Below, one piece after another: positions 1 to 64,000 of a stretch of DNA of 64,000 nt. The first letter of the stretch is position 1. Each line of letters starts with the position of its first letter. The stretch comes from Candidatus Shapirobacteria bacterium (GTDB taxonomy: Bacteria > Patescibacteriota > Microgenomatia > UBA12405). The translations under genes and the position numbers were made by a program. The stretch spans positions 69,867-133,866 of the forward strand of contig JBAYIT010000002.1 of assembly GCA_041665485.1 (NCBI GenBank). The letters run 5' to 3'. The notes under the pieces are model-generated. The model was not told the origin of the DNA. It worked only from the letters and a program-made list of their open reading frames with translations, and ran no database searches.

Positions 1-67
1 AATTATAATTTCATCACAATTTAAAAACCTCTGTCACGGCCTAAATAAAATTCCCAAAAATATATCT

Positions 68-691
68 TTGCTACTCTTTTTTCTTATTGGTCTTATGTCT
101 ATGATGGTAATTTTTAACGGTCAATTTTTTCTTTTACATGTTAGTAACATTATTCCTCTTTACCGAGACAATCAATACTATCTTGATAATATTTTATCCA
201 TTGGCTACATGTTACTTGTATTCTCGGTATTTTCCATCATTTATATTTTATTTTTTAAATCAAAACATAACTTTATTTTAATTATTATTCTACCTTTCAC
301 TATTATTTTTTCCTTTTTTTACAATTTAAATTTTGGATTCCTTAATACTTACAAATACGCCCTCTCTGGTCTGGACATAAAACTTGAAAATATTAAAAGC
401 GATCAGGATTATTTTAAAAATCTCAATTTTCTTAATTGGCAAATTTCTAATGAAGGTCCTTCTATAAAAACATACACTTGTAAGATCAATGGTAATGGAG
501 TGTTTATGTATGCCAACTACATCTCAATTGATCAGCTGGCAATTAATCAATGTCAGATCTCAGATCCTATCAAAGATAAGGGATTATATTTTTCCCAAAT
601 GGACGGATTAGAGATATCTCCCGAACTTTCAGCTAAAGTTAGAACCCTATTTCTTCAGGGAAATTACGGCATATATCAGTTAACTGATTAA
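68..691 (+). CDS. hypothetical membrane protein (N-terminal TM helices); overlaps end of convergent GT gene
   Basis: 207-aa ORF with hydrophobic N-terminus and Asn/Tyr-rich remainder. No recognisable motif. Confidence 0.3.
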   Translation: MLLFFLIGLMSMMVIFNGQFFLLHVSNIIPLYRDNQYYLDNILSIGYMLLVFSVFSIIYILFFKSKHNFILIIILPFTIIFSFFYNLNFGFLNTYKYALSGLDIKLENIKSDQDYFKNLNFLNWQISNEGPSIKTYTCKINGNGVFMYANYISIDQLAINQCQISDPIKDKGLYFSQMDGLEISPELSAKVRTLFLQGNYGIYQLTD

Positions 692-1867
692 CTTTTTATA
701 GACTTCGATTACTTGTTTTGTCGTTTTCTTCAAGTCATAGTTTTGAACAATTTTTTTCCTGGAGTTTGAATAAAATTCTATTTTTTGTTTTGAGCTAAAT
801 GTTAATAACATATTCAAATTTTTAACCACATCATTTATATCACCATAGCTAGACAGAAATCCATTTACTTTGTTGTCAACAATCTCGCCAACTCCGCCCA
901 CATCAAAAGCCACTACAGACGTACCACATGCCATTGATTCTATTGCCATATTGGGTAAATTCTCGTTTTTTGAACACATCAAAAACACGTCGCTGGCACT
1001 ATATATCTCCCTCATTCTATCTTCATCATCAATATACCCTAAATACAAAAGTCTTTTACCACTTTTTTCAAAGACTTTTTTAACCTTATCTTTATCCCCT
1101 TTGCCAACAGCCACCACCACAATATCTTTCTTTATTTTAGACAATATCTTAACTGCTAAATTTATGTTTTTATTTTTATCACCATTTGCAAATGCCGCTC
1201 CAACTAATACCACCAAGACGTCCGGCTTCAAACCCAACTTACTTTTTGCCACTTTCTTGTCCTCGGGATAATATTTCTTTAAGTCAATTCCATTGGGGAG
1301 ATAAACAATTTCCCTGCCCTCAGTTAAACAACTTTGTTCCGCCTTTTTCTTAAGCCACCTACTCGGAGATACAAAGACCATTTTTTTAATTTTCTGATAA
1401 GTTTTTGTTTTTCTTTCCCATAACCATCTATTTAGGCTGAATTTACTCTCACTTTTGTACCCCTCTTTATACTTGTTATCATTACTATGATGTTCAGCAC
1501 CACAAAAGGGCCACATATCATGCATTGTCCAAACAGTCGGTTTGTTAAACTCTGCTAAATCCTCTGGTTTCAGTAGTGCCCCATTAATCCAATGTAAGTG
1601 AACTATATCAGGATTAAATTCCTTTATTTCATCGTTTATTCCTATTGAAAACAAAGCCGGGGAATAAAAGATGCCTTTATCAACCCTCAATACCCTTAAA
1701 AACAGTTGTTCTACTAAGAAAATCACAGAAGCAATCTTTCCTTTACCATAATTATTAACAGTTACGCGCTTTACTTCCAAACCCTCTCTAGTCAACTGAG
1801 TCTCAAGTCTGTTTACGGCCACCGCCGCCCCACCTAGCTTGGTTGCATTAACTATAAGTATTTTCAT
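680..1867 (-). CDS. glycosyltransferase, GT-B fold (GT4/family 1-like)
   Basis: 395 aa. N-terminal MKILIVNATKLGGAAV matches the GT4 N-domain. The C-terminal E-x7-E region (NENLPNMAIESMACGTSVVAFDVGG) is typical of retaining GT4 enzymes. Confidence 0.75.
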   Translation of the reverse strand: MKILIVNATKLGGAAVAVNRLETQLTREGLEVKRVTVNNYGKGKIASVIFLVEQLFLRVLRVDKGIFYSPALFSIGINDEIKEFNPDIVHLHWINGALLKPEDLAEFNKPTVWTMHDMWPFCGAEHHSNDNKYKEGYKSESKFSLNRWLWERKTKTYQKIKKMVFVSPSRWLKKKAEQSCLTEGREIVYLPNGIDLKKYYPEDKKVAKSKLGLKPDVLVVLVGAAFANGDKNKNINLAVKILSKIKKDIVVVAVGKGDKDKVKKVFEKSGKRLLYLGYIDDEDRMREIYSASDVFLMCSKNENLPNMAIESMACGTSVVAFDVGGVGEIVDNKVNGFLSSYGDINDVVKNLNMLLTFSSKQKIEFYSNSRKKIVQNYDLKKTTKQVIEVYKKLIS

Positions 1868-2881
1868 TTACAAGTGTCTTCGGAACCTGTAAATCGTATC
1901 AAATATAAAACAAAAATTTGTAGCATATAGCTTAATTAACTCAACTATCTTTAAAGACAATCCTAGTTGACTATTAATTATTAACTGCAATAACTTATAA
2001 GCTTTATCGTTACGAATATCGTTTCTTTCTTTTAAACCCAGCTTATGTTTTTCTAAGAACAATCTCTCAAGATCTCTGATTGTCTCATTAACTAATTGGT
2101 ATTCGTCTTTAGTTTCGGTCTTTAGGGTTCTTAGTTTTTCTACCAACTTTAACCCTAAATCCAAACCAACATTATCTTTTATGTATTTTTGTTCAATTAA
2201 ATCAGTATTGTTTATATGGCCGTCAAAATTTATTATTGTTAAGTTTTTTCCATGCTTCCTTAACTTCAATAATGGTTCTTGTATGTTGCTCGCTTTCGAT
2301 ATCTTCAAAACTTTTCCCCATAAGTCATAATCTTCCCCGGAAAATTTCTCTCTGCCTTCAATTGTTTTTGAACCATAGCCTCCTGTCTTTTCTATAATAG
2401 CTTTTCTCATCATCACCGATGGATGGGCCAACGGAGACTGAAACATCATATTCCACCTAATAAGCCAATCGTTTTTAGGATAATAATAGTTATCGACAAA
2501 CTTTCCGTCGGCATCAATCACTTTGCAGTTAGATCCCACCAGCCCAACATCAGCATGCAATTCCAGATACTTATACTGTTCATCCAATCGGCAATCCTCA
2601 GAAATATCGTCTCCGTCCATCCTAGCAATATATTTCCCCTTAGCCAAGGTTATTCCTTCGTTTAAGGTCGCCACCAACTTCATATTCTTTTTGTGTTGAA
2701 CAATTCTTATTCTTTTATCTCCATATGATTTCAATATTTTTTCAGTTTCATCTTTCGATCCGTCATCAATGATTAAAAACTCAAAATCCCTGTAAGTCTG
2801 CCTTAAGATACTTTCAACGGCCTCTCTTAAATATTTCTCGCCATTATATACCGGCATTAAAACCGTAACCTTAGGATTCAT
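1868..2881 (-). CDS. glycosyltransferase family 2 (GT-A fold)
   Basis: N-terminal VTVLMPVYNGEKYLREAVESILRQTY..FEFLIIDDGSKDET is the classic GT2 signature, with DGD/DxD downstream. Stop and start abut the neighbouring genes, suggesting an operon. Confidence 0.75.
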   Translation of the reverse strand: MNPKVTVLMPVYNGEKYLREAVESILRQTYRDFEFLIIDDGSKDETEKILKSYGDKRIRIVQHKKNMKLVATLNEGITLAKGKYIARMDGDDISEDCRLDEQYKYLELHADVGLVGSNCKVIDADGKFVDNYYYPKNDWLIRWNMMFQSPLAHPSVMMRKAIIEKTGGYGSKTIEGREKFSGEDYDLWGKVLKISKASNIQEPLLKLRKHGKNLTIINFDGHINNTDLIEQKYIKDNVGLDLGLKLVEKLRTLKTETKDEYQLVNETIRDLERLFLEKHKLGLKERNDIRNDKAYKLLQLIINSQLGLSLKIVELIKLYATNFCFIFDTIYRFRRHL

Positions 2882-3929
2882 TTAGCAACTTTTCAAAAAT
2901 ATTTTCATGTTTTTTGAGCCACAAGTTCACTTCAAAGATATTTTTAATTCTCTTTACGCATGCTTTCGAATATTTATGGTAATTTTTAGTTAATTTTAAA
3001 ACACTATCCATAATTTCTTTAAAAGTTGGATAATACATTTTTTCATAACTCTGTGTGATCGGTATCAATATGCCGCCATCATTTCCTACCAGTTCTCGCA
3101 AACCTCCACTTGCTCCAGCCACCACTGGTACACCAACACTCATCGCTTCTAAAGGAACTGTCGGACAAGAATCATTATATTGCAAATGAATTAATATATC
3201 AGCCTTTTTGTAAATAATCGGAGCTTCCTTTTGGTTATATGGTCCCAAAATTTCCACCTTTTTGTCTAAACCAAGTTCTTTAACTTTCTCTCTCGTTTCA
3301 TTTTCACCATTACTCCAAACTAACCCTCCGCCGATAATTAATTTGGCCTCATGTCCACTTTTTATCATCTCTGATAAAACCTTAATTGGTCCCAAAACTC
3401 TTTCTTTAAAATAATGAGTACCCATAACCAACATGGTTATTATATTTTTATTTAAATCCAGTTTTTTGGCATTAAATAACTTACTATCCACACTGTTATA
3501 CACGACAGAACTCTCTTTTTCAAAGATTCCTATATAGATATCTGCACTTGTTTTACAAAACTTGCTCTGATAGATTACATAATCTGACTGATGCATGAAT
3601 TCCGACATTTGTCGATTAATACTTTCCGCCCTCTCTCCAGCCCAAGCTGGATAAGCCACTCCGTTTTGATTCCAGACAATTTTTGCTCCAATTTTTTTTG
3701 CCTTATTTATCCACTCTTGTACCTCAAATGGCAAATAACTACTGACCAAATAAAGGATATTGAAATTTTTTTTATTCTCCGGATACTTTTTATTTAAATG
3801 CAAAAGTTTTACACCACCACCATAAATTTTATTTTTATTAATCACCCCTCCATAGCATAAACTTATGCCTTCCTTGCAATAAGTTGCCGTTTGCCACCTA
3901 ATTTGATATTTTTTGAAAATATTTTTCAT
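2871..3929 (-). CDS. glycosyltransferase, GT4-like
   Basis: 352 aa. C-terminal PLEAMSVGVPVVAGASGGLRELV is the GT4 nucleotide-sugar binding motif. Confidence 0.7.
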   Translation of the reverse strand: MKNIFKKYQIRWQTATYCKEGISLCYGGVINKNKIYGGGVKLLHLNKKYPENKKNFNILYLVSSYLPFEVQEWINKAKKIGAKIVWNQNGVAYPAWAGERAESINRQMSEFMHQSDYVIYQSKFCKTSADIYIGIFEKESSVVYNSVDSKLFNAKKLDLNKNIITMLVMGTHYFKERVLGPIKVLSEMIKSGHEAKLIIGGGLVWSNGENETREKVKELGLDKKVEILGPYNQKEAPIIYKKADILIHLQYNDSCPTVPLEAMSVGVPVVAGASGGLRELVGNDGGILIPITQSYEKMYYPTFKEIMDSVLKLTKNYHKYSKACVKRIKNIFEVNLWLKKHENIFEKLLNES

Positions 3930-4891
3930 TGATCTAAAAGTATTTTTAAATATTTACCACCCACTTCTTTCATATCAGCTACTTTTATATTTTTTTGATA
4001 TTTATCATAATTCAGTACTATTTCTTCAATTGCTCCCAGAGATTTTTCTTTTGTCTTAAATCCAACTCCACCTTTATTCACCAGTTCTGGATGCCCTCCA
4101 GACTCCAAAAACACTGCCGGTAAACCACATGACAACGCTTCAATCAGAGCATTCGAGCAAGGATCATCCTCCGAAGCCGTTATATAAATATCATGATCTC
4201 TTAATATATTTCCCAGCTCTTCTGAAGCCACCGGCTGAATATGTCTTATTTTTTTAAACTCTATCTGGCTTCTCCCCACAAAAGTAAACTCGTACTTATT
4301 CCAATCCAGATTCTCCTCAATCCATTTATATGTTGCTCCACCTTTTTTTGGGTTGTCAGACCAACTAGTAGCGATAATTTTTACTTTTTTATTGAGATAC
4401 TTATCTTCAAGTTTATAAAAATATCTCGAATCAACAGCATTCGTTATTATTGAAGGGTTGATGAACTTCAGCCCCAGTTCTAAATTTTTTTTATAACTAT
4501 AATTTGATTGGAATACCGTCGCGCCAGCAAACTCTAAATTAAGATTAAGCAACTCCTGATCGATACCTGAATTGTCTCCTCGATAAATCCCAACTGGGCC
4601 ATCAACCCGATGAATTATCCTCAAGCCAGGAAAATGTTTTTTATAAGCTCTTAGCTTTCTTACATTAAACAAGAAGGCATTTAATAGCACAGCCTTGGTC
4701 CTTCTACTTACACGATTTTTACCTACCGATATACCGTTTTTTTTGTATTCTTCAAACAAGGCATTCATGAAGGTATTTGAGCCACCATAAGGCCCTTTTA
4801 CAAATTCATGAAAGAAAACTATTTCGTTTCCCAACAGCCAATTTCTAATGTTTTCAATTAACATTTGCATTTTTAACCAATAAATCACCAA
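3926..4891 (-). CDS. glycosyltransferase, GT4-like (start uncertain, may be an internal Met)
   Basis: C-terminal NALIEALSCGLPAVFLESGGHPELV is a GT4 motif. The N-terminus overlaps the upstream gene by 38 nt, so the true start is probably the Met at residue 8-10. Confidence 0.65.
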   Translation of the reverse strand: MVIYWLKMQMLIENIRNWLLGNEIVFFHEFVKGPYGGSNTFMNALFEEYKKNGISVGKNRVSRRTKAVLLNAFLFNVRKLRAYKKHFPGLRIIHRVDGPVGIYRGDNSGIDQELLNLNLEFAGATVFQSNYSYKKNLELGLKFINPSIITNAVDSRYFYKLEDKYLNKKVKIIATSWSDNPKKGGATYKWIEENLDWNKYEFTFVGRSQIEFKKIRHIQPVASEELGNILRDHDIYITASEDDPCSNALIEALSCGLPAVFLESGGHPELVNKGGVGFKTKEKSLGAIEEIVLNYDKYQKNIKVADMKEVGGKYLKILLDQ

Positions 4892-5921
4892 ACAACTTCC
4901 TGTATCTTTTAGATATCACCTCTACCGAATACTTTTTCACAACAGTATCCCTCGCTTTTCCCCCCATTCTTTTCATAAGAGAATCATTTGTTATTAATTT
5001 TTCCAACGCGTCCACCCAGTCATCCTCAGTCGACGCAATTATTCCACCTCCTAAAAATCCGATCGCTTCTTTGTATGATCCTTGAGGTGAAGCTACAGCA
5101 GGCAGTCCCAATGCCATTCCCAAAGTAATCTTATACTCAGTATGACCCATTTCATAGGCATTACTTAACTTTTTGGGAGAGATGATAATATTGCTCTTTT
5201 TTAATTCTCGCAGATAGTTTTGATGACTAAACTCGACCCATTCACATTCCATAAACTTTTGAAAAACACCCATAATTTCCGGCCTTTCATCTGATACTAA
5301 AATCAACTTCAAACGATATTTTTCAGATAACTTCTTCAGAACATCTACAACTATCTCTAAATGAGCCGATTTTTTAGCCACACCACTCCAGACTAAATTT
5401 ACAGAATTATCAACAACGTAATTTATTCTACCCTTGTAAAAATTCATATCTACAGCATCGGGAATCATCACAACGTTGTTGTTATATTTTCTAACTACTG
5501 AAGCTATATAACTAGAATCAGCAATAACCACATCACAAATAGAAGCCATAGCAATAGCATCTCTATTCTGTTCGTAAGTAGGTTTTGTTCCAGGAACAAA
5601 ATAGTCTCCCCATACCTCAAAATAATTTACATTCGCGTCAAAGATCGTCATACTTCCATATTTTTTGATCTTCCTCGCTTCAACTTGACACTTCTCGTCC
5701 ATCATTTTTACAAATATTACAATATCGTACTTTTTTTTCGGATCATAAACCTCGTTCTTATATTCACTATTTTTATTTAACCATAGGGCTATATTTTTAC
5801 ACCTAACCTCCGACACCACCCCCTTGTAACCATATTGTTCAAGTTTTCTTTTTCCACCTACAAATGACTCATATGTTACCCAGCCAATTTTCCCCATCGA
5901 TTTCTTAAACCATACTATCAT
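4854..5921 (-). CDS. glycosyltransferase, GT-B fold (GT4-like)
   Basis: 355 aa. C-terminal EYKITLGMALGLPAVASPQGSYKEAIG is GT4-like. Confidence 0.6.
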   Translation of the reverse strand: MIVWFKKSMGKIGWVTYESFVGGKRKLEQYGYKGVVSEVRCKNIALWLNKNSEYKNEVYDPKKKYDIVIFVKMMDEKCQVEARKIKKYGSMTIFDANVNYFEVWGDYFVPGTKPTYEQNRDAIAMASICDVVIADSSYIASVVRKYNNNVVMIPDAVDMNFYKGRINYVVDNSVNLVWSGVAKKSAHLEIVVDVLKKLSEKYRLKLILVSDERPEIMGVFQKFMECEWVEFSHQNYLRELKKSNIIISPKKLSNAYEMGHTEYKITLGMALGLPAVASPQGSYKEAIGFLGGGIIASTEDDWVDALEKLITNDSLMKRMGGKARDTVVKKYSVEVISKRYRKLFGDLLVKNANVN

Positions 5922-6565
5922 ACACTTTCAACCTCACTCCAAATTTCCCCCCAATTAATCTTGATTTCATTAACTCTCAATCCGGCTTTCTTAATTTCAC
6001 GTCTAAAAGACTCTTCAGTATATTCAATGTAATGCGTTGGATCAAGTCGGTAATCAATCCCCAAGTCTTTCATTAACGCCGTTTGCCAATCTCGGTTTAT
6101 CATAGGCACCCTAATTAACCACCTCTTTGGGTTTATCTGTTTTTGAACCTTTTTTAAAAAATCAACTCTATTTTCTAAATGTTCCAACACATTTGACATA
6201 ACAATAGTATCAATTTTTGTACTCGGTAAATATGCAAGAGCGTCACCCAACACATACTCAATATTTTTATGGGGATACCTTTTTACTGCTATGTTATAGT
6301 TTTGTTTTGAAAGCTCTATTCCAATAATTTTTGCTCCAACCCTTGTCGCCATGTCATAATCAAGAAATCCGTTACCACAGCCAATATCTAGCACTATTTC
6401 ATTCTTCTTTAACTTATTACAGAAAAAATCATGATATTTGGTCAATCGGTGCTTTACATGCATTCCTTTATCCAAATTAAGACATTCATTATCTATCATC
6501 CTATCAAAGAAAAGCCTTACTCGAAACATCAATCTCAAACTTCTTTTTGTGTCAATAAATAGCAT
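5918..6565 (-). CDS. class I SAM-dependent methyltransferase
   Basis: VLDIGCGNGFL is the motif I glycine-rich loop. 215 aa. Last gene of a minus-strand GT operon. Confidence 0.7.
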   Translation of the reverse strand: MLFIDTKRSLRLMFRVRLFFDRMIDNECLNLDKGMHVKHRLTKYHDFFCNKLKKNEIVLDIGCGNGFLDYDMATRVGAKIIGIELSKQNYNIAVKRYPHKNIEYVLGDALAYLPSTKIDTIVMSNVLEHLENRVDFLKKVQKQINPKRWLIRVPMINRDWQTALMKDLGIDYRLDPTHYIEYTEESFRREIKKAGLRVNEIKINWGEIWSEVESV

Positions 6566-6647
6566 ATAATTACATCAGTATTATATCCTGTTTTAGAAGC
6601 GAATATAATATTAAAATACCGATTTTAAATTTCAAGAAAAACTCATC

Positions 6648-7619
6648 ATGAAACAACTGAATTTAAACAACGAGAAAGATTCAAAAGAATTTTACGAATC
6701 TCGTTATTCTAAAAATTACATGGACGATTGGCCGATTGAAGAAAAATTAAGAATTATTGAAATAATTAAACTTCTAAATTTTCCCGAGAAAGGCCAAGCT
6801 TTAGATTTCGGTTGCGGTCAGGGAATCTTTAGTGATGTTTTAAAACACGTTCTTCCCAATTGGACTATATGTGGCTGTGATATTAGTGAAACGGCTATCC
6901 AAATTGCTTCAAAAAGATTTCCGAAATGTAAATTTTTCACAAATAACGACCAGAAATACGCCTTAAAAAAGTTTGATTTTGTTTTTACCCACCATGTCCT
7001 AGAACACGTTTTTAACATAAAGGACTTGGTCAATCAAATTAATGGAAGATTAAAAGAAAAATCTTCAATGCTTCATATATTCCCCTGTGGAAATCCCGAT
7101 AGTTACGAATATAAATTATGTGCACTTAGATCCGATGGAATTAACGTTAACCGGGAAAATCGTTTTTATTACGAGGATGAAGGGCACGTTCGTCGCCTGA
7201 CAACCAATCAATGTGAAATCTTATTTAAAGAATTTAATTATACCCTGAAACACGACTATTACTGTTACCAACATTTTGGAGCCATAAACTGGATTAGCTT
7301 GTCTCATCCAGTTCTAATACTAAAAATGTTCAATCCTATCAAGGGTAAAGATGTAAAAGCAAAATTTACGCTAACTCTTCTGTTAATAAAAATGCTTTTC
7401 GTCTCAGCCGTAAGAATTTTAGCCAAAGAATATAAAAGATCAGCTTCATTTTTTACCTATCTATTTTATCTACCTTCAAAACTATTTATACCTTTTGACA
7501 ATTATTTTACAAGAAAAGCCCTAAACGAATGGAATAAAAGTAAAACCAAAAAAAACGGTAGTGAAATGTATCTTTTTTTTGTGAGGCAAAACAATCTCTT
7601 ACAACCATCAAAAAATTAG
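6648..7619 (+). CDS. class I SAM-dependent methyltransferase with C-terminal membrane-associated extension
   Basis: ALDFGCGQGIFS motif I. 323 aa with a hydrophobic C-terminal tail. Confidence 0.65.
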   Translation: MKQLNLNNEKDSKEFYESRYSKNYMDDWPIEEKLRIIEIIKLLNFPEKGQALDFGCGQGIFSDVLKHVLPNWTICGCDISETAIQIASKRFPKCKFFTNNDQKYALKKFDFVFTHHVLEHVFNIKDLVNQINGRLKEKSSMLHIFPCGNPDSYEYKLCALRSDGINVNRENRFYYEDEGHVRRLTTNQCEILFKEFNYTLKHDYYCYQHFGAINWISLSHPVLILKMFNPIKGKDVKAKFTLTLLLIKMLFVSAVRILAKEYKRSASFFTYLFYLPSKLFIPFDNYFTRKALNEWNKSKTKKNGSEMYLFFVRQNNLLQPSKN

Positions 7620-7673
7620 CAGTAATACTAATAAAACCAACACAAGCTTTTCAACTCATTTAACTCTATCAAC

Positions 7674-8774
7674 ATGAAACAAACCACAATTAGTAATCAC
7701 AAAAACCTAGGCCTTGATATTGCTAGATGTGTTGCCATCCTGTTTGTACTTATCGCTCACGGTACACTTTTTTTCTGGAAATATAATACTAACTTAAACA
7801 ATTTAATAATGTTGGGGTTTTTTGGAGTAGAGATATTTTTCGCCTTAAGCGGATATTTAATTGGAGGAATCCTTTTAAAAGATGTCTTTAATTCTGATAA
7901 TTCAAAAAAAGTAAACTTATTTAGGTTCTATTTAAGACGATGGTTTCGCACCTTACCGCTATATTACATTGTAGTCTTTGTGCTATTTTTGAAAAACAGA
8001 GACACCTTTACCTGGCAAAATTTACTATTTTTACAAAACTTTGACCATAAGTCGTTAAATTTTTTTGCCGTCTCTTGGTCACTTTCAATAGAAGAATGGT
8101 TTTATTTTTTTATTCCATTAGTCATATTCCTAGTTATTAAATCCACCCGAAAGACAAAGAGCTCCTTTCTTGGAGTTTGTCTGTTTTTTATCATATTTTC
8201 CCCAATAGCCAGAATATTATTAGTGACACTTTCAGACCCATCCTTTGATTTTGGTGTCAGAAAACAAATATTATTTCGTTTTGACGCCATGTCCTATGGT
8301 ATGTTATTCGCTGGTTTACGTCACTTTTATCCAAATATATTTAAAAACTTGGTAAAAGGAAAAATCTTTTTAATTACCAGTCTTGTTGGTTTTTTAATCA
8401 GCTTTATTTACTATGTTCCCATACAGTTCGGAAAATTTAATGAATTATTTTTTGCTCGTACACTATTTTTTAGTTTTGTAGCAATTAGTTCTAGTATATT
8501 TGTTGTTGGTCTAGAAAAAATTACCACTAACATCTCATCGAAAAATTTCTTCACAATATTGGTTTCTTTTGTTAGTTTAACTAGTTACTCGGCTTATCTT
8601 GTACACACAGAGGTTTTTTCACTATTTTTAAAAATTGATTCATCAACAAATAATATATTGATTTCCGGACTTACTTTTTTGTTTGCATTAATGGTTGTAT
8701 TTCTTATTTCTGGATTATCTTATAATTATTTCGAAAAATATTGGTTAAAATTACGAGATAAAATTACCAAATAA
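7674..8774 (+). CDS. acyltransferase family 3 (OafA/WecH-like O-acyltransferase) membrane protein
   Basis: About 10 TM segments. The N-terminal region (LDIARCVAILFVLIAHG...FFALSGYLIG) matches the Acyl_transf_3 conserved His/FF(x)SG pattern. Confidence 0.7.
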   Translation: MKQTTISNHKNLGLDIARCVAILFVLIAHGTLFFWKYNTNLNNLIMLGFFGVEIFFALSGYLIGGILLKDVFNSDNSKKVNLFRFYLRRWFRTLPLYYIVVFVLFLKNRDTFTWQNLLFLQNFDHKSLNFFAVSWSLSIEEWFYFFIPLVIFLVIKSTRKTKSSFLGVCLFFIIFSPIARILLVTLSDPSFDFGVRKQILFRFDAMSYGMLFAGLRHFYPNIFKNLVKGKIFLITSLVGFLISFIYYVPIQFGKFNELFFARTLFFSFVAISSSIFVVGLEKITTNISSKNFFTILVSFVSLTSYSAYLVHTEVFSLFLKIDSSTNNILISGLTFLFALMVVFLISGLSYNYFEKYWLKLRDKITK

Positions 8775-9598
8775 TGAACAATTCAAATCCAATCGTCACT
8801 GTTTTCATTGTCAACTACAATTCCGCTGATTTTATTGACATAAGTTTATACGCCTTATCAAAACTATCTGGCTACCCCTACAAAGTAGTCATTCGTGACA
8901 ACAACTCAAACTTAAGAGATTACCAAAAACTAGTAAATATCTGTCGCAAGTATCCAAACACAAAAGTTGTTCGTAGCCATACACCTCTTCGTGGCAGTCT
9001 AGCCCATGGAACTGCTTTAAATTATTTATGCAAAAATATCAACACTCCTTATTTTTCAATACTAGATGCCGATGCTATCTGGTTGATAAAAAACTGGGAT
9101 AAAATATTGATCAACAAACTTAACAAAAAAGTAAAAGCAATTGGTACCCAAGTAGCTCTAGACTCAAACAAACCAAAAGATTTTCCCATAATGTTTTCTA
9201 TCTTATTTGAGACAAAAACATTTAAAAATCTGAATATTGATTTCAGACCTGATAAATCCGACATAGTTAAAGACACCGGATACCAACTAAGAGAAAAATA
9301 TCTGTCAAATCATTTCTTAGGAAAAATTATTGAAATGAGAAACACCCGTGTTTACCATTCAGGTCCATTTAAAAATGTTATTTGTGCTGAATATTATTTA
9401 GACACTGATTATAATAATATTTTTTCTTCTCATTTTAGCCGAGGTTCTTCCTTGGGTAAAGCAAAATATATTAAAAATATGAGCATTATTAGTCCATACA
9501 GAATCCCATTTTTTGGAGATTACTTATTACAACTCAAGGGAATGATGGAAAAACATCATTGGATAAATATCTGTCGTAAAATTATCGACTCACAGTAA
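8774..9598 (+). CDS. glycosyltransferase family 2-like protein
   Basis: N-terminal IVTVFIVNYNSADFI...VVIRDNNS resembles the GT2 (NYN/DxS) pattern. 274 aa. Start overlaps the preceding stop (ATGA). Confidence 0.5.
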   Translation: MNNSNPIVTVFIVNYNSADFIDISLYALSKLSGYPYKVVIRDNNSNLRDYQKLVNICRKYPNTKVVRSHTPLRGSLAHGTALNYLCKNINTPYFSILDADAIWLIKNWDKILINKLNKKVKAIGTQVALDSNKPKDFPIMFSILFETKTFKNLNIDFRPDKSDIVKDTGYQLREKYLSNHFLGKIIEMRNTRVYHSGPFKNVICAEYYLDTDYNNIFSSHFSRGSSLGKAKYIKNMSIISPYRIPFFGDYLLQLKGMMEKHHWINICRKIIDSQ

Positions 9599-10219
9599 AT
9601 CACTCTTTACAGGTTTCATTACCACTTTAATACCATAACACGGGATAACAGATGAAAACAGTACTTCATATAACTCTTGGTAAATCATTTTTTTATTGAC
9701 AATCTTTTCCAATAAATTAAATAAATGTTTTATAACTGGAAAGTAAAATCCAAATGTCAATTTAATGCTACATATCTCAAACTTTTTTATTCCATAAAAT
9801 TCAGGTACTTTTCTGTATAGATTCTTAATACTATTTTTATTAGCATAGTAAAAAAAAGTGTAATATCCAAAATAACGTTTATGAGTCGGGTCAGAATAAA
9901 AATATGGATTTGAAAAATGTGGAACAAACAACTCCAAACTTCCGGATTTTTTTAAAACTCGATGAATTTCAAGAATCAACATGTCAAAATTCTCAATGTG
10001 CTCAAAAAAGCTTTTACATTTAATCAAGTCAACACTGTCGTCAGGCAAAAAACCCAAACCCTCTTCCAAATCAGATACAATATCCACCCCTTCCAAATCC
10101 AATCTATCTATACCTAAAAAATCATCTTTTCTTTTTACTCCACAACCCAATTCAATTGCTAAATACTTTCTCTGTTTAATGTTTTTTAACAGACCATTTT
10201 TGTCAATATATTTTTGCAT
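9590..10219 (-). CDS. class I SAM-dependent methyltransferase (Methyltransf_11-like)
   Basis: LAIELGCGVKRKDDFLGID..DIVSDLE motifs I/II. 209 aa. Overlaps the convergent + strand gene by 9 nt. Confidence 0.65.
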   Translation of the reverse strand: MQKYIDKNGLLKNIKQRKYLAIELGCGVKRKDDFLGIDRLDLEGVDIVSDLEEGLGFLPDDSVDLIKCKSFFEHIENFDMLILEIHRVLKKSGSLELFVPHFSNPYFYSDPTHKRYFGYYTFFYYANKNSIKNLYRKVPEFYGIKKFEICSIKLTFGFYFPVIKHLFNLLEKIVNKKMIYQELYEVLFSSVIPCYGIKVVMKPVKSDLL

Positions 10220-11473
10220 TTAGATTGATTTCCATTCTAATATTGGAGCCATCATCCCCATTCTTCTATCAATCCAATAAGGAGAATTACTTAATCCTCC
10301 TTGGATTTCGAGATTTACCGTAGGACAATCGTTTGATAAACCAATAATCCAATCCCCCTTATTAAACTTTGCGGTTAAAACAATACGATATTCCCCCTGG
10401 TTTAAAAAATGTTTTGGAATCTTATTCAATAATCTAATTTTACCTTTCATAAATTTTGGCCAAGAATCTTCGTCTCCGTCGTAAGTAGTCGACACAAAAA
10501 CAACATTGTTATCCGCATCATAAATAACATTACTTAAATTTATATTCAGATCGTCTGCTTTACATTCACCTTCAATCTGAATCCAGATATCATCATCATT
10601 CCTAACTGGCATATCCCTCAACTGCCCCTTTTCATTTGTTATCGAATATCTTAATGGTATAAAATCACCCGCAAATTGCTTTTCCCTCTTTAACCATTCA
10701 GCATTTTTCTTACCGACACCTTCATTATTACTGTAAGAGTAGTTTTTAATAGCTTTTAATACATTATTTGTATCGTCTTTAATATTACCTTGATCTAAAA
10801 CAATTACTTTTTTACACAATTTTTCAATCGCCCCCATATTATGACTTACAAATAACACCGTTCTGCCTTCTTTCTTTGATACCTCATCCATCTTCCCTAA
10901 ACACTTTTTTTGAAATTGAGCATCACCAACCGCTAAAACCTCATCAACGATAAGGATGTCTGGTTCGAGGTTTGCCGCTATAGCAAAAGCTAATCGAACG
11001 TACATCCCCGAAGAATATCTCTTCACTGGAGTATCCAAAAACTTTTCAATTTCCGAGAAAGCCACAATTTCATCAAATTTCTTTCTTATTTCTTTCCGGC
11101 TTAATCCCAAAATTGCTCCATTTAAAAAGATGTTCTCTCTCCCTGTTAATTCTTGATTAAACCCTGTTCCTACTTCCAATAATGACGCCACCCGGCCATT
11201 CATCGTAATCTTTCCTGTTGTTGGAGGAGTGATTTGAGACAATATTTTGAGTAGAGTGCTTTTACCAGCTCCATTCCGCCCAATAATTCCCACCGCCTCT
11301 CCTCGCTTAACCTCAAAATTTACATCTTTTAACGCCCAAAATTCTTCAACCGCCTTTTTCTTATTAAAATTCCATAAATTAGCAATTTGATCACGCAAAG
11401 AATAATAAGGTTCTTTAGCACCTATCTGATATTTTTTTCCCAGATTCTCTACTTTTATTATCGTATCACTCAT
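10220..11473 (-). CDS. wzt: polysaccharide ABC exporter ATP-binding protein (Wzt/TagH-like) with C-terminal carbohydrate-binding domain
   Basis: Walker A GIIGRNGAGKSTLLKIL, ABC signature YSSGMYVRLAFA, and Walker B ILIVDE. An approximately 170-aa C-terminal extension is typical of Wzt glycan-binding domains. Confidence 0.85.
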   Translation of the reverse strand: MSDTIIKVENLGKKYQIGAKEPYYSLRDQIANLWNFNKKKAVEEFWALKDVNFEVKRGEAVGIIGRNGAGKSTLLKILSQITPPTTGKITMNGRVASLLEVGTGFNQELTGRENIFLNGAILGLSRKEIRKKFDEIVAFSEIEKFLDTPVKRYSSGMYVRLAFAIAANLEPDILIVDEVLAVGDAQFQKKCLGKMDEVSKKEGRTVLFVSHNMGAIEKLCKKVIVLDQGNIKDDTNNVLKAIKNYSYSNNEGVGKKNAEWLKREKQFAGDFIPLRYSITNEKGQLRDMPVRNDDDIWIQIEGECKADDLNINLSNVIYDADNNVVFVSTTYDGDEDSWPKFMKGKIRLLNKIPKHFLNQGEYRIVLTAKFNKGDWIIGLSNDCPTVNLEIQGGLSNSPYWIDRRMGMMAPILEWKSI

Positions 11474-12297
11474 AGTGTATCGGCAAGAAATCTCTCCGTC
11501 TTTCTAAAATAAGCTAATCCAAACATAAAAAATAAAACACTAATTCCAAAAGTCATCGCCAACAAATTGAAATCGATAATTCCATAGAGAAACCCACCTC
11601 TGGCCATAGTAATTACCCCCGCCATTGGATTTAAAAACGAAACCCACCTATAACTTTCCGGGATAATCGAAGAAGGATAAATTACTGGAGTAACATACAT
11701 TAACAATTGTATAAAAAACGGTAGTATATAACGAACATCGCGATATTTTGCATTAATCGAACCCAAAAATAATCCTACTCCCAAGGCAGTTAAAAAAGAA
11801 CAAAATAGTAATACTGGCAAAAGCAATATCCCAATAACACAAGGAACGTAACCAAAAATTAAACTTAATCCAAAAAAGATTATCAAAGAGAATCCAAAAT
11901 CAACCAATGGAGTTACCGCCGTCGACAACGGTAATAACAATCTCGGAAAATAAACCTTTTTAATAATATTTTCATTATCAACCAGGCAAGAACTTGCCGA
12001 AGATAAAGATGTTGAAAAGTAATTCCACAAAAGCAATCCAGTGTAAACAAAAATAGGGTAGGGAACACCCTCTGAAGGAATTTTTGCCAGGTTGCCAAAA
12101 AAAACCGTAAAAATTATCATCGTAAATAACGGTTGAAATATCGCCCAACCTACACCCAAAACTGTCTGTTTATAGCGCACTTTAACATCCCTCCACGCAA
12201 AAGTATATAAAAGCTCACGGTATCGCCACAATTCTCCCCAATCTAGACATACCAAATTCTTGGGTGGTGTAATTGTATATACATTATCTTTTGGCAT
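11470..12297 (-). CDS. wzm: polysaccharide ABC exporter permease (ABC-2 type, Wzm/TagG-like)
   Basis: 275 aa with 6 TM segments. Translationally coupled to wzt. The N-terminal cytoplasmic LWRYRELL..RDVKVRYKQTVLGVGWAI is typical of ABC-2 permeases. Confidence 0.8.
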   Translation of the reverse strand: MPKDNVYTITPPKNLVCLDWGELWRYRELLYTFAWRDVKVRYKQTVLGVGWAIFQPLFTMIIFTVFFGNLAKIPSEGVPYPIFVYTGLLLWNYFSTSLSSASSCLVDNENIIKKVYFPRLLLPLSTAVTPLVDFGFSLIIFFGLSLIFGYVPCVIGILLLPVLLFCSFLTALGVGLFLGSINAKYRDVRYILPFFIQLLMYVTPVIYPSSIIPESYRWVSFLNPMAGVITMARGGFLYGIIDFNLLAMTFGISVLFFMFGLAYFRKTERFLADTL

Positions 12298-12326
12298 CGT
12301 ATTCTTATTCTACTATGACTCATCAA

Positions 12327-13898
12327 CTATTTTATTATCTGGTCACAGCTAATTTTTATTCTATCGTCCATAAATGAAATAGTTATACATTTCTTCTCTT
12401 CAATCAACTCACCCGCAATAAAACCATCAAAAAAACCACTGCCACCTTTTTTTGATATATTGATTAAACTACCGCTTAAATCTCTTTCCAAAAAACTATC
12501 GTATTCCTCAACGCTTTTACCTCTCCACCTAAACCCTAAAACATTTTTTACCCCATAGGCTTCAATGAATCTCTTTATCGACAACACCGATTCATAATCT
12601 CCAGGATCGTCACTTTCGAACAATAGTATTTTTTCTTTATTTTTGTTAGCTTCAGTTACAATCATCTGAACCTTATCAGTAAACAACCTTGTCCTAACTG
12701 CATTATTTCTACCTGCTTCAACAATTACGCCATATCCTACCGTTTTAATCGCTAAAGCCATGGCTACCAACCAAACCAAAGTATATAAACTATCTAACCA
12801 CTTTCTTGTAAACAATATTTCTATCAACCGCTTACCCATATAAAAAATCACTGCCAGCAACATTGGCAACATCAATATCCCCGGATAATCATAACGTGAC
12901 AAAACCGGCCAGTTCCCATTATAAAAAAACACCTGACTACCAATCACAATTACTCCCAATATCACTGTTATTAACAGTATTTTTAAAACACTCCACCATT
13001 CTATCCAGTTTTTTTGGTTATTTCTGTAAATATATAAACTAACCGCTCCAAAGAAAACTGTTATTAAAGTAAAAACCATTTTTAAAAAAATTGGTATCTT
13101 GCCATAAACTCTTACTATCCAGTTTATTAAATTATTCAACCTTCCGCCTGTTTCCACCGAATTTCCGTAAAGATCATAACTATTAGTAGAAAAATATTTT
13201 AGTAACCCAAACCAAATCCACATCTCAAACCCTGTTAACACCAAAGCCACCACCAAAAGACACCAATCTTTATTTTTACCAGTCAATTTATACACTACTA
13301 GTCCCCAAATCGGTAACAATAAGATAAAGAAATTTTCTTTTGTTCCCAAAGCAATCAATCCTCCCACGAAAACACATCCATACCCTATACCACTCTTACC
13401 ACGCATCCACACCCAATACAAACCCATTAAAACCATCGAGGTTCCCAAAACTCCATAAATTTCTGCTGGCCCAAGCCTTGTCCAGATATCTGACCATCCA
13501 GGATATAACAAAGTTACTAGCACTATCCCGACAGCCATGCTTATACCTATCCATTTTTCTAGCAAATATATACCCGTAAACACCATAAATACAAAAAGGA
13601 TAAATTTACTCATATACCACAAAACTGGATTATTCCCCCATAAACTACACTCTATTAAATATACCAACCAAAATGATGGTCGGAAACGGTTCACTTTTCC
13701 GTACTGACCAACTTCAGTACCTAATATTATCCGAGGAATTTCAAACACCGATATTTTTCCATCGTTACCCAAAAACGTCATTATTGCATGATCATCGATC
13801 ACACCCCACTTAGCTCCAAGATTTACACCAATCAAACACCAGCCCACTACTAATGACAATAATAAAATCACCCCATTTTTAATAACCGATCTTTTCAT
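12327..13898 (-). CDS. polytopic membrane protein, probable GT-C fold glycosyltransferase with C-terminal soluble domain
   Basis: 523 aa with more than 10 TM segments followed by an approximately 120-aa hydrophilic C-terminal domain. Sits in an operon with GT2/GT-C pairs. No definitive motif. Confidence 0.4.
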   Translation of the reverse strand: MKRSVIKNGVILLLSLVVGWCLIGVNLGAKWGVIDDHAIMTFLGNDGKISVFEIPRIILGTEVGQYGKVNRFRPSFWLVYLIECSLWGNNPVLWYMSKFILFVFMVFTGIYLLEKWIGISMAVGIVLVTLLYPGWSDIWTRLGPAEIYGVLGTSMVLMGLYWVWMRGKSGIGYGCVFVGGLIALGTKENFFILLLPIWGLVVYKLTGKNKDWCLLVVALVLTGFEMWIWFGLLKYFSTNSYDLYGNSVETGGRLNNLINWIVRVYGKIPIFLKMVFTLITVFFGAVSLYIYRNNQKNWIEWWSVLKILLITVILGVIVIGSQVFFYNGNWPVLSRYDYPGILMLPMLLAVIFYMGKRLIEILFTRKWLDSLYTLVWLVAMALAIKTVGYGVIVEAGRNNAVRTRLFTDKVQMIVTEANKNKEKILLFESDDPGDYESVLSIKRFIEAYGVKNVLGFRWRGKSVEEYDSFLERDLSGSLINISKKGGSGFFDGFIAGELIEEKKCITISFMDDRIKISCDQIIK

Positions 13899-15574
13899 CT
13901 AACCCCTAGATCATAAACTTCAACATAATAACCATTATACCCGATCCTTTCTTGCTTCCCGATAGAATAATTCTTCAAAATATTTTCCATAACCTCACTC
14001 TTTTCCGCCAACCAAGGAACATGAATATATTTAAATGACCTCAATCCACCAGCGTCATCCAACCCACCCAAAATTTTAATATCCTCAAAAAGGTATTCTG
14101 ACCCACTATCTCCGTAAACTATACTATCACCAATCAATTTATTGATTTTTTTAGCTAATTTATCAACAAACACAAACTCAGTGTTATACACCAATCCATC
14201 ATAGTACCCAAATATCGCTGAACTTCGACTATTCAATGAATTACCTCCAAATAATCTCTTGGGTAAAATGTCTATTGATCGAAAAATCTGCCCCAAGAAC
14301 AAAATTGATATTATTGGCAACATTATTCTAATTCTTTTTCCGTCTTTTACTAAATAATTAAATGCTAAACCGAAAAATAATGTTGTAAAAAATACCAAGG
14401 GAACCATATATCTAGCAAAAGTCATTGTAATAAATGTCAGATTAAAAATTAGTAGGCTTACAAAAACAAAAAGGATTACTATAAATTCCTGAAGTTTCTT
14501 ATTTGTCACAAATGAATTAAATTTAATTTCTTTTCTGACAATAAATTTTAATAATACCAATAAAGTAACCGCCGATAATATCCATGAAAAATTTAGCCCA
14601 AAAATCTGAAACAATCTGGTGATTACATTACCCTTTTCCAAACCAAAACAAAAAAGACAGCTATTATTCCACTGAAGTTCCAATTTACCACCCCCAATAA
14701 TTCCATTACTCCAAAAGTTCCCTTTGAAATAAAACCAGTATCCTATCATTAACGCCACTGGCAAAAATATTACCAATAACTTCCACAAATCATTTCTCAC
14801 CACCATTTTTCTTAGATAATTCACCCCAAATATAACTATATTAATTCCCAAAAAAGATAAGTAAATCAACCAACCGGTTTCTTTCGAGAAAATTATCAGT
14901 CCTGAATAAACAATAAAATAAATATATTTCTTGTACAGCCAACTTTCAAACATTAGTACTGTAAAAATAAGCACCGGAAAGTCGATATTAAAACTTATTG
15001 ATGTGGCAATACTCAAAGGATTTAAAGCAAAAATTAGAGTAATCCACAAATTAACAGATTTTCTCTTATTATTAAAATAATTTAAAATTTCATGAAAAGC
15101 CTTAATTGCTAACAATGACAAACACAAATTCCCAACACTTAACCAAATTTTGCTCTCACCCCCAAAAAATTGAGTTATTGCCATTAGGCCTGAATAACCC
15201 ATCGAAGAGTGTCCCAACCAATTGAAATTTGGTAAAAAAGTGTTTATCGTCAAGTCAAAGGACTCAATACTTGAATGTAATAACCTCCAATACCATCCAG
15301 CATCCCATCTTTGGGTGTAATTCAAAAAAGGGATTTGGATTAAACTTCTAATCACTAAAATTACGATTATTCCCAAATTGCCCCTAATATATTTTTTTTG
15401 AATCTTTTTTATTTTCATCATCACAACCACTACTGAAACAACGTTTGAAATCCCAATTAAAATCCAAAACAATAATCCGCGCTCAACCAATCTGACCTTT
15501 TCCAAAGCAAAAGCACTATCAATAAATATCGTCAAAGACACTAAAACATTTGCAATCTGGCTCAAAATTACCAC
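13895..15574 (-). CDS. polytopic membrane protein, possible GT-C glycosyltransferase
   Basis: 559 aa, many TM segments. A QRWDAGWYWRL loop follows TM1. A 4-nt overlap couples it to the neighbouring genes. Confidence 0.4.
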   Translation of the reverse strand: MVILSQIANVLVSLTIFIDSAFALEKVRLVERGLLFWILIGISNVVSVVVVMMKIKKIQKKYIRGNLGIIVILVIRSLIQIPFLNYTQRWDAGWYWRLLHSSIESFDLTINTFLPNFNWLGHSSMGYSGLMAITQFFGGESKIWLSVGNLCLSLLAIKAFHEILNYFNNKRKSVNLWITLIFALNPLSIATSISFNIDFPVLIFTVLMFESWLYKKYIYFIVYSGLIIFSKETGWLIYLSFLGINIVIFGVNYLRKMVVRNDLWKLLVIFLPVALMIGYWFYFKGNFWSNGIIGGGKLELQWNNSCLFCFGLEKGNVITRLFQIFGLNFSWILSAVTLLVLLKFIVRKEIKFNSFVTNKKLQEFIVILFVFVSLLIFNLTFITMTFARYMVPLVFFTTLFFGLAFNYLVKDGKRIRIMLPIISILFLGQIFRSIDILPKRLFGGNSLNSRSSAIFGYYDGLVYNTEFVFVDKLAKKINKLIGDSIVYGDSGSEYLFEDIKILGGLDDAGGLRSFKYIHVPWLAEKSEVMENILKNYSIGKQERIGYNGYYVEVYDLGVR

Positions 15575-17412
15575 TTAGTTATCTTATATAAACAGTAACT
15601 ATCAAAACAAACTTCTTTTGTGGAATTTTTTAACAAATAATCTTCGAAGACAAGCCGAGGCGGAGCCCAATCTTTCCATGTATAACTATTTAAAAAACTA
15701 TTCTTTAGTTCATAATCAATCGTAAAATATTGTATTTTCTTAACTTTCAAAAATTTTGTATATCCCAAACTTTCTCCCGGAACTTCAGTAGAGTACTTAT
15801 TATTATTTACTAAATAATACTTCGCATTATGATTCCAATAATTAAGCACTACAGTGTTTTCAAAATTCTGATTAATATAGTCAGTTACTAAATATGATTT
15901 TCCCATAACTCTGGAAAGATATTCTTTTCTTTCCATTAATCCAAACATTGTCATATTTTCTGAAAGTTTCACAATCGTTAAATTCGCCAACACTTTAGTT
16001 ATACTCAACGGTCTCAACCTATAAACAAAAAATACGATCATAATTATCGCCAATACACTTGTAATTTTCTTACTCAATTTACTTAAAGTAATACTAGCCA
16101 ATATAATTATTACCACCAAAGTTGATAATAAAAATCTAGTCTGATGTGTTATCCAGAAAAACCATATTATCAAATTTACCATCACCACAAGGGACAACAT
16201 CTTTACTTCCATTCGTTTCTGTTGCCCAAAACCTCCAACAAGTGCCAACAAAAAAGCCAACCCCACCACCATTCCTCTAATATGTAAATTATCCCGAATA
16301 AAAGAGTTGTATGGAATCAACAAAAAATTCAACAAATTCCTCTCTCGAACAAATCCTTTAACCGCTCTATCAATTAAATACATTTCTGAATCTGGCAAAC
16401 CTTTATGACCAAAAAAATATGGATATATTGGATTCCCTAATTGAACAAAATTTTTGACATACCAAAACCCACCCATCGCCAAAGCTGCCATAATTGCCAA
16501 AATAGCCTTTTGAATTATCTGTCGTAAACATTCCTTATTTTTCAGAAGATAGTATGTTCCCAATATTAAAACGTATATCGGAATTGTATAAATTGCCGAA
16601 TACTTAATTGATAAACTCAAGCCCCATAATCCTCCAGTCAAAATTAAAAATTTATTTTCTTTTTTCTCAACCCACCACAACATCATAAACAATCCAATAA
16701 CCTCCGTACTCACGGCAGCGGCATCAATATAACCACTAACCGCGTTATCAATTAATTCCACTAGAAAAAACAAAGAAATCCCAGAAAACAACCCTGATCG
16801 TAAACCATACCTCCTCTTTACAAAAGCAACGACAAAAACCACCAACGAAACAAATACAGTATAGTGGAGTGCGTGCATTAAAGAAGTTCCCTGTAGAGCC
16901 AATCCAAAAGCATAAAGTACTTCCATTGAGGCTGGTAAGTTTCCATAAAACAAACCACCAACCAACGGTAGTTTTAACTTACTGTCGTCGACTATTCTAC
17001 TAACTTCTGGTAAATGGTATGCCAATTCATCCCATGCGTGGGGAGGCATAAAACAAACAGTGTAATTTAAAAAAACTAAAATCCCCAACAAATACCACTT
17101 AACATTCCCCACCGTCAATATTTTCCTTATCTTAAAACTATTTTTTAATTCTTTAAATTCAAAAATTAGAACTATTATTCCCAATAAACCAAGATAAAAC
17201 CACAAATACAGCTTTGTAAACCAACCCATTAATCCGATAAATATTAATCCATTAACAAAGAAACCTAATCCGATTAGATATGACAACACCAAATATTCGG
17301 GCTCAAACTCAATTTTGCACTTTATCTTTTCTAAAATTAACTTCCCTAAATTACTTGTAATCAATACAAAAAAAACTAAAAAGAGTGTTACCCAAGCCAG
17401 TTCACTTAACAT
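15568..17412 (-). CDS. GT-C fold membrane glycosyltransferase (ArnT/PMT-like, GT39/GT83 family)
   Basis: 614 aa with more than 11 TM segments. The first extracytoplasmic loop carries the conserved acidic motif PHAWDELAYHLPE (DE motif of the PMT/ArnT family). Confidence 0.65.
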   Translation of the reverse strand: MLSELAWVTLFLVFFVLITSNLGKLILEKIKCKIEFEPEYLVLSYLIGLGFFVNGLIFIGLMGWFTKLYLWFYLGLLGIIVLIFEFKELKNSFKIRKILTVGNVKWYLLGILVFLNYTVCFMPPHAWDELAYHLPEVSRIVDDSKLKLPLVGGLFYGNLPASMEVLYAFGLALQGTSLMHALHYTVFVSLVVFVVAFVKRRYGLRSGLFSGISLFFLVELIDNAVSGYIDAAAVSTEVIGLFMMLWWVEKKENKFLILTGGLWGLSLSIKYSAIYTIPIYVLILGTYYLLKNKECLRQIIQKAILAIMAALAMGGFWYVKNFVQLGNPIYPYFFGHKGLPDSEMYLIDRAVKGFVRERNLLNFLLIPYNSFIRDNLHIRGMVVGLAFLLALVGGFGQQKRMEVKMLSLVVMVNLIIWFFWITHQTRFLLSTLVVIIILASITLSKLSKKITSVLAIIMIVFFVYRLRPLSITKVLANLTIVKLSENMTMFGLMERKEYLSRVMGKSYLVTDYINQNFENTVVLNYWNHNAKYYLVNNNKYSTEVPGESLGYTKFLKVKKIQYFTIDYELKNSFLNSYTWKDWAPPRLVFEDYLLKNSTKEVCFDSYCLYKITKW

Positions 17413-17746
17413 TTTTTACGACCTTCTTAATTGCCATTTCCGAAACCAACTTAGCAATTTGTTTTTGCAATCGATTTATCCTGATATGATTTTCAAACAT
17501 CACATAAGCCAAAATTATCAAAGCCATTACGTTACCGAGATCAAACAAACGAATGAAGAACAGTTCTTTAACCAAGGGCTCTAAATATTTTGGAAAAGAG
17601 GTAATAAACAACAATCCACCCCAGACAGTAACCCACACCATTGCCCCTTTAGCCCCAATTTCCTTTTTCTTCCAATACAAATAAACATTGTAAAGCATGA
17701 AAAAAGAAAAAATAAAGGCAATTAATTGAACTCCCAATATATTCAT
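17402..17746 (-). CDS. small membrane protein co-transcribed with a GT2 (GtrA-like/DUF2304-like role)
   Basis: 114 aa with 2-3 TM segments and a basic C-terminal tail. It lies immediately downstream of a DPM1-like GT2, as in Gtr cassettes. Confidence 0.4.
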   Translation of the reverse strand: MNILGVQLIAFIFSFFMLYNVYLYWKKKEIGAKGAMVWVTVWGGLLFITSFPKYLEPLVKELFFIRLFDLGNVMALIILAYVMFENHIRINRLQKQIAKLVSEMAIKKVVKNVK

Positions 17747-17748
17747 AA

Positions 17749-18420
17749 TTATTTTATGAAGAACCAGTAGGGGATTTGGGTTAAAATTTTCATCGCATCA
17801 AAAAGCGACACCCCTTTGTACTTATCAATGTAAATTGTATCAACCTTTAGTTCCTTAAAGGCAATTTTATTTTTCCCCACCTTGGTTGCCATTTCCGTTT
17901 CAATCCCATACCGCGTCGAATTCCATTTAATTATTTCGTAAACCTCCTTTCTAAACCCCAGATAACCACAAAGTAGATCTTTTTTCTTAATTCCAAATAA
18001 AACATTAACTAAGTGGGCCGCAAAAATATTCCCCAACTTTCTGATTAGGGGCATTCCCTTATTTAACTCTCTGTACCCAAAAACTACCGGGTAGTCAGCC
18101 AGACATTTCCTAAATTCGGGAATGTATCTCGGGTTATGTTGGCCATCGGCATCTAGAAATAACACCGCTTGAGCCCCTTTTATAAAGGCGTATTTTGCCC
18201 CGGTCTTCATTGCTGCTCCCTTGCCTAAATTAATCGCGTGCCTTAATAGCGAAATCTGATGTTCTCCGGCAAAACTCTTGGTTAATAATTCAAAAGAATT
18301 ATCAGCCGACCCGTCATCAACCACCACCACCTCACCGTCATGTATCTTCAAAACTGCTTCAACCGTATTTACCGCCCTCTTTCCTTCGTTATATACCGGA
18401 ATAATTATTGTTAAATTCAT
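17749..18420 (-). CDS. glycosyltransferase family 2, polyprenyl-phosphate sugar synthase-like (DPM1/GtrB-like)
   Basis: 223 aa. LTIIIPVYNEGKRAVNTVEAV...VVVVDDGSADNS and DADGQH are GT2 DxD/DAD motifs. The small size is typical of GtrB/DPM1-like enzymes. Confidence 0.7.
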   Translation of the reverse strand: MNLTIIIPVYNEGKRAVNTVEAVLKIHDGEVVVVDDGSADNSFELLTKSFAGEHQISLLRHAINLGKGAAMKTGAKYAFIKGAQAVLFLDADGQHNPRYIPEFRKCLADYPVVFGYRELNKGMPLIRKLGNIFAAHLVNVLFGIKKKDLLCGYLGFRKEVYEIIKWNSTRYGIETEMATKVGKNKIAFKELKVDTIYIDKYKGVSLFDAMKILTQIPYWFFIK

Positions 18421-20081
18421 TTGTTGTCAAAATATACCCACTCCATTTGCGGTTGTCCATTAGTAACTTTAATTGTCAATATATCAGCGTAATCTTTTGA
18501 ATCAACTAGCAGGGGAGTCAACTTTAAACAAAGCCAATCTTCACCAACCACTATCGGCTTAAACTCTAAAATCATTTGTCTTTCTCCCTGAACATCCCAA
18601 GGCTTTAAATAACCATGTCTATATATTTTTTTACACTCACTATTCATTATCTGATACCGATAGGGGACTATTATCTTTTTGTTTCTGTTATCCAAGTTTA
18701 ACGCCAACCCAGAAATATTTTTCTCCGCCACCTCTTTTAATAAATTTGTTTCTTTGTCGATCAATAATAACTTATCTGCCGGCATTTTTAACTCTAATTT
18801 ATTTACTGTATTTCCCGACCAATCAAAATACCGATTCCATAAACTATTTCCCATATTTACTAACACCCCAACTAAAAGTAACCCTAATAATATGTTTTTA
18901 AAATAAACCATCAATCCACTAATTAGCACCAACCACAATGGCACCAACGGCAGCCAGTAACGCCCCTGTATTCCCTCCACACTACTATTCCCTGGGTAAG
19001 ACCACATCAGATACATCACCAAAGTTGTCAAAAAAGTTACTAAAAATATCACCCCACCGATTACCACCAATTCACTTAATTTGATTTTATTCTTTAAGTC
19101 TTTGGCCAGTCTAGCCACCACAAAAACCGCCAATATTACAAATGCAAAATATAAATAATTATTTATCATCGGCATATTTCTCCAACCCATTACCCCAACC
19201 ATTTCCTCAAAATGGGGCAAGAATTTTTCTACCCAAGTATCTTTAACTACTTCCAAGAAATATATTAGATCATTTTTGATTACTTCAAGCTGTAATTTCG
19301 GATTAACAAAAGTCGGATAATTATTTTCTCCTTTGCCCAATTTTCCCGTTCCTAAAACCATCACTGTTACCAGTCCAATTACTATAATTTTTCGTCTGTC
19401 TAACCCAAACAGTAGTATTAACGGCAAATAAACCGGCTTAATTATGCTAATTAGCAATACTATTGCATAAGCCAGCCAACCTCTGTGCTTACTAAACCAC
19501 AAGGCTGTTAGTGGCAACACTGAACCCAAAATTACCACGTCATAGCTATAGGCTGTAGCCTGATGGACCACCATTGGCATTAGAGCGTAAAACCAGAGCA
19601 AATATTCAAATTTTTTATTAATTATTTTTAGCCCAATCTTAAGCATTAAAAGCAAAAACAAAAATCCAAACAATCTACCGGCATAAAAAATCACTGCCGG
19701 CTGATTAGTCCAACTCGTAAGCCATACACCAAGAGAATTAGGAATATAACCTAAAAAGTTCAAACCACACCCTCCAATATTCACTGTTTCTTTTAAATCA
19801 TCTTTCGTCCAACTTCTATTAAAATCAATCAAACCAAGCGGAAATTTTTGGTTTTCCAGTAGCACTTTCTCGAAATTAAAACTTTTTTGTACATCTTCGT
19901 AAACCTTAGGAATAATAAAATGGCCATTTCGACAAAATAATTGCCCGGAACTTAAAGCCACCGCTCTCGTAAAATGAGCCGTCTCATCAAACTTTTGAAA
20001 CGGCGGTAAACCAAGGGTCAACAACAATCCTTCCGCCAAGAGAAAAACCACCAAAAACAATCTCATTATTTTTCTAAACAT
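18417..20081 (-). CDS. GT-C fold membrane glycosyltransferase (ArnT/PMT-like)
   Basis: 554 aa, polytopic. Loop 1 contains FQKFDETAHFTRAVALSSG, a DE..H..R motif as in PMT_2/ArnT-like enzymes. A large C-terminal periplasmic domain is present. Confidence 0.5.
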   Translation of the reverse strand: MFRKIMRLFLVVFLLAEGLLLTLGLPPFQKFDETAHFTRAVALSSGQLFCRNGHFIIPKVYEDVQKSFNFEKVLLENQKFPLGLIDFNRSWTKDDLKETVNIGGCGLNFLGYIPNSLGVWLTSWTNQPAVIFYAGRLFGFLFLLLMLKIGLKIINKKFEYLLWFYALMPMVVHQATAYSYDVVILGSVLPLTALWFSKHRGWLAYAIVLLISIIKPVYLPLILLFGLDRRKIIVIGLVTVMVLGTGKLGKGENNYPTFVNPKLQLEVIKNDLIYFLEVVKDTWVEKFLPHFEEMVGVMGWRNMPMINNYLYFAFVILAVFVVARLAKDLKNKIKLSELVVIGGVIFLVTFLTTLVMYLMWSYPGNSSVEGIQGRYWLPLVPLWLVLISGLMVYFKNILLGLLLVGVLVNMGNSLWNRYFDWSGNTVNKLELKMPADKLLLIDKETNLLKEVAEKNISGLALNLDNRNKKIIVPYRYQIMNSECKKIYRHGYLKPWDVQGERQMILEFKPIVVGEDWLCLKLTPLLVDSKDYADILTIKVTNGQPQMEWVYFDNK

Positions 20082-20787
20082 TAATTTTATTTTTCACCAA
20101 CATCCACACCGCCTCCCAAAAGTCTTTAAGTTTAATTTTTTTACCCTGTTGTTTATTGCGCGGGTTGTAACTAATCGGCACCTCATATATTTTTTCTCCG
20201 CTTTTTAAAATCTTGGCAGTTACCTCCGGGCAAAATTCAAATCTTTTTGATTCAAGCTTTATCGACTTTAATAATTTTGTTTCAAACATTTTATAACAAG
20301 TTGGCTCATCAGTGATATTTCCACCATACAAAAGATTGGTCAACAAAGTTAATACTTGGCCTCCCAAATAAAAACCAATTCCTGAATAATGGTTTTTTCG
20401 ACCCCCAAGTTGTCTTGAACCATAAACCACCCTCACCTTATTCTCCATCATTTTAGCTAACATTGTCTTGAAATCGTTTGGATCATACTCTAAATCTCCA
20501 TCCTGAACTACTGCCACGTCGCCTGTCATTTTTTTAAACCCAGTTCTCAAAGCCATGCTTTTGCCTTGATTCTTAAGGTGATTAACCAAAACAATTGGCA
20601 ATTTTTTTGACTTAATTATTTTTCCTAATTTATCCCCGGTACCGTCAGTTGACCCGTCGTTAACCACAATTATTTCTTTCTTTATTTCTCCCAAATCCAC
20701 ATCCGCCACTCTCTTAATAATCTTTTCAATCGTATTCTCTTCGTTATATACCGGAATAACTATCGATAATCTTTTTATTGATTTCAT
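20074..20787 (-). CDS. glycosyltransferase family 2, dolichyl/polyprenyl-phosphate hexosyltransferase-like (DPM1/GtrB-like)
   Basis: 237 aa. LSIVIPVYNEENTIEKII...IIVVNDGSTDGT and VQDGDLEYDP are GT2 motifs. Confidence 0.75.
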   Translation of the reverse strand: MKSIKRLSIVIPVYNEENTIEKIIKRVADVDLGEIKKEIIVVNDGSTDGTGDKLGKIIKSKKLPIVLVNHLKNQGKSMALRTGFKKMTGDVAVVQDGDLEYDPNDFKTMLAKMMENKVRVVYGSRQLGGRKNHYSGIGFYLGGQVLTLLTNLLYGGNITDEPTCYKMFETKLLKSIKLESKRFEFCPEVTAKILKSGEKIYEVPISYNPRNKQQGKKIKLKDFWEAVWMLVKNKINV

Positions 20788-22367
20788 AGATGACCCGTTA
20801 TTATAACCAATTTTTGCCGTTCATAACCCAAGAAACTTGTCTCCTCTTCTGACTCCACCATAAATCCTCTAATTGTAATATTTTTTAAACAAGACTCATA
20901 TTCCGTATTCATCCCACTCCTAGCAGCAATCGTTACAAATTTTACCCGGTCTTTTGCTCTCAAATGTTTTTCCAACCTAAGTTTACTTTCCTCTTTGTAA
21001 TTCGAATTGTTTGTCATTTGACTATAGGCATTCTGGCCAATATTGAGCACCGGCAAATTAGTAAAAGGAGAGAGAACATAATAAGTCATCCCCCCAACCT
21101 CACAATTTAAATATATATCCGGTTTGTAAACCAAAGATTTATCGGCCTTAATCTTGCTTGCTAAAATATTTTTAAATTCCTTTGGATAACTTTCCCGGTT
21201 ATAAAAATACCCCGGCCGAAAGCCAATATCATAAGCCAAAGACAAGTTAACCACCCGCTTATTTTGAACCAAAAGTACCAAAAACAAAGGCAAAAACAAA
21301 AAATATCTCCAAGATTTATTTTGAAATTTTGAATAAATCAATAGAATTATTAAGCCTCCTAAATACTCCAGAATTAACCCATATCGTAAATAACCGAAAC
21401 TTAACCCCCAACCCAAAAAAGCCACTACATAAAAACTAACCAACCAAGATCGCGCCAAAAATAACGCTAAAATTGCCATTACAAAATAAATATTTATTTT
21501 GTAGTCATTAAACAAATCGTGGACTTGACCAAGTCTTGCCGGCTTTAAAGCCGAATAATAGCCCCACCCCAATCTTTGCCATAAATTTTCCCCACCAAAT
21601 TGAGGTTCATGAAAACTAACCGGAGCAAAATATTTAGATTTAAAAACCGCATTATAAAAAGGAAAAATCGGGCTACCCGTGACTAGCCAATTTTTGCCAT
21701 ACCACCACAGGGGCAACAACATTACTACTCCCAAAACCAACAATGCTTTCTTCGTGGCTATTTTCTTTTTAAACCACTGATACAACACCACCATCCCAAA
21801 GGCCGGAACCAAATATAAATTCGTTTGCTTCCCCGCCACCAACACTGATAGCAAAAAACCAGCCAAAAATAGATTGCCCTTAATTAACCAATAAACCACC
21901 CACAAGCCCGCCATCGCCACCAAGCCGTCAACATAATACGATCCAACTCCCAAAAATAGTTCAAACGACAAAAAACTACTTACCAATAGAAAAGTTGATC
22001 CCAAATCACCCAGAATTTTTCCCTTGTGGTTAAGTAATTTATATATTTTATAAATCGCCAAAATCCCCAAGTATATTGCCAGCACCGAAAAAAATGTTCC
22101 CAATCTATAGCCCAATAAAGCATTGAACCCAAAGCCTACCATATCCAAAATTGGCGAAAAGTTGTGAATCCCGGTCGGAAAAAATTCATATTTATTGTTT
22201 TCCCAATTAATACCCTTAAAACCTAAATACAAGTGATAATTCAACGAATCTGCCGACACATCGGGGATAAAAACTCGATTTAAAAAAATCAAAAAAGGGA
22301 TAGCTAAACCAAACACCAATAAAAAAAGTGACAACCACCACTCAAACTTTTTCAAAAACAATTTCAC
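20784..22367 (-). CDS. polytopic membrane protein, probable GT-C glycosyltransferase
   Basis: 527 aa, many TM segments. The loop after TM1 reads PDVSADSLNYHLYLGF. It pairs with the upstream GT2, giving a GtrB/GtrC-like arrangement. Confidence 0.45.
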   Translation of the reverse strand: MKLFLKKFEWWLSLFLLVFGLAIPFLIFLNRVFIPDVSADSLNYHLYLGFKGINWENNKYEFFPTGIHNFSPILDMVGFGFNALLGYRLGTFFSVLAIYLGILAIYKIYKLLNHKGKILGDLGSTFLLVSSFLSFELFLGVGSYYVDGLVAMAGLWVVYWLIKGNLFLAGFLLSVLVAGKQTNLYLVPAFGMVVLYQWFKKKIATKKALLVLGVVMLLPLWWYGKNWLVTGSPIFPFYNAVFKSKYFAPVSFHEPQFGGENLWQRLGWGYYSALKPARLGQVHDLFNDYKINIYFVMAILALFLARSWLVSFYVVAFLGWGLSFGYLRYGLILEYLGGLIILLIYSKFQNKSWRYFLFLPLFLVLLVQNKRVVNLSLAYDIGFRPGYFYNRESYPKEFKNILASKIKADKSLVYKPDIYLNCEVGGMTYYVLSPFTNLPVLNIGQNAYSQMTNNSNYKEESKLRLEKHLRAKDRVKFVTIAARSGMNTEYESCLKNITIRGFMVESEEETSFLGYERQKLVIITGHL

Positions 22368-22926
22368 TGTTTAATCCAAACTGAAACAATTTATAACTCA
22401 CCATTTTGAAACCAGTTTCCTTGGCTAATTTTACAACATCTTTTCTTTCGTAATATTTTTTATGATCGTCAATTTGAGCTTTATCAATTAACCCAATTTT
22501 AGCCATGAATTCCAACATCGGTTTAGATGGTGGAGTTGGTGTTGTCATAACCAAAAAACCGCCAGTCTTTAGCACCCTTCTAAATTGAGCAAATAAATCA
22601 CTTACTTTGTCCAAATCAATGTGTTCCAATACCGCCAACATCACTACCTTATTAAAACTATTTAGTTTTAGTTCATTCCAGATATTTTTATCTTGTTTTT
22701 TAAATTCTAAATTCTTAGATTTTTTTGGGTTTATCTCTAGGTCTATTCCCAATCCGTATCCAATCTTATCTGCAATTTTTCTCAAAAAATATCCCTGACT
22801 GCCACAGCCAAAATCCAACACCCTGTCTCCATTTTCAATATACTTTTCAACCCTTACCAGCCTCATTCCAGCAATTAACCTGTCTAATACGTTGAAAGCT
22901 TCCGTGCTCATAGGAGATGCTATCAT
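22342..22926 (-). CDS. class I SAM-dependent methyltransferase
   Basis: VLDFGCGSQGYF motif I. 194 aa. First gene of the long minus-strand operon. Confidence 0.65.
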   Translation of the reverse strand: MIASPMSTEAFNVLDRLIAGMRLVRVEKYIENGDRVLDFGCGSQGYFLRKIADKIGYGLGIDLEINPKKSKNLEFKKQDKNIWNELKLNSFNKVVMLAVLEHIDLDKVSDLFAQFRRVLKTGGFLVMTTPTPPSKPMLEFMAKIGLIDKAQIDDHKKYYERKDVVKLAKETGFKMVSYKLFQFGLNSEIVFEKV

Positions 22927-22931
22927 AAATC

Positions 22932-23489
22932 ATGACATTCACCACCCTCTCCCTCCCCGGATTAATCTTAATTGAACCTCAAGTTTTTGGAGATAATCGA
23001 GGCTTCTTTTTAGAAAGTTATAACGCCAAAGTTTTTGCCGAAAACGGAATTACCACCCAATTTATTCAAGACAATCATTCACAATCCCAAAACAACATTC
23101 TTCGCGGTCTACATCTTCAACTCCCTCCTTTTGCCCAAACCAAATTAGTCCGAGTCACTCGTGGCCAAGTCTTGGACGTTGTTGTTGATGCCCGCCCAAA
23201 TTCTCCTACTTACAAAAAATTTGAAATGGTGGAGCTTTCTGAAAGCAACAAACGCCAGCTTTATATCCCAGCCGGATTCCTTCATGGTTTTCTCACCCAA
23301 AGCCCGATTGTCGACTTTCAGTACAAAGTAGATAACTACTATTCTAAAGAGTCGGAAATCGGTGTTCTCTGGAACGACCCGGATATTAATATTTCCTGGC
23401 CCGCAAACAATCCAGAGCTATCTGCCAAGGATGCCATTAATCCGAGAATTGCTGAAGTTGAAGAAAAATTATCTATTTTCAAAAACTAA
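22932..23489 (+). CDS. rfbC: dTDP-4-dehydrorhamnose 3,5-epimerase
   Basis: IEPQVFGDNRGFFLESYN, catalytic His/Tyr context (NILRGLHLQ, YIPAGFLHGF) and YSKESEIGVLWNDPDINISWP are the RmlC signature. Confidence 0.9.
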   Translation: MTFTTLSLPGLILIEPQVFGDNRGFFLESYNAKVFAENGITTQFIQDNHSQSQNNILRGLHLQLPPFAQTKLVRVTRGQVLDVVVDARPNSPTYKKFEMVELSESNKRQLYIPAGFLHGFLTQSPIVDFQYKVDNYYSKESEIGVLWNDPDINISWPANNPELSAKDAINPRIAEVEEKLSIFKN

Positions 23490-23490
23490 A

Positions 23491-24378
23491 ATGAAAATAA
23501 TTGGCACCGGCCTTTCCGGGCTCGTCGGTTCAAGAATTGTTGAAATATTGGGCAATCAACATCAATTTATTGATTTTTCACTCGACAGCGGAGTGGATAT
23601 CCTCAATCAAAAACAACTCCAAGATGAATTCCAAAAACATCTTGACGCCTCTTTAGTTATCCATCTTGCCGCTTTTACCGATACTAATATTGCCTGGGCG
23701 CAAAGAGGGGACAAATCCGGCCTCTGTTACCAGCTTAATGTAATTGGAACCCAAAACATCGCCAACCTCTGCCAAGAACACAAGAAATATCTTATTTACG
23801 TCTCCACCGATTTTGTTTTCGACGGCGCCACCAATAAACCCTACACCGAAGACGATTTACCAAATCCAATCGAATGGTACGGCCAAACCAAATTCGAAGG
23901 AGAAAAAGTAGTCTCCCAATTAACCGATTCCGCCATCACCCGCATCTCTTTTCCCTATCGTGCTGTTTTCGCCCCAAAAAAAGATTTAATCAGAAAAATT
24001 ATTGACGGCTTTAAAAACAATAGTTTGAATCCATTTTTTACTGACCAAATTACCACTCCAACCTTTACGGACGATATCGCCAATGGCCTCGATTATTTCT
24101 TTAAAAACAAACCACAAGGCACATTCCACCTCACTGGATCGTCTTCACAGTCGCCCTTCGATCTCGCCAACGCTATTGCCCAAATTTTCGGTTTCGACCC
24201 AAGCCTAATCAGGCCTTCACTTCTTTCCGAATATATTAAAAACCAACCGCCCGAATCCCGCCCATGGCAAAAAAATCTTACCATTGACAACACCAAAATC
24301 ACTTCTCTTGGTCTCAATTTTTCCGATTTGTCTCAAGGGTTAGAGAAAATCAAAGAGCAGCTTCAGACGCTTTCTTAG
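23491..24378 (+). CDS. rfbD: dTDP-4-dehydrorhamnose reductase
   Basis: [18 protein letters not shown] Rossmann GxxGxx[16 protein letters not shown] (YxxxK). Start chosen at 23491 (ATG 1 nt after the rfbC stop), not the longer in-frame ORF starting at 23362, which overlaps rfbC. Confidence 0.85.
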
Positions 24379-25072
24379 CCATAAAATTACTTACCCGCAA
24401 CAAAGAATCAAATGTCCCAGCGTCTTCCCAGACACCATCAATAATATTTACTGTCAACTCACTACTTTGCAAATAAATATTGTTAAGATCGGTAATTTCT
24501 AATTCTCCCCGGGCCGATGGTTGCAAATCTTTGGCAAATTTGACCACTCGATTGTCATAAGTATAAAGGCCGACTACGGCATAGTCACTTTTTGGTTTAA
24601 TAGGTTTTTCTTCAATTGAAATTGCCCTCATTTCTTTATCAAACTCAACTACTCCAAACCTCTCCGGATCTGGAACTTTTTTTGCAAACACCATAGCGCC
24701 ATTGTTAAAAGTTTTTATAGCTTCCGAAAAATCATCCTCAAATATATTATCTCCCAAAATCATGGTTACATTATCGTTACCAATAAAGTTCTCTCCGATT
24801 CTAAAAGCGTCAGCCAACCCTCTCGGTTCTTCCTGAATTTCATAAGAAAACTTAACCCCAAAATCTCTCCCCGATCCTAATAAGTTCAAAAAATGACCGG
24901 AATAATCGGGGGCGATAATTATTAAGATGTCCTTAATACCCGCTTTAGCTAAAGTTTCAATCGGATAATAAATCATCGGTTTGTTGTAAACCGGCAGTAA
25001 CTGTTTTGAGGTGATTTTGGTTAACGGCCTCAACCGAGTGGCTTTCCCACCAGCCAAAACTATACCTTTCAT
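24350..25072 (-). CDS. rfbA: glucose-1-phosphate thymidylyltransferase (short form)
   Basis: [41 protein letters not shown] is the RmlA N-terminal signature. 240 aa. Confidence 0.85.
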
Positions 25073-25094
25073 TATCTTAGTATATACTTAAATC

Positions 25095-26108
25095 ATGAAA
25101 CTTTTAATCACCGGCGGTCTTGGTTTTATTGGCACCAATTTTATTCGTTATTGGATAACCAAACACCCAAACGATCAAATCATAAACCTCGATAAAATTA
25201 CCTACGCTGCCAACCCCGACAATCTGGCTAATTTATCAACCAACCCCAACTATAAGTTTATCAAGGGAGATATTGTTGATCAGGAGGTTGTCGACGATCT
25301 TGTTTCCCAAGTTGACACTATTGTCCATTTTGCCGCTGAATCGCACGTTGACCGCTCAATCGACGACCCTCTCCTTTTTGTTAAAACCAATGTTTTGGGA
25401 ACATACTCTCTTCTTAAAGCTGCCCTAAAACAAAAGACTCGTTTTCATCACATCTCCACCGACGAAGTTTATGGTACCGTCGACCCAAATACCAACGAAG
25501 AGTTTTCTGAAATCACATCCTTTAACCCAACTTCACCATACGCCGCCTCCAAAGCTAGTTCTGATCTTTTTGCCCTTTCTTTTTACAAAACTTACGGCCT
25601 GCCTTTAACCATTACCAATTGCTCAAACAACTACGGCCCCTACCAAAATCCGGAAAAATTTATTCCCCGTCTTATCACAAATATTTTGTCCGATAAAAAA
25701 ATACCCGTTTATGGTCGAGGAGAGAATCTTCGCGACTGGCTTTTTGTTGACGATCATTGCTCTGCCATCGAAACTGTTTTATTAAAAGGAAAAATAGGAG
25801 AAACATACTGCATTGGTGGGCTAAAAGAAGCTACTAGAAATATTGACATTGTTAAAAAAGTTTTAACCATTATGGGTAGGGGAGAGGAAATGATCGAATA
25901 TGTTGCCGACAGGCCAGCTCACGACAACTATCGTGTTTCTTGGAAAAAAATCAATCAAGAGCTCGGTTGGCAACCAAAAGAATCACTCGAGTCAGGGCTA
26001 ACAAAAACTATTAAGTGGTATACCGAAAATCAGGACTGGTGGCAAAAATCAAAAGCCGAAGCCGAACAGTTTTATCAAAAACTAAACAACTACCAAAACC
26101 TGAAATGA
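25095..26108 (+). CDS. rfbB: dTDP-glucose 4,6-dehydratase
   Basis: MKLLITGGLGFIGTNFIRY, HFAAESHVDRS, ISTDEVYG, YAASKASSD (YxxxK) are the RmlB SDR motifs. Confidence 0.9.
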   Translation: MKLLITGGLGFIGTNFIRYWITKHPNDQIINLDKITYAANPDNLANLSTNPNYKFIKGDIVDQEVVDDLVSQVDTIVHFAAESHVDRSIDDPLLFVKTNVLGTYSLLKAALKQKTRFHHISTDEVYGTVDPNTNEEFSEITSFNPTSPYAASKASSDLFALSFYKTYGLPLTITNCSNNYGPYQNPEKFIPRLITNILSDKKIPVYGRGENLRDWLFVDDHCSAIETVLLKGKIGETYCIGGLKEATRNIDIVKKVLTIMGRGEEMIEYVADRPAHDNYRVSWKKINQELGWQPKESLESGLTKTIKWYTENQDWWQKSKAEAEQFYQKLNNYQNLK

Positions 26109-27517
26109 CCGTGCTAAAGACTATTTTATCGGTTTCTATAATTCTCCTCTTCCTCTTTCTCCGTTTTTACAAAATCCAAAACTCTCTTTTCTTTTTTAAC
26201 GACATGGGCCGGGACATGTTGGTTTTATATACTTGGCAGGAAACCGGCAAACCTCCTCTTTTGGGCCCTCAAACCAGCGCCCTCCCTTTCAATCAATCGG
26301 CTATCTATTTTTACATCCTTTTCCCCTTCTATTTACTCACCAACGCCTCGCCCTACACCGCCCTTATCGCCAACGCTTTTCTCTACATCTCCTCTTTTAT
26401 CTTCAGTCTTTATTTTTTCCGCAACAATCCAAAATCTAGTTTCTTGTTACTAGTATCTTTTTTTCTCATAAGTGTCCACCCTCAATTTATTATCCAAAAC
26501 CGTTACATCTGGAACCCTTCGTTTGTCACTCCATTTTTACTTCCATCACTTTTATCTTTCTATCTCCTCAGCCAAAAATATTCAAAAATATATTTATGGC
26601 TTTTTTCTTTTAGTCTGAGCATGGCTCTTTCTTTAAGCTATTCTATCGCTCCACTTTTTATTGCCCTTATTGTTACTTCTCTTTTTATTTTCAAACAAAA
26701 AATTATTTCCATTCTTTTTTCTCTTGGAACTTCCCTTGCCATTATCAATCTACCCACTATTTTTTTTGAATTTCGCCATCAGTTCCTCTTAACCACTGCC
26801 CTATTAACCAAACATTCGCCACCTCAAGCCGACACAGAATTCTTATCTAAATTAAACAATCTCCTAACGTTTACCGTTGGTAGCTCCAGTTACTTACTAA
26901 ACTTAATCATCTTAATTTTAATCATCACCACTTCGCTCTTCTTTATTTTTAAATCTAAAAGCCATTTCCAAAAACTCATATCAATACTTCTCCTTATTAC
27001 CTTAGCTTTTACATTTCTAATTCCCATAACCATCCAAGCCCACTATATCTTTGGTATTTTAATCCTATTTTTTCTACTTTTAGCCTCAGTTCCCTTTCCT
27101 TATTCGCTTTTAATTTTAATTACTTCTAGCTTAATTTATTTCCAGCCATCTCACCTTAATTCTTATTTCAAAACTGCCCCCAGAACCATTACTCAAACCA
27201 ATCAATGTTTTCAACAGTTTTGCCAAAAATATCCCAAACCACTATTTGTCACTGTCACCTCAAGTCTTCATCCTTACCATTACGGCCCGGAATTTCGATA
27301 TCTAATGGCCAAAAACGGTTGCCTAGTTAGAAACATAGAATCACAACCATCTAGCGCCAATACCATGGCTGTCGTTCTCGATTCTGCCACCTTTTCTCAA
27401 AAAACTCACTATTATGAACTCGATCTTTTTGGCCCATTTTCTCTTGGCTCTACTTTCCCTTGCGCCCCCAACCTTGGCATTCAATTAATCACCAGGTCTA
27501 ATAACTCCATCCCTTAG
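26105..27517 (+). CDS. polytopic membrane protein, Pro-rich, unknown function (possible glycan polymerase or GT-C)
   Basis: Start placed at ATG 26105, overlapping the rfbB stop (ATGA). About 12 TM segments, no recognisable motif. Confidence 0.35.
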   Translation: MTVLKTILSVSIILLFLFLRFYKIQNSLFFFNDMGRDMLVLYTWQETGKPPLLGPQTSALPFNQSAIYFYILFPFYLLTNASPYTALIANAFLYISSFIFSLYFFRNNPKSSFLLLVSFFLISVHPQFIIQNRYIWNPSFVTPFLLPSLLSFYLLSQKYSKIYLWLFSFSLSMALSLSYSIAPLFIALIVTSLFIFKQKIISILFSLGTSLAIINLPTIFFEFRHQFLLTTALLTKHSPPQADTEFLSKLNNLLTFTVGSSSYLLNLIILILIITTSLFFIFKSKSHFQKLISILLLITLAFTFLIPITIQAHYIFGILILFFLLLASVPFPYSLLILITSSLIYFQPSHLNSYFKTAPRTITQTNQCFQQFCQKYPKPLFVTVTSSLHPYHYGPEFRYLMAKNGCLVRNIESQPSSANTMAVVLDSATFSQKTHYYELDLFGPFSLGSTFPCAPNLGIQLITRSNNSIP

Positions 27518-28505
27518 GTTTATTTTTATACCAAGTTACTAACGCTTTTACACTATCTTCAATCGTTCTTTTTGGCACCCAACCCAAAACAGATTTTACT
27601 TTATCGATATTAGCGTAAATTTCAGCGTATTCTCCCTTCCTTGCTTCACCTCTTTCTATTGGAAAGTCAGTTCCTGTTATCGCTTTCACCTGATTAACAA
27701 TTTCCATTACCGAATTTCCTCTACCTGTTCCCAAATTAAACAATTGACTCTCTCCACCATTACTTAAATATTCAAAAGCCAAAACATGAGCTTCGGCTAA
27801 ATCCAAAACATTAATGTAATCTCTAATTGGTGTTGTATCCGGCGTTTCCACTTGGGGGCAAGTTAGTTTAAACGGCTCAATTCCCAAGGCCCCTCGCACC
27901 GCATTTTGCATTAGTAGTTGCGATGGTTTTTTGCTATCGCCAATTATGCCATCTTCTACCGCCCCAGCCACGTTGAAATATCTAAAAATCGTGTATTTTA
28001 AACCATATATCTTTCCGAACCATCTAATCATTTCTTCGGCAATTAGTTTTGATTCACCATAAGGATTACTAGGATTAGTCGGATGCTTTTCATCCACTGG
28101 CAGATACTGACTCTCGCCGTAAACGGCGCAAGTTGAGGAAAAAACCAAGTTCTTAACATTGTTATTTTTAAGTGCGTTTAATAAGTTTAGCGTCCCCAAA
28201 TCATTATTTTCAAAATACAATTCCGGCTGTTCCATCGATTCATTCACCAAACATAGCGCCGCAAAATGCAATACTCCTGCTGGGCTAATTTCCTTAATTA
28301 TTTCATCTAATTTTTGCTTTTCTCTTAAGTCAACTTTATAAAAACTAATTTTTTCCTTACCGTACTTTTTCAGCAAAACATCAATTACTTCCTGATAACC
28401 TCGAAACAAATTATCAATCACCGCCACTTCGTAACCCTTCTCTAATAACGTCAAAACAGTATGTGATCCAATGTAACCCGCTCCTCCGGTAACTAAAATT
28501 TTCAT
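27498..28505 (-). CDS. galE: UDP-glucose 4-epimerase
   Basis: MKILVTGGAGYIGSHTV, SSTCAVYG, YGESKLIAE (YxxxK), and length 335 aa fit GalE. Confidence 0.85.
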   Translation of the reverse strand: MKILVTGGAGYIGSHTVLTLLEKGYEVAVIDNLFRGYQEVIDVLLKKYGKEKISFYKVDLREKQKLDEIIKEISPAGVLHFAALCLVNESMEQPELYFENNDLGTLNLLNALKNNNVKNLVFSSTCAVYGESQYLPVDEKHPTNPSNPYGESKLIAEEMIRWFGKIYGLKYTIFRYFNVAGAVEDGIIGDSKKPSQLLMQNAVRGALGIEPFKLTCPQVETPDTTPIRDYINVLDLAEAHVLAFEYLSNGGESQLFNLGTGRGNSVMEIVNQVKAITGTDFPIERGEARKGEYAEIYANIDKVKSVLGWVPKRTIEDSVKALVTWYKNKPKGWSY

Positions 28506-28508
28506 AAT

Positions 28509-29438
28509 TTATTTAATTAATAAAAATACTCCGCCAATTAATGCCCCGATTATCCCCATTACTCCGCCAAAGGTCGACACCAGTAAAATCTTTTCATCAG
28601 CAATTCCTAATTGAGAAAAGAAAAATAAAAACAATTGCTCTCTGGCTCCGAAGCCAGCCACTGATATTGGTAAAACTAAAATCAATGATATTACCGGCAT
28701 AAAAATGTAGACATCTAAAAGTCCAATCCCAGCCTTAAAAACCAACGAATAAAACCATACTGGCAACATCCAAATTGGTTCGGCCAAAAGCGATATTAAA
28801 AGGCATTTAAAAATTTTCCTTTTATTTTCTGCTCTTAATAAGCTAACTACCTGCATTATTCTTTTACCAAACGGCAATTTCATCACTAACTTCTCAAAAT
28901 CAACCAAGTAGACAAATAAATAAAAACCGATTACTCCAATGTTTAAAGCTCCAAATAGCCATAATAAAAATTCCGGAAATTTATACCCCAAAATCTTTCC
29001 TGCCACCAAGGCCACTAAAGCCACTATCGAAAAAGCCGTAAAGCCAATTACTCGATCAATGATCACCGAAGAGGCAATTCTTACTTTTGACAATTCCGGA
29101 TATTTTTCAATTAGTGGCAACCATTTAAATAAATCACCTCCCACCGCCGTTGGAAACACTAAACTATAAAAACCCCCGCCCCAAGTTGCTTTAGTAAAAG
29201 TCCAATAATCGGCAAACTTTGGTTTATCGAGCAGAAGCGTTGCCCATCTAATCCCGCCAATCAACATTATTACCGACGAATACACCAAAAACAACACCAC
29301 AAACCAAATCGGCACTAATCTCAGTTCACCAATCAAATGCACCACATTCACTCTCCTAAAAGCAAAATATATTAAAACTGCCGAAAAAATCAATCTTATC
29401 CACTTTGACCCCAAAACAATTTTTAGTTTATCTTTCAT
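28509..29438 (-). CDS. flippase-like membrane protein (LPG_synthase_TM/UPF0104 family)
   Basis: 309 aa, 8 TM segments. The N-terminus (KIVLGSKWIRLIFSAVLIYFAFRRVNV..GGIRWATLL) is typical of PF03706 proteins that flank glycosyltransferases. Confidence 0.5.
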   Translation of the reverse strand: MKDKLKIVLGSKWIRLIFSAVLIYFAFRRVNVVHLIGELRLVPIWFVVLFLVYSSVIMLIGGIRWATLLLDKPKFADYWTFTKATWGGGFYSLVFPTAVGGDLFKWLPLIEKYPELSKVRIASSVIIDRVIGFTAFSIVALVALVAGKILGYKFPEFLLWLFGALNIGVIGFYLFVYLVDFEKLVMKLPFGKRIMQVVSLLRAENKRKIFKCLLISLLAEPIWMLPVWFYSLVFKAGIGLLDVYIFMPVISLILVLPISVAGFGAREQLFLFFFSQLGIADEKILLVSTFGGVMGIIGALIGGVFLLIK

Positions 29439-29465
29439 AAAAGCTAACCTATACTATATCAGTAT

Positions 29466-30593
29466 ATGCGACTTTTGTTTGTTTCTCACATCCACCCACC
29501 TGGAGTTGACGGTGGCTCAAAAATAATCTGGAAACTAAGAGATTATTTCCAAAATAACGGCCACCAAACCTTGTCCCTGGCCACCAATCTTTATTCTACT
29601 GATGATTTTGTTAGATCCAACCCTAAAGCTAACAAGTTTACTCAAAACAATCTCTTTCTTCTTCCGACCTATCGCCTCCATCGCCGTCTCCCCAAACCGG
29701 TTTTTAAGATTGCTTCTTTTATCAAGTTTCTAGTTTCTTGTTTCAAGTTCCGCCCTGATTTCATAGTTGCTGGCCCACTCCCCACTACTATTATTTTTTA
29801 CGCCATCTTAATAAAGTTTTTAACTAGAGCAAAATTAATTTTTATTCCTTGCTTCCACGAAAAAGATTCAGAATTCACCTCCCTTTTTATCATCAAAGCC
29901 CTCCGCCAAGTCGATCTTCTCTGCACCCTCACCCACCACGAAGTTTCTGTTCTAACTAGGAACTATCATCTAAAATCTAACAACTGTTTTGTATTAGGCG
30001 CAGGCATCGACCACTCTTTTCTTATCAGTAAATTCACTAAGCCCAAAAAACAAAATTTATTATTTCTTGGCAACTTTGCCGCTCATAAACAAGCCGAACT
30101 TCTCATCAAATCATTTGCTATTCTCTTAGCCAAATATCCCCATCTCACCCTTACTCTAGCCGGCCAAAAAACTCTCTACTACCCTAAAATTTTAGCAACT
30201 CTCAAAAAACTCCCTCTCTCAATTCGTCAAAAAATTAAAATATATCCTAAACGCTATAGCACTAGCGCACTAGCGCACTTCCTATCTAATTGCTCTTTTC
30301 TAGTTCTACCCTCAATTCACGAAAGTTTTGGTTTGGTTTTCATTGAGGCTCTCGCCCGTGGCCGAGCGGTTATTGGCGCCGATATTGGACCGGTTTCGGA
30401 ACTTATTGCCCAAACCGGTGGTGGTCTTACTTTCAAACCCAAATCAATTCCTTCGCTTACTAAAGCCATTTCTAAACTTCTTAGTTCACCCGTTCTTTCT
30501 CAAAAAATGGCCCAAACCGGATATCAATACATCAAAGATCACTACACTTGGGATAAAATAGGGGACAGGCTATGCCAAAAAATCGCATGTTAG
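29466..30593 (+). CDS. glycosyltransferase, GT4-like
   Basis: C-terminal IHESFGLVFIEALARGRAVIGADIGPVSELI is the GT4 E-x7-E motif. Contains an internal 8-mer tandem duplication at 30261-30279. Confidence 0.7.
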   Translation: MRLLFVSHIHPPGVDGGSKIIWKLRDYFQNNGHQTLSLATNLYSTDDFVRSNPKANKFTQNNLFLLPTYRLHRRLPKPVFKIASFIKFLVSCFKFRPDFIVAGPLPTTIIFYAILIKFLTRAKLIFIPCFHEKDSEFTSLFIIKALRQVDLLCTLTHHEVSVLTRNYHLKSNNCFVLGAGIDHSFLISKFTKPKKQNLLFLGNFAAHKQAELLIKSFAILLAKYPHLTLTLAGQKTLYYPKILATLKKLPLSIRQKIKIYPKRYSTSALAHFLSNCSFLVLPSIHESFGLVFIEALARGRAVIGADIGPVSELIAQTGGGLTFKPKSIPSLTKAISKLLSSPVLSQKMAQTGYQYIKDHYTWDKIGDRLCQKIAC

Positions 30594-31036
30594 CATTACT
30601 TTTCATACCATTTTTTTTCTTACTCTATTTTCTATTTTTAAAAAACAACAACGATATCCGTCAAATCCGCTTACAAATCGGTGATAAATCTTTCTCCCTA
30701 GAAGTTGCCTCCGCTATTTGGCAACAAAGCAGGGGCCTGTCCAATCGCTCATCTTTATGCCCAAATTGCGGTATGTTGTTTGTTTTCCCAGAATCCCACA
30801 TTCAAACATTTTGGATGAAAGACACCCTTATCCCTCTCGATATAATTTTTATTGATACATTAGGTAAAATAGTTACTATTCACACTGCCAACCCCCAACC
30901 AAATACACCCATAAACAAACTCAAAACTTATTCCTCAACAAAAAATGCCCAATACGTTATCGAGCTCAATGCCGGCCAAGCAAAACTGTTAAACTTAACC
31001 ATCGGTCAAACCCTACCTCTACCTCTAACTTTATAA
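30572..31036 (+). CDS. DUF192 (COG1430) family protein, secreted/membrane anchored
   Basis: N-terminal TM, then GLSNRSSLCPNCGMLFVF...FWMKDTLIPLDIIFID..G.IV and YVIELNAGQ match the conserved DUF192 core (GMLFvF, fWMkNT.iPLDiiFi). Confidence 0.6.
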   Translation: MPKNRMLALLFIPFFFLLYFLFLKNNNDIRQIRLQIGDKSFSLEVASAIWQQSRGLSNRSSLCPNCGMLFVFPESHIQTFWMKDTLIPLDIIFIDTLGKIVTIHTANPQPNTPINKLKTYSSTKNAQYVIELNAGQAKLLNLTIGQTLPLPLTL

Positions 31037-31057
31037 CTTTCTAACTTTATAACTTTC
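31026..31057 (+). repeat. octanucleotide tandem repeat (taactttN)x4 spanning the DUF192 stop and the RBS region of the downstream GT4
   Basis: taacttta taactttc taacttta taactttc. It ends 11 nt before the ATG at 31069. Confidence 0.75.
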
Positions 31058-31068
31058 AAACTTAATTA

Positions 31069-32187
31069 ATGATTATTGGCATTGATGTTTCCGCCATTCC
31101 CTATGGTACCGGTGTTAGTAGCTACACTCTGAATTTAGTTCGTCATTTGCTCCGTATTGATAAAACTAACATTTACAAACTTTTTTTCTCCTCTCTCCGC
31201 CAGCCCCTACCTCCAGAAATCCAAGAACTTAAAGGAAAGAAAAATGTCAAAGTTTTCCACTTTCGTCTACCACCAACCTTTCTTGAGGTAATCTGGAACC
31301 AGCTTTATGTTTTACCCATCGAGCTTTTTATCGGTAAATGCGACGTCTTTCACACCTGGGATTGGTATCAACCTCCCTCACTTAACGCCAAAATTGTTAC
31401 CACCGTCCACGACCTGATTCCCTTTCTCTATCCTCAATGGCAACATCCCAAAACCATTACTACTTTCAAACGAAAATTTAACCAAGCCACCAGACACCCC
31501 ACCTCTTTTATTTGTGTTTCCCAAAACACCCGCACTGATCTTCTTAAACTATTCCCTAACATAAACTCCAAAAACATTACTATTATCTATGAAGCCGCCG
31601 AAGACAAATATTGCCCCCAAACCAAAGATAAAATCCAAAAGGTTAAAAAAATCTACGGACTCAACTCTTTTATTCTTGCCCAAGGAACTCGGGAACCACG
31701 AAAAAATCTTGATCGACTTATTAAAGCCTTCATTAAGTTCAAAGAACTCCATCCCCAAAACCAGACTGAATTAGCCATTACCGGCAAATATGGCTGGGGC
31801 CAAGATATTACCCACCCCCAACATTCTTATATCAAAATTCTAGGATATATTCCCGAAAAAGATATGCCCTCGCTTCACTCCGCCGCTCTTTGCTTAGCCT
31901 ACCCATCCCTCTATGAAGGTTTTGGCCTTCCGGTTATCAAATCCCTCAAGGTTGGCACCCCTGTTATTACCAGTAACACCTCATCTCTTCCAGAAGTCGC
32001 TGGCAACGCCACCATTTTGGTCAACCCAACCTCCGTCAAAGAAATAACCTTAGCCCTAACCAAAATAATTACCCAAAGCAACCTTCGTCAACAACTCAAA
32101 AGCATAAGTTTGGCTCAAGCTAAAAAGTTTAGTTGGACAATTACCGCCCGCCAAACCCTTTCCCTTTATCAATCCCTAATTAAATAA
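31069..32187 (+). CDS. glycosyltransferase, GT4-like
   Basis: [34 protein letters not shown] is a GT4 motif. Confidence 0.7.
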   Translation: MIIGIDVSAIPYGTGVSSYTLNLVRHLLRIDKTNIYKLFFSSLRQPLPPEIQELKGKKNVKVFHFRLPPTFLEVIWNQLYVLPIELFIGKCDVFHTWDWYQPPSLNAKIVTTVHDLIPFLYPQWQHPKTITTFKRKFNQATRHPTSFICVSQNTRTDLLKLFPNINSKNITIIYEAAEDKYCPQTKDKIQKVKKIYGLNSFILAQGTREPRKNLDRLIKAFIKFKELHPQNQTELAITGKYGWGQDITHPQHSYIKILGYIPEKDMPSLHSAALCLAYPSLYEGFGLPVIKSLKVGTPVITSNTSSLPEVAGNATILVNPTSVKEITLALTKIITQSNLRQQLKSISLAQAKKFSWTITARQTLSLYQSLIK

Positions 32188-32249
32188 ATTTAATAATTTA
32201 ATAATTTAAAATTGACTAAAAATTTAAAATTAAAAATTAAAAATTTCCT
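32188..32249 (+). repeat. AT-rich intergenic micro-repeats (aatttaat x2-3; aaaaatt x2-3) immediately upstream of the GT4 start
   Basis: aatttaataatttaataatttaaaatt...aatttaaaattaaaaattaaaaatt. No obvious purine-rich RBS. Confidence 0.6.
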
Positions 32250-33338
32250 ATGCTGATAGGTATCGACGGCAACGAAGCCAATCAACCAATTAGGGCCGGT
32301 GTTGGCCAATATGCTTTTCATATTCTTTGTAACTTAGCCAAACTTGATCAGCAAAACCAATATCTTATCTATCTTAAAGACCAACCTCTTTCTGATATGC
32401 CCAAGACCTCCAAAAATTGGCATTATCTAGTTTTCGGCCCCAAAAAACTCTGGACTAAGTTTGCCCTCCCCGTTTATCTCTTTACCCACTTCCCCAGACC
32501 TAATGTTTTCTTCTCTCCAAACCAATATTCACCTATCTTCTCTCCTTGCCCCACCATTCCCACTGTTCACGACATTGGTTATCTCACTTACCCCGAACAA
32601 TTTACCAAAAAAGATCTTTTCCAATTAACTTATTGGACCAAAGCTTCTATTTTTCGAGCTAAATACATTGTCGCTGTTTCTGAGTTTACCAAAAATGAGC
32701 TTATAAAAACTTATCATCTTGACCCCCAGAAAATCTCCATCGTCTACAACGGAGTAGACAGTCCCCCAATTACCGATTACCGATTACCAATTACCAAATT
32801 TAAAATTAATCAACCCTTCTTCCTCTCCGTCGGCACCCTTAAACCAAACAAAAATATTCCCTATATACTCGAAGCTTTTTCTTTATTTTTAACAAAGCAA
32901 CCCAACTACCAGCTAGTTATTGCCGGCAAAAAGGGTTGGCTTTTTGACGAAATATTTTCTACTGTCAAGAAATTAAAACTGGAATCTAAAGTTATTTTTA
33001 CCGATTACATCAGCGAAAACGAAAAATGGTGGCTTTACACTCAGGCTAGGGCCACCCTTATCCCCAGCCTTTATGAAGGTTTTGGTATTCCGGCCATCGA
33101 AAGCCAAAGAGTCAGCACTCCCGTTATTGCCAGCAACATCGAATCTTTAAAAGAAATACTCGACAAATCAGCTTTATTCGTCGACCCCAAAAACTATTTT
33201 GACCTAGCCAAAAAAATGCATGAAATCATTAATCCCAAAGTTCGGAAAGAATTAATTACTGCCGGACTTTCCCAAAGTCAAAAATTCACCTGGACAAACT
33301 CTGCTAAAACCTTAATCAACCTCTTTAATCAGTTATAA
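32250..33338 (+). CDS. glycosyltransferase, GT4-like
   Basis: [33 protein letters not shown] is a GT4 motif. A paralogue of 31069-32187. Contains an in-frame heptamer repeat at 32769-32796. Confidence 0.7.
32769..32796 (+). repeat. heptanucleotide tandem repeat (attaccN)x4 inside the GT4 coding sequence
   Basis: attaccg attaccg attacca attacca. In frame it encodes ITDYRLPIT. Confidence 0.75.
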
Positions 33339-33346
33339 TCAAAACT

Positions 33347-33943
33347 ATGAATGAGTACGTTGGCCAACCAGTCTCCATCAGCAATATTCTTCCCAAAATT
33401 ACTAACCGAACTAAAACTATCTTTCTCGAATTCTGGTTATATGTTTTACGTCTTGTTGGCCTAATTCCTAGCCATACTATCCGCAATCTCTTTTACATCA
33501 TTTCCGGTATTAAAATGCCCTTTTTTGGTTCTGTCATTCATCTTGGCGCCAACTTTTTCACTCCTCAAGGCATTACTATCGGCCAAAACACCATTATCGG
33601 CTACAGATCTTTTCTTGACGGAAGAGGAAAACTTAAAATCGGCAACCATGTTGATATTGCCTCAGAAGTTATGATCTACACCGATGAACACGATGTTAAT
33701 TCAGAAAATTTCGGCAATTCTTTCGCTCCAGTAATTATTGAAGACTATGTCTTCATTGGACCCCGCTCAATTATTCTTCCTGGCGTAACTATCAGTAAAG
33801 GCGCCGTCGTTGCTGCCGGCGCTGTCGTTACTAAAAGCATCCCTCCAGGTGAAATTTGGGGCGGAGTTCCAGCCAAAAAAATAAAAGATCGTGGTCTAAA
33901 AAGCTACAATTACCGCCTCGGTCGGCCCATGCTTTTCCAATGA
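33347..33943 (+). CDS. sugar O-acetyltransferase, left-handed beta-helix (hexapeptide repeat; WbbJ/LacA-like)
   Basis: Repeating [LIV]G-x4 hexapeptides ([41 protein letters not shown]) and C-terminal [15 protein letters not shown]. Confidence 0.75.
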
Positions 33944-34488
33944 TCAAAAAAATTATCCTAATCTTAGTTCTTGTCTCTAATCTCTTATTTCTATCTTATC
34001 TTCTTTCTCCCACCCCCAGCCTTCCACCCCTAGCCAACAGCGCTATATCCAATCTCCCCGGCGACACCGTTCAAGTTTCCAATGTCTCCGGCTTTTTTAC
34101 CAACCAAACCCGGCAACAAGTCATTAATTTTTACAAAGCCAACTATACCGGCCCGTTCCGCATTATTCTCAATCACCCTCCAGAAAAAGCTAGAGAGGTA
34201 ATTGTTGACACTATCCCAAGCTATTATTTCGAAGAATTTATTCTCCCCTTTAAAGAAACACTATATATTAATGGTTATGAGTGGCAAAACGATGTTTTTA
34301 CCAAACTGGAAAACAGACTTAAAAATAAACTTATTTACGACAGCAAAGAGTATTTTTCTAAAATCACTATTCGTCGTTTTCCTGTCAGTATCAAAAACCG
34401 CCTCGTTAATTTCTTCATCGTTGAAGCTGGAATTTTAGCCATAATTAGTATCTACTACATTAAAGTCTTCAAGAAAAATGCCAGTTAA
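33940..34488 (+). CDS. hypothetical membrane-anchored protein
   Basis: Start at ATG 33940, overlapping the upstream stop. N-terminal TM helix ([18 protein letters not shown]) and a C-terminal TM helix. No motif. Confidence 0.35.
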
Positions 34489-35452
34489 ACCAATACTATC
34501 TATCATTATCGTTTCCTATAATGTTGCTCCTTTCATTGAAAATTGTTTAAAATCAATTTTTGCTGACAAAAACCTAGATTTTAATGGTGACTCTAAGAAT
34601 TCCAAAACCCCCGCCGAGCTCATCATCGTCGACAACCATTCCTCCGACGCCAGCGTTTCGATCATTAAAAATTTTCAAATTAAAAATTGTTTAAAAATTT
34701 CAAATTTCAAATTAAAAATCAGTCATTCCAATCAAGGTTTTTCCCAAGCCAATAATCTCGGCGTCAAACAAGCCCAGGGCAACTACCTCCTCTTCTTGAA
34801 TCCTGACACTGTCATCCTCCATTCCTCAATTAGCCAATCTCTTGATTGGTTATCTAGTCACCCTGAAGCTCTTGGTTGCACTGCCCAACTTCTCAACACC
34901 GACAAAACCATTCAACCATCAGGTGGCTTTTTTCCCAATCTATTAAATCTCTTTACTTGGTCAACCAACCTCGACGACCTACCCCTGACAAACGATCTTA
35001 TTAAGCCCATTCACCCCCACAGTCCTATTTTTTATACTCATCCAAAATTCTATCTCCAAGACCACTCCCAAGATTGGCTTACCGGCGCCTGTATTCTCCT
35101 CCGCAAAAACGCCTTTGATCAAGTTGGTGGATTTGACCAAGACTACTTTATGTACGGCGAGGAATTAGAACTCTGTTATCGGTTGAAAAAAGTTTTTCCT
35201 TTAAAAAAGTTTTGGTACCTTATCGGCCCTCAAATAACCCATCTCGGTGGCGGTTCATCTGTCAATCGCCTCAATCCACTTATTAATGAATATCATGGTA
35301 TTATCGCTTTCTTTAAAAAACATCAACCCTCTTGGCAATTACCTCTCGCCAAGTTACTAATTAAATTCAACTGTCTCTGTCATTATCTTCTTTATCTTAT
35401 TAAGAAACCGGAAACCGCCAAGCTTTATCAACAAATTTTTTCCCAACTATGA
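34478..35452 (+). CDS. glycosyltransferase family 2
   Basis: ILSIIIVSYNVAPFIENCLKSI...IIVDNHSSD, GFSQANNLG, FLNPDT and YGEELELC are GT2 motifs (DxD, QxxRW-type region). Carries an AT-rich 7-mer repeat insert at 34667-34720. Confidence 0.7.
   Translation: MPVKPILSIIIVSYNVAPFIENCLKSIFADKNLDFNGDSKNSKTPAELIIVDNHSSDASVSIIKNFQIKNCLKISNFKLKISHSNQGFSQANNLGVKQAQGNYLLFLNPDTVILHSSISQSLDWLSSHPEALGCTAQLLNTDKTIQPSGGFFPNLLNLFTWSTNLDDLPLTNDLIKPIHPHSPIFYTHPKFYLQDHSQDWLTGACILLRKNAFDQVGGFDQDYFMYGEELELCYRLKKVFPLKKFWYLIGPQITHLGGGSSVNRLNPLINEYHGIIAFFKKHQPSWQLPLAKLLIKFNCLCHYLLYLIKKPETAKLYQQIFSQL
34667..34720 (+). repeat. AT-rich 7-mer tandem array (aaaaatt/tcaaatt)x7 inside the GT2 coding sequence
   Basis: aaaaatt ttcaaatt aaaaatt gttt aaaaatt tcaaatt tcaaatt aaaaatc. 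It encodes KNFQIKNCLKISNFKLKI at the same linker position as the 38412 repeat in the paralogue. Confidence 0.75.
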
Positions 35453-36828
35453 CTTTTAATCTTTTTCGTCCAATCCTTGCCATCCTCCTTCTTTTTATTC
35501 CCCTATATCCAAAATTCCCCTTGTCTTTTGCTCAAGGCGCTCAAGTCGCTTTTCGTCTTGACGACATTATCATTGCTCTAGTTTTTTTAATCTACCTCGT
35601 TAATCAGATAAAAAACCGATTTCCAATTTTAAAATTAAAGGTGACCTGGGTAATTTTAGCCTACCTTATCGCCATTACTTTAAGTAGTCTTAATGCTTTC
35701 CTAATTTACCAAACCACCCCCACCCATATTCTTCTTCTCCATCTCCTAAGACGTTTTCAATATATCTCCCTATTTTTTGTCACCCTTGAAGCCATTAAAA
35801 CCCGCCGTGATTTTAAGTTTATCTATCTTTTTACTTGCCTTGCCTTTATTGGTGTCTTTGCCTATGGCATTGGCCAAAAATACTTTAACCTTCCCATTAT
35901 TTCCACCATGAACTTTGAGTTCGCCAAAGGCCAACTCCTCCAAATGAATTTTTGGAGTCGAATCAGTTCCACTTTTGCCGGACATTATGATCTGGCCGCC
36001 TATTTAAGTGTCATTTCCGTCATCTTCTTTGGTGTCTTTTTGTCTCAAAAAAACAAACTTTATCGCTTCTTTTCTTTCATCCTTTGGTTAATGGCTTTCT
36101 ACCTACTCACTTTAACTGCCGCCAGAATCTCCACCTTTGCCTACTGGGGCGGAGTCACTCTCCTCTGTCTTCTTCTCAAACGTTTCTTCTGGATTATTCC
36201 CACCAGTCTCTTGGTGGTTCTAAGCATCGTTAGCTCCAAAGATCTTAACCAACGTCTGCTTGCCACCATCCCCAGTATCAAGCCTTATTTTTCCCAGAAT
36301 ATCGCCAAACCAACTCCAGCAACCATTCCCACTATTACCCCAGTTCTTACACCAATTCCAACATCTAAAATCCAAGATCTAACATCTAAGATCTCTCCAA
36401 TACCCACCGTTTTCCGCCACAAACCTGAAGAGTTTCCTCCAGTTGATGCTGACGCCGGCGTTGCCAGAAGTGGCGAAATCCGTTTTAATGTCGAATGGCC
36501 CCGGGCCATTACCGCTTTTAATAAAAATAAACTATTGGGAACCGCCCCCGGCTCTATTACTTTAGCCACCGACAACGATTATCTCCGCAGTCTCGGCGAA
36601 ACCGGACTCCTTGGTTTTGTCACCTTTTGCCTCATCTTTGTTTACTTTTTTATCAATCTAATCAAAAAATCTACTGCCCTCAACCTTGTTTTTGCCACCG
36701 CCATTCTCATTGTCTTGGTCAACGCCATTTTTATCGATATTTTCGAAGCTTCAAAAACCGCCTACCTTTTTTGGATGATGATGGCTGTTTTTTATAAATC
36801 GGAAACTTTAAATGATTCAAAAGGTTAG
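35449..36828 (+). CDS. O-antigen ligase/polymerase-like (Wzy_C-like) polytopic membrane protein with Pro/Thr-rich loop
   Basis: 459 aa with more than 10 TM segments and a large hydrophilic loop (residues approx. 280-370) rich in P/T/I. The architecture resembles WaaL/Wzy. Confidence 0.45.
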   Translation: MTFNLFRPILAILLLFIPLYPKFPLSFAQGAQVAFRLDDIIIALVFLIYLVNQIKNRFPILKLKVTWVILAYLIAITLSSLNAFLIYQTTPTHILLLHLLRRFQYISLFFVTLEAIKTRRDFKFIYLFTCLAFIGVFAYGIGQKYFNLPIISTMNFEFAKGQLLQMNFWSRISSTFAGHYDLAAYLSVISVIFFGVFLSQKNKLYRFFSFILWLMAFYLLTLTAARISTFAYWGGVTLLCLLLKRFFWIIPTSLLVVLSIVSSKDLNQRLLATIPSIKPYFSQNIAKPTPATIPTITPVLTPIPTSKIQDLTSKISPIPTVFRHKPEEFPPVDADAGVARSGEIRFNVEWPRAITAFNKNKLLGTAPGSITLATDNDYLRSLGETGLLGFVTFCLIFVYFFINLIKKSTALNLVFATAILIVLVNAIFIDIFEASKTAYLFWMMMAVFYKSETLNDSKG

Positions 36829-38227
36829 TCTAATTGCCGTTTTAGTTATTGGTCTAATTCTTCGTCTTTACAAAATCGATTCTCCCCTCGCTGATTGGCA
36901 CTCTCACCGCCAAGCTGACACCGCCTCGGTCACCCGTAATCTTTCTCAAAATTTAGAAAATTTTTTTACCCCCACTTATCATGATTTAAGTAATCTTCAA
37001 TCCGGCCAAGAGAATCCCCAAGGTTACCGCATGGTTGAGCTCCCTCTTTACAATCTCTTTTCCCTAATCACCGTCAAAATTACTGGGCAAAGTCTCGAAA
37101 TTAGTAGCCGTCTAACCTCAATTCTCTTCTCTCTTGGTAGTAGCTTTATTATTTTTCTCATTGTCCGCCGTCTTACTAATCTTTTTTGGCCATCTCTCCT
37201 TTCTACTGCTGTCTTTTTATTTTTGCCTTTTAGTATCTATTATTCTCGGGCAATTCTTCCCGAAAACGTGGCCGTTTTTTTTATGCTCCTCTGCCTCTAT
37301 TTCTTTCCAAAAAATCTTATTGTCGCTGGGATTACTCTCGGACTTTCTTTTCTTGTCAAGCCATTTACCGGCTTTATCGTCTTTCCGGCCCTAATTTATT
37401 TAACCCTCTCCCATCGTCCACCACTTTTAAAGCTTTTCATCTTTTTTGTTCTGGCGATCCTGCCATTCTTTTTCTGGCGTCAACATATTTCCCATTTTCC
37501 TCAAGGCATACCCGCCTCTGCCTGGTTGTTTAACAACAGCGATAAGCCAATTTTTCCCGAATGGTATCGTGGTTATAATTTAACCTTCATCAACCATCTG
37601 GTTGCCTTCCGTCCCAGTTGGTTTAACTGGCTCTTCAACATCCGCATCAATCAGCTGATCCTCGGTTCTTTTGGCCTTGTCCCTTTTATTGTCGGTTTTG
37701 CCTATCGTCATCGTCAGGTAAAAATAACTAATTTTTCACTTTTTCTCGGAACCATGTTCTATTTTATTATCGTTGCTCAAGGCAATATCCAGCACGACTA
37801 TTATCAAATTCTTATCATTCCTCAAATTGCTATTTCCACCGGCCTTGGTCTCTATTATCTTCGGCAACATTCCTTTTTTCTATTTCTTATTCCCGTAACT
37901 ATTGGCTTAGTCATCAGCTGGTCTCAAATCAAAAATTATTACCATATTAATAATCAAAATATTATTAAAGCCGGCCAAATTGCCAATCAACTTCTTCCTC
38001 AAGATGCTATTGTTGTTGCCCCCTACAACGGCGACACAAGCTTTCTTTATCAAATTAATCGTTCCGGTTATCCCATCGATATTTACGATCTTGATTCAAT
38101 CAAAAATCTCCACCCCAATAATCCATTATTCTTGGTTTCAGTAAACTTTGATGACTATACCAACAAAATTATCAAATCAAATACTGTCATAATCCAAAAT
38201 AAAGATTTTGTAATTGTTAAACTATAA
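36812..38227 (+). CDS. GT-C fold membrane glycosyltransferase (ArnT/PMT-like)
   Basis: 471 aa. N-terminal TM, then loop SPLADWHSHRQADTASVTRN (an acidic motif as in PMT_2 family proteins). More than 10 TM segments. Confidence 0.5.
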   Translation: MIQKVSLIAVLVIGLILRLYKIDSPLADWHSHRQADTASVTRNLSQNLENFFTPTYHDLSNLQSGQENPQGYRMVELPLYNLFSLITVKITGQSLEISSRLTSILFSLGSSFIIFLIVRRLTNLFWPSLLSTAVFLFLPFSIYYSRAILPENVAVFFMLLCLYFFPKNLIVAGITLGLSFLVKPFTGFIVFPALIYLTLSHRPPLLKLFIFFVLAILPFFFWRQHISHFPQGIPASAWLFNNSDKPIFPEWYRGYNLTFINHLVAFRPSWFNWLFNIRINQLILGSFGLVPFIVGFAYRHRQVKITNFSLFLGTMFYFIIVAQGNIQHDYYQILIIPQIAISTGLGLYYLRQHSFFLFLIPVTIGLVISWSQIKNYYHINNQNIIKAGQIANQLLPQDAIVVAPYNGDTSFLYQINRSGYPIDIYDLDSIKNLHPNNPLFLVSVNFDDYTNKIIKSNTVIIQNKDFVIVKL

Positions 38228-38231
38228 ACAA

Positions 38232-39158
38232 ATGACCCCCGACCTATCTATTGTTATTTTGAATTTCAATACCGGTGACTATCTAAAAAAATGTCTTGAA
38301 AGTATCTACCAAAGCCAACTTAAACATCAAATAGAAGTTATTGTTGTTGACAACGCCTCCACCGATGACAGTATCGATCAAGCCAAAAAACTTGATTTTA
38401 AGTCCAAAAAAATTCTAGATTCTAGATTCTTGATTCTAGATTCTAATTTGGGTTTTGCTCAAGGCAACAATCAAGGAATTAAATTAGTCAACCCTCAAAG
38501 TAGATACGTTCTTTTCCTAAATCCCGACACCACCGTCAATTCCGACACTCTCTCTGGCACCATCGATTATCTCGATTCTCACCCTAAAATCGACGCCGCC
38601 ACCGTCAATGTAGTTTTTGTCAAAACCGGCCAAACTCAACCCGAATGTCATCGCGGTTTCCCCAGTCCTGGGAACGCCTTCTTCCACTTTTTTCTTCCTT
38701 TTCTTCCTAAAATCTTTCCCAAATCTAAATTATTTAATGGTTATTTCCTTGGCCACCTTGACTTTAATCAACCTCAAATTATTGACGCCTGTGTTGGCGC
38801 CTTCATCGTTCTTAAAAAGAGGGTAGGGGAGACTGTTGGCTGGTGGTGTCCCGACTATTTTTTCTACGGCGAAGACCTTGATCTTTGTTACCAAATTCAA
38901 CAACACGGTTTTAAACTCTGGTATCTCCCCCAATACCAAATTCACCATTTTCAAGGTATTTCTTCCGGAGTTAACAATGCCACCTCCAAGGCCTCTCGGT
39001 CTACTAAAATAAAAATCGCCAAGGCCTCTACAGACGCCATGAGAATTTTTTATCGCCGAAATCTTCTCCACCATTACTCGCCACTTTCCCAAAAAATAAT
39101 TCTCTTTGGGATTAAATTGCTAGAACTTCAACGCCTTTTCAAAGCCAAATATTTATGA
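38232..39158 (+). CDS. glycosyltransferase family 2
   Basis: Start at ATG 38232. LSIVILNFNTGDYLKKCLESI...VIVVDNASTDDS, GFAQGNNQG, FLNPDT and YGEDLDLCYQI. A paralogue of 34478-35452. Contains a heptamer tandem repeat at 38412-38446. Confidence 0.7.
   Translation: MTPDLSIVILNFNTGDYLKKCLESIYQSQLKHQIEVIVVDNASTDDSIDQAKKLDFKSKKILDSRFLILDSNLGFAQGNNQGIKLVNPQSRYVLFLNPDTTVNSDTLSGTIDYLDSHPKIDAATVNVVFVKTGQTQPECHRGFPSPGNAFFHFFLPFLPKIFPKSKLFNGYFLGHLDFNQPQIIDACVGAFIVLKKRVGETVGWWCPDYFFYGEDLDLCYQIQQHGFKLWYLPQYQIHHFQGISSGVNNATSKASRSTKIKIAKASTDAMRIFYRRNLLHHYSPLSQKIILFGIKLLELQRLFKAKYL
38412..38446 (+). repeat. imperfect heptanucleotide tandem repeat (attctag)x5 inside the GT2 coding sequence
   Basis: attctag attctag attcttg attctag attctaa. 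In frame it encodes ILDSRFLILDSN between the DxD and GFAQGNN motifs. Confidence 0.8.
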
Positions 39159-40273
39159 AACACCTAGTTATTGACGCCCGATGGTACGGCCCCAAACACA
39201 CCGGTATTGGCCGTTATACTCAAAACTTAATTTTAGAGTTAATCAAAATTAAAGACTTTCAGAAAAATATTAAATTAACTCTCTTAATTCACCCGGAAGA
39301 TAAGAAAAACATTCAATCGGAACTTGGATTAGATATTAATTTTGTCACCACCAACATTACTCACTATTCTTTCCTCGACCAGATCATTACCCCCTTTATT
39401 CTTTACCATCTTCAGCCCGACCTCGTCCACTTTACCCACATTGACAAACCGATTCTTTATTTCAGTAAAAGTGTTGTTACTATCCACGACCTGATTAAAA
39501 ACTTTTCTACCGGCCCGGAAACTACCACCAAAAATATCGGTATCTACTGGATCAAACAATTTGCCTATCTTCTAAATAGCTGGTTTTCCATTAAATTCAA
39601 TTCTCTTATTGTTCCCAGTAATTATTGGAAAAATTATCTTATTTCTCATTACCACCTTCTAGCTTCGCAGGTCACCACCACCCACGAAGCCGTCGACCCC
39701 AAATTCCTAAAATTAAAAACTAAGAACTACCAACTAAGAACTAAGAACTATCTCTTATATACTGGCAATCTCTACCCTCATAAAAATCTCGACGTTGTCC
39801 TTCAAACCCTTACCAAACTACCCAATCTCAAACTAAAAATAATTTCCAAGCCTTCAGTTTTTCTCGATCGTCTAAAGGCCACCATTCAAGAACTCCATCT
39901 TCAAAAACAAGTCGAATTTTTAGGTTTCGTCCCCGACAATGATTTTCAAAAAATATATCAAGAAGCCCTCGCTTTTGTTTTCCCCAGTCTCATGGAAGGT
40001 TTTGGCCTACCGCCACTCGAAGCCATGAGCTTAGATTGCCCGGTTATTTCTTCAAATAGTAGCTGTTCTCCGGAAATCTACCAACAGGCTGTCCTTTATT
40101 TTAATCCAAAAGACCCAGATGATTTAGTAAAACAAATTAATCTTCTCACTACTAAGCCCAGTCTTCGTCAACAATTAATTGCCAACGGCTACCAACAAGT
40201 TAAAAAATATTCATGGTCCAAAACAGCCAAACAAACCCTTGCGGTCTATAAAAAACTCTTAAATACTAATTGA
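39155..40273 (+). CDS. glycosyltransferase, GT4-like
   Basis: PSLMEGFGLPPLEAMSLDCPVISSNSSCSPEI is a GT4 motif. Heptamer repeat at 39720-39750. The stop lies inside the heptamer array at 40268-40299. Confidence 0.7.
   Translation: MKHLVIDARWYGPKHTGIGRYTQNLILELIKIKDFQKNIKLTLLIHPEDKKNIQSELGLDINFVTTNITHYSFLDQIITPFILYHLQPDLVHFTHIDKPILYFSKSVVTIHDLIKNFSTGPETTTKNIGIYWIKQFAYLLNSWFSIKFNSLIVPSNYWKNYLISHYHLLASQVTTTHEAVDPKFLKLKTKNYQLRTKNYLLYTGNLYPHKNLDVVLQTLTKLPNLKLKIISKPSVFLDRLKATIQELHLQKQVEFLGFVPDNDFQKIYQEALAFVFPSLMEGFGLPPLEAMSLDCPVISSNSSCSPEIYQQAVLYFNPKDPDDLVKQINLLTTKPSLRQQLIANGYQQVKKYSWSKTAKQTLAVYKKLLNTN
39720..39750 (+). repeat. heptanucleotide tandem repeat (ctaagaa)x4, imperfect, inside the GT4 coding sequence
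   Basis: ctaagaa ctaccaa ctaagaa ctaagaa cta. It encodes KTKNYQLRTKNY. Confidence 0.75.
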
Positions 40274-40299
40274 AAATTGAAAATTGAAAATTGAAAATT
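40268..40299 (+). repeat. heptanucleotide tandem repeat (aattgaa)x4 spanning the stop of one GT4 gene and the TTG start of the next
   Basis: aattgaa aattgaa aattgaa aattgaa aattt. The upstream TGA stop (40271-73) and the downstream TTG start (40284) both lie within the repeat units. Confidence 0.8.
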
Positions 40300-41384
40300 T
40301 CAAGATTGCTATTTTTTTTGATTGGCTCAATCAATGGGGCGGGGCCGAGCGTCTTCTTGGTGACATTTTAACTATTTTCCCCAATGCTAATCTTTATACT
40401 TCAATCTGGGACAAGTCAAAAACACCTTGGTTACCAAGCTCCACCAAAGTCTTTGTTTCAAAACTAAATAATTTTTCTTTTTTTCGCCAAAACTCACCTC
40501 TAAGCCTGGCTCTCCAACCCTTATTCTTGGAACAATTTAACTTTAAAGACTATCAACTAGTTATCTCTCTCACTTCCCAAAACGGCCACTGTCTCCTTAC
40601 TCCACCAGATACAACTTTTGTTTGCTATCACTTAAACCCCAACCGCTATCTTTACCAAATTTCTCACTCTTTACTTAAACATATTTATTCTTTTTACAAA
40701 AAAATAGACTGGATCTTTGCCCAAAGGCCAGACTACTACTTCACCACTTCTCCAACCGTCCAAAATCGAATCAAACAAACCTATGGCCGAGAAGCAGAAA
40801 TTATTCACCCCGGAGTCGACACTGATTTTTTTTGCCCCCCAAAAAACCCCAAACCAGGAAACTATTTTCTCGTTGTCTCCCGTCTGGTTGTTCATAAAAA
40901 AATTGAGCTGGCTATCCGCACTTGTCATCAGCTCAAACAAACGCTTGTTATTGCCGGTACCGGCCGAGACGAAACCCGCCTTAAAGAAATTATCCCCTCG
41001 TCTCCATTTATAAAGTTTGTTGGTCAAGTTTCAGACAAGAAACTATTAACCCTCTACCAAAATTGTCTGGCTCTAATCTGCCCTCAAGAAGAAGATTTTG
41101 GCTTAACCCCACTTGAAGCTATGGCCTGTGACAAACCGGTTATTGCCTACAACCAAGGTGGTATTCCCGACACCATTATCAACCATAAAACCGGCATTTT
41201 ATTTGCCAAACAAACAACCGAATCATTGGCTGAAGCCATTAATTTATTTTTTAAAACTAAGTTCGAAGTTCTAGACTGCCGAAGACAAAGTCTTAAATTT
41301 AGTCGTCGTCGCTTTATGTTAAACTTTACTCATTCACTAAACACAATTCTCCATGATCAACCAAAAATCCAAATTTCTGGTTAA
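40284..41384 (+). CDS. glycosyltransferase, GT4-like (TTG start inside heptamer repeat; start uncertain)
   Basis: N-terminal IAIFFDWLNQWGGAERL is typical of the GT4 N-domain. C-terminal PQEEDFGLTPLEAMACDKPVIAYNQGGIPDTI. Confidence 0.7.
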   Translation: MKIENFKIAIFFDWLNQWGGAERLLGDILTIFPNANLYTSIWDKSKTPWLPSSTKVFVSKLNNFSFFRQNSPLSLALQPLFLEQFNFKDYQLVISLTSQNGHCLLTPPDTTFVCYHLNPNRYLYQISHSLLKHIYSFYKKIDWIFAQRPDYYFTTSPTVQNRIKQTYGREAEIIHPGVDTDFFCPPKNPKPGNYFLVVSRLVVHKKIELAIRTCHQLKQTLVIAGTGRDETRLKEIIPSSPFIKFVGQVSDKKLLTLYQNCLALICPQEEDFGLTPLEAMACDKPVIAYNQGGIPDTIINHKTGILFAKQTTESLAEAINLFFKTKFEVLDCRRQSLKFSRRRFMLNFTHSLNTILHDQPKIQISG

Positions 41385-42024
41385 AACAAGAACCATCCTC
41401 TTTAACCTTTGGAAACGGTTAGTTGATATCTTTAGTTCTCTCTTTCTCCTCCTAATATTTTCACCAATAATGATAATTACGGCTATTATTATTAAAGTTA
41501 GCTCCCCGGGGCCGATATTGTTTAGTCAACTTCGGGTTGGTAAAAATAGTCGCCCATTTCGGATGTACAAATTCCGATCAATGTTTATCGGCGACAACGA
41601 CAAAAGACTTCGTGAAGAACACCCAAAACTATGGGAAAAATACAAAGCTTCTGACTGGAAACTCCCGCTTGAAGAAGATCCGCGGATTACCCCCATCGGC
41701 AAATTCATCAGAAAATTTACCATCGACGAATTTCCTCAACTTTTCAATGTTTTCATTGGCGATATGAGCTTGGTTGGTCCTCGAGCTTACCGCGAAGAAG
41801 AACTCCAGGAGTACTCCAAAAAATACCCTCAAAGCCAAGGACACATCGACGATCTCCGTCAGATTAAACCGGGCATCACTGGCCTCTGGCAAACATCGGG
41901 TAGAAACGAACTACTCTTTGAAAAAAGAGCCGAGCTTGACTCCTACTACGCCCGCAATCTTTCTTTTCGCCAAGATATGAGAATTATTCTTAAAACACCC
42001 CTCGCCATGCTTTCTCGCTGGTAA
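41353..42024 (+). CDS. polyprenyl-phosphate sugar phosphotransferase (bacterial sugar transferase family; WbaP/PglC-like, short single-TM form)
   Basis: SPGPILFSQLRVGKNSRPFRMYKFRSM and DEFPQLFNVFIGDMSLVGPRA are hallmark motifs of the monotopic phosphoglycosyl transferases. Confidence 0.8.
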   Translation: MINQKSKFLVKTRTILFNLWKRLVDIFSSLFLLLIFSPIMIITAIIIKVSSPGPILFSQLRVGKNSRPFRMYKFRSMFIGDNDKRLREEHPKLWEKYKASDWKLPLEEDPRITPIGKFIRKFTIDEFPQLFNVFIGDMSLVGPRAYREEELQEYSKKYPQSQGHIDDLRQIKPGITGLWQTSGRNELLFEKRAELDSYYARNLSFRQDMRIILKTPLAMLSRW

Positions 42025-42053
42025 TATTAACTTTTTTCCATTAGACTTACTAA

Positions 42054-43937
42054 GTGAAAATAAAAAACATTCTCATTTCTATTATTTCTGTTCTAGTAAT
42101 TCTTGGCACTGTTCTTAGTTGCCTCGGCTTCTTTTTTGTTTATCTTCCCGGAAAGGAAGTTCAACAATCAGTTCAAAACGCAGTCGATAAGACCAAAACA
42201 CTCCAACAGGCTATTAGCTCCAAAGATCTTAAACTGGCCAAAGAAACATTAGTCGACGTCCGCCGACAACTCCAGGTAGTTAGTCAAAAAACAGAAAAAT
42301 TTAAATTTTTTCAAAAGTTACCCCGATTAAAATATTACTATCAAGACTCGCAGACTTTTCTTGATATTGCCAGTAATTCTATTGATATTGGCGATATTGT
42401 TATCGCTGCCATCGAGCCATATTCTGATTTTCTTGGACTTGCTGGTAGTAGCACCGATAGTGCTAAAACCACCCAAGATAGAATTGCTTTCCTAACCCAA
42501 AGTGTTGAAAGCCTGATTCCTCACCTTAATAGCATCGAAACCAAATTTGGCCAAATCAAATCTGACCTCGATAAAATTGATCCCAATCTATATCCTGAAA
42601 ATCTTCGTGGCTACCCGCTTCGCTCATACCTAATGAAGGCCAAACAAATGACTGACGAAACCTACGGCTATTTTAAAGACAGCCGTCCGTTACTTGAAAA
42701 AACTGCTTGGCTACTTGGCAAAGATAAACCCCGAAACTACTTTCTCATTTTTCAAAATGATGCGGAACTTCGCCCGACTGGGGGATTTTGGACCGCCTAC
42801 GGTATTCTCAAAGTCGATAATGGCAAAGTTACACCCCTAATCTCTGATGATATCTACGCTCTCGACGCCAAATTTCAAAGCACCATTCCTGCCCCTCGCC
42901 CGATCAAGGCCTATCATCTCAACGTCCCTTACTGGAATTTACGGGACATGAATATCTCTCCAGATTTTCCTGAAAGCATCAAAACTTTCTTAGGATACTA
43001 CAATAAAATATCTGGCAACAAAGACAAAATAGACGCTGTCGTCGCCATTGACACCCAAGTTCTGGTTGACCTTGTTAAGGTTTTGGGTAGAGTTGGTGTT
43101 TCCGGCTGGGGAAACTTTTCTGCCGACCCCGACAAACGCTGTGATGGTTGCCCTCAAATTATCTATCAACTTGAATGGATTGCCGGCCGGCCCAGAAATT
43201 ACATTGAAACTGATCGCAAGGGCTTTCTTGGCCCTCTAATGCAAGCCCTGTTAAGCAATGCTATGGGGTCAGAAAAAAGTAAAATCCCTCTCTTGGTAGA
43301 AGCCGCCGTTAATAATATTCACCAGAAACATATCCTCTTCTATTTTATTGACCCTTTAATGCAACAGTCAGCCGTTACTGCCAATGTTTCCGGCTCAATC
43401 TATCAATCACCGGCTAAGATGGACTATTTTCATCTCAACGATGCCAATATGAGCAGTGCCAAAACAAATTTATTTTTAAAACAAAAAATTAAACACGAAA
43501 TTATTTCTCAAAACGGTGTCGTCGAACATAAAGTCACCATTACTTATCAAAATCCGTCCAAAGCTAGTAATTGTAATCTAGAAAAAGGAGACCTTTGTCT
43601 CAACGCCCCTAAATATCGTGATTGGTTTAGGTTCTATGTTCCCCTCGGTTCCAAATTAGTTAAAATGACCGGCTCTGAAGTTGATCCGGTTCTTTACGAA
43701 GAACTAGGCAAGCAAGTTTTTGAAGGATTTTATGGCAACAAATATCCTCTTTATGCTCAAGGTAGCCTTAAAACATCAATCCAATACCAATCATCAGTCG
43801 CCCCAAGTAGTCAATATACTCTCTACCTCCAAAAACAACCCGGAACCAAGGCTATTCCCTATGAACTTTGGGTCAATGGTCAAAAATACGACGAGTTTTC
43901 CTGGACAACCGACAAGATCATCAAACTCTCTCTTTAA
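42054..43937 (+). CDS. DUF4012 domain protein (exported, N-terminal TM anchor)
   Basis: GTG start. FLIFQNDAELRPTGGFWTAYGILKVDNGKV matches the DUF4012 conserved ELRPTGGF motif. 627 aa. Confidence 0.55.
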   Translation: MKIKNILISIISVLVILGTVLSCLGFFFVYLPGKEVQQSVQNAVDKTKTLQQAISSKDLKLAKETLVDVRRQLQVVSQKTEKFKFFQKLPRLKYYYQDSQTFLDIASNSIDIGDIVIAAIEPYSDFLGLAGSSTDSAKTTQDRIAFLTQSVESLIPHLNSIETKFGQIKSDLDKIDPNLYPENLRGYPLRSYLMKAKQMTDETYGYFKDSRPLLEKTAWLLGKDKPRNYFLIFQNDAELRPTGGFWTAYGILKVDNGKVTPLISDDIYALDAKFQSTIPAPRPIKAYHLNVPYWNLRDMNISPDFPESIKTFLGYYNKISGNKDKIDAVVAIDTQVLVDLVKVLGRVGVSGWGNFSADPDKRCDGCPQIIYQLEWIAGRPRNYIETDRKGFLGPLMQALLSNAMGSEKSKIPLLVEAAVNNIHQKHILFYFIDPLMQQSAVTANVSGSIYQSPAKMDYFHLNDANMSSAKTNLFLKQKIKHEIISQNGVVEHKVTITYQNPSKASNCNLEKGDLCLNAPKYRDWFRFYVPLGSKLVKMTGSEVDPVLYEELGKQVFEGFYGNKYPLYAQGSLKTSIQYQSSVAPSSQYTLYLQKQPGTKAIPYELWVNGQKYDEFSWTTDKIIKLSL

Positions 43938-43939
43938 TA

Positions 43940-44494
43940 ATGTCCGAATTTGTTGTTACAAGGGCAATCGTCATCAATCGTCTCCCCAAGGAAAATAATA
44001 TTGACATCACTCTTCTCACCGAAAAACTGGGTAAGATTTACGTCAAAGCCAATGGGGCCCAAAAGATAACCAGTCGTCGTTTGGGCCAAATTCAACTCGG
44101 CAATATTATCAACGCCCATCTCTATCGTCATCAAAACAGCTTTTGGTTATCCGAAAGCATCGTCGAATCAGCCTTTCTCCAAAACCAAATCAGCCTGTCA
44201 CAATCAAACCTTCTCTTTTTTATCCTAGAAGTTAGCAATCGACTTCTCCCCACCGAAGTCAATCAACCGGAGATATTTTTCACCATCAAGCAAGCTGTCG
44301 ATAACATCAAAAGAAATTCTTTTGCCAAATTAATTGACAATGAAATCAAATTTCTTGATCTTCTTGGGTTCGGCCCACCCGAAGAGATAATTTTATCTTT
44401 CGATCAAAAAAAATATCGTCACTGCCAACAGCTAATTACCGCCTATTTCGAATCTCTCACCAACTACCAATTCCAAAGTTTAAAATTATGGTAA
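43940..44494 (+). CDS. recO: DNA repair protein RecO-like (short, N-terminal OB-fold plus helical region)
   Basis: Start at ATG 43940. RAIVINRLPKENNIDITLLTEKLGKIYVKANGAQKITSRRLGQIQLGNIIN is a RecO-type OB-fold pattern. 184 aa is shorter than canonical RecO. Confidence 0.5.
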   Translation: MSEFVVTRAIVINRLPKENNIDITLLTEKLGKIYVKANGAQKITSRRLGQIQLGNIINAHLYRHQNSFWLSESIVESAFLQNQISLSQSNLLFFILEVSNRLLPTEVNQPEIFFTIKQAVDNIKRNSFAKLIDNEIKFLDLLGFGPPEEIILSFDQKKYRHCQQLITAYFESLTNYQFQSLKLW

Positions 44495-44640
44495 ACTAAC
44501 AGATTGCAACGATGAAAAGGTTGGCATCTTGGAGTTGCTAAACAAAGTGGTCCGATAACTATCGGACAACCAGAGTGGAACCGCGGCTTTCGAAAATAAT
44601 TCGAAATTCGTCTCTGATAATTATTTAATTATTAGAGACC
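44495..44640 (+). ncRNA. T-box riboswitch-like leader (glycine specific) upstream of glyS
   Basis: T-box consensus-like AGAGUGGAACCGCGG at 44572-44586, including the UGGA bulge that pairs with tRNA-Gly ACCA/UCCA. A stem gcaac...gttgc (44506-44538) encloses a loop containing GGC followed by A (Gly specifier) at 44523-44526. Downstream hairpin tttcgaa-aataa-ttcgaaa (44588-44606). Sits directly 5' of the glycyl-tRNA synthetase ATG. Confidence 0.5.
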
Positions 44641-45963
44641 ATGGAACAAAATAAAAACCAAGACGACACCGTCAGTAAAATAGTATCCCTGTGTAAACGT
44701 CGGGGAATAATCTTTCAAAATAGCGAGATTTACGGCGGGGTTCAAGGTTTCTATGATTTTGGCCCAATTGGTTCTTTAATGAAAAAAAATTGGAAAGATG
44801 CGTGGATCCATGACAACGTCACCAGTCGTAAAGACGTGGTCATGATCGACGGTTCAATTATTACTCACCCCCGTGTCTGGGAAGCCTCCGGCCATGTTAA
44901 AAATTTTGCTGATGATTTGGTCGAATGCAAATCCTGCCACAAAAGATTTCGCCCCGACCTTATTAATAATGCCGCCAAATGTCCTGAATGTAATGGTGAA
45001 CTTACCGACCCCCGCAAATACAATATTCTTTTTCATACCGAAATTGGGGTTATTGAAGGTGAAAAACTCCCTGCCTATCTAAGAGGAGAAGCCTGCCAAA
45101 CCATTTATCTCGATTTCAAAAATATTGTCGATAGCACCAGGGTAAAAATCCCCTTTGGTATCGCCCAAATAGGGAAAGCCTTTAGAAACGAAATCACTCC
45201 CAAAAACTTCCTTTATCGCACCCGCGAATTCGAGCAATGGGATATTCAATATTTCGTTCACCCCTCCGATATGGACAAGTGGTACGAATATTGGAAAAGT
45301 CAAAGAATGTCTTGGTACCAAAAATATTTTAATCAACAAGACAATTTACGTTTCCGCCAACACCAACCAGACGAATTAGTTTTTTATGCCAAAAAAGCCT
45401 TTGATATTGAATTTAATGCTCCTTGGGGCTGGGCTGAAATGGAAGGTATCCATTGGCGCTCTGACTACGATCTTACCCAACATTCCAAGTTTAGTGGCCA
45501 AGATTTGTCTTATCTTGATCCGATTACTCACGAAAAGTATCTTCCCTGGATTGCCGAAACTTCCGGAGGAGTCGACCGTAGTTTTTTCTTCCTCCTTCTT
45601 GATAGCTATCGGGAAGACAAACTAGAATCCGGCGAAATCCGCACTTGGCTCAAAATCCACCCCAAAATCGCCGCCTATAAAGCCGCCATCTTCCCTCTGG
45701 CTTCAAATAAACCAGAGTTAGTTTCCAAAGCCGAAAGTATTTATCAAACTTTATCGCAAAACTATTCTATCGATTTTGATGATAGTAGTAATATCGGTAA
45801 AAAATACCGTCGCCAAGACGAAATTGGCACCCCTTGGTGTGTTGTTGTTGACTACCAAACCATCACCGACAACACTGTCACTATTCGTGACCGCGACACC
45901 ATGGAACAAATTCGGCTTTCAAGTCAGGATCTTTCTTCTTGGTTACAAACTAAACTATCTTAA
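44641..45963 (+). CDS. glyS: glycine--tRNA ligase, alpha2 homodimeric type
   Basis: N-terminus LCKRRGIIFQNSEIYGGVQGFYDFGPIGSLMKKNW is the class II GlyRS signature. Motif 2/3 regions present (FRNEITPKNFLYRTREFEQ, GGVDRSFF). Confidence 0.85.
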   Translation: MEQNKNQDDTVSKIVSLCKRRGIIFQNSEIYGGVQGFYDFGPIGSLMKKNWKDAWIHDNVTSRKDVVMIDGSIITHPRVWEASGHVKNFADDLVECKSCHKRFRPDLINNAAKCPECNGELTDPRKYNILFHTEIGVIEGEKLPAYLRGEACQTIYLDFKNIVDSTRVKIPFGIAQIGKAFRNEITPKNFLYRTREFEQWDIQYFVHPSDMDKWYEYWKSQRMSWYQKYFNQQDNLRFRQHQPDELVFYAKKAFDIEFNAPWGWAEMEGIHWRSDYDLTQHSKFSGQDLSYLDPITHEKYLPWIAETSGGVDRSFFFLLLDSYREDKLESGEIRTWLKIHPKIAAYKAAIFPLASNKPELVSKAESIYQTLSQNYSIDFDDSSNIGKKYRRQDEIGTPWCVVVDYQTITDNTVTIRDRDTMEQIRLSSQDLSSWLQTKLS

Positions 45964-45977
45964 TCTATAATCAAACT

Positions 45978-46670
45978 ATGGATATAAGAAAAATAACTCT
46001 CTTCGTTCTGGTTATCTTCTCCGGCTTGGCCCTTTCAGGTTGCGGACCGGCCAAAAAAATTGAAACAACAATTACCCCCACCCCCATCCCAAGAGTTGTT
46101 GAGATGCCAGCGGAAGATAGGCCACATATCAGCTTGATTCCCCGGGTGGACGGCCACGAACTCAAACTTAAGATAGACAAAATTCCAAGCTACGTTTCTC
46201 AAATTGAGTACGAGTTACTCTACACCGCCACCGATGAAGGCAACGAAATAGAAAAAGGAGTAGGGGACACCATAAAAGTTACCGGTAACAACCTGGAAAG
46301 AGATCTATTATTGGGAACTGCCAGTTGTACCAACGGCTGTAAATACAAATATGATGCCAACATCAACGGCGGAACCCTAACCCTTACTTTTATTAATCAA
46401 AATTCTCAAGTTTCCACCTATCAAACACCTTTTCGTTTCGTTTCCGGATCAGAATTAAAAAAGACAAAACTTCTGGACCTTCCAACCGAGAATTTTTCTA
46501 TTAGTCTCAATAATCCCGCTTCAGAATTTTTCATCCTACTTAAAAATTACCGCCCCGGATTTTCCGTTTTCAGTAGCGGTTCCGGTAAAGGAAAAGTTAT
46601 CTCCATCACTCCATCCACCTTTACTAAAACCGATCTCAATCTGATTAGTGGCGAATATCTCGGACCTTAA
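45978..46670 (+). CDS. lipoprotein, unknown function
   Basis: Signal peptide with lipobox LALSGC at residues 17-22. Hydrophilic Thr/Gly-rich mature region. Confidence 0.5.
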   Translation: MDIRKITLFVLVIFSGLALSGCGPAKKIETTITPTPIPRVVEMPAEDRPHISLIPRVDGHELKLKIDKIPSYVSQIEYELLYTATDEGNEIEKGVGDTIKVTGNNLERDLLLGTASCTNGCKYKYDANINGGTLTLTFINQNSQVSTYQTPFRFVSGSELKKTKLLDLPTENFSISLNNPASEFFILLKNYRPGFSVFSSGSGKGKVISITPSTFTKTDLNLISGEYLGP

Positions 46671-47530
46671 TGGATTACCACCAATCTGTTCTAGCCAATG
46701 AAATAGTTCAATTACTCTCTCCTGATTCTAATAAAATATTCATCGACGCCACTCTCGGCCACGGCGGACACACCCTAAAATTACTCGAAAGGGGAGCTAT
46801 TGTTTACGGACTTGACGCCGATCCATTATCCCTTGAAATTGCCAAAAAAAGGATTGGTAAAAACAGCAATTTCCACCCAATTAATGCAAACTTTAGAGAT
46901 ATTGGCCAAATTTTTAAAATCCAAATCAATCAACCACTTGACGGCATACTTTTTGATCTTGGTCTAAATCTTTATCAACTTAAACAACAAAATCGCGGAT
47001 TTTCTTTTGACGATACCGACACTCTCGATATGAGACTGAACCCAGATCAATCTTCGCCTACAGCTACCGACCTGATCAACAAACTCACCCAGACTGAACT
47101 TGAAAACTTATTTTCAAAATATGTTCAACAACCATTTTCTCGAGAAATATGTCAAACCATTGTCAATCGTCGGCAACACAGGAAAATAACCACCGCCAAA
47201 GAGCTATCTGAAATCGTAAAAGAATTTTATCTTCAGAAAAAAATATTTTCTTCAAAACATCCCGCCACTCTTATTTTTCTCGGCCTAAGAATCGCCGTTA
47301 ATCAGGAATTTGAATCGCTATCTCTGGCTCTCAATGACTGCTTATCAATCGGACTTCCCAAAACTACTATCGCCGTCATCAGTTTTCATTCCGGAGAGGA
47401 CCGGATTGTAAAAAACTTCATTCGCCAAAACAATCTCCCAACCGGACAAATTAAAAAACCGTCAACTTCGGAAATCCACCAAAACCCACTCTCTCGATCG
47501 GCCATATTAAGATGGTTTAGCCCAAAATGA
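46670..47530 (+). CDS. rsmH: 16S rRNA (cytosine1402-N4)-methyltransferase
   Basis: MDYHQSVLANEIVQLL...FIDATLGHGGHT and GILFDLGLN are RsmH/MraW motifs. First gene of the dcw cluster. Confidence 0.85.
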   Translation: MDYHQSVLANEIVQLLSPDSNKIFIDATLGHGGHTLKLLERGAIVYGLDADPLSLEIAKKRIGKNSNFHPINANFRDIGQIFKIQINQPLDGILFDLGLNLYQLKQQNRGFSFDDTDTLDMRLNPDQSSPTATDLINKLTQTELENLFSKYVQQPFSREICQTIVNRRQHRKITTAKELSEIVKEFYLQKKIFSSKHPATLIFLGLRIAVNQEFESLSLALNDCLSIGLPKTTIAVISFHSGEDRIVKNFIRQNNLPTGQIKKPSTSEIHQNPLSRSAILRWFSPK

Positions 47531-47772
47531 GTAAAATCATTAAGATCACCTTTGTCGTTATTCTTATTCTGGAGCTGACCTTCTCTATTATCTATTCTCA
47601 AATAATAGTTGAGTTAAACGGGCTGTTTCAACAATCCCAAAGCCAAGTTTCTCAAGCCAACGAACTCAATCTTGATTTAACTCAAAAACTATCAGAAATT
47701 ACCTCAATCAAATCTCTCTTGGCCAGTAGTTCAGCTAAAAATTTAAAGCCAATAACCAATGTTCTCTACTAG
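47527..47772 (+). CDS. ftsL: cell division protein FtsL-like (single TM plus coiled coil)
   Basis: 81 aa. N-terminal TM (ITFVVILILELTFSIIY) then a Q/L-rich coiled coil. Sits between rsmH and ftsI with 4-nt overlaps. Confidence 0.45.
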   Translation: MSKIIKITFVVILILELTFSIIYSQIIVELNGLFQQSQSQVSQANELNLDLTQKLSEITSIKSLLASSSAKNLKPITNVLY

Positions 47773-49342
47773 AGTTGGCTCTTTATCTGTTGCCATTATC
47801 ACTAGTTTTATTGTTATATTAGGCCGAATTATTTACTGGCAGTTTTACACTCCAACCAATCTTCGTCGTCAAGAAACCAGCCAAAACTATAGTGATCACC
47901 AAATAGACGAAAATCAAGGAAAAATATACTACAAAGACCATTCTCTCCTGGCTGGAAACAAAAGGGTATACAAATTATCTCTTTATAAACCAAATCTAGA
48001 TAAACCAATTGAAGATGTCCGTCTAATCCTTGAAAAGGAGATCACCAACCTTTTGCCTCAAGATAAAATTCGTCTCCGTTCAATTGTGGAGAAACCAAAC
48101 CTCAAGTGGGTTGACTTTGAAACCGAGATCACCAAGGAACAATATCAAAAAATAAGCACCATTGCCGGCCTCGAATTCAAATCAAAAACTAGTCGTTATT
48201 ACCCCGAGTCGGATTTGTCTCAAAATCTCTTTTTTGGTATAGAAAGCTACTATCGCCGACAACTCCAAGGAAAACCAGGATACTTTTATTCCAATCAGGA
48301 CGCTCTCGGATTACCGGTTTTAACTCAGCATTCATTATATATCGAACCAGTTGACGGTCTCGATCTATCTACGTCTATTGACCGAAGAATACAGTATTTA
48401 ACTGAAACCACCATCGCCGACGGCATCAATAAATATTCCGCTGACTCGGGAATGGCAATTGTTCTGGACCCTCAGTCAGGAGCCGTTTTAAGCCTCGTCA
48501 GTCTTGAGTCTAGCCCTTCTGCTAACCAAAACTCAAAGCTAATTGATCCAATTAGTCATCTCTTTGAACCAGGCTCAATTTTCAAACCATTAGTTGTTGC
48601 TGCCGCTCTCGATTCCAATTCCATCAGCGATGATTATGTCTGCCCCAAATGCGATCAACCATTTATTGCCAGCGGTTTCTCCATCAACAATTGGGACAAA
48701 TCTTTCCACCCCAACACTGACATTAAAGACATTATCAAAAATTCTGACAATATTGGTATGAGTAATATTGTCTTTGTTCTCGGCCAAAAACAATTTCTTA
48801 AGTATTTTAACCTTCTTGGTTTGGACAAAAAAACCGGCATTGACCTCCCCAGTGAAAATATCTCTCCAGTCAAATCATACTGGTCTGACATTGATCTGGC
48901 CACCGCCTCCTTCGGCCAAGGGCTTGCGGTTACCCCCATTCAAATGATTCAGGCCTTCAACTCTCTGGCCAACTCCGGCAAAATCGTTCATCCTCACATC
49001 AATCTTAATAACCCAATTAAGCCACCCATCAAAGTTTACTCTGAAAACACCGTCGAAAAAATAAATCAGATTCTTTCCTACGCCGTCAACAACGGAGTTG
49101 TCTCCCAATTCAAACCAAAAGATCTTGATGTTTGTGCAAAAAGTGGCACTGCTCAGGTCGCCATAAACGGACAATATTCCGACAACTCTTTCATCGCCTC
49201 ATATATTGGCTACTCTCCCTGTCGCCATCCCAAATTTACTTTACTCATAACCCTCTCCAATCCCAAAAGCTCGTCTTGGGGATCAAGTACTGCTGCCCCT
49301 TTGTGGTTCTCGTTAGCGGAAAAAATAGACAAACTGCTATAA
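47759..49342 (+). CDS. ftsI: penicillin-binding protein 2B/FtsI-type transpeptidase
   Basis: SxxK (GSIFKP), SxN (NSDNIG) and KSG(T) (AKSGTAQV) transpeptidase motifs. N-terminal TM and dimerisation domain. Confidence 0.85.
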   Translation: MFSTRVGSLSVAIITSFIVILGRIIYWQFYTPTNLRRQETSQNYSDHQIDENQGKIYYKDHSLLAGNKRVYKLSLYKPNLDKPIEDVRLILEKEITNLLPQDKIRLRSIVEKPNLKWVDFETEITKEQYQKISTIAGLEFKSKTSRYYPESDLSQNLFFGIESYYRRQLQGKPGYFYSNQDALGLPVLTQHSLYIEPVDGLDLSTSIDRRIQYLTETTIADGINKYSADSGMAIVLDPQSGAVLSLVSLESSPSANQNSKLIDPISHLFEPGSIFKPLVVAAALDSNSISDDYVCPKCDQPFIASGFSINNWDKSFHPNTDIKDIIKNSDNIGMSNIVFVLGQKQFLKYFNLLGLDKKTGIDLPSENISPVKSYWSDIDLATASFGQGLAVTPIQMIQAFNSLANSGKIVHPHINLNNPIKPPIKVYSENTVEKINQILSYAVNNGVVSQFKPKDLDVCAKSGTAQVAINGQYSDNSFIASYIGYSPCRHPKFTLLITLSNPKSSSWGSSTAAPLWFSLAEKIDKLL

Positions 49343-49354
49343 TTTAGCCATATC

Positions 49355-50572
49355 ATGCCTTCTATTAGAAAAATAAAAAATATCTTTTGGCATTTACCCA
49401 AAGCCGTTGTTGCCAACATCATTTATCAGTTTCCCAGTCGCCACCTTAAATTAATTGCCGTTACTGGCACCGATGGCAAAACTACTACCGCCACCCTCAT
49501 TCACCATCTCTTAAAAAAATCAGGAATTAAAGTCGGGCTGATTACCACTGTCACCAGCCCGGGTTTACACACCACTTCTCCTGACTCGCTAATTGTCCAA
49601 AAAGTCTTATCTGACTATTTTCACCAGGGTTATAGTCATGTTATTCTCGAAGTTACTGCCCATGCTCTTGACCAATTTCGCTTCTGGGGTTGCCACTTTC
49701 AGGTTGGAGTTTTAACCAATATCACTCACGAACATCTCGACGAATTCAAAACCATGGAAAATTACACCGCCGTCAAAGCTAGTCTCTTTTCCTCCTGCCA
49801 AACCGCCATTCTCAATAAAGACGATCCGTCTTTTCCGCAAATAAAAGCAAAATTTCCAAAAAAAATCATTCCCTACAGTATTAAATCACCCTGTAAATAT
49901 CAGGCTAAAAATATCCATCTTACCTCAAATTCCATTACCTTTACCGCCAATAGGCTAAAGATAGTCACCGACAGCCCTTATCGTTATCAAATTTACAACA
50001 TTCTTCCAAGTCTTATAATCTCTGACCTTTTCAAACTAAAGCGGTCAAGTTTTCAAAAAAATATCGCCGTTTTTCCTCACATCTCCGGACGCAGACAAGA
50101 GGTCAACAATCGTTTTGGTTTCAAAACTATTGTTGATTTTGCCCACACCCCCAATGCTCTCAAAAACACTCTTGAATCTCTCAAGAAAAAAAGGGGGAGC
50201 AAAATAATTGTTATCTTTGGAGCCACCGGTGGCCGAGACCAATCCAAACGTCCGCTTATGGGCAAGGTCGTTTCTGAATTGTCTGATATTGCCATCATTA
50301 CCTCCGACGACACCAGAAGTGAAAACATCTCCGTCATTAATCGTCAAATAATCTCCGGAATCACAAAAAATAAGAAATTCAAATATTATCAAATCGAAAA
50401 CCGTCAAGAGGCTTTTAATTATGCTGTTAGTATTGCCAAAACCAACGACATCATTATCGCCTGTGGCAAAGGTCACGAACAAACCATTCTCCTCGGTAAT
50501 ATCGAATACCCCTGGTCTGAAACCGCCGCCTTTCAAACCGCCTTCAAACTAAGAAGTCAAAAACATGACTAA
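49355..50572 (+). CDS. murE: UDP-N-acetylmuramoyl-L-alanyl-D-glutamate--diamino-acid ligase (MurE) lacking the N-terminal UDP-binding domain
   Basis: IYQFPSRHLKLIAVTGTDGKTTTA aligns to the E. coli MurE domain-2 start (FYHEPS..LVGVTGTNGKTTT). C-terminal GGRDQSKRPLMG and TSDDTRSEN correspond to MurE GGDRDKGKRPLMG and TDDNPRTEE. Only about 30 residues precede the P-loop; there is no room upstream for domain 1. Confidence 0.75.
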   Translation: MPSIRKIKNIFWHLPKAVVANIIYQFPSRHLKLIAVTGTDGKTTTATLIHHLLKKSGIKVGLITTVTSPGLHTTSPDSLIVQKVLSDYFHQGYSHVILEVTAHALDQFRFWGCHFQVGVLTNITHEHLDEFKTMENYTAVKASLFSSCQTAILNKDDPSFPQIKAKFPKKIIPYSIKSPCKYQAKNIHLTSNSITFTANRLKIVTDSPYRYQIYNILPSLIISDLFKLKRSSFQKNIAVFPHISGRRQEVNNRFGFKTIVDFAHTPNALKNTLESLKKKRGSKIIVIFGATGGRDQSKRPLMGKVVSELSDIAIITSDDTRSENISVINRQIISGITKNKKFKYYQIENRQEAFNYAVSIAKTNDIIIACGKGHEQTILLGNIEYPWSETAAFQTAFKLRSQKHD

Positions 50573-51155
50573 ATATAATCTAAAACCATCCAGTCCAGAC
50601 CCTGCCACAAACTATGCTCTTGGTTTACTCCCTCAAAGAAACGTGGCCCACCTCTGGTATCAGGACACCAGTTGCCGATCTAATCTTTCAAAATTTAAGC
50701 TTTCCTCAGAAAACAAAAGAATAATAAAATTAACCGGCGATTTTGAATTCGAAAAAATACCTTTATTAAAATTTAACCTATCATCAAGTCTCCTAAACAC
50801 CATAAACACCTGGTCTGAGACCCTGGACTGGCAATTTCCCAAAAGCTCAATTAGAAATGTTTTTACTCACCACATCTTCAATTATCTTTACCTCTGGAAA
50901 AAAACAGGCAGTCAGAATGTTGTTGCCTATTCTGTCTGTTATTTTGATCAAAACATCTCTCATATCGCCTACGTTTTTTATCACCCCAGTCTGGCCCGAA
51001 CCAATCTTCCCATCAGGCTGACTCTTCAATCCATTATTGATAGTCAAAAATTGGGGCTAAAATATTGTTATCTTGGTCGTTTCAGTCATTACAAACGCAA
51101 CTTTCCCGGATTTGAACATTATCAAAATCAAATCTGGTCGGATTACCGCCACTAA
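50565..51155 (+). CDS. hypothetical protein; weak resemblance to aminoacyl-tRNA-protein transferase (ATE_C/Bpt, Fem-like fold) C-terminal region
   Basis: 196 aa. The C-terminal YCYLGRFSHYKRNFPGFEHYQNQIW recalls the ATE/Bpt YLGY..KM.YK..F.P.E...W region. The match is from memory only and weak. Confidence 0.25.
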   Translation: MTKYNLKPSSPDPATNYALGLLPQRNVAHLWYQDTSCRSNLSKFKLSSENKRIIKLTGDFEFEKIPLLKFNLSSSLLNTINTWSETLDWQFPKSSIRNVFTHHIFNYLYLWKKTGSQNVVAYSVCYFDQNISHIAYVFYHPSLARTNLPIRLTLQSIIDSQKLGLKYCYLGRFSHYKRNFPGFEHYQNQIWSDYRH

Positions 51156-51159
51156 CAAC

Positions 51160-52461
51160 ATGAAAATACACATTTTAGGTATCGCCGGAACTAAAACAGC
51201 CCCCCTTGCCATTCTTTTGCAAAGAATGGGCCACCAAGTTAGTGGTTCTGATCAGCCACAAATTTTTCCCCCCATCAGTACCCTGCTTGCTAAAAACAAA
51301 ATCCCTATCAATTCCACTCCCATCACCAAAGAAATTGATCAGGTTATTGTCGGCAACTCTTTTAAATCATTCCAACTTTGTCAATCAGAATACCAACAGG
51401 CACAAAAGCTTAAAATCCCCACCATGTCTTACACCCAGTACCTAATTAGAAATCTTATTAAAAAACAATCAATACTTGTTGCCGGATCTTATGGTAAAAC
51501 AACTATCACTGGTTTATTATCGTTTGTTTTTCTTAAACTTAAACTTGACCCGTCGTATATGTTTGGTGGCCAAGCGGTAAATCATCTCGAATCAACCAGA
51601 TTCGGTCAGTCTGATTTTTCAATTATCGAAGCCTGTGAGTCTATAAACGGACTAGATACCCAGTCAACATTCCTATATTATCCAATTAAGTACGTCATAT
51701 TGACATCCGCCGATTGGGAACATAAAGATTCCTTTAAAACCGAACAAGAAAATTTAAAAGCATTTATTCAACTGGTTAGTAAAATCCCTAAAAATGGCCT
51801 ACTTGTCTATAACCCCAAAAGCAAATCAGCCTCATCAGTCGCCCAATACTCTTCGGCCAAAAAAGTACCGTACAACTACTCTTTAAACATAAACCCGATT
51901 ATTCCCGGAAAATATAACTTCGAAAACTCACTTGCAGTGGCTACTCTCTGCCAAGAATTAGGGTTGAATAAAATCGCATTCATCAAAGCCATTAATCAAT
52001 TCCGAGGAATTAAACGTCGATTAGAACCTATTTACCACCACAAAGACATATTGATATACGACGATTTCGCCCAATCTCCGGTAAGAATAAGCCAAGCGCT
52101 TCAAGCTATATCCGAAAAACATCCAAACTGTCCGATCAAAGTTTTTTTCGAACCTCATGCCTCCTTTCTTCAATACCAAGCCGGAATTAAAGGTCTTAAA
52201 GAATCTCTCCAAATAGCCACTGAAATTATTGTTTCGCCATTAAAATTTTCTGAAAGTGTCTCTAAATCAGACAGAGTAACTATTAAGGACTATCAAAAAA
52301 TTCTTGAAAAAAAAATGGAATACATTCCCGATTACCAATTGATTTCCCAACATTATCTTCAAACACTTCAAAAGGGGGATATCTTAATTCATTTTAGCTC
52401 CGGAGGCCTTAATGGCCTTACTTGCTTAAAAAAGATTGCTAAAAACTTAATTTCCCGATAA
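51160..52461 (+). CDS. MurC/Mpl-family UDP-N-acetylmuramate--amino acid/peptide ligase, Mpl-like
   Basis: Start at ATG 51160. MKIHILGIAGT..LAILLQRMGHQVSGSDQPQIFPPISTLL resembles Mpl (MRIHILGICGT..GHEVTGSD..YPPMSTLL). P-loop LVAGSYGKTT, GQSDFSIIEA, YDDFAQSP (compare Mpl YDDFAHHP). Confidence 0.65.
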   Translation: MKIHILGIAGTKTAPLAILLQRMGHQVSGSDQPQIFPPISTLLAKNKIPINSTPITKEIDQVIVGNSFKSFQLCQSEYQQAQKLKIPTMSYTQYLIRNLIKKQSILVAGSYGKTTITGLLSFVFLKLKLDPSYMFGGQAVNHLESTRFGQSDFSIIEACESINGLDTQSTFLYYPIKYVILTSADWEHKDSFKTEQENLKAFIQLVSKIPKNGLLVYNPKSKSASSVAQYSSAKKVPYNYSLNINPIIPGKYNFENSLAVATLCQELGLNKIAFIKAINQFRGIKRRLEPIYHHKDILIYDDFAQSPVRISQALQAISEKHPNCPIKVFFEPHASFLQYQAGIKGLKESLQIATEIIVSPLKFSESVSKSDRVTIKDYQKILEKKMEYIPDYQLISQHYLQTLQKGDILIHFSSGGLNGLTCLKKIAKNLISR

Positions 52462-52470
52462 CATTAACCA

Positions 52471-53505
52471 ATGACTCATCTTTTTCTCGGTCTGCTCCTC
52501 TTTTCTTTTTTAACCACCAGCATTCTCGTTGTCCCTTTCATAAATCTTCTCTACCGCCTTAAATTTCAACGTCAGAACCAAAAAACAGTTGACTTCCAGA
52601 ATAAAAAAACTGAAATATTTGATAAGTTTCACTCTCAAAAACAGGGGACTCCTGTCGGTGGTGGCCTCCTCATTATTCTTTCCGTCTGCCTTCTTTTCAT
52701 TATTCTTCTTCCTATTCTAAAATTTGCTCGTATTTTTATCTCCTCTAACTACCAAATGGAGAGTGAACTGGGCATAATTTTCTTCTCTTTCATTAGTTTT
52801 GCTCTTCTCGGCCTATATGATGATGTTCACAAGTTTTTCGGCTTCCAAAAAACAGGCTTTTTTGGATTGAAGATGCGCCAAAAGCTACTTCTCCAAATTT
52901 TTTTGGCCACCGTTATTTCTTGTCTAATTTACTTCCAACTAGGAATTAACTTTATTTACATCCCCTTTGCTGGAGCTGTTAGTCTTGGTCTGTTTTTTAT
53001 TCCCATAAGCAGTGTTATTATCGTTGCCTTCGCCAACTTCTTCAATATTACTGACGGGCTTGACGGCCTTTCCTGCGGGCTTTTAATGATTTCTCTTTTT
53101 GCTTTTTGGTTTCTTAGTAGCAACTCTCTGGATACTCCAATTTCTCTCTTTCTTAGTCTGTGGCTGGGAGCATTAATTGCCTTCCTGTATTTCAATGTCT
53201 TTCCCGCCCGCATCTGGCTGGGCGACGTCGGCTCTCTCTCCTTTGGAGCCACCTTTGCCGTCATCGCCATTCTTCTCGGAAAAATTGTCCCTCTTATTAT
53301 TGTTGGCTCACCCTTCATTATTGAAGGCCTTTCCAGTGCTATCCAGATTATTAGTAAGAAATATTTTAATCGAAAAATATTCCCTGCCGCTCCCATCCAC
53401 CTCACCCTCCAACATTTTGGTTGGGAAGAGCCAAAAATCGTTCTTCGTGCTTGGCTTGCCGGTATTATTCTCGCTATCTTTGGCCTATGGCTCGGACTAA
53501 ACTAG
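52471..53505 (+). CDS. mraY: phospho-N-acetylmuramoyl-pentapeptide-transferase
   Basis: NITDGLDGL and WLGDVGSLSFGATFA are MraY signature motifs. 10 TM segments, 344 aa. Confidence 0.9.
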   Translation: MTHLFLGLLLFSFLTTSILVVPFINLLYRLKFQRQNQKTVDFQNKKTEIFDKFHSQKQGTPVGGGLLIILSVCLLFIILLPILKFARIFISSNYQMESELGIIFFSFISFALLGLYDDVHKFFGFQKTGFFGLKMRQKLLLQIFLATVISCLIYFQLGINFIYIPFAGAVSLGLFFIPISSVIIVAFANFFNITDGLDGLSCGLLMISLFAFWFLSSNSLDTPISLFLSLWLGALIAFLYFNVFPARIWLGDVGSLSFGATFAVIAILLGKIVPLIIVGSPFIIEGLSSAIQIISKKYFNRKIFPAAPIHLTLQHFGWEEPKIVLRAWLAGIILAIFGLWLGLN

Positions 53506-54194
53506 AAAAATTACTAACAGAAGAGGTCAATCATTATTTAGGAATTCCGTATGCTAAAAACTACTGGAAAAACAACCTCTTAATTAAAGAGGCTATTCTT
53601 GGTGGCAAAGGAACCTGGCCGGAAATTGACTACGCCACCACTTGCGCCGGAGAAAAATACCAAGTTGACATCACCTCTCTATCACCCAAAGAACTCTATA
53701 ATTTTCAAAAAAAACACAAGATCGGCATCGATTGCTCCGGTCTCGTCTACCACCTACTCGATTTCATCGATAAAAATATTGGCGCAAATGGCATTCTATT
53801 TAAAGTTGTCAGTGTTAATCCTAATCATGGCAAATATGGCGTTAGGTCACTATCAGCCGACAGCCTCACCAATTCTATAAATTCTTACCCCATCACCAAT
53901 TATTCTCATGTTCAGCTCGGAGATTTAATTCGCCATCATCAAGGCAAGCACACTCTCCTTATTACCGGCCAAAAGAACAACCGCCTCAACTATGTTCACA
54001 GTAGTCTCACCACTTTAGTTTCCGGAGTTCACACCGGCTATATCAAAATAATTGACCCTCAAAAACCACTTTTTTACCAAGATTGGACCGATGTCACTAA
54101 AAACCACCAAAAATATCAGGAACTTTCTGACTCCAAAGCCGGGGACGGCATATATCGCCTTAATTGCTGGAAAAATATTACTTTTCCTCTATAA
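53487..54194 (+). CDS. NlpC/P60-family (papain-like) cell-wall peptidase/amidase-like protein
   Basis: Start at ATG 53487, overlapping the mraY 3' end by 19 nt. GIDCSGLVYHLL is the NlpC/P60 catalytic Cys motif. A downstream His-containing region (HVQLGDLIRHHQGKH) follows. Confidence 0.5.
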   Translation: MARTKLEKLLTEEVNHYLGIPYAKNYWKNNLLIKEAILGGKGTWPEIDYATTCAGEKYQVDITSLSPKELYNFQKKHKIGIDCSGLVYHLLDFIDKNIGANGILFKVVSVNPNHGKYGVRSLSADSLTNSINSYPITNYSHVQLGDLIRHHQGKHTLLITGQKNNRLNYVHSSLTTLVSGVHTGYIKIIDPQKPLFYQDWTDVTKNHQKYQELSDSKAGDGIYRLNCWKNITFPL

Positions 54195-54345
54195 GTTCTC
54201 GATATTTAGATGGGTCTAAAGATAATATCTCTACTTCCGTTCCACATTCTTGGCACTCTAAAATGTCGCCAACTTCCAGCAATCCTTCTGTTTTTTTAAT
54301 CTCCATTCCGCAATCTGGGCAAATAATTTTTTTGTTTTGGTCCAT
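54178..54345 (-). CDS. LysW-like C4 zinc-ribbon small protein (55 aa), not in the supplied ORF track
   Basis: Reverse complement translates to MDQNKKIICPDCGMEIKKTEGLLEVGDILECQECGTEVEILSLDPSKYRELIEEK. The CPxCG...GE...C.ECG.E.E...LDP pattern mirrors LysW/ArgW amino-group carrier proteins (CPECGAEL..GELVVCEDCGAELEVVGLDP). The C-terminus is EEK, not the canonical ..EDWGE. Confidence 0.45.
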   Translation of the reverse strand: MDQNKKIICPDCGMEIKKTEGLLEVGDILECQECGTEVEILSLDPSKYRELIEEK

Positions 54346-54378
54346 ATAGAGTAAAATAAAATCTAACTAACCTATTAT

Positions 54379-55167
54379 ATGACACCTTTAATCAAATTCG
54401 AAAACATCTACTTTAAGAGGGAAGATCAAAACCCTACCGGGTCGGCCAAAGATCGAAGCCTTCCACTGCAACTAAAAAATCTTCTTGCTAAAAACTATCA
54501 ATCAGCTGTCATCTCATCTTCTGGTAACGCCGCCATCTCTGCTATCTTTTATTGTCGAAAACTAAATATTCCTCTCAAAGTCTTTCTTTCTCCACAAACT
54601 GATCCTTACAAATTAAAATTAATTCTCTCTCAACATCAGGATGTCACCCTTACTCCATCTCCCAATAGTCTGGCTTTTAAATACGCCAAAACTAACCATT
54701 CATATCTCCTGCGTCAATCAACCGACCCTGTTGCCCAAATCGGTTACTCCACTATTGCCACCGAAATAGTTTCCAAGCTCCCTCTTGTTTCCAGCATCTT
54801 TATACCTGTTGGCTCCGGAACCACTCTCCTTGGCGTCTCCAAAAATTTACCCCAAAACGTAAAAATATTCGCCGTAGAACCGGCCTCTCGCTACGGCCAA
54901 GAATCAGAAACTATCACCGACGCACTATCTGTCAAACTAACCCCTCTTAAATCAGAAGTCGCCGAAGCTATTAAAAAACATCACGGGTCAAATATCATCG
55001 TAAGAAACCAAGCCGTTTTAGATAATCTAAAAAAACTCCATCAACATCAAATAAACACTTCTCCCGAAGGCGCTCTTGCTTTAACAGGCTATTATCAAGC
55101 CAAAACAAAATTTGAAGTTGGAGACTACCCCGTTATTTTATTAACTGGCATTAATCGCCAAATATGA
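54379..55167 (+). CDS. fold-type II PLP-dependent enzyme, cysteine synthase/CBS (CysK)-like, short (262 aa)
   Basis: FKREDQNPTGSAKDRSL is the PLP-lysine motif (CysK E..NPxGSvKDR, threonine synthase NPTGSFKDR). SSGNAAISAIFYC matches TSGNTG. A Gly-rich loop PVGSGTTLLG is present. Confidence 0.6.
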   Translation: MTPLIKFENIYFKREDQNPTGSAKDRSLPLQLKNLLAKNYQSAVISSSGNAAISAIFYCRKLNIPLKVFLSPQTDPYKLKLILSQHQDVTLTPSPNSLAFKYAKTNHSYLLRQSTDPVAQIGYSTIATEIVSKLPLVSSIFIPVGSGTTLLGVSKNLPQNVKIFAVEPASRYGQESETITDALSVKLTPLKSEVAEAIKKHHGSNIIVRNQAVLDNLKKLHQHQINTSPEGALALTGYYQAKTKFEVGDYPVILLTGINRQI

Positions 55168-56213
55168 AAAAACTAATCCAACTAATTATCAACTCTGGCT
55201 ACACTATCATTTATCCTCAGGTCGACGAATTCCTCGGAATTGATTTCCCCCAACTTAATTGCTTTCATTCTCTCAAAAATGAATCAAAAACAGTAAAAAA
55301 TACTGGCCAATTTCTTAAATCAAACCTGAAATTCATAAGTCAGGAATTTAAACCGCCAATCGCCATCATGCCTTTCAAACCATCAGCCAAAACCGAAAAA
55401 ATTTGCCAAAAGCAAAATTGGCTGGTTCTAAGCAATCCCGCCAAATTAAATCGTCTACTGGAAGACAAAATAAAATTCAGCCAACTTTGCCACCAACACA
55501 AACTCCCCACCATCCCCCATCTTGTCGCTCCACTCGATCAAGAAAATTTTCTTTTGGCTCAAAAAAAATTTGGCCCGAAACTCGTTCTTCAAACTCACTT
55601 CGGCTGGGCCGGCAATAGCACCTTTTATTTTGAAAGTTATCAGGAAATCGCCAATAAAATTTCCCCAAACACCCTTTGTAAGTTTTCACCCTACCTGGAG
55701 GGCTACACTCTCATTAACAACTGCTGTCAAACAAAATTTGGTCTAATTCAAAGCCCAGTTGGCCGTCAACTTACCGGCCTTAAAGAATATACCCAAAACC
55801 CTTTTGCCACTGTTGGACGTCAGTGGCCCTCTCTTGCTCCTCAATCTGTTATCAATCAGGTGGTTGAGGTTACTAAACTACTATCCGACAAATTGCTAAA
55901 AAAATACGATTATCGTGGTTTTTTCGGAATAGATTTTTTTGTCCACCAAAACCGAGTTATGATTCTTGAAATTAATCCCCGATTAACCGCCTCATTTGGT
56001 TTCTACACTAAACTCGAAACGGATAACAATATCACCCCTCTTTTCCTCTTTCACTTAGCCGAATTTCTTAACCTTGATTATCAGGTCGATTTTGATCGAG
56101 AACAGTCAAGAACTGACTCCTCTTTAATTGTTGGCACCGAAATAACTCCCAAAGACAAGTTCGGTAAAACCATTGCCCAATACCACCAGACTTCCCCTAT
56201 TATCAAGGATTAG
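55164..56213 (+). CDS. ATP-grasp family ligase (RimK/LysX/Ddl-like), specificity unknown
   Basis: LEDKIKFSQLCHQHKLPTIPHL (central domain) and RGFFGIDFFVHQNRVMILEINPRLTAS (C-terminal Mg/ATP site) are generic ATP-grasp motifs. It lacks the Ddl N-terminal HG..GEDG signature. Confidence 0.55.
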   Translation: MKKLIQLIINSGYTIIYPQVDEFLGIDFPQLNCFHSLKNESKTVKNTGQFLKSNLKFISQEFKPPIAIMPFKPSAKTEKICQKQNWLVLSNPAKLNRLLEDKIKFSQLCHQHKLPTIPHLVAPLDQENFLLAQKKFGPKLVLQTHFGWAGNSTFYFESYQEIANKISPNTLCKFSPYLEGYTLINNCCQTKFGLIQSPVGRQLTGLKEYTQNPFATVGRQWPSLAPQSVINQVVEVTKLLSDKLLKKYDYRGFFGIDFFVHQNRVMILEINPRLTASFGFYTKLETDNNITPLFLFHLAEFLNLDYQVDFDREQSRTDSSLIVGTEITPKDKFGKTIAQYHQTSPIIKD

Positions 56214-57252
56214 CCCGCTAATTTGGCTACCAATAAGTATTACCATAATTGGCTTATTCTTTATTTCTCTTGCCAGCCCGTCAGAAGCCAAAAGTTTTGG
56301 TAGTCCAACCTATTTTCTGGAACGACAATTTATTTGGGCAATCGTTGCCTTCCTTCTCTATTTTATTGCCACCAAAATTCCTGTTAATTTACTTTTTCGC
56401 CACTCTATTTGGCTTTACTTAATCTCTATTGTCGGACTAATAATCGTTCTTATTCCTCAACTCGGCCATCAAGCTCTTGGAGCCAGCCGTTGGTTCCGAT
56501 TCGGCCAAATTGGCATTCAACCAACCGAAATTTTCAAACTAACTGGAATCATTGTTTTTAGCCAAATATTTTCTCAAGCCAAATATCAGTCACTCAAATA
56601 TCTTTTATATTTTCTCTGTCCGCCACTACTTCTCATTCTCCTCGAACCAAACTTTAGTGCCGTTGTTCTCATTTGTGCTATTACTATCTCCATCTATTAC
56701 CTTTCCGGAGCTAGTCTCAACGATTTAGTCATCCTTAGCCTTATCGGCCTTGCCTCTGGTTGCATCCTTGTTGTCACTTCACCCTATAGGTTAGCCAGAT
56801 TCAACAGTCTAACTTCACCCGACAGCCAAAAAAGCTACCATTCTCAACAACTAATCATCAGCCTCTCTGCCGGAGGCTGGTTTGGTAAAGGTCTAACTAA
56901 CTCTAATCAAAAATTTCAATTCCTTCCCAAAATTTCTACCGACTCAATTATGGCTGTTATTGCTGAAGAAACGGGCATTGTCGGTATTGTTGCCATCTTC
57001 TACCTCTATCTAACTTTAATCGGCCATCTCTTTAAATTATCAAAAAAAGTTATTGCCCCATATTCTCTTTTCGTCGCCGGCATCGCCTGTTGGCTTGCTT
57101 TCCAGGCTTTGGTTAATGCCGCTGCTGTTTCTTCTCTGGTTCCTTTAACCGGTGTCCCTCTGCCTTTAATTTCCTACGGCGGATCTTCACTTGTTAGTCT
57201 AATAGTTGCCTTTGGACTAGCAAAAAATATAGAATCAAAATATGCCAAATAA
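56173..57252 (+). CDS. ftsW: SEDS-family peptidoglycan glycosyltransferase FtsW/RodA
   Basis: 10 TM segments. The C-terminal VPLPLISYGGSSLVSL SEDS signature is present. Sits in the dcw cluster before murG. Confidence 0.85.
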   Translation: MPNTTRLPLLSRISPLIWLPISITIIGLFFISLASPSEAKSFGSPTYFLERQFIWAIVAFLLYFIATKIPVNLLFRHSIWLYLISIVGLIIVLIPQLGHQALGASRWFRFGQIGIQPTEIFKLTGIIVFSQIFSQAKYQSLKYLLYFLCPPLLLILLEPNFSAVVLICAITISIYYLSGASLNDLVILSLIGLASGCILVVTSPYRLARFNSLTSPDSQKSYHSQQLIISLSAGGWFGKGLTNSNQKFQFLPKISTDSIMAVIAEETGIVGIVAIFYLYLTLIGHLFKLSKKVIAPYSLFVAGIACWLAFQALVNAAAVSSLVPLTGVPLPLISYGGSSLVSLIVAFGLAKNIESKYAK

Positions 57253-58297
57253 TAAGGTAATCTGCCTTACCGGCAATCACCATACTCCAGCCATAGAACT
57301 TATTCGCCAACTAAAACAGCAACCCCAAAAGTGGCAAATAAGCTATTTAACCCACAGCTATCAAACTGAGACTCACATCAAAAACACCATTATTCCTAAA
57401 CTCAATGTCAGCCTCCATCTAATTCAATGCAACAAATTCGACCGTCAAAAACCACTTCTGTCCATCTTTAAAACACCACTCTTAATCGTTGGCATTTTTC
57501 AATCTTTATTACTTCTTAAGTCGGAAAAACCAGATATTGTCGTTTCTTTTGGTGGTTATGTTTCTGTTCCGGTAATTATTGCTGCTTGGATTCTCAAAAT
57601 TCCCTCAATCACCCACGAACAAACACTCACTATCGGCCTGGCTACCAAAATAAATAGTTACTTCTGCCAAAAAGTTGCTCTGTCTTTTCCTGGTCCTGAC
57701 ATTAACAATAAAACTATCGTCACTGGCAATCTTCTTCGCCAACAAATCTTCGATACCAAATCAAAAAAATATCAAAGTCTTGAATCAAAAATTAAAAAAT
57801 CACCACTAATTTATATCACCGGAGGCAGTCAAGGATCCCAATTTATTAATGACTTAACCGTTAGTATTTTACCTCAACTTAGCCAATACACAATTATCCA
57901 TCAAACCGGGCCAAAACCAACTCAAACAAACAACAAATATCCCAATTATCACCAGACCGAATATATTGACCTCGAAGATATCGGCTGGGTTTTCCACCAA
58001 TCCTCTTTAATTGTCAGCCGAGCCGGGGCTAATATTTGTCAGGAAATTGCCACTCTCAACCATCAATCAATTATTATTCCTCATCCCAAAACTCAACAAG
58101 ACGAACAAATAAAAAACGCCCAGTGGCTTAAATCAAGATTACCGGAATTAACCACTATTATTCCTCAATCAAAAGCCAACTCTAGTTTAGTTACAAGGGC
58201 GATTTTTAAACACCTTAATTCCAAAATTAAAAACAACAAAACAATCGCGGGCCAAACAACCCATCCTCTAATCAATCTCATCAATGAAATGGTTTAA
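57242..58297 (+). CDS. murG: UDP-GlcNAc--undecaprenyl-PP-MurNAc-pentapeptide GlcNAc transferase
   Basis: GT28 architecture. LIYITGGSQGSQFIN (MurG GGSQGA motif). N-terminal LTGNHHTPAIEL Gly-rich loop variant. Confidence 0.8.
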   Translation: MPNNKVICLTGNHHTPAIELIRQLKQQPQKWQISYLTHSYQTETHIKNTIIPKLNVSLHLIQCNKFDRQKPLLSIFKTPLLIVGIFQSLLLLKSEKPDIVVSFGGYVSVPVIIAAWILKIPSITHEQTLTIGLATKINSYFCQKVALSFPGPDINNKTIVTGNLLRQQIFDTKSKKYQSLESKIKKSPLIYITGGSQGSQFINDLTVSILPQLSQYTIIHQTGPKPTQTNNKYPNYHQTEYIDLEDIGWVFHQSSLIVSRAGANICQEIATLNHQSIIIPHPKTQQDEQIKNAQWLKSRLPELTTIIPQSKANSSLVTRAIFKHLNSKIKNNKTIAGQTTHPLINLINEMV

Positions 58298-58658
58298 AGT
58301 TCTTCTCATTATTTTTATTGTCGCCTCTTTCTTCTTCTTTAGATTGTCACTTCACTATCAAAATATCTCCCCAAATTCAAACAATCTTAGTCAGTATCTT
58401 AAATTCAAGTCCGCCCTGGAATCAAACGGTTTTATAATCCACACGATCGATATAAGCTCCCTAAATCAAGCTAAAGTATTAATTTCAAACACCAAGGAAA
58501 CCCCATCATTCACTGTTTACTTCAATCTTGATCATCCCATCGAGCAACAGCTTATGCTCTTACAAAAGGTAACTAAAATCGCTACAATTAAACTTAAATA
58601 CCCCTACCTTATAGATTTCGGCGGGGAAAAACCATATGCCACACTCAAAAATAATTAG
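58284..58658 (+). CDS. small bitopic membrane protein, possible minimal FtsQ/DivIB-like (POTRA only)
   Basis: 124 aa. N-terminal TM (VLLIIFIVASFFFF) plus a roughly 95-aa periplasmic domain. The position between murG and ftsA is the canonical ftsQ slot. Confidence 0.3.
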   Translation: MKWFKVLLIIFIVASFFFFRLSLHYQNISPNSNNLSQYLKFKSALESNGFIIHTIDISSLNQAKVLISNTKETPSFTVYFNLDHPIEQQLMLLQKVTKIATIKLKYPYLIDFGGEKPYATLKNN

Positions 58659-59883
58659 CGGATTGGATATCGGCACGTCCAAAATTACCGCCATTGTCAG
58701 CCAGTATTTTGAAGTAGAAAACAAACTGAATGTTGTTGCTGTCGCCTCAGTTCCCGCCACTGGCTTTCGTAAGGGTCAAATCGTCAATCTTGAAGAGGCC
58801 AGCAAAACCCTTAATCAGTGTATTGAATCTGCCGAAAGAATGGCCGGCTTTGAAATAAGTAACCTTCATATTTCCCTCGCCGCCAACTACATTGAATCCG
58901 TCAATTCTCAAGGAGTCGTCGCCATTAGTAATCCTAACGGAGAAATCGGCAAAGATGACATTGTCAGAGTTATTGAAGCTGCCAAGGCTATTTCTTTACC
59001 AACCGGCAAAGAAATTATTCACGTTATTCCCCGAAGGTATACCGTTGACGGTCAAGATGGCATCATTGATCCCGTTGGTATGAACGGTATCAGACTGGAG
59101 CTCGAAGCCCACATTATTCTTGCCTCAACTCCAGCTCTCAAAAATCTCCACAAATGCCTCGAAGAAATTGGTATTACTCCTATCAGCATTATTTACTCCG
59201 GCCTTACCACCACTAAAGCTGCCGCCACTGAAACCGAAAAAGAGCTTGGAGTTGCTATTGTCGATATCGGTGGATCAATTACCACCATCACTATTTACCA
59301 AGAAGGCTCCCCAACCTACTCGGCTGTTATCCCCGTTGGAGCCAACAATGTCACCAACGATTTGGCCATTGGCCTGAGATTATCAATTGACGAAGCTGAA
59401 AAAATTAAACTCCGCCTCGGTCGGATTATTGAAAATAAAAAATATCAAGACGAAATTGAACTATCTCAATTTGGCATAACCACCGATGAAAATCATAAAA
59501 TTTCTCTTCAAACCGCCGTTAGCGGAATTATCAAACCCCGGCTTGAAGAAGTCTTTTCTCTAGTTTGGAAACAAATTGAAGCCAGTGGTTTCTCTGAATC
59601 CATACCCGCCGGTGTCGTCCTAACTGGTGGAGGATCACTAACCACTCAAACCAGAGATATTTGTGGCAAAATTATTCCTCTACCTCTCCGTCTTGCTTCC
59701 CCCCCCAAAATTGGCGGAATAGTTGATGAAATATCCAACCCTGCTTTTACTAGTACTATCGGCTTGATTCTTTATGTTAAAGACAATCAGCAACCGCAAA
59801 CCACTAAAAACAAGAAAAGTAGGGTCAATATTGGTGGCATATTTGGTAGATTAAAAAACATTATTGAACCACTTCTTCCCTAA
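58636..59883 (+). CDS. ftsA: cell division protein FtsA
   Basis: N-terminal ISGLDIGTSKITAIV (actin-fold phosphate-1) and VVDIGGSITTITIY (phosphate-2). 415 aa. Confidence 0.9.
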   Translation: MPHSKIISGLDIGTSKITAIVSQYFEVENKLNVVAVASVPATGFRKGQIVNLEEASKTLNQCIESAERMAGFEISNLHISLAANYIESVNSQGVVAISNPNGEIGKDDIVRVIEAAKAISLPTGKEIIHVIPRRYTVDGQDGIIDPVGMNGIRLELEAHIILASTPALKNLHKCLEEIGITPISIIYSGLTTTKAAATETEKELGVAIVDIGGSITTITIYQEGSPTYSAVIPVGANNVTNDLAIGLRLSIDEAEKIKLRLGRIIENKKYQDEIELSQFGITTDENHKISLQTAVSGIIKPRLEEVFSLVWKQIEASGFSESIPAGVVLTGGGSLTTQTRDICGKIIPLPLRLASPPKIGGIVDEISNPAFTSTIGLILYVKDNQQPQTTKNKKSRVNIGGIFGRLKNIIEPLLP

Positions 59884-60995
59884 TGGCTCTCATAAAAACC
59901 CTTGCCGGTCAATTTGCCAAAATTAAAGTTCTCGGAGTTGGTGGCGGTGGCAATAATGCCATCAATTCCATGATTAGCCTCGACAATATCCAGGGGGTAG
60001 AGTTTATCGCCATTAACACTGATTCCCAGGCCCTCTTAAACTCTCAGGCACCAATCAAAATTCAAATTGGAGAAAAATTAACCAAGGGCCTTGGCGCTGG
60101 CAGTGACCCCCAAATCGGCGAACAAGCCGCCGAAGAATCGAAAGACAAAATCAGAGAAGTTTTGGAAAATGCTGATATGGTTTTCATCACCGGTGGCATG
60201 GGTGGGGGAACCTGCACCGGCGCCGCCCCCATAATTGCTAAAATCGCCAAAGAAGAATTGGGTATTTTAACCATCGGTGTTGTCACTAAACCTTTTCTTT
60301 TCGAAGGCACCCGCCGAATGACCAAAGCCGAAGAAGGTATTCGGGAACTCAAGCAACACCTAGACACCTTGGTAGTTATCCCTAATCAGAAAGTCATGGA
60401 GGTTGTTAATAGCCAAACTACCATGATTGATGCTTTTAAAATCGCCGATTCGGTTCTCAACAAGGGCACCAAGGCCATTGCCGACCTTATTACCACTCCC
60501 GGCCTAATTAATCTTGATTTTGCCGATATAAAGTCAATTATGAACAACGCCGGCACCGCTCTGATGGGAGTCGGAGAAGCTGAAGGCGACAACAAAGCCA
60601 GGGAAGCTGTTAGTGCTGCCATCGACTCACCCCTCGTTGATGTTGATATCCGAGGCGCTCGGGGCGTTCTTATCAATATCACCGGTGGACCAGATCTGAC
60701 TATGGCTGAAATTGAAGATGCTGCCCAAACCATTACTCATAGCACCTCGCCCGACGCCAATATTATTTTCGGAGCCACTATTGACCCCGAGCTTAAAGGT
60801 AAAATAAGAATTACTGTTATCGCCACCGGTTTTAGCACCGATAGGCCAAAATCTTATTCTCAAGCTCCAATCAAACTGATTGAAGAAAACCACCCATCTC
60901 CCCAAGTTCAACAACTAATGAACGACCAGGAAATACCTGAAGGGATTGATATTGTCGATGAATTTGACATCCCCGCCTTCTTAAGAAAAAAGTAG
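59883..60995 (+). CDS. ftsZ: cell division GTPase FtsZ
   Basis: GVGGGGNNAI, GGGTGTGAAPIIA (tubulin signature), NTDSQAL. 370 aa. Confidence 0.95.
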   Translation: MALIKTLAGQFAKIKVLGVGGGGNNAINSMISLDNIQGVEFIAINTDSQALLNSQAPIKIQIGEKLTKGLGAGSDPQIGEQAAEESKDKIREVLENADMVFITGGMGGGTCTGAAPIIAKIAKEELGILTIGVVTKPFLFEGTRRMTKAEEGIRELKQHLDTLVVIPNQKVMEVVNSQTTMIDAFKIADSVLNKGTKAIADLITTPGLINLDFADIKSIMNNAGTALMGVGEAEGDNKAREAVSAAIDSPLVDVDIRGARGVLINITGGPDLTMAEIEDAAQTITHSTSPDANIIFGATIDPELKGKIRITVIATGFSTDRPKSYSQAPIKLIEENHPSPQVQQLMNDQEIPEGIDIVDEFDIPAFLRKK

Positions 60996-61083
60996 TATAA
61001 TAAAAACCAACAATGGCAAATAATACTATTTTAATTATTTCCTAGCTCCAGGAGCCGAATTACTTCGGCCACCCGGGGCATTA

Positions 61084-61112
61084 AAATCCTTCACTTCGAA
61101 GGATTTTTTGTT
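61084..61112 (+). terminator. rho-independent terminator-like hairpin after ftsZ (preceded by a second hairpin at 61054-61069)
   Basis: aaatccttc-actt-gaaggattt followed by tttttg (61084-61110). Upstream hairpin gccgaa-ttac-ttcggc. It lies only about 12 nt before the ileS ATG. Confidence 0.5.
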
Positions 61113-61122
61113 TTAATAAACC

Positions 61123-63897
61123 ATGAACTATTTTTCTGAACTCAATCAAAACCCTGATTTAAACCAAATAGAGTTAGACACTCTTAAATGGTGGCAAGAA
61201 CACGATATTGTTAATCTTTATCTCCACAAAAACGATAATTCGCCGAAAACTTTTTCTTTTATTGATGGCCCCATCACTGCCAACGGGCCCATGGGCGTTC
61301 ATCATGCCCGTGGCCGAACACTTAAAGACGTTTTTCAACGCTATAAAAATTCCTGTGGCTTTGCTCAAAGATTTCAAAACGGTTTCGACTGTCAAGGATT
61401 ATGGGTTGAGGTTGAAGTTGAAAAAGAAGCCGGTTTCAATTCTAAAAAAGACATTCAAAATTTTGGCCTGGAAAATTTCACCAATGCTTGCCTTGCTAGA
61501 GTTAACAAGTTTTCTACCATTCAAACTGAACAGTCACAACGTCTGGGTATGTTTATGGATTGGCCCAATTCTTACTACACCAATTCTGTCGAAAATAATC
61601 TCTACATTTGGCATTTTCTAAAAAAAATAAACGATAAGGGCTGGCTTGTAAAGAAAAAATCAGCCACCACTTGGTGCCCTCGTTGCGAAACTGGTCTTTC
61701 CCAACACGAGCAAGCCGATGGTTATCAGGAAATTACCGACACTTCAGTCTATGTTATGTTTAAACTTCAAAGTCGCTCCGATGAATATATTCTAGCTTGG
61801 ACCACCACCCCCTGGACACTCTCTGCCAATGTTCTTTTGGCCATCAACACTCAACATCAATATGTTAAAGCTAAACATCAAGGCAAAATTCTTTATTTGG
61901 CCAAAATATCTGCTGAAAAGCTGGGGCTAACTGATTATGAAAAAATCGATGCGTCATCTCTTCTTAATATTCCTTATGATTCTCTTTACGATATCCCTGC
62001 CCAATCCGGTGTCAAACATTACATTACCAATTGGGACCTAGTTGATCCAATTGAAGGCACTGGTGTCGTCCATATTGCTCCCGGTTGTGGCCAAGAAGAC
62101 TATGAATTAGGTAAAAAACTAAATAGTGACATGATTGCCCCTCTCGACGAGACCGGCCATTTTACCCAAGGTTACGGAGAATTAACCGACAAATACGCCC
62201 ACCACGTCAACCAACAAGTTTTTGATTATCTCGAAGCAAAAAAAGCTCTATTCAAAACCGAACCGATTACCCATCGCTACCCCCACTGTTGGCGTTGTAA
62301 AACCAAATGTTTATTTCGTCTTGAGGACAACTGGTTTATGGACGCCGATGAAATCCGACCGCTTCTCAAATCCGCTGCCGACAAAGTTAATTGGCATCCC
62401 AAGTATGGTGGTCGTCGAATGCAAAACTGGCTTGACTCTATGGAGGATTGGATGATTAGCCGTAAGCGTTTTTACGGATTAGCCTTGCCTTTTTACCCCT
62501 GCTCCTGTGGCCACCTTACCGTTATTGGCAGTCTAGATGAATTAAAAGCCAAAGCTGTTAACCCCAAGCTTGTCGAGGAATTAAAATCAGTTCATCGCCC
62601 CTGGATTGATGCTATTGAGATAAAATGTTCTAAGTGTGGTAAAAATGTCACCAGAATCCCCGATGTTGGTGACGTTTGGCTTGATGCCGGCATCATCCCT
62701 TTCTCTACTCTCAAATATCTCTCTGATAAAAATTATTGGCAAAAGTGGTTCCCGGCTGACTTGGTTTTGGAAATGACCGAACAAATCCGCCTTTGGTTTT
62801 ACTCCATGCTCTTCATGAGTGTCACTCTTGAAGATGTTCCACCTTACAAACACGTTGTCACCTACGCCGAAGTTCGTGATGAAAAAGGCAATCGGATGAG
62901 TAAAACAAAAAAGAACGGTATTCCCTACGACGAAGCCATCCCTAAAATGGGCGCCGATGCCATGCGTTGGCTCTACTGTCAACAAAAAGCTTACACTTCA
63001 GTTAACTTTGGTTACGATATTGCCGATCAGGTTAAACGGGATTTTATCTTTATTCTTTGGAACTCTTATCGCTTCTTTACTCAACACGCCAATCTTGAAA
63101 ACTGGAGCCCAAAACAAACAACCAACCCCACCACTCATATTTTAGATCAGTGGATAGTTTCTCGTCTGAATTCCACTATCAATAAAGTCACCAAAGCGTT
63201 GGATAAATTTTCAACTCCACTTGCCACTGCCAGCATCGAAAGTTTTGTTTCCGATTTATCGACCTGGTATATTCGTCGCTCCCGCGATCGAGTCGATAAT
63301 TTCGATCTCCTTTATCAAATTTTTAATACCCTTACCGTTATTATTTCTCCTTTTGTTCCCTTTTTTGCCGAAACCATCTATCAAAACCTTAATCCCACCA
63401 AAAATAAATCTGTCCATCTCCAAAATTGGCCTAATGCACTAACCTCAACTATTAACTCCGAATTGGAAAAAGAGATGGAGGTGGTTCGTCAAATCTGTCA
63501 ACTTATTCATGGCCAAAGACAAGCCACCGCTATTAAAGTTCGTCAACCACTATCTTCAGCCACTGTCACCAGCAAATTTCAACTTCAACCCGAACTTATC
63601 AACATTATCTGTCAAGAAACCAACATCAAAACCGTCACTCTTATAAAAAATCAATCATCCTCAATCGAGGTCTCCCTTGACACGGTCATCACCCCCGCCC
63701 TCAAAGAAGAAGGTGATTTTCGCGATTTTGTTCGCCAAATTCAAGTTATTCGCAAAGAATCGGGGTTTTCTCCGGCTGATAAAATTTCTATCCTCGCCCC
63801 AACTTGGCCAAAAAGTTTTGAAGCTGAAATTCTTAAAAAAACCCAAGCTGTCTCCATTGTTCAAGACACCTCCCTCCAAATCAAAAAAATCAGCTAA
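61123..63897 (+). CDS. ileS: isoleucine--tRNA ligase (class I; ValS not fully excluded)
   Basis: HIGH-region variant PITANGPMGVHHARGRT, FDCQGLWVEVEVE (IleS WDcHGLPiE), DLVLEMTEQIRLWF (IleS DLYLEGSDQHRGWF), KMSKS as NRMSKTKKNG. 924 aa. Confidence 0.75.
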   Translation: MNYFSELNQNPDLNQIELDTLKWWQEHDIVNLYLHKNDNSPKTFSFIDGPITANGPMGVHHARGRTLKDVFQRYKNSCGFAQRFQNGFDCQGLWVEVEVEKEAGFNSKKDIQNFGLENFTNACLARVNKFSTIQTEQSQRLGMFMDWPNSYYTNSVENNLYIWHFLKKINDKGWLVKKKSATTWCPRCETGLSQHEQADGYQEITDTSVYVMFKLQSRSDEYILAWTTTPWTLSANVLLAINTQHQYVKAKHQGKILYLAKISAEKLGLTDYEKIDASSLLNIPYDSLYDIPAQSGVKHYITNWDLVDPIEGTGVVHIAPGCGQEDYELGKKLNSDMIAPLDETGHFTQGYGELTDKYAHHVNQQVFDYLEAKKALFKTEPITHRYPHCWRCKTKCLFRLEDNWFMDADEIRPLLKSAADKVNWHPKYGGRRMQNWLDSMEDWMISRKRFYGLALPFYPCSCGHLTVIGSLDELKAKAVNPKLVEELKSVHRPWIDAIEIKCSKCGKNVTRIPDVGDVWLDAGIIPFSTLKYLSDKNYWQKWFPADLVLEMTEQIRLWFYSMLFMSVTLEDVPPYKHVVTYAEVRDEKGNRMSKTKKNGIPYDEAIPKMGADAMRWLYCQQKAYTSVNFGYDIADQVKRDFIFILWNSYRFFTQHANLENWSPKQTTNPTTHILDQWIVSRLNSTINKVTKALDKFSTPLATASIESFVSDLSTWYIRRSRDRVDNFDLLYQIFNTLTVIISPFVPFFAETIYQNLNPTKNKSVHLQNWPNALTSTINSELEKEMEVVRQICQLIHGQRQATAIKVRQPLSSATVTSKFQLQPELINIICQETNIKTVTLIKNQSSSIEVSLDTVITPALKEEGDFRDFVRQIQVIRKESGFSPADKISILAPTWPKSFEAEILKKTQAVSIVQDTSLQIKKIS

Positions 63898-63906
63898 ACT
63901 AAACCA

Positions 63907-64000
63907 TGTGGCTTTCCATCCTCGTCCTCTTTGGTTTTAATTTATTAACGATTAGCTCCGTTTCACCTGAAAATCTCGCCAAACAAATCTTTGCCTGGGC
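63907..64000 (+). CDS. 5' end of a gene truncated by the window edge; hydrophobic N-terminus (signal peptide or first TM; lspA-like position after ileS)
   Basis: MWLSILVLFGFNLLTISSVSPENLAKQIFAW. ileS-lspA linkage is common, but 31 aa are insufficient to call. Confidence 0.25.

Follow-up and report, generated by a model that had tools for sequence, protein, structure and literature searches.

A likely reduced glycine T-box leader with a predicted translational output upstream of glyS in Candidatus Shapirobacteria

Introduction

T-boxes are a model system for the reading of one structured RNA by another, and current accounts require three contacts with the tRNA, one at its anticodon, one at its 3' end and one made either with its elbow or through Stem II. 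The short region upstream of the glycyl-tRNA synthetase (GlyRS) gene of a Candidatus Shapirobacteria genome raises the question of whether a much smaller leader can belong to this class of regulators and, if so, with which contacts and at which step of gene expression it would act. A preliminary description of the 64-kb stretch of DNA analysed here (hereafter, the window) had proposed a minimal glycine T-box at this locus and had taken it to point to a relative of the Firmicutes. This taxonomic reading does not hold, the organism being a member of Candidatus Shapirobacteria, in the Patescibacteria or Candidate Phyla Radiation (CPR). Our structural and comparative analyses indicate that the leader is likely a reduced glycine-specific T-box riboswitch controlling the translation of glyS, which would place T-box regulation in the Patescibacteria (Shapirobacteria, Gottesmanbacteria). 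A full-text literature search returned no paper linking T-boxes with the CPR or Patescibacteria, and TBDB or other papers may list such leaders.

Results

Genomic context of the leader

The leader occupies the 146 nt of intergenic sequence between the stop codon (44494) of a recO-like gene (43868-44494, + strand) and the ATG of glyS (44641). The downstream and presumably regulated gene (44641-45963, + strand) encodes a dimeric (alpha2) glycine-tRNA ligase, as shown by its matches to NCBIfam NF003211 (556 bits) and TIGR00389 (466 bits), and its product contains the Pfam domains tRNA-synt_2b and HGTP_anticodon. A candidate extended -10 box, TGGTAAACT, lies on the + strand at 44489-44497, 8 nt 5' of the first helix of the leader (Stem I), and an alternative candidate, TAAAAT, is found at 44481-44486. 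Judging from the sequence, either of them would place the transcript start at, or just before, Stem I. A generic promoter scan called no site at the leader of the window; among homologous leaders, a TATAAT or TAAAAT hexamer occurs 6-13 nt 5' of the first paired base of Stem I in 18 out of 21. Because these -10 boxes directly precede Stem I in the same 18 of 21 leaders, a long Stem I could not be accommodated. The leader is present in a single copy: when the whole window was scanned exhaustively with the family model described below, the leader scored 65 bits and the runner-up 13 bits.

Anatomy of the aptamer

Fold prediction and covariation define an ultrashort Stem I of 33 nt at 44506-44538 (+ strand), in agreement with the preliminary description, which had noticed a stem-I-like helix presenting GGC-A at this place; the GGC sits in its terminal loop. 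Its basal helix has 5 bp, formed by GCAAC (44506-44510) and GUUGC (44534-44538), and is followed by a K-turn-like motif made up of the 3-nt bulge GAU (44511-44513) and the pairs G44514·A44533 and A44515·G44532. This motif is a match at the sequence level, aligned to the gaUGA of the Rfam T-box model (RF00230). An upper helix of 4 bp, AAGG (44517-44520) with UCUU (44527-44530), closes the terminal loop UUGGCA (44521-44526), in which the predicted specifier GGC (44523-44525, + strand), a glycine codon in accordance with the function of glyS, is followed by A44526.

A linker of only 11 nt (44539-44549) separates Stem I from Stem III. It ends with AAGUG (44545-44549, + strand), the purine-rich 5' flank of Stem III (RRRxG), which is nearly invariant among the leaders. 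Stem III itself (44550-44567, + strand), supported by folding and covariation, consists of GUCCGAU and AUCGGAC around the loop AACU, with a predicted energy of -9.9 kcal/mol (z = -5.4), and AA follows at 44568-44569. Stem III is therefore flanked on both sides by the expected purines, RRRxG and AA, in the arrangement described for T-box discriminators (PMC11404447).

The T-box sequence AGAGUGGAACCGCGG (equivalent to AGAGTGGAACCGCGG) extends over 44572-44586, its last base being 55 nt 5' of the ATG at 44641; the position and the distance of about 55 nt given in the preliminary description are accurate. It forms part of an antiterminator-like (anti-sequestrator) element at 44571-44616 (+ strand), defined by folding and covariation and composed of two helices and a bulge. 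Helix A1 pairs CAGAG (44571-44575) with CUCUG (44612-44616). The bulge has 7 nt, UGGAACC (44576-44582), as is characteristic of T-box antiterminators, with the UGGN at its 5' edge next to A1. Helix A2 pairs GCGG (44583-44586) with UCGU (44608-44611) and continues into a distal 7-bp extension at 44588-44606. The whole fold has a predicted energy of -14.1 kcal/mol, and none of 200 shuffled sequences was equally stable. UGGAACC is the form of the bulge reported for glycyl T-boxes (PMC11404447).

Other parts of classical T-boxes are absent from the leader. There is no Stem II or pseudoknot, the alignment to RF00230 placing no credible Stem II in the leader and the gap between Stems I and III being only 11 nt, and the elbow-binding part of a long Stem I, with its internal specifier loop, AG bulge and distal loop, is lacking and corresponds to 87 deleted model positions. 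From Stem I through the 3' strand of A1 the element measures 111 nt in the window (44506-44616) and 88-124 nt across the family. The Bacillus glyQS construct with the same parts measures 182 nt (PMC6197855), so that the claim of a smaller size in the preliminary description is borne out.

Identification with database models

A permissive Rfam scan of 44300-44800 (501 nt) had a single meaningful match, that of RF00230 to 44482-44618 with 30.9 bits and E = 3.6e-5, covering model positions 1-219. The alignment is end to end, with the K-turn, Stem III and the T-box and antiterminator all aligned and the 87 Stem I positions deleted. The score remains below the Rfam gathering threshold (30.9 versus 93 bits), so the confirmation by RF00230 that the preliminary description had envisaged was not obtained, and at this threshold Rfam reported nothing in the 64-kb window and nothing in 20 loci. 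The gathering score is a stringent yardstick, since a full-length glycine T-box of Dictyobacter is also excluded by it (63.8 versus 93 bits). L001, the most reduced relative, was not matched by the model even with the cut-off relaxed to E <= 10, and a relative resembling Bacilli (L071) reached 45.3 bits, with Infernal handling its short Stem I as an unaligned insertion.

The T-box 11-mer taken alone is not significant in the window, with 0.72 matches expected and at least one match in 53 of 100 shuffles. Significance is reached by the leader as a whole, through its RF00230 E-value of 3.6e-5, its 65 bits with the family model, and its conservation with covariation in relatives. The leader fails formal Rfam membership but displays every core T-box trait that could be examined, including a specifier in accordance with its gene (GGC with glyS here, and with glyA and glyQ in relatives). 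The end-to-end alignment, the GGC specifier, the UGGAACC bulge and the covariation together uphold the earlier identification of a T-box-type glycine leader.

Conservation and covariation in relatives

Relatives were retrieved on the basis of GlyRS, with one genome per species, for a total of 59 loci. The closest ones (69-85% GlyRS protein identity) belong to Candidatus Shapirobacteria and other Microgenomates of the Patescibacteria. Upstream sequence was available for 47 of these close loci. The comparison of related glyS leaders, suggested in the preliminary description, revealed a homologous leader in front of glyS in 19 of the 47. About 60% are devoid of it, and in these the recO stop is followed by a TATAAT box and, 5-8 nt on, by the ATG. 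Neither the GGC of the Stem I loop nor GGUGGAACC varies in any of the 20 genome-derived leaders; the helices vary widely and stay paired. The K-turn is kept in 15 of the 20, with a plain hairpin in L001, L009, L011, L024 and L038; Stem III is missing in L001, L008 and L024, which are variants of 88-92 nt.

Because MAFFT alignments misplaced the 3' strands of the variable helices, we used pairing-independent anchors and model-based realignment. For A2, each base counted downstream from UGGAACC was compared with the base equally far upstream of the CCCU block. With these anchors, 94 of 100 pairs were canonical in the true register, compared with 35-54 of 100 in shifted registers and 57% when strands were swapped between sequences. 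The first pair above the bulge differs from genome to genome (G-U, G-C, A-U, U-A or C-G). Helix A1 occurs in the compensatory variants AGGG/CCCU, AGAG/CUCU (that of the window) and GAGG/CCUC, and the three interacting segments of the window have changed together (AGAG, CUCU, AGAG).

The model alignments gave similar results with 27 and with 54 sequences: 87.2% and 87.1% of the cells were paired, versus 61.3% and 60.0% after shuffling and 37-52% and 36-50% in slid registers, and 31 of 31 and 30 of 31 pairs, respectively, had changed on both sides. For both alignments, the observed values were reached by none of 500 shuffles on any of five measures. Across the 54 sequences, the two Stem I helices had 79% and 82% of their cells paired, with both sides changed in 10 of 10 pairs; the corresponding values for Stem III were 93% and 8 of 8 pairs. 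Since these alignments are fitted to a model, the A2 anchor test constitutes an independent check on them.

A hairpin next to the start codon and its competition with the T-box fold

A hairpin of 13 bp, GUCUCUGAUAAUU/AAUUAUUAGAGAC, is predicted on the + strand at 44610-44639, ending 1 nt short of the ATG. We refer to it as the start-occluding (sequestrator) hairpin. It has a predicted energy of -14.6 kcal/mol (z = -7.4) and occurs in the minimum-energy structure of the whole leader; in this predicted ligand-free fold it buries the 30 nt directly 5' of the AUG. GUCUCUG (44610-44616) is common to this hairpin and to the 3' strands of A2 and A1, and the two predicted folds, occluding hairpin or A1/A2, are mutually exclusive. 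The preliminary description had made its T-box reading depend on such alternative helices and on Rfam, with abandonment if both the helices and an above-threshold Rfam match were lacking. The Rfam match is indeed lacking and the helices exist, although the competitor is the hairpin at 44610-44639 and not the one that it had proposed at 44588-44606. The latter, UUUCGAA (44588-44594) with UUCGAAA (44600-44606) on the + strand, is a genuine hairpin whose supposed role as a terminator has to be given up: it is the distal part of A2, it is retained in both conformers and no U-run follows it.

A U-run is likewise absent after the hairpin at 44610-44639, where CCAUGGAACAAAAUAAAAACC (also noted as CCAUGGAAC) comes next, and a terminator scan detected no terminator-like site on the + strand. 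A terminator-like call on the - strand, at 44550-44567, was discarded, as it is Stem III reversed together with an A-rich linker, and both neighbouring genes lie on the + strand.

An ATG-adjoining hairpin that reuses the 3' strand of A1 was found in 20 of 20 leaders, and the occluding hairpin is the ligand-free minimum-energy fold in all 18 leaders folded. The T-box fold is costlier by 0.9-10.7 kcal/mol across the leaders and by 8.0 kcal/mol in the window. According to these computed energies, the default state of the leader would be OFF, and the difference is one that tRNA binding could plausibly bridge. Since the competing hairpin abuts the ATG and is devoid of a U-run, control is probably exerted on translation rather than on transcription termination.

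We prefer the term "start-occluding" because sequences resembling a Shine-Dalgarno (SD) are rare in this genome. An SD-like tetramer lies upstream of only 6 of the 57 ORFs in the window, for which reason we dropped the label "Shine-Dalgarno sequestration". A TAnnnT box occurs 5-9 nt before the ATG in 17 of the same 57 ORFs. The AAGGA seen in relatives may be just the complement of UCCCU.

Distribution of the leader family

All 20 leaders are recovered by the covariance model (R1) built from them, and so are two copies outside its training set, arranged in tandem in Candidatus Gottesmanbacteria (L043, 866-990 and 1049-1168). The tandem copies are preceded by a perfect (12/12) TTGACA-16-TATAAT promoter and followed by an operon with glyA (serine hydroxymethyltransferase, SHMT), an ORF of 180 aa and glyS. 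The first copy leads to a hairpin with a U-run and the second to a hairpin covering GGAGG and the AUG.

One metagenome scan with a pattern for the short form (K-turn ATGA, TGGC within 3-9 nt and the T-box within 35-65 nt) returned 91 stretches. They comprise a Shapirobacteria-like group (L060, L070, L092 and L135) with GlyRS 72-84% identical to that of the window; Gottesmanbacteria-like tandem pairs (L098, L105 and L107) with SHMT 87-91% identical to that of L043; sequences similar to small-genome "Bacilli bacterium" MAGs (L063, L071, L097 and L114), mostly with a dimeric GlyRS 41-45% identical to that of the window; other tandem pairs (L095/L122 and L111), with a downstream glyS in L095 (43% identical); and a short form upstream of glyQ, the gene for the GlyRS alpha subunit (L141). 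L139, L096 and L079, which also precede glyQ, are classical Streptococcus-like glyQS leaders and thus false positives for the short form, caused by the occurrence of AUGA...UGGC within the specifier internal loop. L072, L119 and L133 are of a classical or intermediate type. The leader type extends beyond the candidate phyla. A short Stem I followed by a hairpin with a U-run characterizes the Bacilli-like group, the first copy of L043, L066, L128 and the first copies of L095 and L111. Every confident example reads GGC, save one tandem copy with GGA; this preference is not an unbiased result, because the metagenome pattern itself demanded GGC.

Discussion

A proposed mechanism for the control of glyS

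We propose a mode of action in which the tRNA steps are inferred from the T-box mechanism of PMC7583486 and PMC7778990. In the absence of ligand, the 13-bp hairpin at 44610-44639 would cover the start region. In the terminal loop of Stem I, GGC would base-pair with the anticodon of uncharged tRNA-Gly(GCC), and in the bulge UGGA would do so with the 3' UCCA of this tRNA. Bacterial tRNA-Gly generally carries the discriminator U73, as the partner tRNA here is presumed to do. Stacking on A1 and Stem III would stabilize the A1/A2 fold, withholding CUCUG (44612-44616) from the hairpin before the ATG and opening the start region. More GlyRS would thus be made when tRNA-Gly is undercharged. With a charged tRNA, the glycyl group would prevent docking and the hairpin would form again. 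In contrast to described T-boxes, recognition of the tRNA would rest on two short duplexes alone, which the K-turn and Stem III could assist. The window contains no tRNA genes, and the window and about 90 loci together yielded one tRNA-Ser, one tRNA-Arg and no tRNA-Gly.

Alternative explanations

A T-box could also act here by transcription attenuation, with one of the 3' hairpins serving as a terminator, perhaps independent of a U-run or assisted by Rho. Most described T-boxes are transcriptional (PMC7583486) and some relatives with a short Stem I do carry a hairpin and a U-run, which speaks for this explanation. We nevertheless consider it unlikely, given that the 44610-44639 hairpin is followed by CCAUGGAACAAAAUAAAAACC instead of a U-run, that the + strand offers no terminator-like site, that the 44588-44606 hairpin is nested within the antiterminator fold instead of competing with it, and that the competing hairpin is set against the ATG in 20 of 20 Shapirobacteria leaders. 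To regard the leader as a decaying, non-functional T-box remnant, whose pre-ATG hairpin would affect only mRNA stability or basal translation, seems slightly more improbable still. The distal part of Stem I and Stem II are gone, Stem III or the K-turn is gone in some relatives, about 60% of the related genomes have lost the whole leader, and in L006 the hairpin is weak (-3.6 kcal/mol) and devoid of an SD-like sequence, all of which resembles decay. A remnant is hard to reconcile, however, with GGC and GGUGGAACC remaining invariant while the helices change in a compensatory way, among GlyRS only 41-85% identical to that of the window, and with the preserved three-way complementarity AGAG/CUCU/AGAG.

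The least probable alternative, to which we give very little credence, is a protein-binding operator, in which the leader would be bound by GlyRS, or by another protein, that thereby represses its own translation. E. coli ThrRS does so at the thrS operator, and a hairpin next to the start codon of an aminoacyl-tRNA synthetase gene is well placed for translational autoregulation. Yet the Stem I loop displays the codon GGC and not the anticodon GCC, so that it does not mimic the anticodon arm of tRNA-Gly; the conserved parts are those with which T-boxes bind tRNA (the UGGAACC bulge, the RRRxG-Stem III-AA flanks and the K-turn); and the same type of leader also occurs upstream of glyA and glyQ. 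A glycine-specific T-box controlling glyS translation remains the explanation that we favour.

Comparison with known T-boxes

Ultrashort (US) translational ileS T-boxes are known from Actinobacteria, including M. smegmatis and M. tuberculosis (Sherwood et al. 2015, as related in 10.1101/2023.02.28.530422, PMC7583486 and PMC11297988), and it has been stated of this class that "all... regulate expression of ileS genes" (10.1101/2023.02.28.530422). The leader of the window resembles them in its short Stem I, whose terminal loop carries the specifier and which lacks the double T-loop platform that binds the elbow, in the succession of Stem III and the UGGN bulge, and in a translational sequestrator and anti-sequestrator that share a strand. 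It differs from them in being specific for glycine and followed by glyS, where they have an isoleucine specifier and ileS, and in its origin from Patescibacteria rather than Actinobacteria. US ileS T-boxes also keep Stem II and the IIA/B pseudoknot, which are called essential with a truncated Stem I, whereas the leader of the window has neither of them and only 11 nt between Stems I and III. In the literature consulted, a Stem I of this kind is known solely from ileS and always together with Stem II. Its 111-nt aptamer compares with a construct of 166 nt for the M. tuberculosis ileS T-box (PMC11297988).

Glycyl T-boxes of Bacillota precede glyQS or glyQ in Bacillus, Geobacillus and Oceanobacillus, and glyS in Staphylococcus and Clostridium (PMC11404447, PMC7583486). 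They share with the window the GGC specifier, UGGAACC, a single-stranded linker without Stem II or pseudoknot, the K-turn at the base of Stem I and the RRRxG-Stem III-AA flanks (PMC11404447, PMC7583486). By contrast, their Stem I is long, holds the specifier in an internal loop and bears interdigitated T-loops at its distal end, on which the tRNA elbow docks, and their output is a terminator; in the window, Stem I does not extend past the specifier, and it is the region of the start codon that the output hairpin occludes. The glyS leaders of Dictyobacter (Chloroflexota) are similar to that of the window in lacking Stem II and preceding a dimeric GlyRS (57-58% identical to that of the window), and unlike it in their full-length Stem I (63.8 bits with RF00230), their UGGG bulge and the U-run after the 3' hairpin. 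The leader of the window combines both types of reduction, the ultrashort Stem I of the US ileS T-boxes and the absence of Stem II of the glycyl ones.

Significance of the reduced leaders

The family is devoid of Stem II, which the literature consulted calls essential when Stem I is truncated, and some relatives also lack Stem III or the K-turn. More tentatively, it may represent a natural minimal class of tRNA sensors, a reading that we hold as a real possibility while stopping short of favouring it, in which only two duplexes would be used, without elbow contact or Stem II and, in L001, L008 and L024, without Stem III. In this reading, the anticodon-loop duplex could reach 5-6 bp, since the loop UUGGCA is complementary to UGCCAA, as typically found from U33 to A38 in tRNA-Gly(GCC), and the base before GGC is a U in 18 of 22 unselected leaders. 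A point mutation in the elbow-binding T-loops of glyQS reduces tRNA affinity about 40-fold (PMC6197855), and a leader that has neither the elbow platform nor Stem II might have too little affinity for tRNA to function. If the minimal class is real, three published views would be overturned, namely that a truncated Stem I makes Stem II indispensable, that no T-box lacks Stem III and that ultrashort T-boxes occur with ileS alone, and the relatives with a U-run would illustrate a transcriptional T-box working without an elbow-binding platform. A family of leaders that keeps only the anticodon and 3'-end contacts, in as little as 88 nt, would make it possible to test which contacts are needed, and would offer a compact target for structural work and for the engineering of tRNA-responsive switches.

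In its published use, the class II model was run on reference genomes of Actinobacteria and on class-I matches with a truncated Stem I (PMC7778990). Because of this scope, and because the RF00230 gathering score misses such leaders, standard annotation probably underestimates the true distribution of reduced leaders. According to a published review, glycine T-boxes can dispense with Stem II owing to the strong GGC:GCC duplex, which provides a rationale for the appearance of this extreme reduction with glycine.

Genomic context and translation starts

In the Shapirobacteria contig, the reduced glycine leader of glyS is preceded by a gene for a 627-aa DUF4012 protein (42054–43937) and a recO-like gene (43868–44494; RecO_N, 33.6 bits), while a 230-aa ORF without Pfam match and a MraW/RsmH methyltransferase gene lie downstream. 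Across the 64-kb window, ARAGORN detected no tRNA or tmRNA genes, and no Rfam family reached its gathering score. Shine-Dalgarno use seems rare in this genome: of the 57 ORFs in the window (1–64000) that encode 150 aa or more, only 6 carry a Shine-Dalgarno-like tetramer at −20 to −4. In the same set, 17 of the 57 have a TAnnnT box 5–9 nt upstream of their ATG (for example at 33347, 45978 and 49355 and, on the minus strand, at 20074–20787 and 5918–6565), a proximity which suggests that many mRNAs are leaderless.

The glyS gene itself looks leaderless at many related loci. The leader is absent from 28 of the 47 Shapirobacteria-type glyS loci (about 60%; L002, L004, L007, L010, L012, L016, L021, L022, L025, L027 and L029, among others), and these leader-free genes have a TATAAT box 5–8 nt upstream of the ATG, hence their leaderless appearance. 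The gap between recO and glyS has been the site of repeated gain or loss of the leader.

The glycine T-boxes of Dictyobacter (Chloroflexota; L046–L049 and L059), which lie about 165–175 nt upstream of the GlyRS match, are full-length and have both a U-run and a UGGG bulge; the one at L046 scores 63.8 bits with the Rfam T-box model RF00230, under its gathering score of 93 bits. The Dictyobacter GlyRS is closer to that of the window (57–58% identity) than are those of Gottesmanbacteria (56%) and Saccharibacteria (48%), so that gene transfer between these lineages is possible.

Variant and tandem leaders

About 20 of the 54 leaders in our alignment A4 have an enlarged Stem III loop in which an A(A/C/U)(U/C)UGGA(A/U) element recurs (including L003, L005, L017, L019, L053, L055, L087 and the second copies at L043 and L095). 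One possibility is that this element is a second copy of UGGA, another that it is a T-loop-like pentanucleotide; the Stem III loop of the window (AACU) does not contain it.

Some loci have two short-Stem-I glycine leaders in tandem. At L043 (829–1193), a locus of Candidatus Gottesmanbacteria, they follow a perfect sigma-70 promoter and precede glyA (SHMT), a 180-aa ORF of unknown function and glyS, an operon predicted to be under their control. The first copy ends in a terminator-like hairpin followed by a run of 7 U, and the terminal hairpin of the second spans GGAGG and the AUG. Tandem short-Stem-I glycine leaders also occur at L098, L105, L107 and L129. At L111, the second tandem copy (1052–1178, minus strand), which adjoins a GGC copy, bears GGA in place of GGC in its Stem I loop (UUGGAAAA), which suggests tuning to tRNA-Gly(UCC).

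Six Bacilli-like metagenome contigs (L071, L082, L097, L114, L118 and L142) have an alternative hairpin arrangement. The hairpin before the U-run is a downward extension of helix A1, and the 3′ half of Stem III together with the linker pairs with the sequence 3′ of CCCU, the 3′ strand of A1. Because of this extension, A1, the bulge and A2 would all be kept in the ‘terminator’ fold, which would compete instead with Stem III. Classical T-box terminators are arranged differently. Some short-Stem-I glycine leaders of Bacilli-like contigs stand upstream of genes other than glyS, glyQ and glyA. There are two such ORFs, one for a 244-aa protein without Pfam match (L082, 13604–14335) and one for a product of 132 aa (L149, 176–571), and they may be unrecognised glycine-related genes.

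Follow-up and report, generated by a model that had tools for sequence, protein, structure and literature searches.

A MurE homologue without the UDP-binding domain in the dcw cluster of Candidatus Shapirobacteria, and its counterparts in CPR bacteria

The murE locus and its neighbours

The window analysed here, a 64-kb stretch of DNA from a Candidatus Shapirobacteria bacterium, carries a dcw cluster in the order mraW-ftsL-ftsI-murE...mraY...ftsW-murG-ftsQ-ftsA-ftsZ, which is kept in three Shapirobacteria species. The features of the window given below with coordinates lie on the + strand. The murE gene (49355..50572) encodes a 405-aa homologue of UDP-MurNAc-tripeptide synthetase with two domains, a central ATPase domain and a C-terminal domain, and without domain 1. 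As for canonical murE, its place in the cluster is directly after ftsI (47759..49342), which encodes a class B PBP of 527 aa with a complete transpeptidase domain. A spacer of only 12 nt (49343..49354) separates the ftsI TAA (49340-49342) from the murE ATG at 49355, the earliest possible start codon. Because the two genes share one reading frame, at most four additional codons are open 5' of this ATG, and an N-terminal domain therefore has no room upstream, as the original prediction had stated. The corresponding spacing in three relatives (L083, L084, and L003) is 12-19 nt, and two independent assemblies carry the murE locus in identical form.

The murE stop overlaps by 8 nt with the next gene (50565..51155), which encodes a 196-aa protein with an aminoacyl-tRNA-dependent transferase fold (ATE1/MprF/FemX-like), possibly a stem-peptide branching enzyme. 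Among CPR lineages the gene 3' of murE varies, being ATE-like, GlmU-like, PgeF, or a half-MurB. The usual murF slot is occupied by a divergent MurC/Mpl-like ligase (51160..52461) with an intact N-terminal domain; it scores 210.6 bits as MurC, below the cut-off of 335.1, and 160.6 bits as Mpl, with the Mpl structure 3HN7 among its best matches of known structure. The mraY gene that follows (52471..53505) looks ordinary. Only two Mur ligases are encoded in the window; searches of it and of 10 kb beyond either end turned up no murD, murF, or ddl, and the dcw cluster contains no gatD or other glutamine-amidotransferase gene. The usual murD or ddl place in this cluster holds a trio consisting of a LysW-like protein, a serine-racemase-like PLP enzyme, and an ATP-grasp protein.

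Absence of domain 1 and conservation of the remaining domains

Mur ligases are conventionally defined by an architecture of three domains, of which the N-terminal one binds UDP, and the design of inhibitors against them aims at the uracil and diphosphate sites. In E. coli MurE, the UDP/uridine-binding N-terminal domain (PF01225) corresponds to residues 1-88. The original prediction held that the Shapirobacteria MurE lacks this domain, and Pfam, TIGR01085, structure alignment, and AF2 modelling all agree that it does. Pfam matches consist of Mur_ligase_M (residues 36-221) and Mur_ligase_C (residues 246-373), with no match to PF01225 in the 405-aa protein. The TIGR01085 murE model gives 338.8 bits, above its cut-off of 257.3, residues 17-394 aligning with model positions 71-468 of 472, and the DAP-ligase equivalog NF001126 is narrowly missed (351.2 versus 373), a shortfall that is expected with about 90 model positions missing. 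Alignment to solved structures places residue 19 at approximately residues 96-98 of E. coli MurE (1E8C/7B6O), at residue 134 of M. tuberculosis MurE, and at residue 88 of T. maritima MurE, which confirms the deletion of domain 1. The AF2 model (pLDDT 90.7) matches MurE structures with a TM-score of ~0.82-0.87 when normalized to the query length and 0.63-0.73 when normalized to the target length, a pattern expected if only domains 2 and 3 are covered.

The possibility that domain 1 is supplied by a separate ORF was also considered, using a profile built from 43 long MurEs in a six-frame search. The six-frame translation of the window gave no domain-1 match (best E 0.68), and neither there nor in 19 CPR loci of the short form did the profile reveal a free-standing MurE/F-type N-domain, while it detects domain 1 in every listed long MurE locus and in the MurF ORFs downstream of these with E values of 1e-15 to 1e-40. 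A separate nearby ORF is thus ruled out within the window and these 19 loci. A very divergent domain 1 still in place is ruled out as well, since the stretch ahead of the P-loop is just 37 residues long and residues 4-23 form a single helix in the AF2 model.

Apart from domain 1, the protein retains much in common with canonical MurE enzymes, such as those of E. coli (1E8C), M. tuberculosis (2WTZ/2XJA), and S. aureus (4C12), including family (TIGR01085), fold (TM 0.82-0.87 over the query), P-loop, Mg ligands, carbamyl-lysine position, domain-2 contacts, and the GKGHE loop. The differences are the loss of approximately 90 residues that contain the uridine pocket and diphosphate loop, the presence of a conserved amphipathic helix, and a DDTR motif rather than DNPR or DNPA. 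The P-loop GTDGKTTT (residues 38-45; 49466..49489) contains K42 and T43, which correspond to K157 and T158 of the M. tuberculosis enzyme. K141 (49775..49777), the counterpart of the lysine in E. coli 'EAAKWLLY', occupies the Mur-ligase carbamylated-lysine position, which is kept in nearly all MurEs compared. Together with GTDGKTT of the P-loop (38-44) and the Mg-binding residues E99 and H127, it is invariant among homologues. The complete set of residues invariant in 58 homologues comprises T37-T44, E99, T101, H103, Q107, R109, H127, K141, H264-P266, R294, D295, K298, R299, D318, D319, R321, E323, and G371-E375.

By alignment and invariance, a substrate pocket in domain 2 would be formed by T74, S75, E99, T101, H103, Q107, and R109 (49574..49681), the roles of such residues having been described for M. 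tuberculosis MurE, in which Thr195, Thr196, Ser222, and Arg230 contact the MurNAc-peptide (PMC6736417). T74, S75, T101, and R109 correspond to these four residues and are invariant or nearly so. In S. aureus MurE, domain 1 provides the uridine site alone, while most of the binding of the product falls to domain 2 (PMC3829189).

The N-terminal helix (residues 4-23; 49364..49423) is predicted by AF2 as a single helix at the domain 1/domain 2 junction, its residues 12-23 corresponding, with high confidence, to the helix with which domain 2 usually begins. Residues 3-14, which include Lys and Trp, are amphipathic (hydrophobic moment 0.65). The helix has the motif K-x-K-N-x-x-W-H-L-P-K, in which K8, N9, H13, and P15 are invariant in the 58 homologues.

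The specificity motif of MurE reads D-N-P-R in meso-DAP enzymes and D-N-P-A/N in L-Lys enzymes. As the original prediction noted, this block is replaced here, by TSDDTRSEN at residues 316-324; DDTR itself (D318, D319, T320, and R321; 50306..50317) is the counterpart of DNPR in E. coli (413-416) and of DDPR in T. maritima. Of the 120 closest homologues, 118 have DDTR; Saccharibacteria such as Nanosynbacter combine the short form with an EDDR motif. Relative to the canonical motif, Asp at position 1 and Arg at position 4 are retained, Asn at position 2 is replaced by Asp as in T. maritima, and Pro at position 3 is replaced by Thr. GKGHE (residues 371-375; 50465..50479), the loop whose Glu corresponds to E. 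coli E468, is also retained and invariant; this Glu acts with the motif Asp in binding the incoming amino acid through its amino group (PMC3829189). The best sequence match among solved structures is T. maritima MurE (4BUB; E 9.9e-53), which has domain 1 and reads TTDDPRGED at this site, sharing the Asp at position 2 and the Arg at position 4 but with Pro rather than Thr at position 3.

The earlier suggestion that DDTR indicates an unusual residue at position 3 of the stem peptide is therefore weak, because the contacting Asp and Arg are kept and the T. maritima DDPR enzyme is the nearest characterized one; the motif by itself does not point to an exotic residue. Arg in the motif has been reported as a mark of DAP enzymes (PMC6736417), yet the T. 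maritima enzyme, which carries this Arg, has been deposited as a ligase for L/D-lysine, and amino-acid specificity is not set by the motif alone (PMC3829189). The amino acid added is probably a diamino acid of lysine or diaminopimelate length, for which the sequence is compatible both with the Lys type, as in Thermotoga, and with meso-DAP.

Distribution of the short form

The gene was initially treated as a single-gene oddity, but two-domain MurE is a conserved architecture over much of CPR rather than a peculiarity of one gene; the gene taken alone is an ordinary, typical member of its lineage's family. All 120 closest homologues are 397-442 aa long, with the P-loop at residue 35-49, and the short form accounts for 77 of 139 well-aligned representatives at 50% identity. 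The open frame before the P-loop spans 38-60 codons in 15 CPR loci (Beckwithbacteria, Daviesbacteria, Roizmanbacteria, Berkelbacteria, Saccharibacteria, and unclassified Patescibacteria), whereas it spans at least 100 in nearly all non-CPR loci. A WWE3 member, the one case with a taxon name among ten clusters of distant short forms, also has a short MurE. Long MurE occurs in non-CPR relatives, Chloroflexota among them, and in one Patescibacteria genome (L012). The short form lies in the dcw cluster of complete or near-complete CPR chromosomes, namely an 820-kb chromosome (L013) and an 804-kb contig (L014).

The paralogue MurF shows a similar truncation. Daviesbacteria MurF, which adjoins murE, has likewise lost its N-terminal part, and a short MurF in L013 (5825-7021) has 398 aa that align with positions 64-416 of the MurF model; its 120 closest homologues are all 392-420 aa long. 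These short MurFs of Daviesbacteria/Microgenomates, with no counterpart found in the window, belong to the D-Ala-D-Ala addition step, but, as in short MurE, a run of basic residues and a His precede the P-loop Gly by 24-25 residues. Several of the 50%-identity representatives have the length of a MurE-MurF fusion. Our search of the open-access literature found no description of an N-terminally truncated MurE or MurF in CPR.

The domain-1 profile of MurE also matches MurF N-domains, which indicates that this domain is older than the MurE/MurF split. Together with the distribution of the two forms, this argues for its absence from CPR MurE being a secondary loss and not an ancestral state. Short and long forms interleave within the EDPR group in a neighbour-joining tree based on Kimura distances, the topology of which is too crude for counting losses. 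The two-domain plan, ATPase plus a DHFR-like domain, is similar to that of FolC/folylpolyglutamate synthase, and a two-domain Mur-ligase ancestor, to which MurC/D-type and MurE/F-type N-domains were added later, has been proposed (PMC10117817). The Shapirobacteria protein differs from both in falling inside MurE by sequence. The CPR forms bear on this proposal, in that they would indicate that a two-domain state is viable.

Probable function and alternative explanations

We favour, with moderate confidence, the explanation that the Shapirobacteria ORF encodes a functional position-3 ligase in the form typical of its lineage, the uridine-binding domain having been lost secondarily. The short MurE would then catalyze the usual reaction of Mur ligases: the gamma-carboxylate of D-Glu in MurNAc-L-Ala-D-Glu would be converted into an acyl phosphate by ATP, which binds between domains 2 and 3 at the P-loop, and this acyl phosphate would be attacked by a diamino acid gripped by D318, R321, and E375 of domain 3. 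The domain carrying the uridine site and diphosphate loop would have been lost in CPR from MurE and its paralogue MurF, and approximately 15 extra residues would have replaced domain 1 by lengthening the first helix of domain 2 into the conserved amphipathic helix. The conserved pocket of domain 2 would bind the substrate, presumably still carried on UDP, and the diphosphate might lie close to the His and the basic side chains of the added helix. In a large bacterial radiation, the MurE and MurF steps seem to proceed without a UDP-binding domain, which would mean either that these CPR enzymes can do without nucleotide recognition or that the carrier differs there. Short MurE could also serve as a simple sequence marker of CPR-type peptidoglycan synthesis.

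A different carrier is the main alternative to a UDP-linked substrate. The counterpoint comes from MurT, a subunit of lipid II isoglutaminyl synthase and the sole characterized Mur-ligase homologue that acts on a muropeptide without an N-domain; its substrate is lipid-linked. The absence of the N-domain from MurT, whose N-terminus is also just 37 residues long, is explained by its action on lipid II; according to the authors of the MurT study, the domain is unneeded and would clash with the membrane, since the diphosphate lies at the boundary of the N-terminal and middle domains (PMC6113224). By analogy, short MurE and MurF might work at the membrane on undecaprenyl-PP-MurNAc-L-Ala-D-Glu, MraY acting earlier than in the textbook order, with the amphipathic helix lying on the membrane surface and a UDP-binding domain being both useless and obstructive. 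The Shapirobacteria protein shares the 37 residues before the P-loop, the strong amphipathicity of residues 3-14, with their Lys and Trp, would suit such a location, and the uracil and diphosphate sites are gone while the MurNAc-peptide contacts remain. In addition, domain 1 is missing from MurE and MurF whereas MurC retains its own N-domain, a pattern that could reflect a switch to another carrier following the MurC and MurD steps. However, we know of no MraY that prefers a dipeptide precursor, and the mraY of the window is ordinary. The protein scores as MurE and far below MurT (31.9 bits versus a cut-off of 800), and MurT itself differs in amidating D-Glu with its partner GatD and in having a Zn-ribbon insertion, a DNAAD motif, and lipid II as substrate. 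Moreover, AF2 assigns residues 12-23 to a normal domain-2 helix, which leaves only about 10 residues free, and CPR proteins are frequently shortened with their function unchanged. We therefore regard a lipid-linked substrate as unlikely, although, if the substrate is non-canonical, MurT would be a better precedent than a free peptide or a partner.

A bolder version, which we offer as speculation and judge distinctly unlikely, is that the MurE and MurF steps of CPR are uncoupled from the UDP carrier altogether: like MurT on lipid II, helix-tethered two-domain ligases would work at the membrane, lengthening a MurNAc-dipeptide that is lipid-linked or otherwise free of a nucleotide. The dcw cluster of Shapirobacteria would then have been rewired more broadly, with the aminoacyl-tRNA-dependent transferase, the MurC/Mpl-like ligase in the murF slot, and the LysW-like/PLP enzyme/ATP-grasp trio as further elements of the change.

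The original prediction also raised a partner or a free peptide as the answer to the missing domain, and nothing at this locus favours either, the domain-2 contacts to the MurNAc-peptide being invariant. In the former case, short MurE would use its UDP substrate only in a complex with MurD, MurF, MurG, MraY, or the 196-aa neighbour, the complex holding the nucleotide or channelling the intermediate and the N-terminal helix serving as a docking element. Mur-ligase complexes and natural MurE-MurF fusions have been reported (PMC10214165), fusion-length representatives were seen here, the invariant polar residues of the helix are typical of a specific interface, and the 8-nt overlap joins murE to the following gene. 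Nevertheless, neither the window nor the 19 short-form CPR loci offer a candidate MurE/F-type N-domain, and the variation of the downstream gene across CPR means that no conserved adjacent partner is evident; we consider obligate partnering quite improbable.

Ligation of the diamino acid to free L-Ala-D-Glu or another nucleotide-free acceptor, followed by joining of the peptide to UDP-MurNAc by the neighbouring MurC/Mpl-like ligase, is very improbable. That neighbour does match Mpl as well as MurC, with 3HN7 among its relatives, and the cluster lacks murD and murF, but in many CPR lineages short MurE occurs with an ordinary murC-murB pair or with murF beside murE, so that the architecture is independent of the Mpl-like gene. 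The invariance of the residues that touch the MurNAc-peptide in long MurEs also speaks against it.

That the ORF is no working MurE, whether because it is a pseudogene, has a mis-called start or an assembly error, or is a spare copy beside a full-length MurE, is scarcely credible given the in-frame stop four codons 5' of the ATG, the agreement of the two assemblies, the hundreds of same-length homologues with invariant catalytic residues, the synteny in three species, the short form on the L013 chromosome and the L014 contig, and the lineage-wide occurrence of the architecture, which extends to the MurF of relatives.

Other family identities were rejected on their scores. For the murE ORF these are 47.9 bits as FolC (cut-off 162.65) and 33.6 bits as Mpl (cut-off 388.7); cyanophycin synthetase and pseudomurein ligase are likewise ruled out by family scores, and identity with MurT is rejected by the score given above and by the lack of a glutamine-amidotransferase gene in the cluster.

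Extent, family and distribution of the two-domain MurE

The murE gene (49355-50572, forward strand) encodes 405 residues from the first start codon past an in-frame stop, and this stop is the TAA of ftsI (47759-49342, forward strand), with which murE shares a reading frame across 12 nt. At 49340-49357, a single TAA and four codons are all that parts ftsI from in-frame murE. Two assemblies made independently agree exactly over this locus. Its product contains only the Pfam domains Mur_ligase_M (residues 36-221) and Mur_ligase_C (246-373), and scores 338.8 bits against the NCBIfam MurE model TIGR01085 (cut-off 257.3), residues 17-394 covering model positions 71-468 of 472. In alignments to solved structures, residue 16 corresponds to residue 88 of Thermotoga (T. 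maritima) MurE, the top match (E 9.9e-53), and residue 19 to residue 96-98 or so of the E. coli enzyme. Domain 1, the N-terminal UDP-binding domain, is missing. The AlphaFold2 model, with 58 homologues as input, has a mean pLDDT of 90.7 and an N-terminus formed by a single helix (residues 4-23). Foldseek ranks MurE structures first, with TM scores of about 0.82-0.87 when normalised to the query and 0.63-0.73 when normalised to the target, the latter being lower as expected if only domains 2 and 3 are covered. The original prediction of a MurE lacking its N-terminal domain and carrying DDTR as its specificity motif (D318-D319-T320-R321, nt 50306-50317) is borne out in every detail by the ORF, the domain content, the family model and the structure alignment.

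The further idea that a separate small ORF supplies domain 1 found no support in the sequence searched. A domain-1 profile of 88 positions, derived from 43 three-domain MurEs, had no match in any of the six frames of the window (best E 0.68) or in 19 short-form CPR loci; as a positive control, all of the long MurE loci listed gave a match (E 1e-15 to 1e-40), as did L012, the sole long-form Patescibacteria locus.

The protein, whose source label is Candidatus Shapirobacteria, has 120 closest homologues at 52-77% identity, all of 397-442 residues with the same two Pfam domains only and a P-loop starting at residue 35-49. When representatives at 50% identity were searched exhaustively, 139 matches aligned well, and the 77 short forms among them align from about query residue 4-10 onwards. 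When the open frame before the P-loop was measured in species-representative genomes, 15 CPR loci (Beckwith-, Davies-, Roizman-, Berkel- and Saccharibacteria and unclassified Patescibacteria) showed 38-60 codons; two more Saccharibacteria loci have 92-97 codons with no domain-1 profile match, and in locus L024 part of the extra N-terminal stretch overlaps a neighbouring gene on the opposite strand. A short MurE was seen in one WWE3 member as well. At least 100 residues precede the P-loop in L012 and in nearly all relatives from outside the CPR (Chloroflexota, Clostridia, Bacilli, Bacteroidota, Chlamydiae and others). Overall, a two-domain MurE is the norm for the lineage, and the present gene is typical of its family.

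In Listeria aquatica (L046), unlike in other Bacilli, no more than 74 codons are open ahead of the MurE P-loop, probably through a frameshift or sequencing error in the assembly. Four MAGs labelled 'uncultured Gammaproteobacteria' or 'Pseudomonadales' (L004, L008, L014, L037) carry a CPR-type short MurE with its N-terminal motif; three have a CPR-like mraW-ftsI-murE context, L014 on an 804-kb contig, and L008 begins at murE. These taxonomic labels look wrong.

Retained sites and possible modes of action

Residues invariant in the 58 homologues include the P-loop (T37-T44), E99, T101, H103, Q107, R109, H127, K141 at the carbamyl-lysine position, H264-P266, R294, D295, K298, R299, D318, D319, R321, E323 and the GKGHE loop (371-375). 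In S. aureus MurE, the uridine nucleoside site is described as lying in domain 1 (PMC3829189). From the absence of this domain together with the invariance of the pocket residues, we predict that nucleotide recognition has been lost and that the MurNAc-peptide, ATP and amino-acid sites are retained.

Judged by conservation, the first 16 residues are no ragged stump. The Shapirobacteria-level alignment shows no variation at K8, N9, H13 and P15 and strong conservation at W12, L14 and K16, and N9 and H13 are still at least 90% conserved in distant short forms. Over residues 3-14 the hydrophobic moment is 0.65, with mean hydrophobicity near zero. H13 lies 25 residues ahead of the P-loop Gly, where, as read from the sequences, long forms have the conserved Arg of '(D/N)xRxAL', the element that closes their domain 1; in short MurFs this spacing is shared by a His and a basic pair. 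We infer that the helix stands in for domain 1, and it could contact the diphosphate, a membrane surface or a docking partner.

The gene probably encodes a functional MurE of the lineage-typical two-domain kind, in which the loss of the uridine site would be compensated by the new helix and the domain-2 pocket. The main rival, to which we give a distinctly smaller chance, is a MurT-like mode of action on a lipid-linked precursor: among characterised Mur homologues that act on a muropeptide, only MurT, a lipid II isoglutaminyl synthase subunit, lacks the N-domain, and its authors argue that one would collide with the membrane (PMC6113224). Dependence on a partner protein is somewhat less likely again; the helix could dock one, and the profile search returned no separate domain 1 in the window or the 19 short-form loci. 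It is quite improbable that the enzyme is a free-peptide ligase supplying an Mpl-like neighbour. That neighbour, a divergent ligase with an intact N-domain in the usual murF slot (51160-52461, forward strand), scores 210.6 bits with the murC model (cut-off 335.1, not reached) and 160.6 with mpl, is 23% identical to Beckwithbacteria MurC, and has a MurC (9IR5) and an Mpl structure (3HN7) about equally as top solved relatives. A non-functional copy or spare paralogue is scarcely credible for a gene with such invariant pocket residues.

MurF is shortened as well. In Daviesbacteria, the short murE is followed by a murF (L013 5825-7021; L019 5739-6902; L006 5755-7032) whose product has 387-425 residues and aligns from MurF model position ~64-73, its residue ~32-47 corresponding to residue ~88-112 of full-length MurFs; its closest 120 homologues have 392-420 residues and M and C domains only. 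The MurC of the same lineages and the MurC-like gene in the window retain the N-domain. The MurE domain-1 profile also matches MurF genes downstream of long MurEs, and because it recognises MurF N-domains, domain 1 would be older than the MurE/MurF duplication. The short CPR MurE and MurF are thus best read as secondary, parallel losses, the neighbour-joining tree being too crude to number them. Between murE and murF, Daviesbacteria also carry a 195-residue MurB-like ORF (L013 5178-5765; L019 5158-5742), which in L013, the one scanned, spans positions 14-172 of 303 of the UDP-N-acetylmuramate dehydrogenase model, its FAD-binding N-terminal half alone.

Databases annotate the short forms as MurE without comment, and a full-text search found no description of an N-terminally truncated MurE or MurF in CPR in the literature covered. 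MurE and MurF without a UDP-binding domain across a major radiation constitute a moderately surprising family-level pattern that is directly testable.

The specificity motif

The motif differs by lineage across the compared loci: DNPR in classical DAP-type phyla, EDPR in Chloroflexota and many CPR, EDYR in Roizmanbacteria and relatives, EDDR in Saccharibacteria, and DDTR in the Shapirobacteria clade (118 of the 120 closest homologues, with DDLR in the other 2). Some other CPR have EDTYG, EEPY or EESY, where the Arg is also lost and GKGHE becomes G[VMI]G[HD]Q.

DDTR had been taken to signal an unusual residue at stem-peptide position 3, and we do not count the motif as evidence for an exotic one. 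Asp1, Arg4 and GKGHE are kept. The nearest characterised relative, T. maritima MurE, has DDPR and was deposited as an L/D-lysine ligase. The literature points both ways: Arg416 has been put forward as the hallmark of meso-DAP enzymes (PMC6736417), whereas in S. aureus MurE A409R gained no DAP activity, none of the motif mutants was more active than P408A, and specificity does not rest on the motif alone ('not the only element', PMC3829189). DDTR is therefore a variant particular to its clade, and either Lys or DAP would fit it.

In Arg-less CPR MurEs (EDTYG, DDTH, EEPY, EESY, DDPY; representatives P0136, P0148, P0163, P0164, P0180, P0203, P0255 and P0269; loci L004, L027 and L078), GKGHE is mostly altered too, a sign that the amino-acid pocket of these lineages may have been re-modelled; this does not apply to the present gene.

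The surrounding dcw cluster

Three Shapirobacteria species (MurE identity 55-58%) share a dcw cluster with the order mraW, ftsL, ftsI, murE, a 196-residue protein, the MurC/Mpl-like ligase, murA (one species), mraY, an NlpC/P60-like gene, a LysW-like gene (opposite strand), a PLP enzyme, an ATP-grasp enzyme, ftsW, murG, ftsQ, ftsA and ftsZ. The ftsQ slot holds no Pfam-recognisable gene, and none is called in L083, a comparison locus. No murD, murF or ddl was found in the window or 10 kb past either end.

The 196-residue protein (50565-51155, forward strand) has weak ATE_C/arginyltransferase similarity and belongs to a small family (453 matches, the organism names attached being Shapirobacteria only). 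Its AlphaFold2 model (pLDDT 93.5) has only aminoacyl-tRNA-dependent transferases as structural relatives (ATE1, MprF/aaPGS, Sba18, FemX), and an attractive guess from this fold is a candidate Fem-like stem-peptide branching enzyme acting on the position-3 amino group.

After mraY come a 235-residue protein (53487-54194, forward strand) with no family match (the corresponding protein of a relative matches NlpC/P60 faintly), and a trio kept in the three species between mraY and ftsW, the expected murD or ddl site: a LysW-like zinc ribbon (54178-54345, reverse strand), a short PLP enzyme (54379-55167, forward strand) with serine racemases as best solved relatives (E 6e-14), and an ATP-grasp enzyme (55164-56213, forward strand) with no PDB sequence match. 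Upstream of the cluster, about 43 kb (680-43937) of glycosyltransferases, methyltransferases, an ABC exporter, DUF4012 and a Bac_transf gene form a large surface-polysaccharide locus, which adjoins the dcw cluster in relatives too.

Follow-up and report, generated by a model that had tools for sequence, protein, structure and literature searches.

In a large Shapirobacteria-type group of ultra-small CPR bacteria, murC has been replaced in place within the cell-wall operon; murD, murI, murB and murF have gone from that operon, and six new genes have come in. This suggests that the cell-wall peptide is built in a non-standard way in this group. The gene that now occupies the murC position encodes a ligase which, on a reading that we favour tentatively and with rather less than even confidence, would be the lineage's first ligase, acting on UDP-MurNAc, and would load a preformed short peptide as Mpl does rather than a single L-Ala. 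Literature searches on Mur ligases and on the peptidoglycan of CPR bacteria, Microgenomates, Shapirobacteria or Patescibacteria turned up no earlier account of the cluster or of the ligase family.

An operon with two Mur ligase genes

The window (the whole 64-kb stretch of DNA that was analysed) carries a run of genes from rsmH to ftsZ whose frames overlap or nearly abut, with intergenic distances of -41 to +33 nt, so that the run reads as one operon. The remainder of the window is a glycan/rhamnose/glycosyltransferase region. The operon comprises:

46670-47530, plus strand: rsmH (Pfam Methyltransf_5), upstream backbone
47527-47772, plus strand: FtsL-like gene, 81 aa, upstream backbone
47759-49342, plus strand: class B PBP FtsI (Pfam PBP_dimer and Transpeptidase), upstream backbone
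49355-50572, plus strand: MurE without the whole N-terminal (UDP-binding) domain, 405 aa (NCBIfam murE, 339-351 bits)
50565-51155, plus strand: ATE_C-like protein, 196 aa, with a predicted arginyl/aminoacyl-tRNA-protein transferase and Fem-type GNAT fold, in the outgroup pgeF slot
51160-52461, plus strand: MurC/Mpl-superfamily ATP-dependent ligase, 433 aa, intact (NCBI MFA6518534.1), in the ancestral murC slot
52471-53505, plus strand: MraY, phospho-MurNAc-pentapeptide transferase (Pfam Glycos_transf_4, 4.5e-28; TIGR00445, 164 bits)
53487-54194, plus strand: NlpC/P60-type cysteine peptidase or amidase, cytoplasmic, first gene of the module in the old murI-murD slot
54178-54345, minus strand: LysW-type zinc-ribbon protein, 55 aa (Pfam Zn_ribbon_LysW, 34.7-50 bits; cut-off 27)
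54379-55167, plus strand: fold-type II PLP enzyme, 262 aa, of the ThrC/serine-racemase/dehydratase group (Pfam PALP, 4.5e-40)
55164-56213, plus strand: divergent ATP-grasp ligase, 349 aa (Pfam ATP-grasp_3, 6.3e-7; best NCBIfam match PRK06524, 110 bits)
56173-60995, plus strand: ftsW, murG, a 124-aa gene in the FtsQ position, ftsA and ftsZ (Pfam/NCBIfam), downstream backbone

A preliminary description of this DNA had placed the ligase at 51160-52461, where we indeed find an intact gene. The open reading frame itself (51073-52461) opens with TTG, but all homologues start at M(H/K)IHILGIAGT, which puts the true start at the ATG of position 51160, 4 nt past the stop of the upstream gene. The same description had recognised the N-truncated MurE, the ATP-grasp protein and the PLP enzyme, all of which Pfam, NCBIfam and alignment bear out. 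Three further genes had been missed: those for the ATE_C/Fem-fold, NlpC/P60 and minus-strand LysW-type proteins.

It had also been claimed that the cluster lacks murC, murD, murF and ddl. Searching every window ORF of at least 50 aa with E. coli MurC, MurD, MurE, MurF, Mpl and DdlB (phmmer) returns two Mur ligase ORFs only, the truncated MurE and the ligase, and no Ddl. Neither the window nor its 10-kb flanks (84 kb around the gene) holds a murC, murD, murF, murB, murI or ddl, and a second MurC-type gene is found neither there nor in 82 related loci.

Gene order in relatives and outgroups

The signature of the ligase family is carried by at least 225 species-level genomes, and a search of the viral contigs in IMG/VR turned up no relative. 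Operon order, compared in 80 GTDB species, is identical throughout: ftsI, truncated murE, ATE-like gene, ligase, (murA), mraY, P60, LysW-like gene on the minus strand, PLP enzyme, ATP-grasp, ftsW. In the closest outgroup, L096, whose MraY is 67.6% identical, the order is ftsI-murE(truncated)-pgeF-murC-murB-murA-murF-mraY-murD-ftsW, and a further outgroup, L097, has mraY-murI-murD-ftsW. Taken together, these orders mean that the new genes stand exactly where pgeF-murC and murI-murD were: the ligase and the ATE/Fem-like gene fill the pgeF-murC slot of L096, and the NlpC/P60, LysW-like, PLP and ATP-grasp module fills the murI-murD slot of the outgroups. MraY, 70-83% identical across the lineage, is the backbone gene flanked by the two insertions. 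The missing genes have thus been replaced in place, the slots that hold murC and murD in L096 now being held by newcomers.

This arrangement bears directly on the close rival of the peptide-loading reading, namely that the ligase is a MurC in function, adding one amino acid (L-Ala, or Gly/L-Ser) to UDP-MurNAc. This we consider possible, if a little short of our favoured reading in plausibility. The enzyme would have arisen from the local murC by fast evolution or have taken its place; D-Glu would be added by the ATP-grasp and PLP enzymes as MurD and MurI analogues, or else by a MurD from outside the operon; MurF, Ddl and MurB would lie elsewhere; and a Fem-type, branch-adding role would fall to the ATE-like protein. 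The position of the ligase favours it, between murE and murA/mraY, where L096 has pgeF-murC-murB. So does evidence that genes relocate. The gene murB is absent from every locus searched while murA is retained, so that murB must be encoded elsewhere if murA is used and at least one precursor gene lies outside the cluster; Amesbacteria-like relatives, moreover, keep no Mur ligase in the operon. In the sister genome L093 a FemAB gene adjoins mraY, which sets a precedent for finding a tRNA-dependent branch enzyme here.

Against a MurC-like function stands the fact that MurD, like MurC, MurF, MurB, MurI and Ddl, was found in none of the 82 related loci (80 GTDB loci plus L006 and L007, about 1.3 Mb). 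A search with a CPR MurD alignment yielded at least 80 MurD-bearing metagenome loci; among the matches listed, none carries genes of the cassette and none pairs MurD with a lineage-type MraY (at least 70% identity), a comparison that a relocated murD would escape. In the loci compared, the cassette and the canonical genes exclude each other, which counts in favour of peptide loading. That the cluster has no ddl, as had also been pointed out, is of little weight: of four sister loci studied closely, three (L093, L094 and L096) likewise have none there.

The truncated MurE had been drawn into a speculative reading in which the stem peptide is partly pre-assembled and then transferred. Its match to the NCBIfam murE model begins at about profile position 90, and its P-loop lies at residue 36-44 in the window protein and 71 orthologues (about 36 in the window protein) versus 116 in E. 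coli MurE. The catalytic motifs are kept: DNPR reads DDTR, and GKGHE is retained. As the Arg of DNPR is kept, the enzyme is of the DAP type. However, an orthologue in L096 (328 bits to the window MurE) is truncated in the same way and stands beside canonical MurC, MurB, MurA, MurF and MurD, and MurF without its N-domain also occurs in canonical clusters of related lineages. Being already present in a canonical outgroup, the truncation is no evidence for pre-assembly, and these two observations rule it out as evidence for an off-nucleotide substrate; that the truncated MurE works beside canonical MurC and MurD in L096 sits well with the ligase being a MurC in function.

Affinities of the ligase

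The ligase has the architecture of the Mur superfamily, with a Gly-rich Rossmann-like N-domain, a central P-loop ATPase and a C-terminal domain (Pfam Mur_ligase PF01225, Mur_ligase_M PF08245 and Mur_ligase_C PF02875). G10, the P-loop K113, E157/E160, H188, N256, R286/R287 and D301/D302 are invariant in the family and, because these catalytic residues are invariant, the enzyme looks active. An AlphaFold2 model (pLDDT 92.7) has as its best PDB matches both H. influenzae MurC (1P31) and Psychrobacter Mpl (3HN7), with E about 1e-31 (Foldseek). Structure comparison does not separate MurC from Mpl here, as both come out on top and domain orientation dominates the TM-score.

The ligase had been described as matching Mpl better than MurC. 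Pairwise comparison agrees: among the E. coli ligases, Mpl gives the best phmmer score (132.7 bits, 3.6e-40, 28% identity), versus 81.3 bits for MurC (1.2e-24, 22% identity). The curated NCBIfam models do not, with murC (TIGR01082) at 211 bits (E 3.3e-62) above mpl (TIGR01081) at 161 bits (E 4.8e-47), although both scores fall far short of the respective equivalog cut-offs of 335.1 and 388.7 bits. That the best-scoring curated model is that of MurC counts in favour of a ligase that adds a single amino acid.

Neighbour-joining trees with few references place the family with Mpl in 85%, 83% and 93% of bootstraps (three trees), with all MurCs in 0-2%, with the MurC of L094 in 6% and with that of L096 in 0%. 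Both the family and Mpl are long branches in these trees, so long-branch attraction is possible; support for the Mpl grouping falls to 29% when the C-domain alone is used. In identity the ligase is no closer to Mpl than to the nearest MurCs (26-27% for both), the values for all MurCs spanning 21-27%, and the long-branch risk that such values carry keeps a divergent MurC plausible. Against it, the family joins MurC or either related CPR MurC in no more than 6% of bootstraps. The ligase thus appears not to be a look-alike, by vertical descent, of the canonical MurC that L094 and L096, the nearest related lineages, possess.

Shared indels and motifs point in the same direction as the trees. The family has the IYPP segment, against a 2-residue gap in MurC; EADE is followed by a loop with a conserved D...(A/S)KF; DDFA stands in place of the DDY(G/A) of MurC, and EP with one additional residue in place of its QPH-R; and the C-terminal S-S-G-G compares with SNGG in Mpl and GAGN in MurC. 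Together with the tree grouping of 83-93%, obtained with few references and long branches, these traits uphold the original view of the ligase as Mpl-like rather than an ordinary MurC.

One of these traits is less telling than it seems. A hallmark (S/T)AFFDKRSK after EADE is reported to be conserved in all Mpl and absent from other Mur ligases (PMC3060825). At that site the family has an insertion one residue shorter, S-I-(N/H)-G-L-D-(T/K)-(Q/K)-A-K-F, in which AFF is replaced while D188 is conserved in 100% and K192 in 97% of sequences. The bona fide MurC of L096 has a similar loop, along with the longer GSD..IF segment, which weakens the loop as an exclusively Mpl synapomorphy and speaks for a MurC-like function.

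A re-modelled substrate pocket

Five residues hold L-Ala in H. influenzae MurC: Y346, H348, H376, R377 and R380 (PMC3060825). At the first four positions the family has F in 96%, Q in 100%, H in 95% and S in 94% of sequences, and at R380 it has Q in the sequences aligned, so that H376 alone is kept. In addition, the HH pair of DD(F/Y)xHHP, which all MurC and Mpl sequences in the comparison have, is QS in 99-100% of 77 family members. Loss of this shared pair and replacement of four of the five L-Ala contacts argue against a ligase that adds L-Ala, and weaken the suggestion that it is simply a divergent MurC.

The pocket is not that of Mpl either. We compared fifteen C-domain residues (PaMpl numbering: R357, R358, F374, A375, H376, H377, E402, P403, R404, S405, N406, T407, S483, N484 and G485). 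The family keeps R357, R358, F374, A375, P403, S483 and G485, and E402 in 52% of sequences. H376 is changed to Q (100%), H377 to S (99%), R404 to H, S405 to A, N406 to S, T407 to F and N484 to S, and the family therefore lacks the Mpl-specific set; the residues thought to bind the peptide (H376, H377, R404, N406, T407 and N484) are among those not conserved. By its sequence, the ligase is a mosaic of an Mpl-like N-terminal and middle domain with a re-modelled C-terminal substrate-binding domain. Even on a conservative reading, the family represents a third, well-populated branch of MurC/Mpl enzymes with a distinct substrate pocket.

A C-terminal domain unlike those of MurC and Mpl might also mean that the ligase has a substrate other than UDP-MurNAc, such as a different nucleotide-sugar acid or a glycopolymer, and that its position in the operon is incidental; the large glycan-synthesis region upstream in the window would fit. 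We consider this very improbable. In 80 species the gene is translationally packed among murE, murA and mraY; the Gly-rich loop of the N-domain is conserved, as are the UDP-MurNAc/ATP residues of the central domain; the fold matches MurC/Mpl over the whole length; and without the ligase no enzyme of the operon could start the stem peptide.

The new neighbours

The 196-aa protein next to the ligase matches Pfam ATE_C at 8.2e-5 (23.6 bits, cut-off 25) and the NCBIfam arginyltransferase model at 2.5e-6; ATE_C is matched by 39 of 39 orthologues (best 4e-8), and sequence search finds no solved relative. The NlpC/P60-type protein has no signal peptide. It does not itself match Pfam NLPC_P60 (PF00877), as 30 of 40 orthologues do (best 2.6e-6), but across the 40 the catalytic residues occur in the expected order, with DCSG (C83) and H155 invariant and (D/H)171-S-S conserved.

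The LysW-like protein fits LysW in its globular part only, with TIGR01206 scores (38.7-46.6 bits) under the 53.2 cut-off and a tail, conserved in all 62 orthologues, that reads (I/V)EEK and not the EDWGE of LysW; it thus departs from a LysW carrier proper. The PLP enzyme has the PLP-lysine motif SAKDR. NCBIfam threonine-synthase-like models give it at most 85 bits, far under cut-off, and among solved proteins it comes nearest to serine racemases (55.6 bits, 6e-14). The ATP-grasp protein finds only CPSase/PurK in the PDB, with E of 0.03 or worse. As a Ddl homologue it can be set aside (hhalign probability 9.8% against E. coli DdlB, over a generic 30-column motif only), and as LysX/RimK too, with no such NCBIfam match and no similarity by sequence.

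A cytoplasmic peptidase in the operon, as in known peptide-recycling routes, raises the possibility that the ligase is an accessory: canonical MurC to MurF would be encoded elsewhere, and the ligase, the NlpC/P60 protein and their neighbours would recycle or scavenge wall peptides from the host or the environment. The Mpl-like sequence features would suit such a role, as would the metabolic poverty of CPR bacteria, which are scavengers with Shapirobacteria among the poorest (PMC6744442). Nonetheless, salvage seems improbable to us. No MurE was seen other than the one that corresponds, in position and in sequence, to the operon MurE of the outgroup, which makes the operon copy look like part of the main pathway rather than a spare. 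The newcomers stand in place of murC and murD and are not added alongside them; two full routes are unlikely in genomes of about 0.7-1.1 Mb; and the Mpl residues linked to tripeptide binding are not kept.

How a peptide might be loaded

If the ligase does load a preformed peptide, it would stand in for both MurC and MurD, and the genes that came into the operon alongside it would make or salvage that peptide. Its making may involve the PLP enzyme, which is racemase-like, and the ATP-grasp ligase, both in the old murI-murD slot; the ATE/Fem-like aminoacyl-tRNA transferase next to the ligase might contribute, while the LysW-like carrier and the NlpC/P60 peptidase would have a helper or release role. 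The truncated, DAP-type MurE would add the third residue as in relatives, with murB, and probably murF and ddl, encoded elsewhere.

The fate of pgeF is suggestive in this regard. PgeF/YfiH edits wrong amino acids placed at position 1 by MurC, and compared with L096 the gene has been lost together with murC. Since the editor corrects MurC errors, its loss fits a ligase that no longer chooses a single amino acid, and it counts against a MurC-like function. Precedent in Mpl cuts both ways: these enzymes accept di-, tri-, tetra- and pentapeptides, and PaMpl turns over L-Ala-D-Glu at 1.4 per min; but over-expressed E. coli Mpl can act as MurC and thus use L-Ala (PMC3060825), so that likeness to Mpl is compatible with an L-Ala substrate.

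Some results speak against peptide loading, at least as far as sequence comparison goes: the MurC model outscores the Mpl model (211 versus 161 bits), identities to the two are equal, and the peptide residues of Mpl are changed. Just as well, the ATP-grasp protein that fills the murD slot could itself be a MurD analogue with UDP-MurNAc-L-Ala as its direct substrate, which would make the ligase an ordinary MurC in function. We are doubtful, and regard as rather unlikely, that the at least 225 species-level CPR genomes make murein without MurC and MurD (perhaps also MurF), with the stem peptide partly assembled off the nucleotide and an Mpl-type ligase loading UDP-MurNAc in one step. The off-nucleotide makers would then be the PLP enzyme, the novel ATP-grasp, the LysW-type carrier with its EEK tail, the NlpC/P60 protein as releasing enzyme and the aminoacyl-tRNA transferase.

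In this large uncultivated lineage, murC, along with its editing partner pgeF, and murI-murD have given way in place to an Mpl-like ligase and six non-canonical genes. Should the missing genes be truly absent, stem-peptide assembly of a convergent or salvage type would here be seen for the first time in a bacterial murein pathway, and an Mpl-type enzyme would have a physiological, non-recycling role, with a bearing on D-glutamate and diaminopimelate supply in host-dependent CPR bacteria.

Comparison with known systems

Mpl shares with the ligase a three-domain MurC-type architecture, IYPP(M/I)ST, a loop after EADE ending in D..(S/A)KF, DDFA, EP with its extra residue and S-x-G-G near the C-terminus. 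However, the two are only 26-28% identical, and AFF, N69/R73/G74, HH, R404, N406, T407 and N484 are not conserved. E. coli Mpl, moreover, is encoded away from the dcw operon and serves recycling beside a separate MurC, whereas the ligase gene lies inside that operon in the murC slot with no MurC seen nearby. MurC (E. coli, H. influenzae 1P3D, Roseburia 9IR5, L094 and L096) resembles the ligase in fold, catalytic residues, operon position and best curated HMM, and in the Ser after EADE and the His at the QPH position. Unlike MurC, to which it is 21-27% identical, the ligase lacks equivalents of Y346, H348, R377 and R380 and the HH pair, has Mpl-type indels, falls outside MurC in trees and has lost pgeF, murB and murD as neighbours.

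The neighbours invite other comparisons. In the LysW/LysX systems of lysine and arginine biosynthesis in Thermus and archaea, a LysW-fold protein likewise stands beside an ATP-grasp and a releasing peptidase, with a carrier-bound logic; here, by contrast, the tail is (I/V)EEK and not EDWGE, the ATP-grasp is not RimK/LysX-like, the partners are a fold-II PLP enzyme and NlpC/P60 instead of LysZ/Y/J/K, and the context is a cell-wall operon. Fem/MurM and Aat/Bpt/ATE1 proteins share the ATE_C-type, GNAT-related fold predicted for the 196-aa neighbour, and FemAB of L093 is similarly placed by mraY, although the neighbour is half the length of FemX/FemA and its ATE_C match lies only around the gathering threshold. 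Finally, the archaeal pseudomurein ligases (pMurC/D/E) offer a parallel in which a Mur-type set has been re-wired with an ATP-grasp (CPS-like there) for a non-canonical wall peptide. They give weak HMM and structural matches to the ligase, with scores far below those of MurC and Mpl, and the bacterial hosts described here, unlike those archaea, keep a murein-type MraY, MurG, FtsW and FtsI.

Results

The ligase is encoded on a ~335-kb contig from a metagenome-assembled genome (MAG) of Candidatus Shapirobacteria (CPR, Microgenomates) and corresponds to NCBI MFA6518534.1. Its start, the ATG at 51160, was set by alignment of the family, that is, its relatives in the CPR lineage. An AlphaFold2 model (pLDDT 92.7) superposes in Foldseek on both H. 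influenzae MurC and Psychrobacter Mpl (E about 1e-31). The preliminary description had the enzyme closer to Mpl than to MurC, which holds for pairwise comparison (phmmer, 132.7 bits to E. coli Mpl versus 81.3 to E. coli MurC; 28% versus 22% identity) but not for curated profile models, where murC (211 bits) outscores mpl (161 bits), each well below cut-off. Among solved structures, the family profile produces a tie, with 186.9 bits for Psychrobacter Mpl and 186.7 for Roseburia MurC. The same description saw a cluster lacking murC, murD, murF and ddl, and here our searches agree: probing every ORF with E. coli MurC, MurD, MurE, MurF, Mpl and DdlB (phmmer) returned only the ligase and MurE (49355-50572) as Mur ligases in the window, and the 10-kb flanks at both window ends contain no additional Mur ligase, Ddl, MurA or MurB.

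The surrounding dcw-type operon (46.7-61.0 kb, + strand) is tightly packed, with intergenic distances of -41 to +33 nt. Scanning one genome per GTDB species for the signature EA[DC]ESI[NH]GL yielded at least 225 relatives. The best 80 of these loci, all from MAGs of Shapirobacteria, Woesebacteria or Patescibacteria, some under wrong labels, share an invariant order: DUF4012-(RecO)-GlyRS-lipoprotein-rsmH-ftsL-ftsI-MurE(deltaN)-ATE-like-ligase-(murA)-mraY-NlpC/P60-LysW-like(minus strand)-PLP enzyme-ATP-grasp-ftsW-murG-short FtsQ-position gene-ftsA-ftsZ-(IleRS), where MurE(deltaN) lacks the N-terminal, UDP-binding domain. murA separates ligase and mraY in most loci but is missing from 11 of the 80 and from the window (52461-52471); murB was found neither in related loci nor in the window operon. 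The non-canonical genes, hereafter the cassette, are as follows.

Non-canonical genes of the operon
ATE-like neighbour: ATE_C fold, matched in 39 of 39 orthologues
51160-52461, + strand: ligase, 433 aa, all three Mur-ligase domains (Pfam)
NlpC/P60 neighbour: Cys-His-(Asp/His) triad invariant, Pfam match in 30 of 40 orthologues
54178-54345, - strand: LysW-like protein, 55 aa, zinc ribbon, globular domain passing the Pfam cut-off; invariant C-terminus (I/V)EEK where LysW has EDWGE
PLP enzyme: fold-type II, serine racemases being the closest solved relatives
ATP-grasp neighbour: no closeness to Ddl or to LysX/RimK

The LysW-like gene runs antisense within an otherwise co-directional, overlapping operon, and its position and orientation are kept in 62 genomes. 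The window operon has no mraZ, which the outgroups have; a predicted 230-aa lipoprotein (45978-46670) precedes rsmH. At the FtsQ position (58284-58658) lies a 124-aa gene product with no POTRA match; outgroup counterparts measure 226-257 aa, and that of outgroup L092 has a weak POTRA match.

Strand bias is very strong across the window (1-64000): GC skew is about -0.29 independent of gene orientation, and third-codon-position skew is -0.56 for genes on the + strand; for those on the - strand, read along their coding strand, it is +0.49. In all 80 related loci, C outweighs G on the coding strand of dcw (median skew -0.17). Either lagging-strand placement of the operon lineage-wide or a reversal of normal skew polarity would account for this. 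Directly upstream, ~40 kb (1-41400) of glycosyltransferases, dTDP-rhamnose synthesis, methyltransferases, an ABC-2 exporter, DUF2142 and PMT_2-type membrane proteins, along with several 460-560-aa ORFs without a Pfam match, presumably form a surface-glycan locus. Note that many operon carriers (L016, L018, L021-L023 and many more) bear MAG titles such as 'uncultured Gammaproteobacteria bacterium', 'Candidatus Methanoperedens sp.', 'Candidatus Parcubacteria' or 'Candidatus Saccharibacteria'; by the genes they carry and by synteny they belong to the same Microgenomates lineage.

It was the comparison with outgroups that most changed our reading of the ligase locus. We reached these stepwise via MraY, from within-lineage identities of 70-83% to lower-identity representatives. 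The closest, L096 (MraY 67.6% identical), has the order mraZ-rsmH-ftsL-ftsI-murE-pgeF-murC-murB-murA-murF-mraY-murD-ftsW-murG-ftsQ-ftsA-ftsZ, pgeF being the gene for MurC editing, and two metagenome loci (L099, L101) share its ligase-gene order. L097 reads mraY-murI-murD-ftsW and L094 ftsI-murA-murE-murC-murB-murD-murI-murF-mraY; L093 (CP129472.1, 841,695 bp) carries a MurC-MurB fusion, MurD, MurI, a MurF-like ligase and FemAB ahead of mraY, and Amesbacteria-like loci have an operon without any Mur ligase. Read against these, the window lineage has retained murE and murA, has the ATE-like gene and the Mpl-like ligase in the former place of pgeF-murC-murB, has lost murF from the operon, and has NlpC/P60, LysW, PLP and ATP-grasp genes in that of (murI-)murD. 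No canonical MurC, MurD, MurF, MurB, MurI or Ddl was found in the 82 related loci searched, CPR queries included, and among the matches listed no cassette gene occurs in 80 MurD-bearing metagenome loci; canonical and cassette states are mutually exclusive in the samples examined. Fusions occur in the outgroups: MurE with an NTP_transferase/IspD-type domain (L094:2250-4280, 676 aa) and MurC with MurB (L093:1-937, 711 aa).

The outgroups also dispose of the truncated MurE as a clue to stem-peptide pre-assembly, or as a sign that the enzyme has left the nucleotide-bound pathway. The L096 MurE (L096:3224-4444; 406 aa, 328 bits to the window MurE) is likewise N-domain-less, has the same N-terminus, and coexists with canonical MurC, MurD and MurF; N-domain-less MurF, too, is common in relatives. 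Loss of this domain from MurE and MurF is widespread in Microgenomates with otherwise canonical MurC and MurD (examples of N-terminal-domain loss: window 49355-50572; L096:3224-4444; L096:8783-9976; L094:8962-9987; L093:5822-7084), and the MurF-like protein of L093 has a hydrophobic stretch at its start. That the operon lacks ddl proved uninformative too, given that three of the four sister loci studied in detail (L093, L094, L096) also lack it. The window MurE keeps GKGHE and the Arg of the DNPR motif (here DDTR), which makes a DAP-type third residue likely.

Residues tabulated for 77 family members and seven references, alongside motif alignments, present the ligase as a mosaic of Mpl-like, MurC-like and family-only features. 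With Mpl it shares an IYPP(I/M)ST segment that is two residues shorter in MurC, a comparable loop inserted after EADE and ending D-x-x-(A/S)-K-F, DDFA, one extra residue after E-P, and S-S-G-G close to the C-terminus; with MurC, the Ser after EADE and the His of the (E/Q)PH motif. Catalytic residues are invariant across the family. Q-S replaces the H-H of DD(F/Y)xHHP present in every MurC and Mpl compared. Of the substrate residues listed in PMC3060825, both the L-Ala-clamping arginines of MurC (HiMurC R377, R380) and R404, N406 and T407 of Mpl are gone. That 2011 structure paper stated, from 17 sequences, that the EADE hallmark loop was restricted to Mpl; it is not, since a similar insertion, VNSPGIDNRPRF, follows EADE in the canonical MurC of L096 (L096:5162-6586), our closest outgroup.

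In neighbour-joining trees (300 bootstraps) the family joined Mpl at 85%, 83% and 93%, a grouping that persisted when canonical MurCs of two related CPR lineages were added; the family grouped with those MurCs in at most 6% of replicates. With the C-domain alone, support for the Mpl grouping was only 29%. Because identities are all 21-27%, references few, C-domain support low and the EADE loop present in an outgroup MurC, we regard the ligase, with moderate confidence, as Mpl-like rather than a member of Mpl.

Discussion

What might the cassette do? Two scenarios fit the slot logic almost equally. In the one we tentatively prefer, the ligase would attach a preformed peptide, most economically L-Ala-D-Glu: the racemase-like PLP enzyme would provide D-Glu, the ATP-grasp would make L-Ala-D-Glu from it, and the ligase would load the product, replacing MurC, MurD and MurI, with MurE(deltaN) acting next as in the outgroup and murB, probably also murF and ddl, located elsewhere. 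Our preference reflects a ligase C-domain that has lost the MurC L-Ala-binding residues and gained or kept Mpl-type features, the disappearance of pgeF along with murC, and the acceptance of dipeptides and longer peptides by Mpl enzymes (PMC3060825). Alternatively, and somewhat less probably, the ligase still adds a single amino acid, the D-Glu step falling to the ATP-grasp and PLP pair or to a relocated MurD. Relocation is possible because murB must in any case be encoded outside the operon, and over-expressed E. coli Mpl can stand in for MurC (PMC3060825); both points favour single-residue addition over peptide loading. The LysW-like, NlpC/P60 and ATE-like proteins could conceivably serve a carrier-bound or tRNA-dependent step.

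Full-text literature searches on peptidoglycan and Mur ligases in CPR, Microgenomates, Shapirobacteria or Patescibacteria turned up no account of either family or cluster. As an observation, the re-wired operon is new; that it makes up a new pathway is at most a hypothesis. The ligase is a new and populous variant inside the MurC/Mpl branch.
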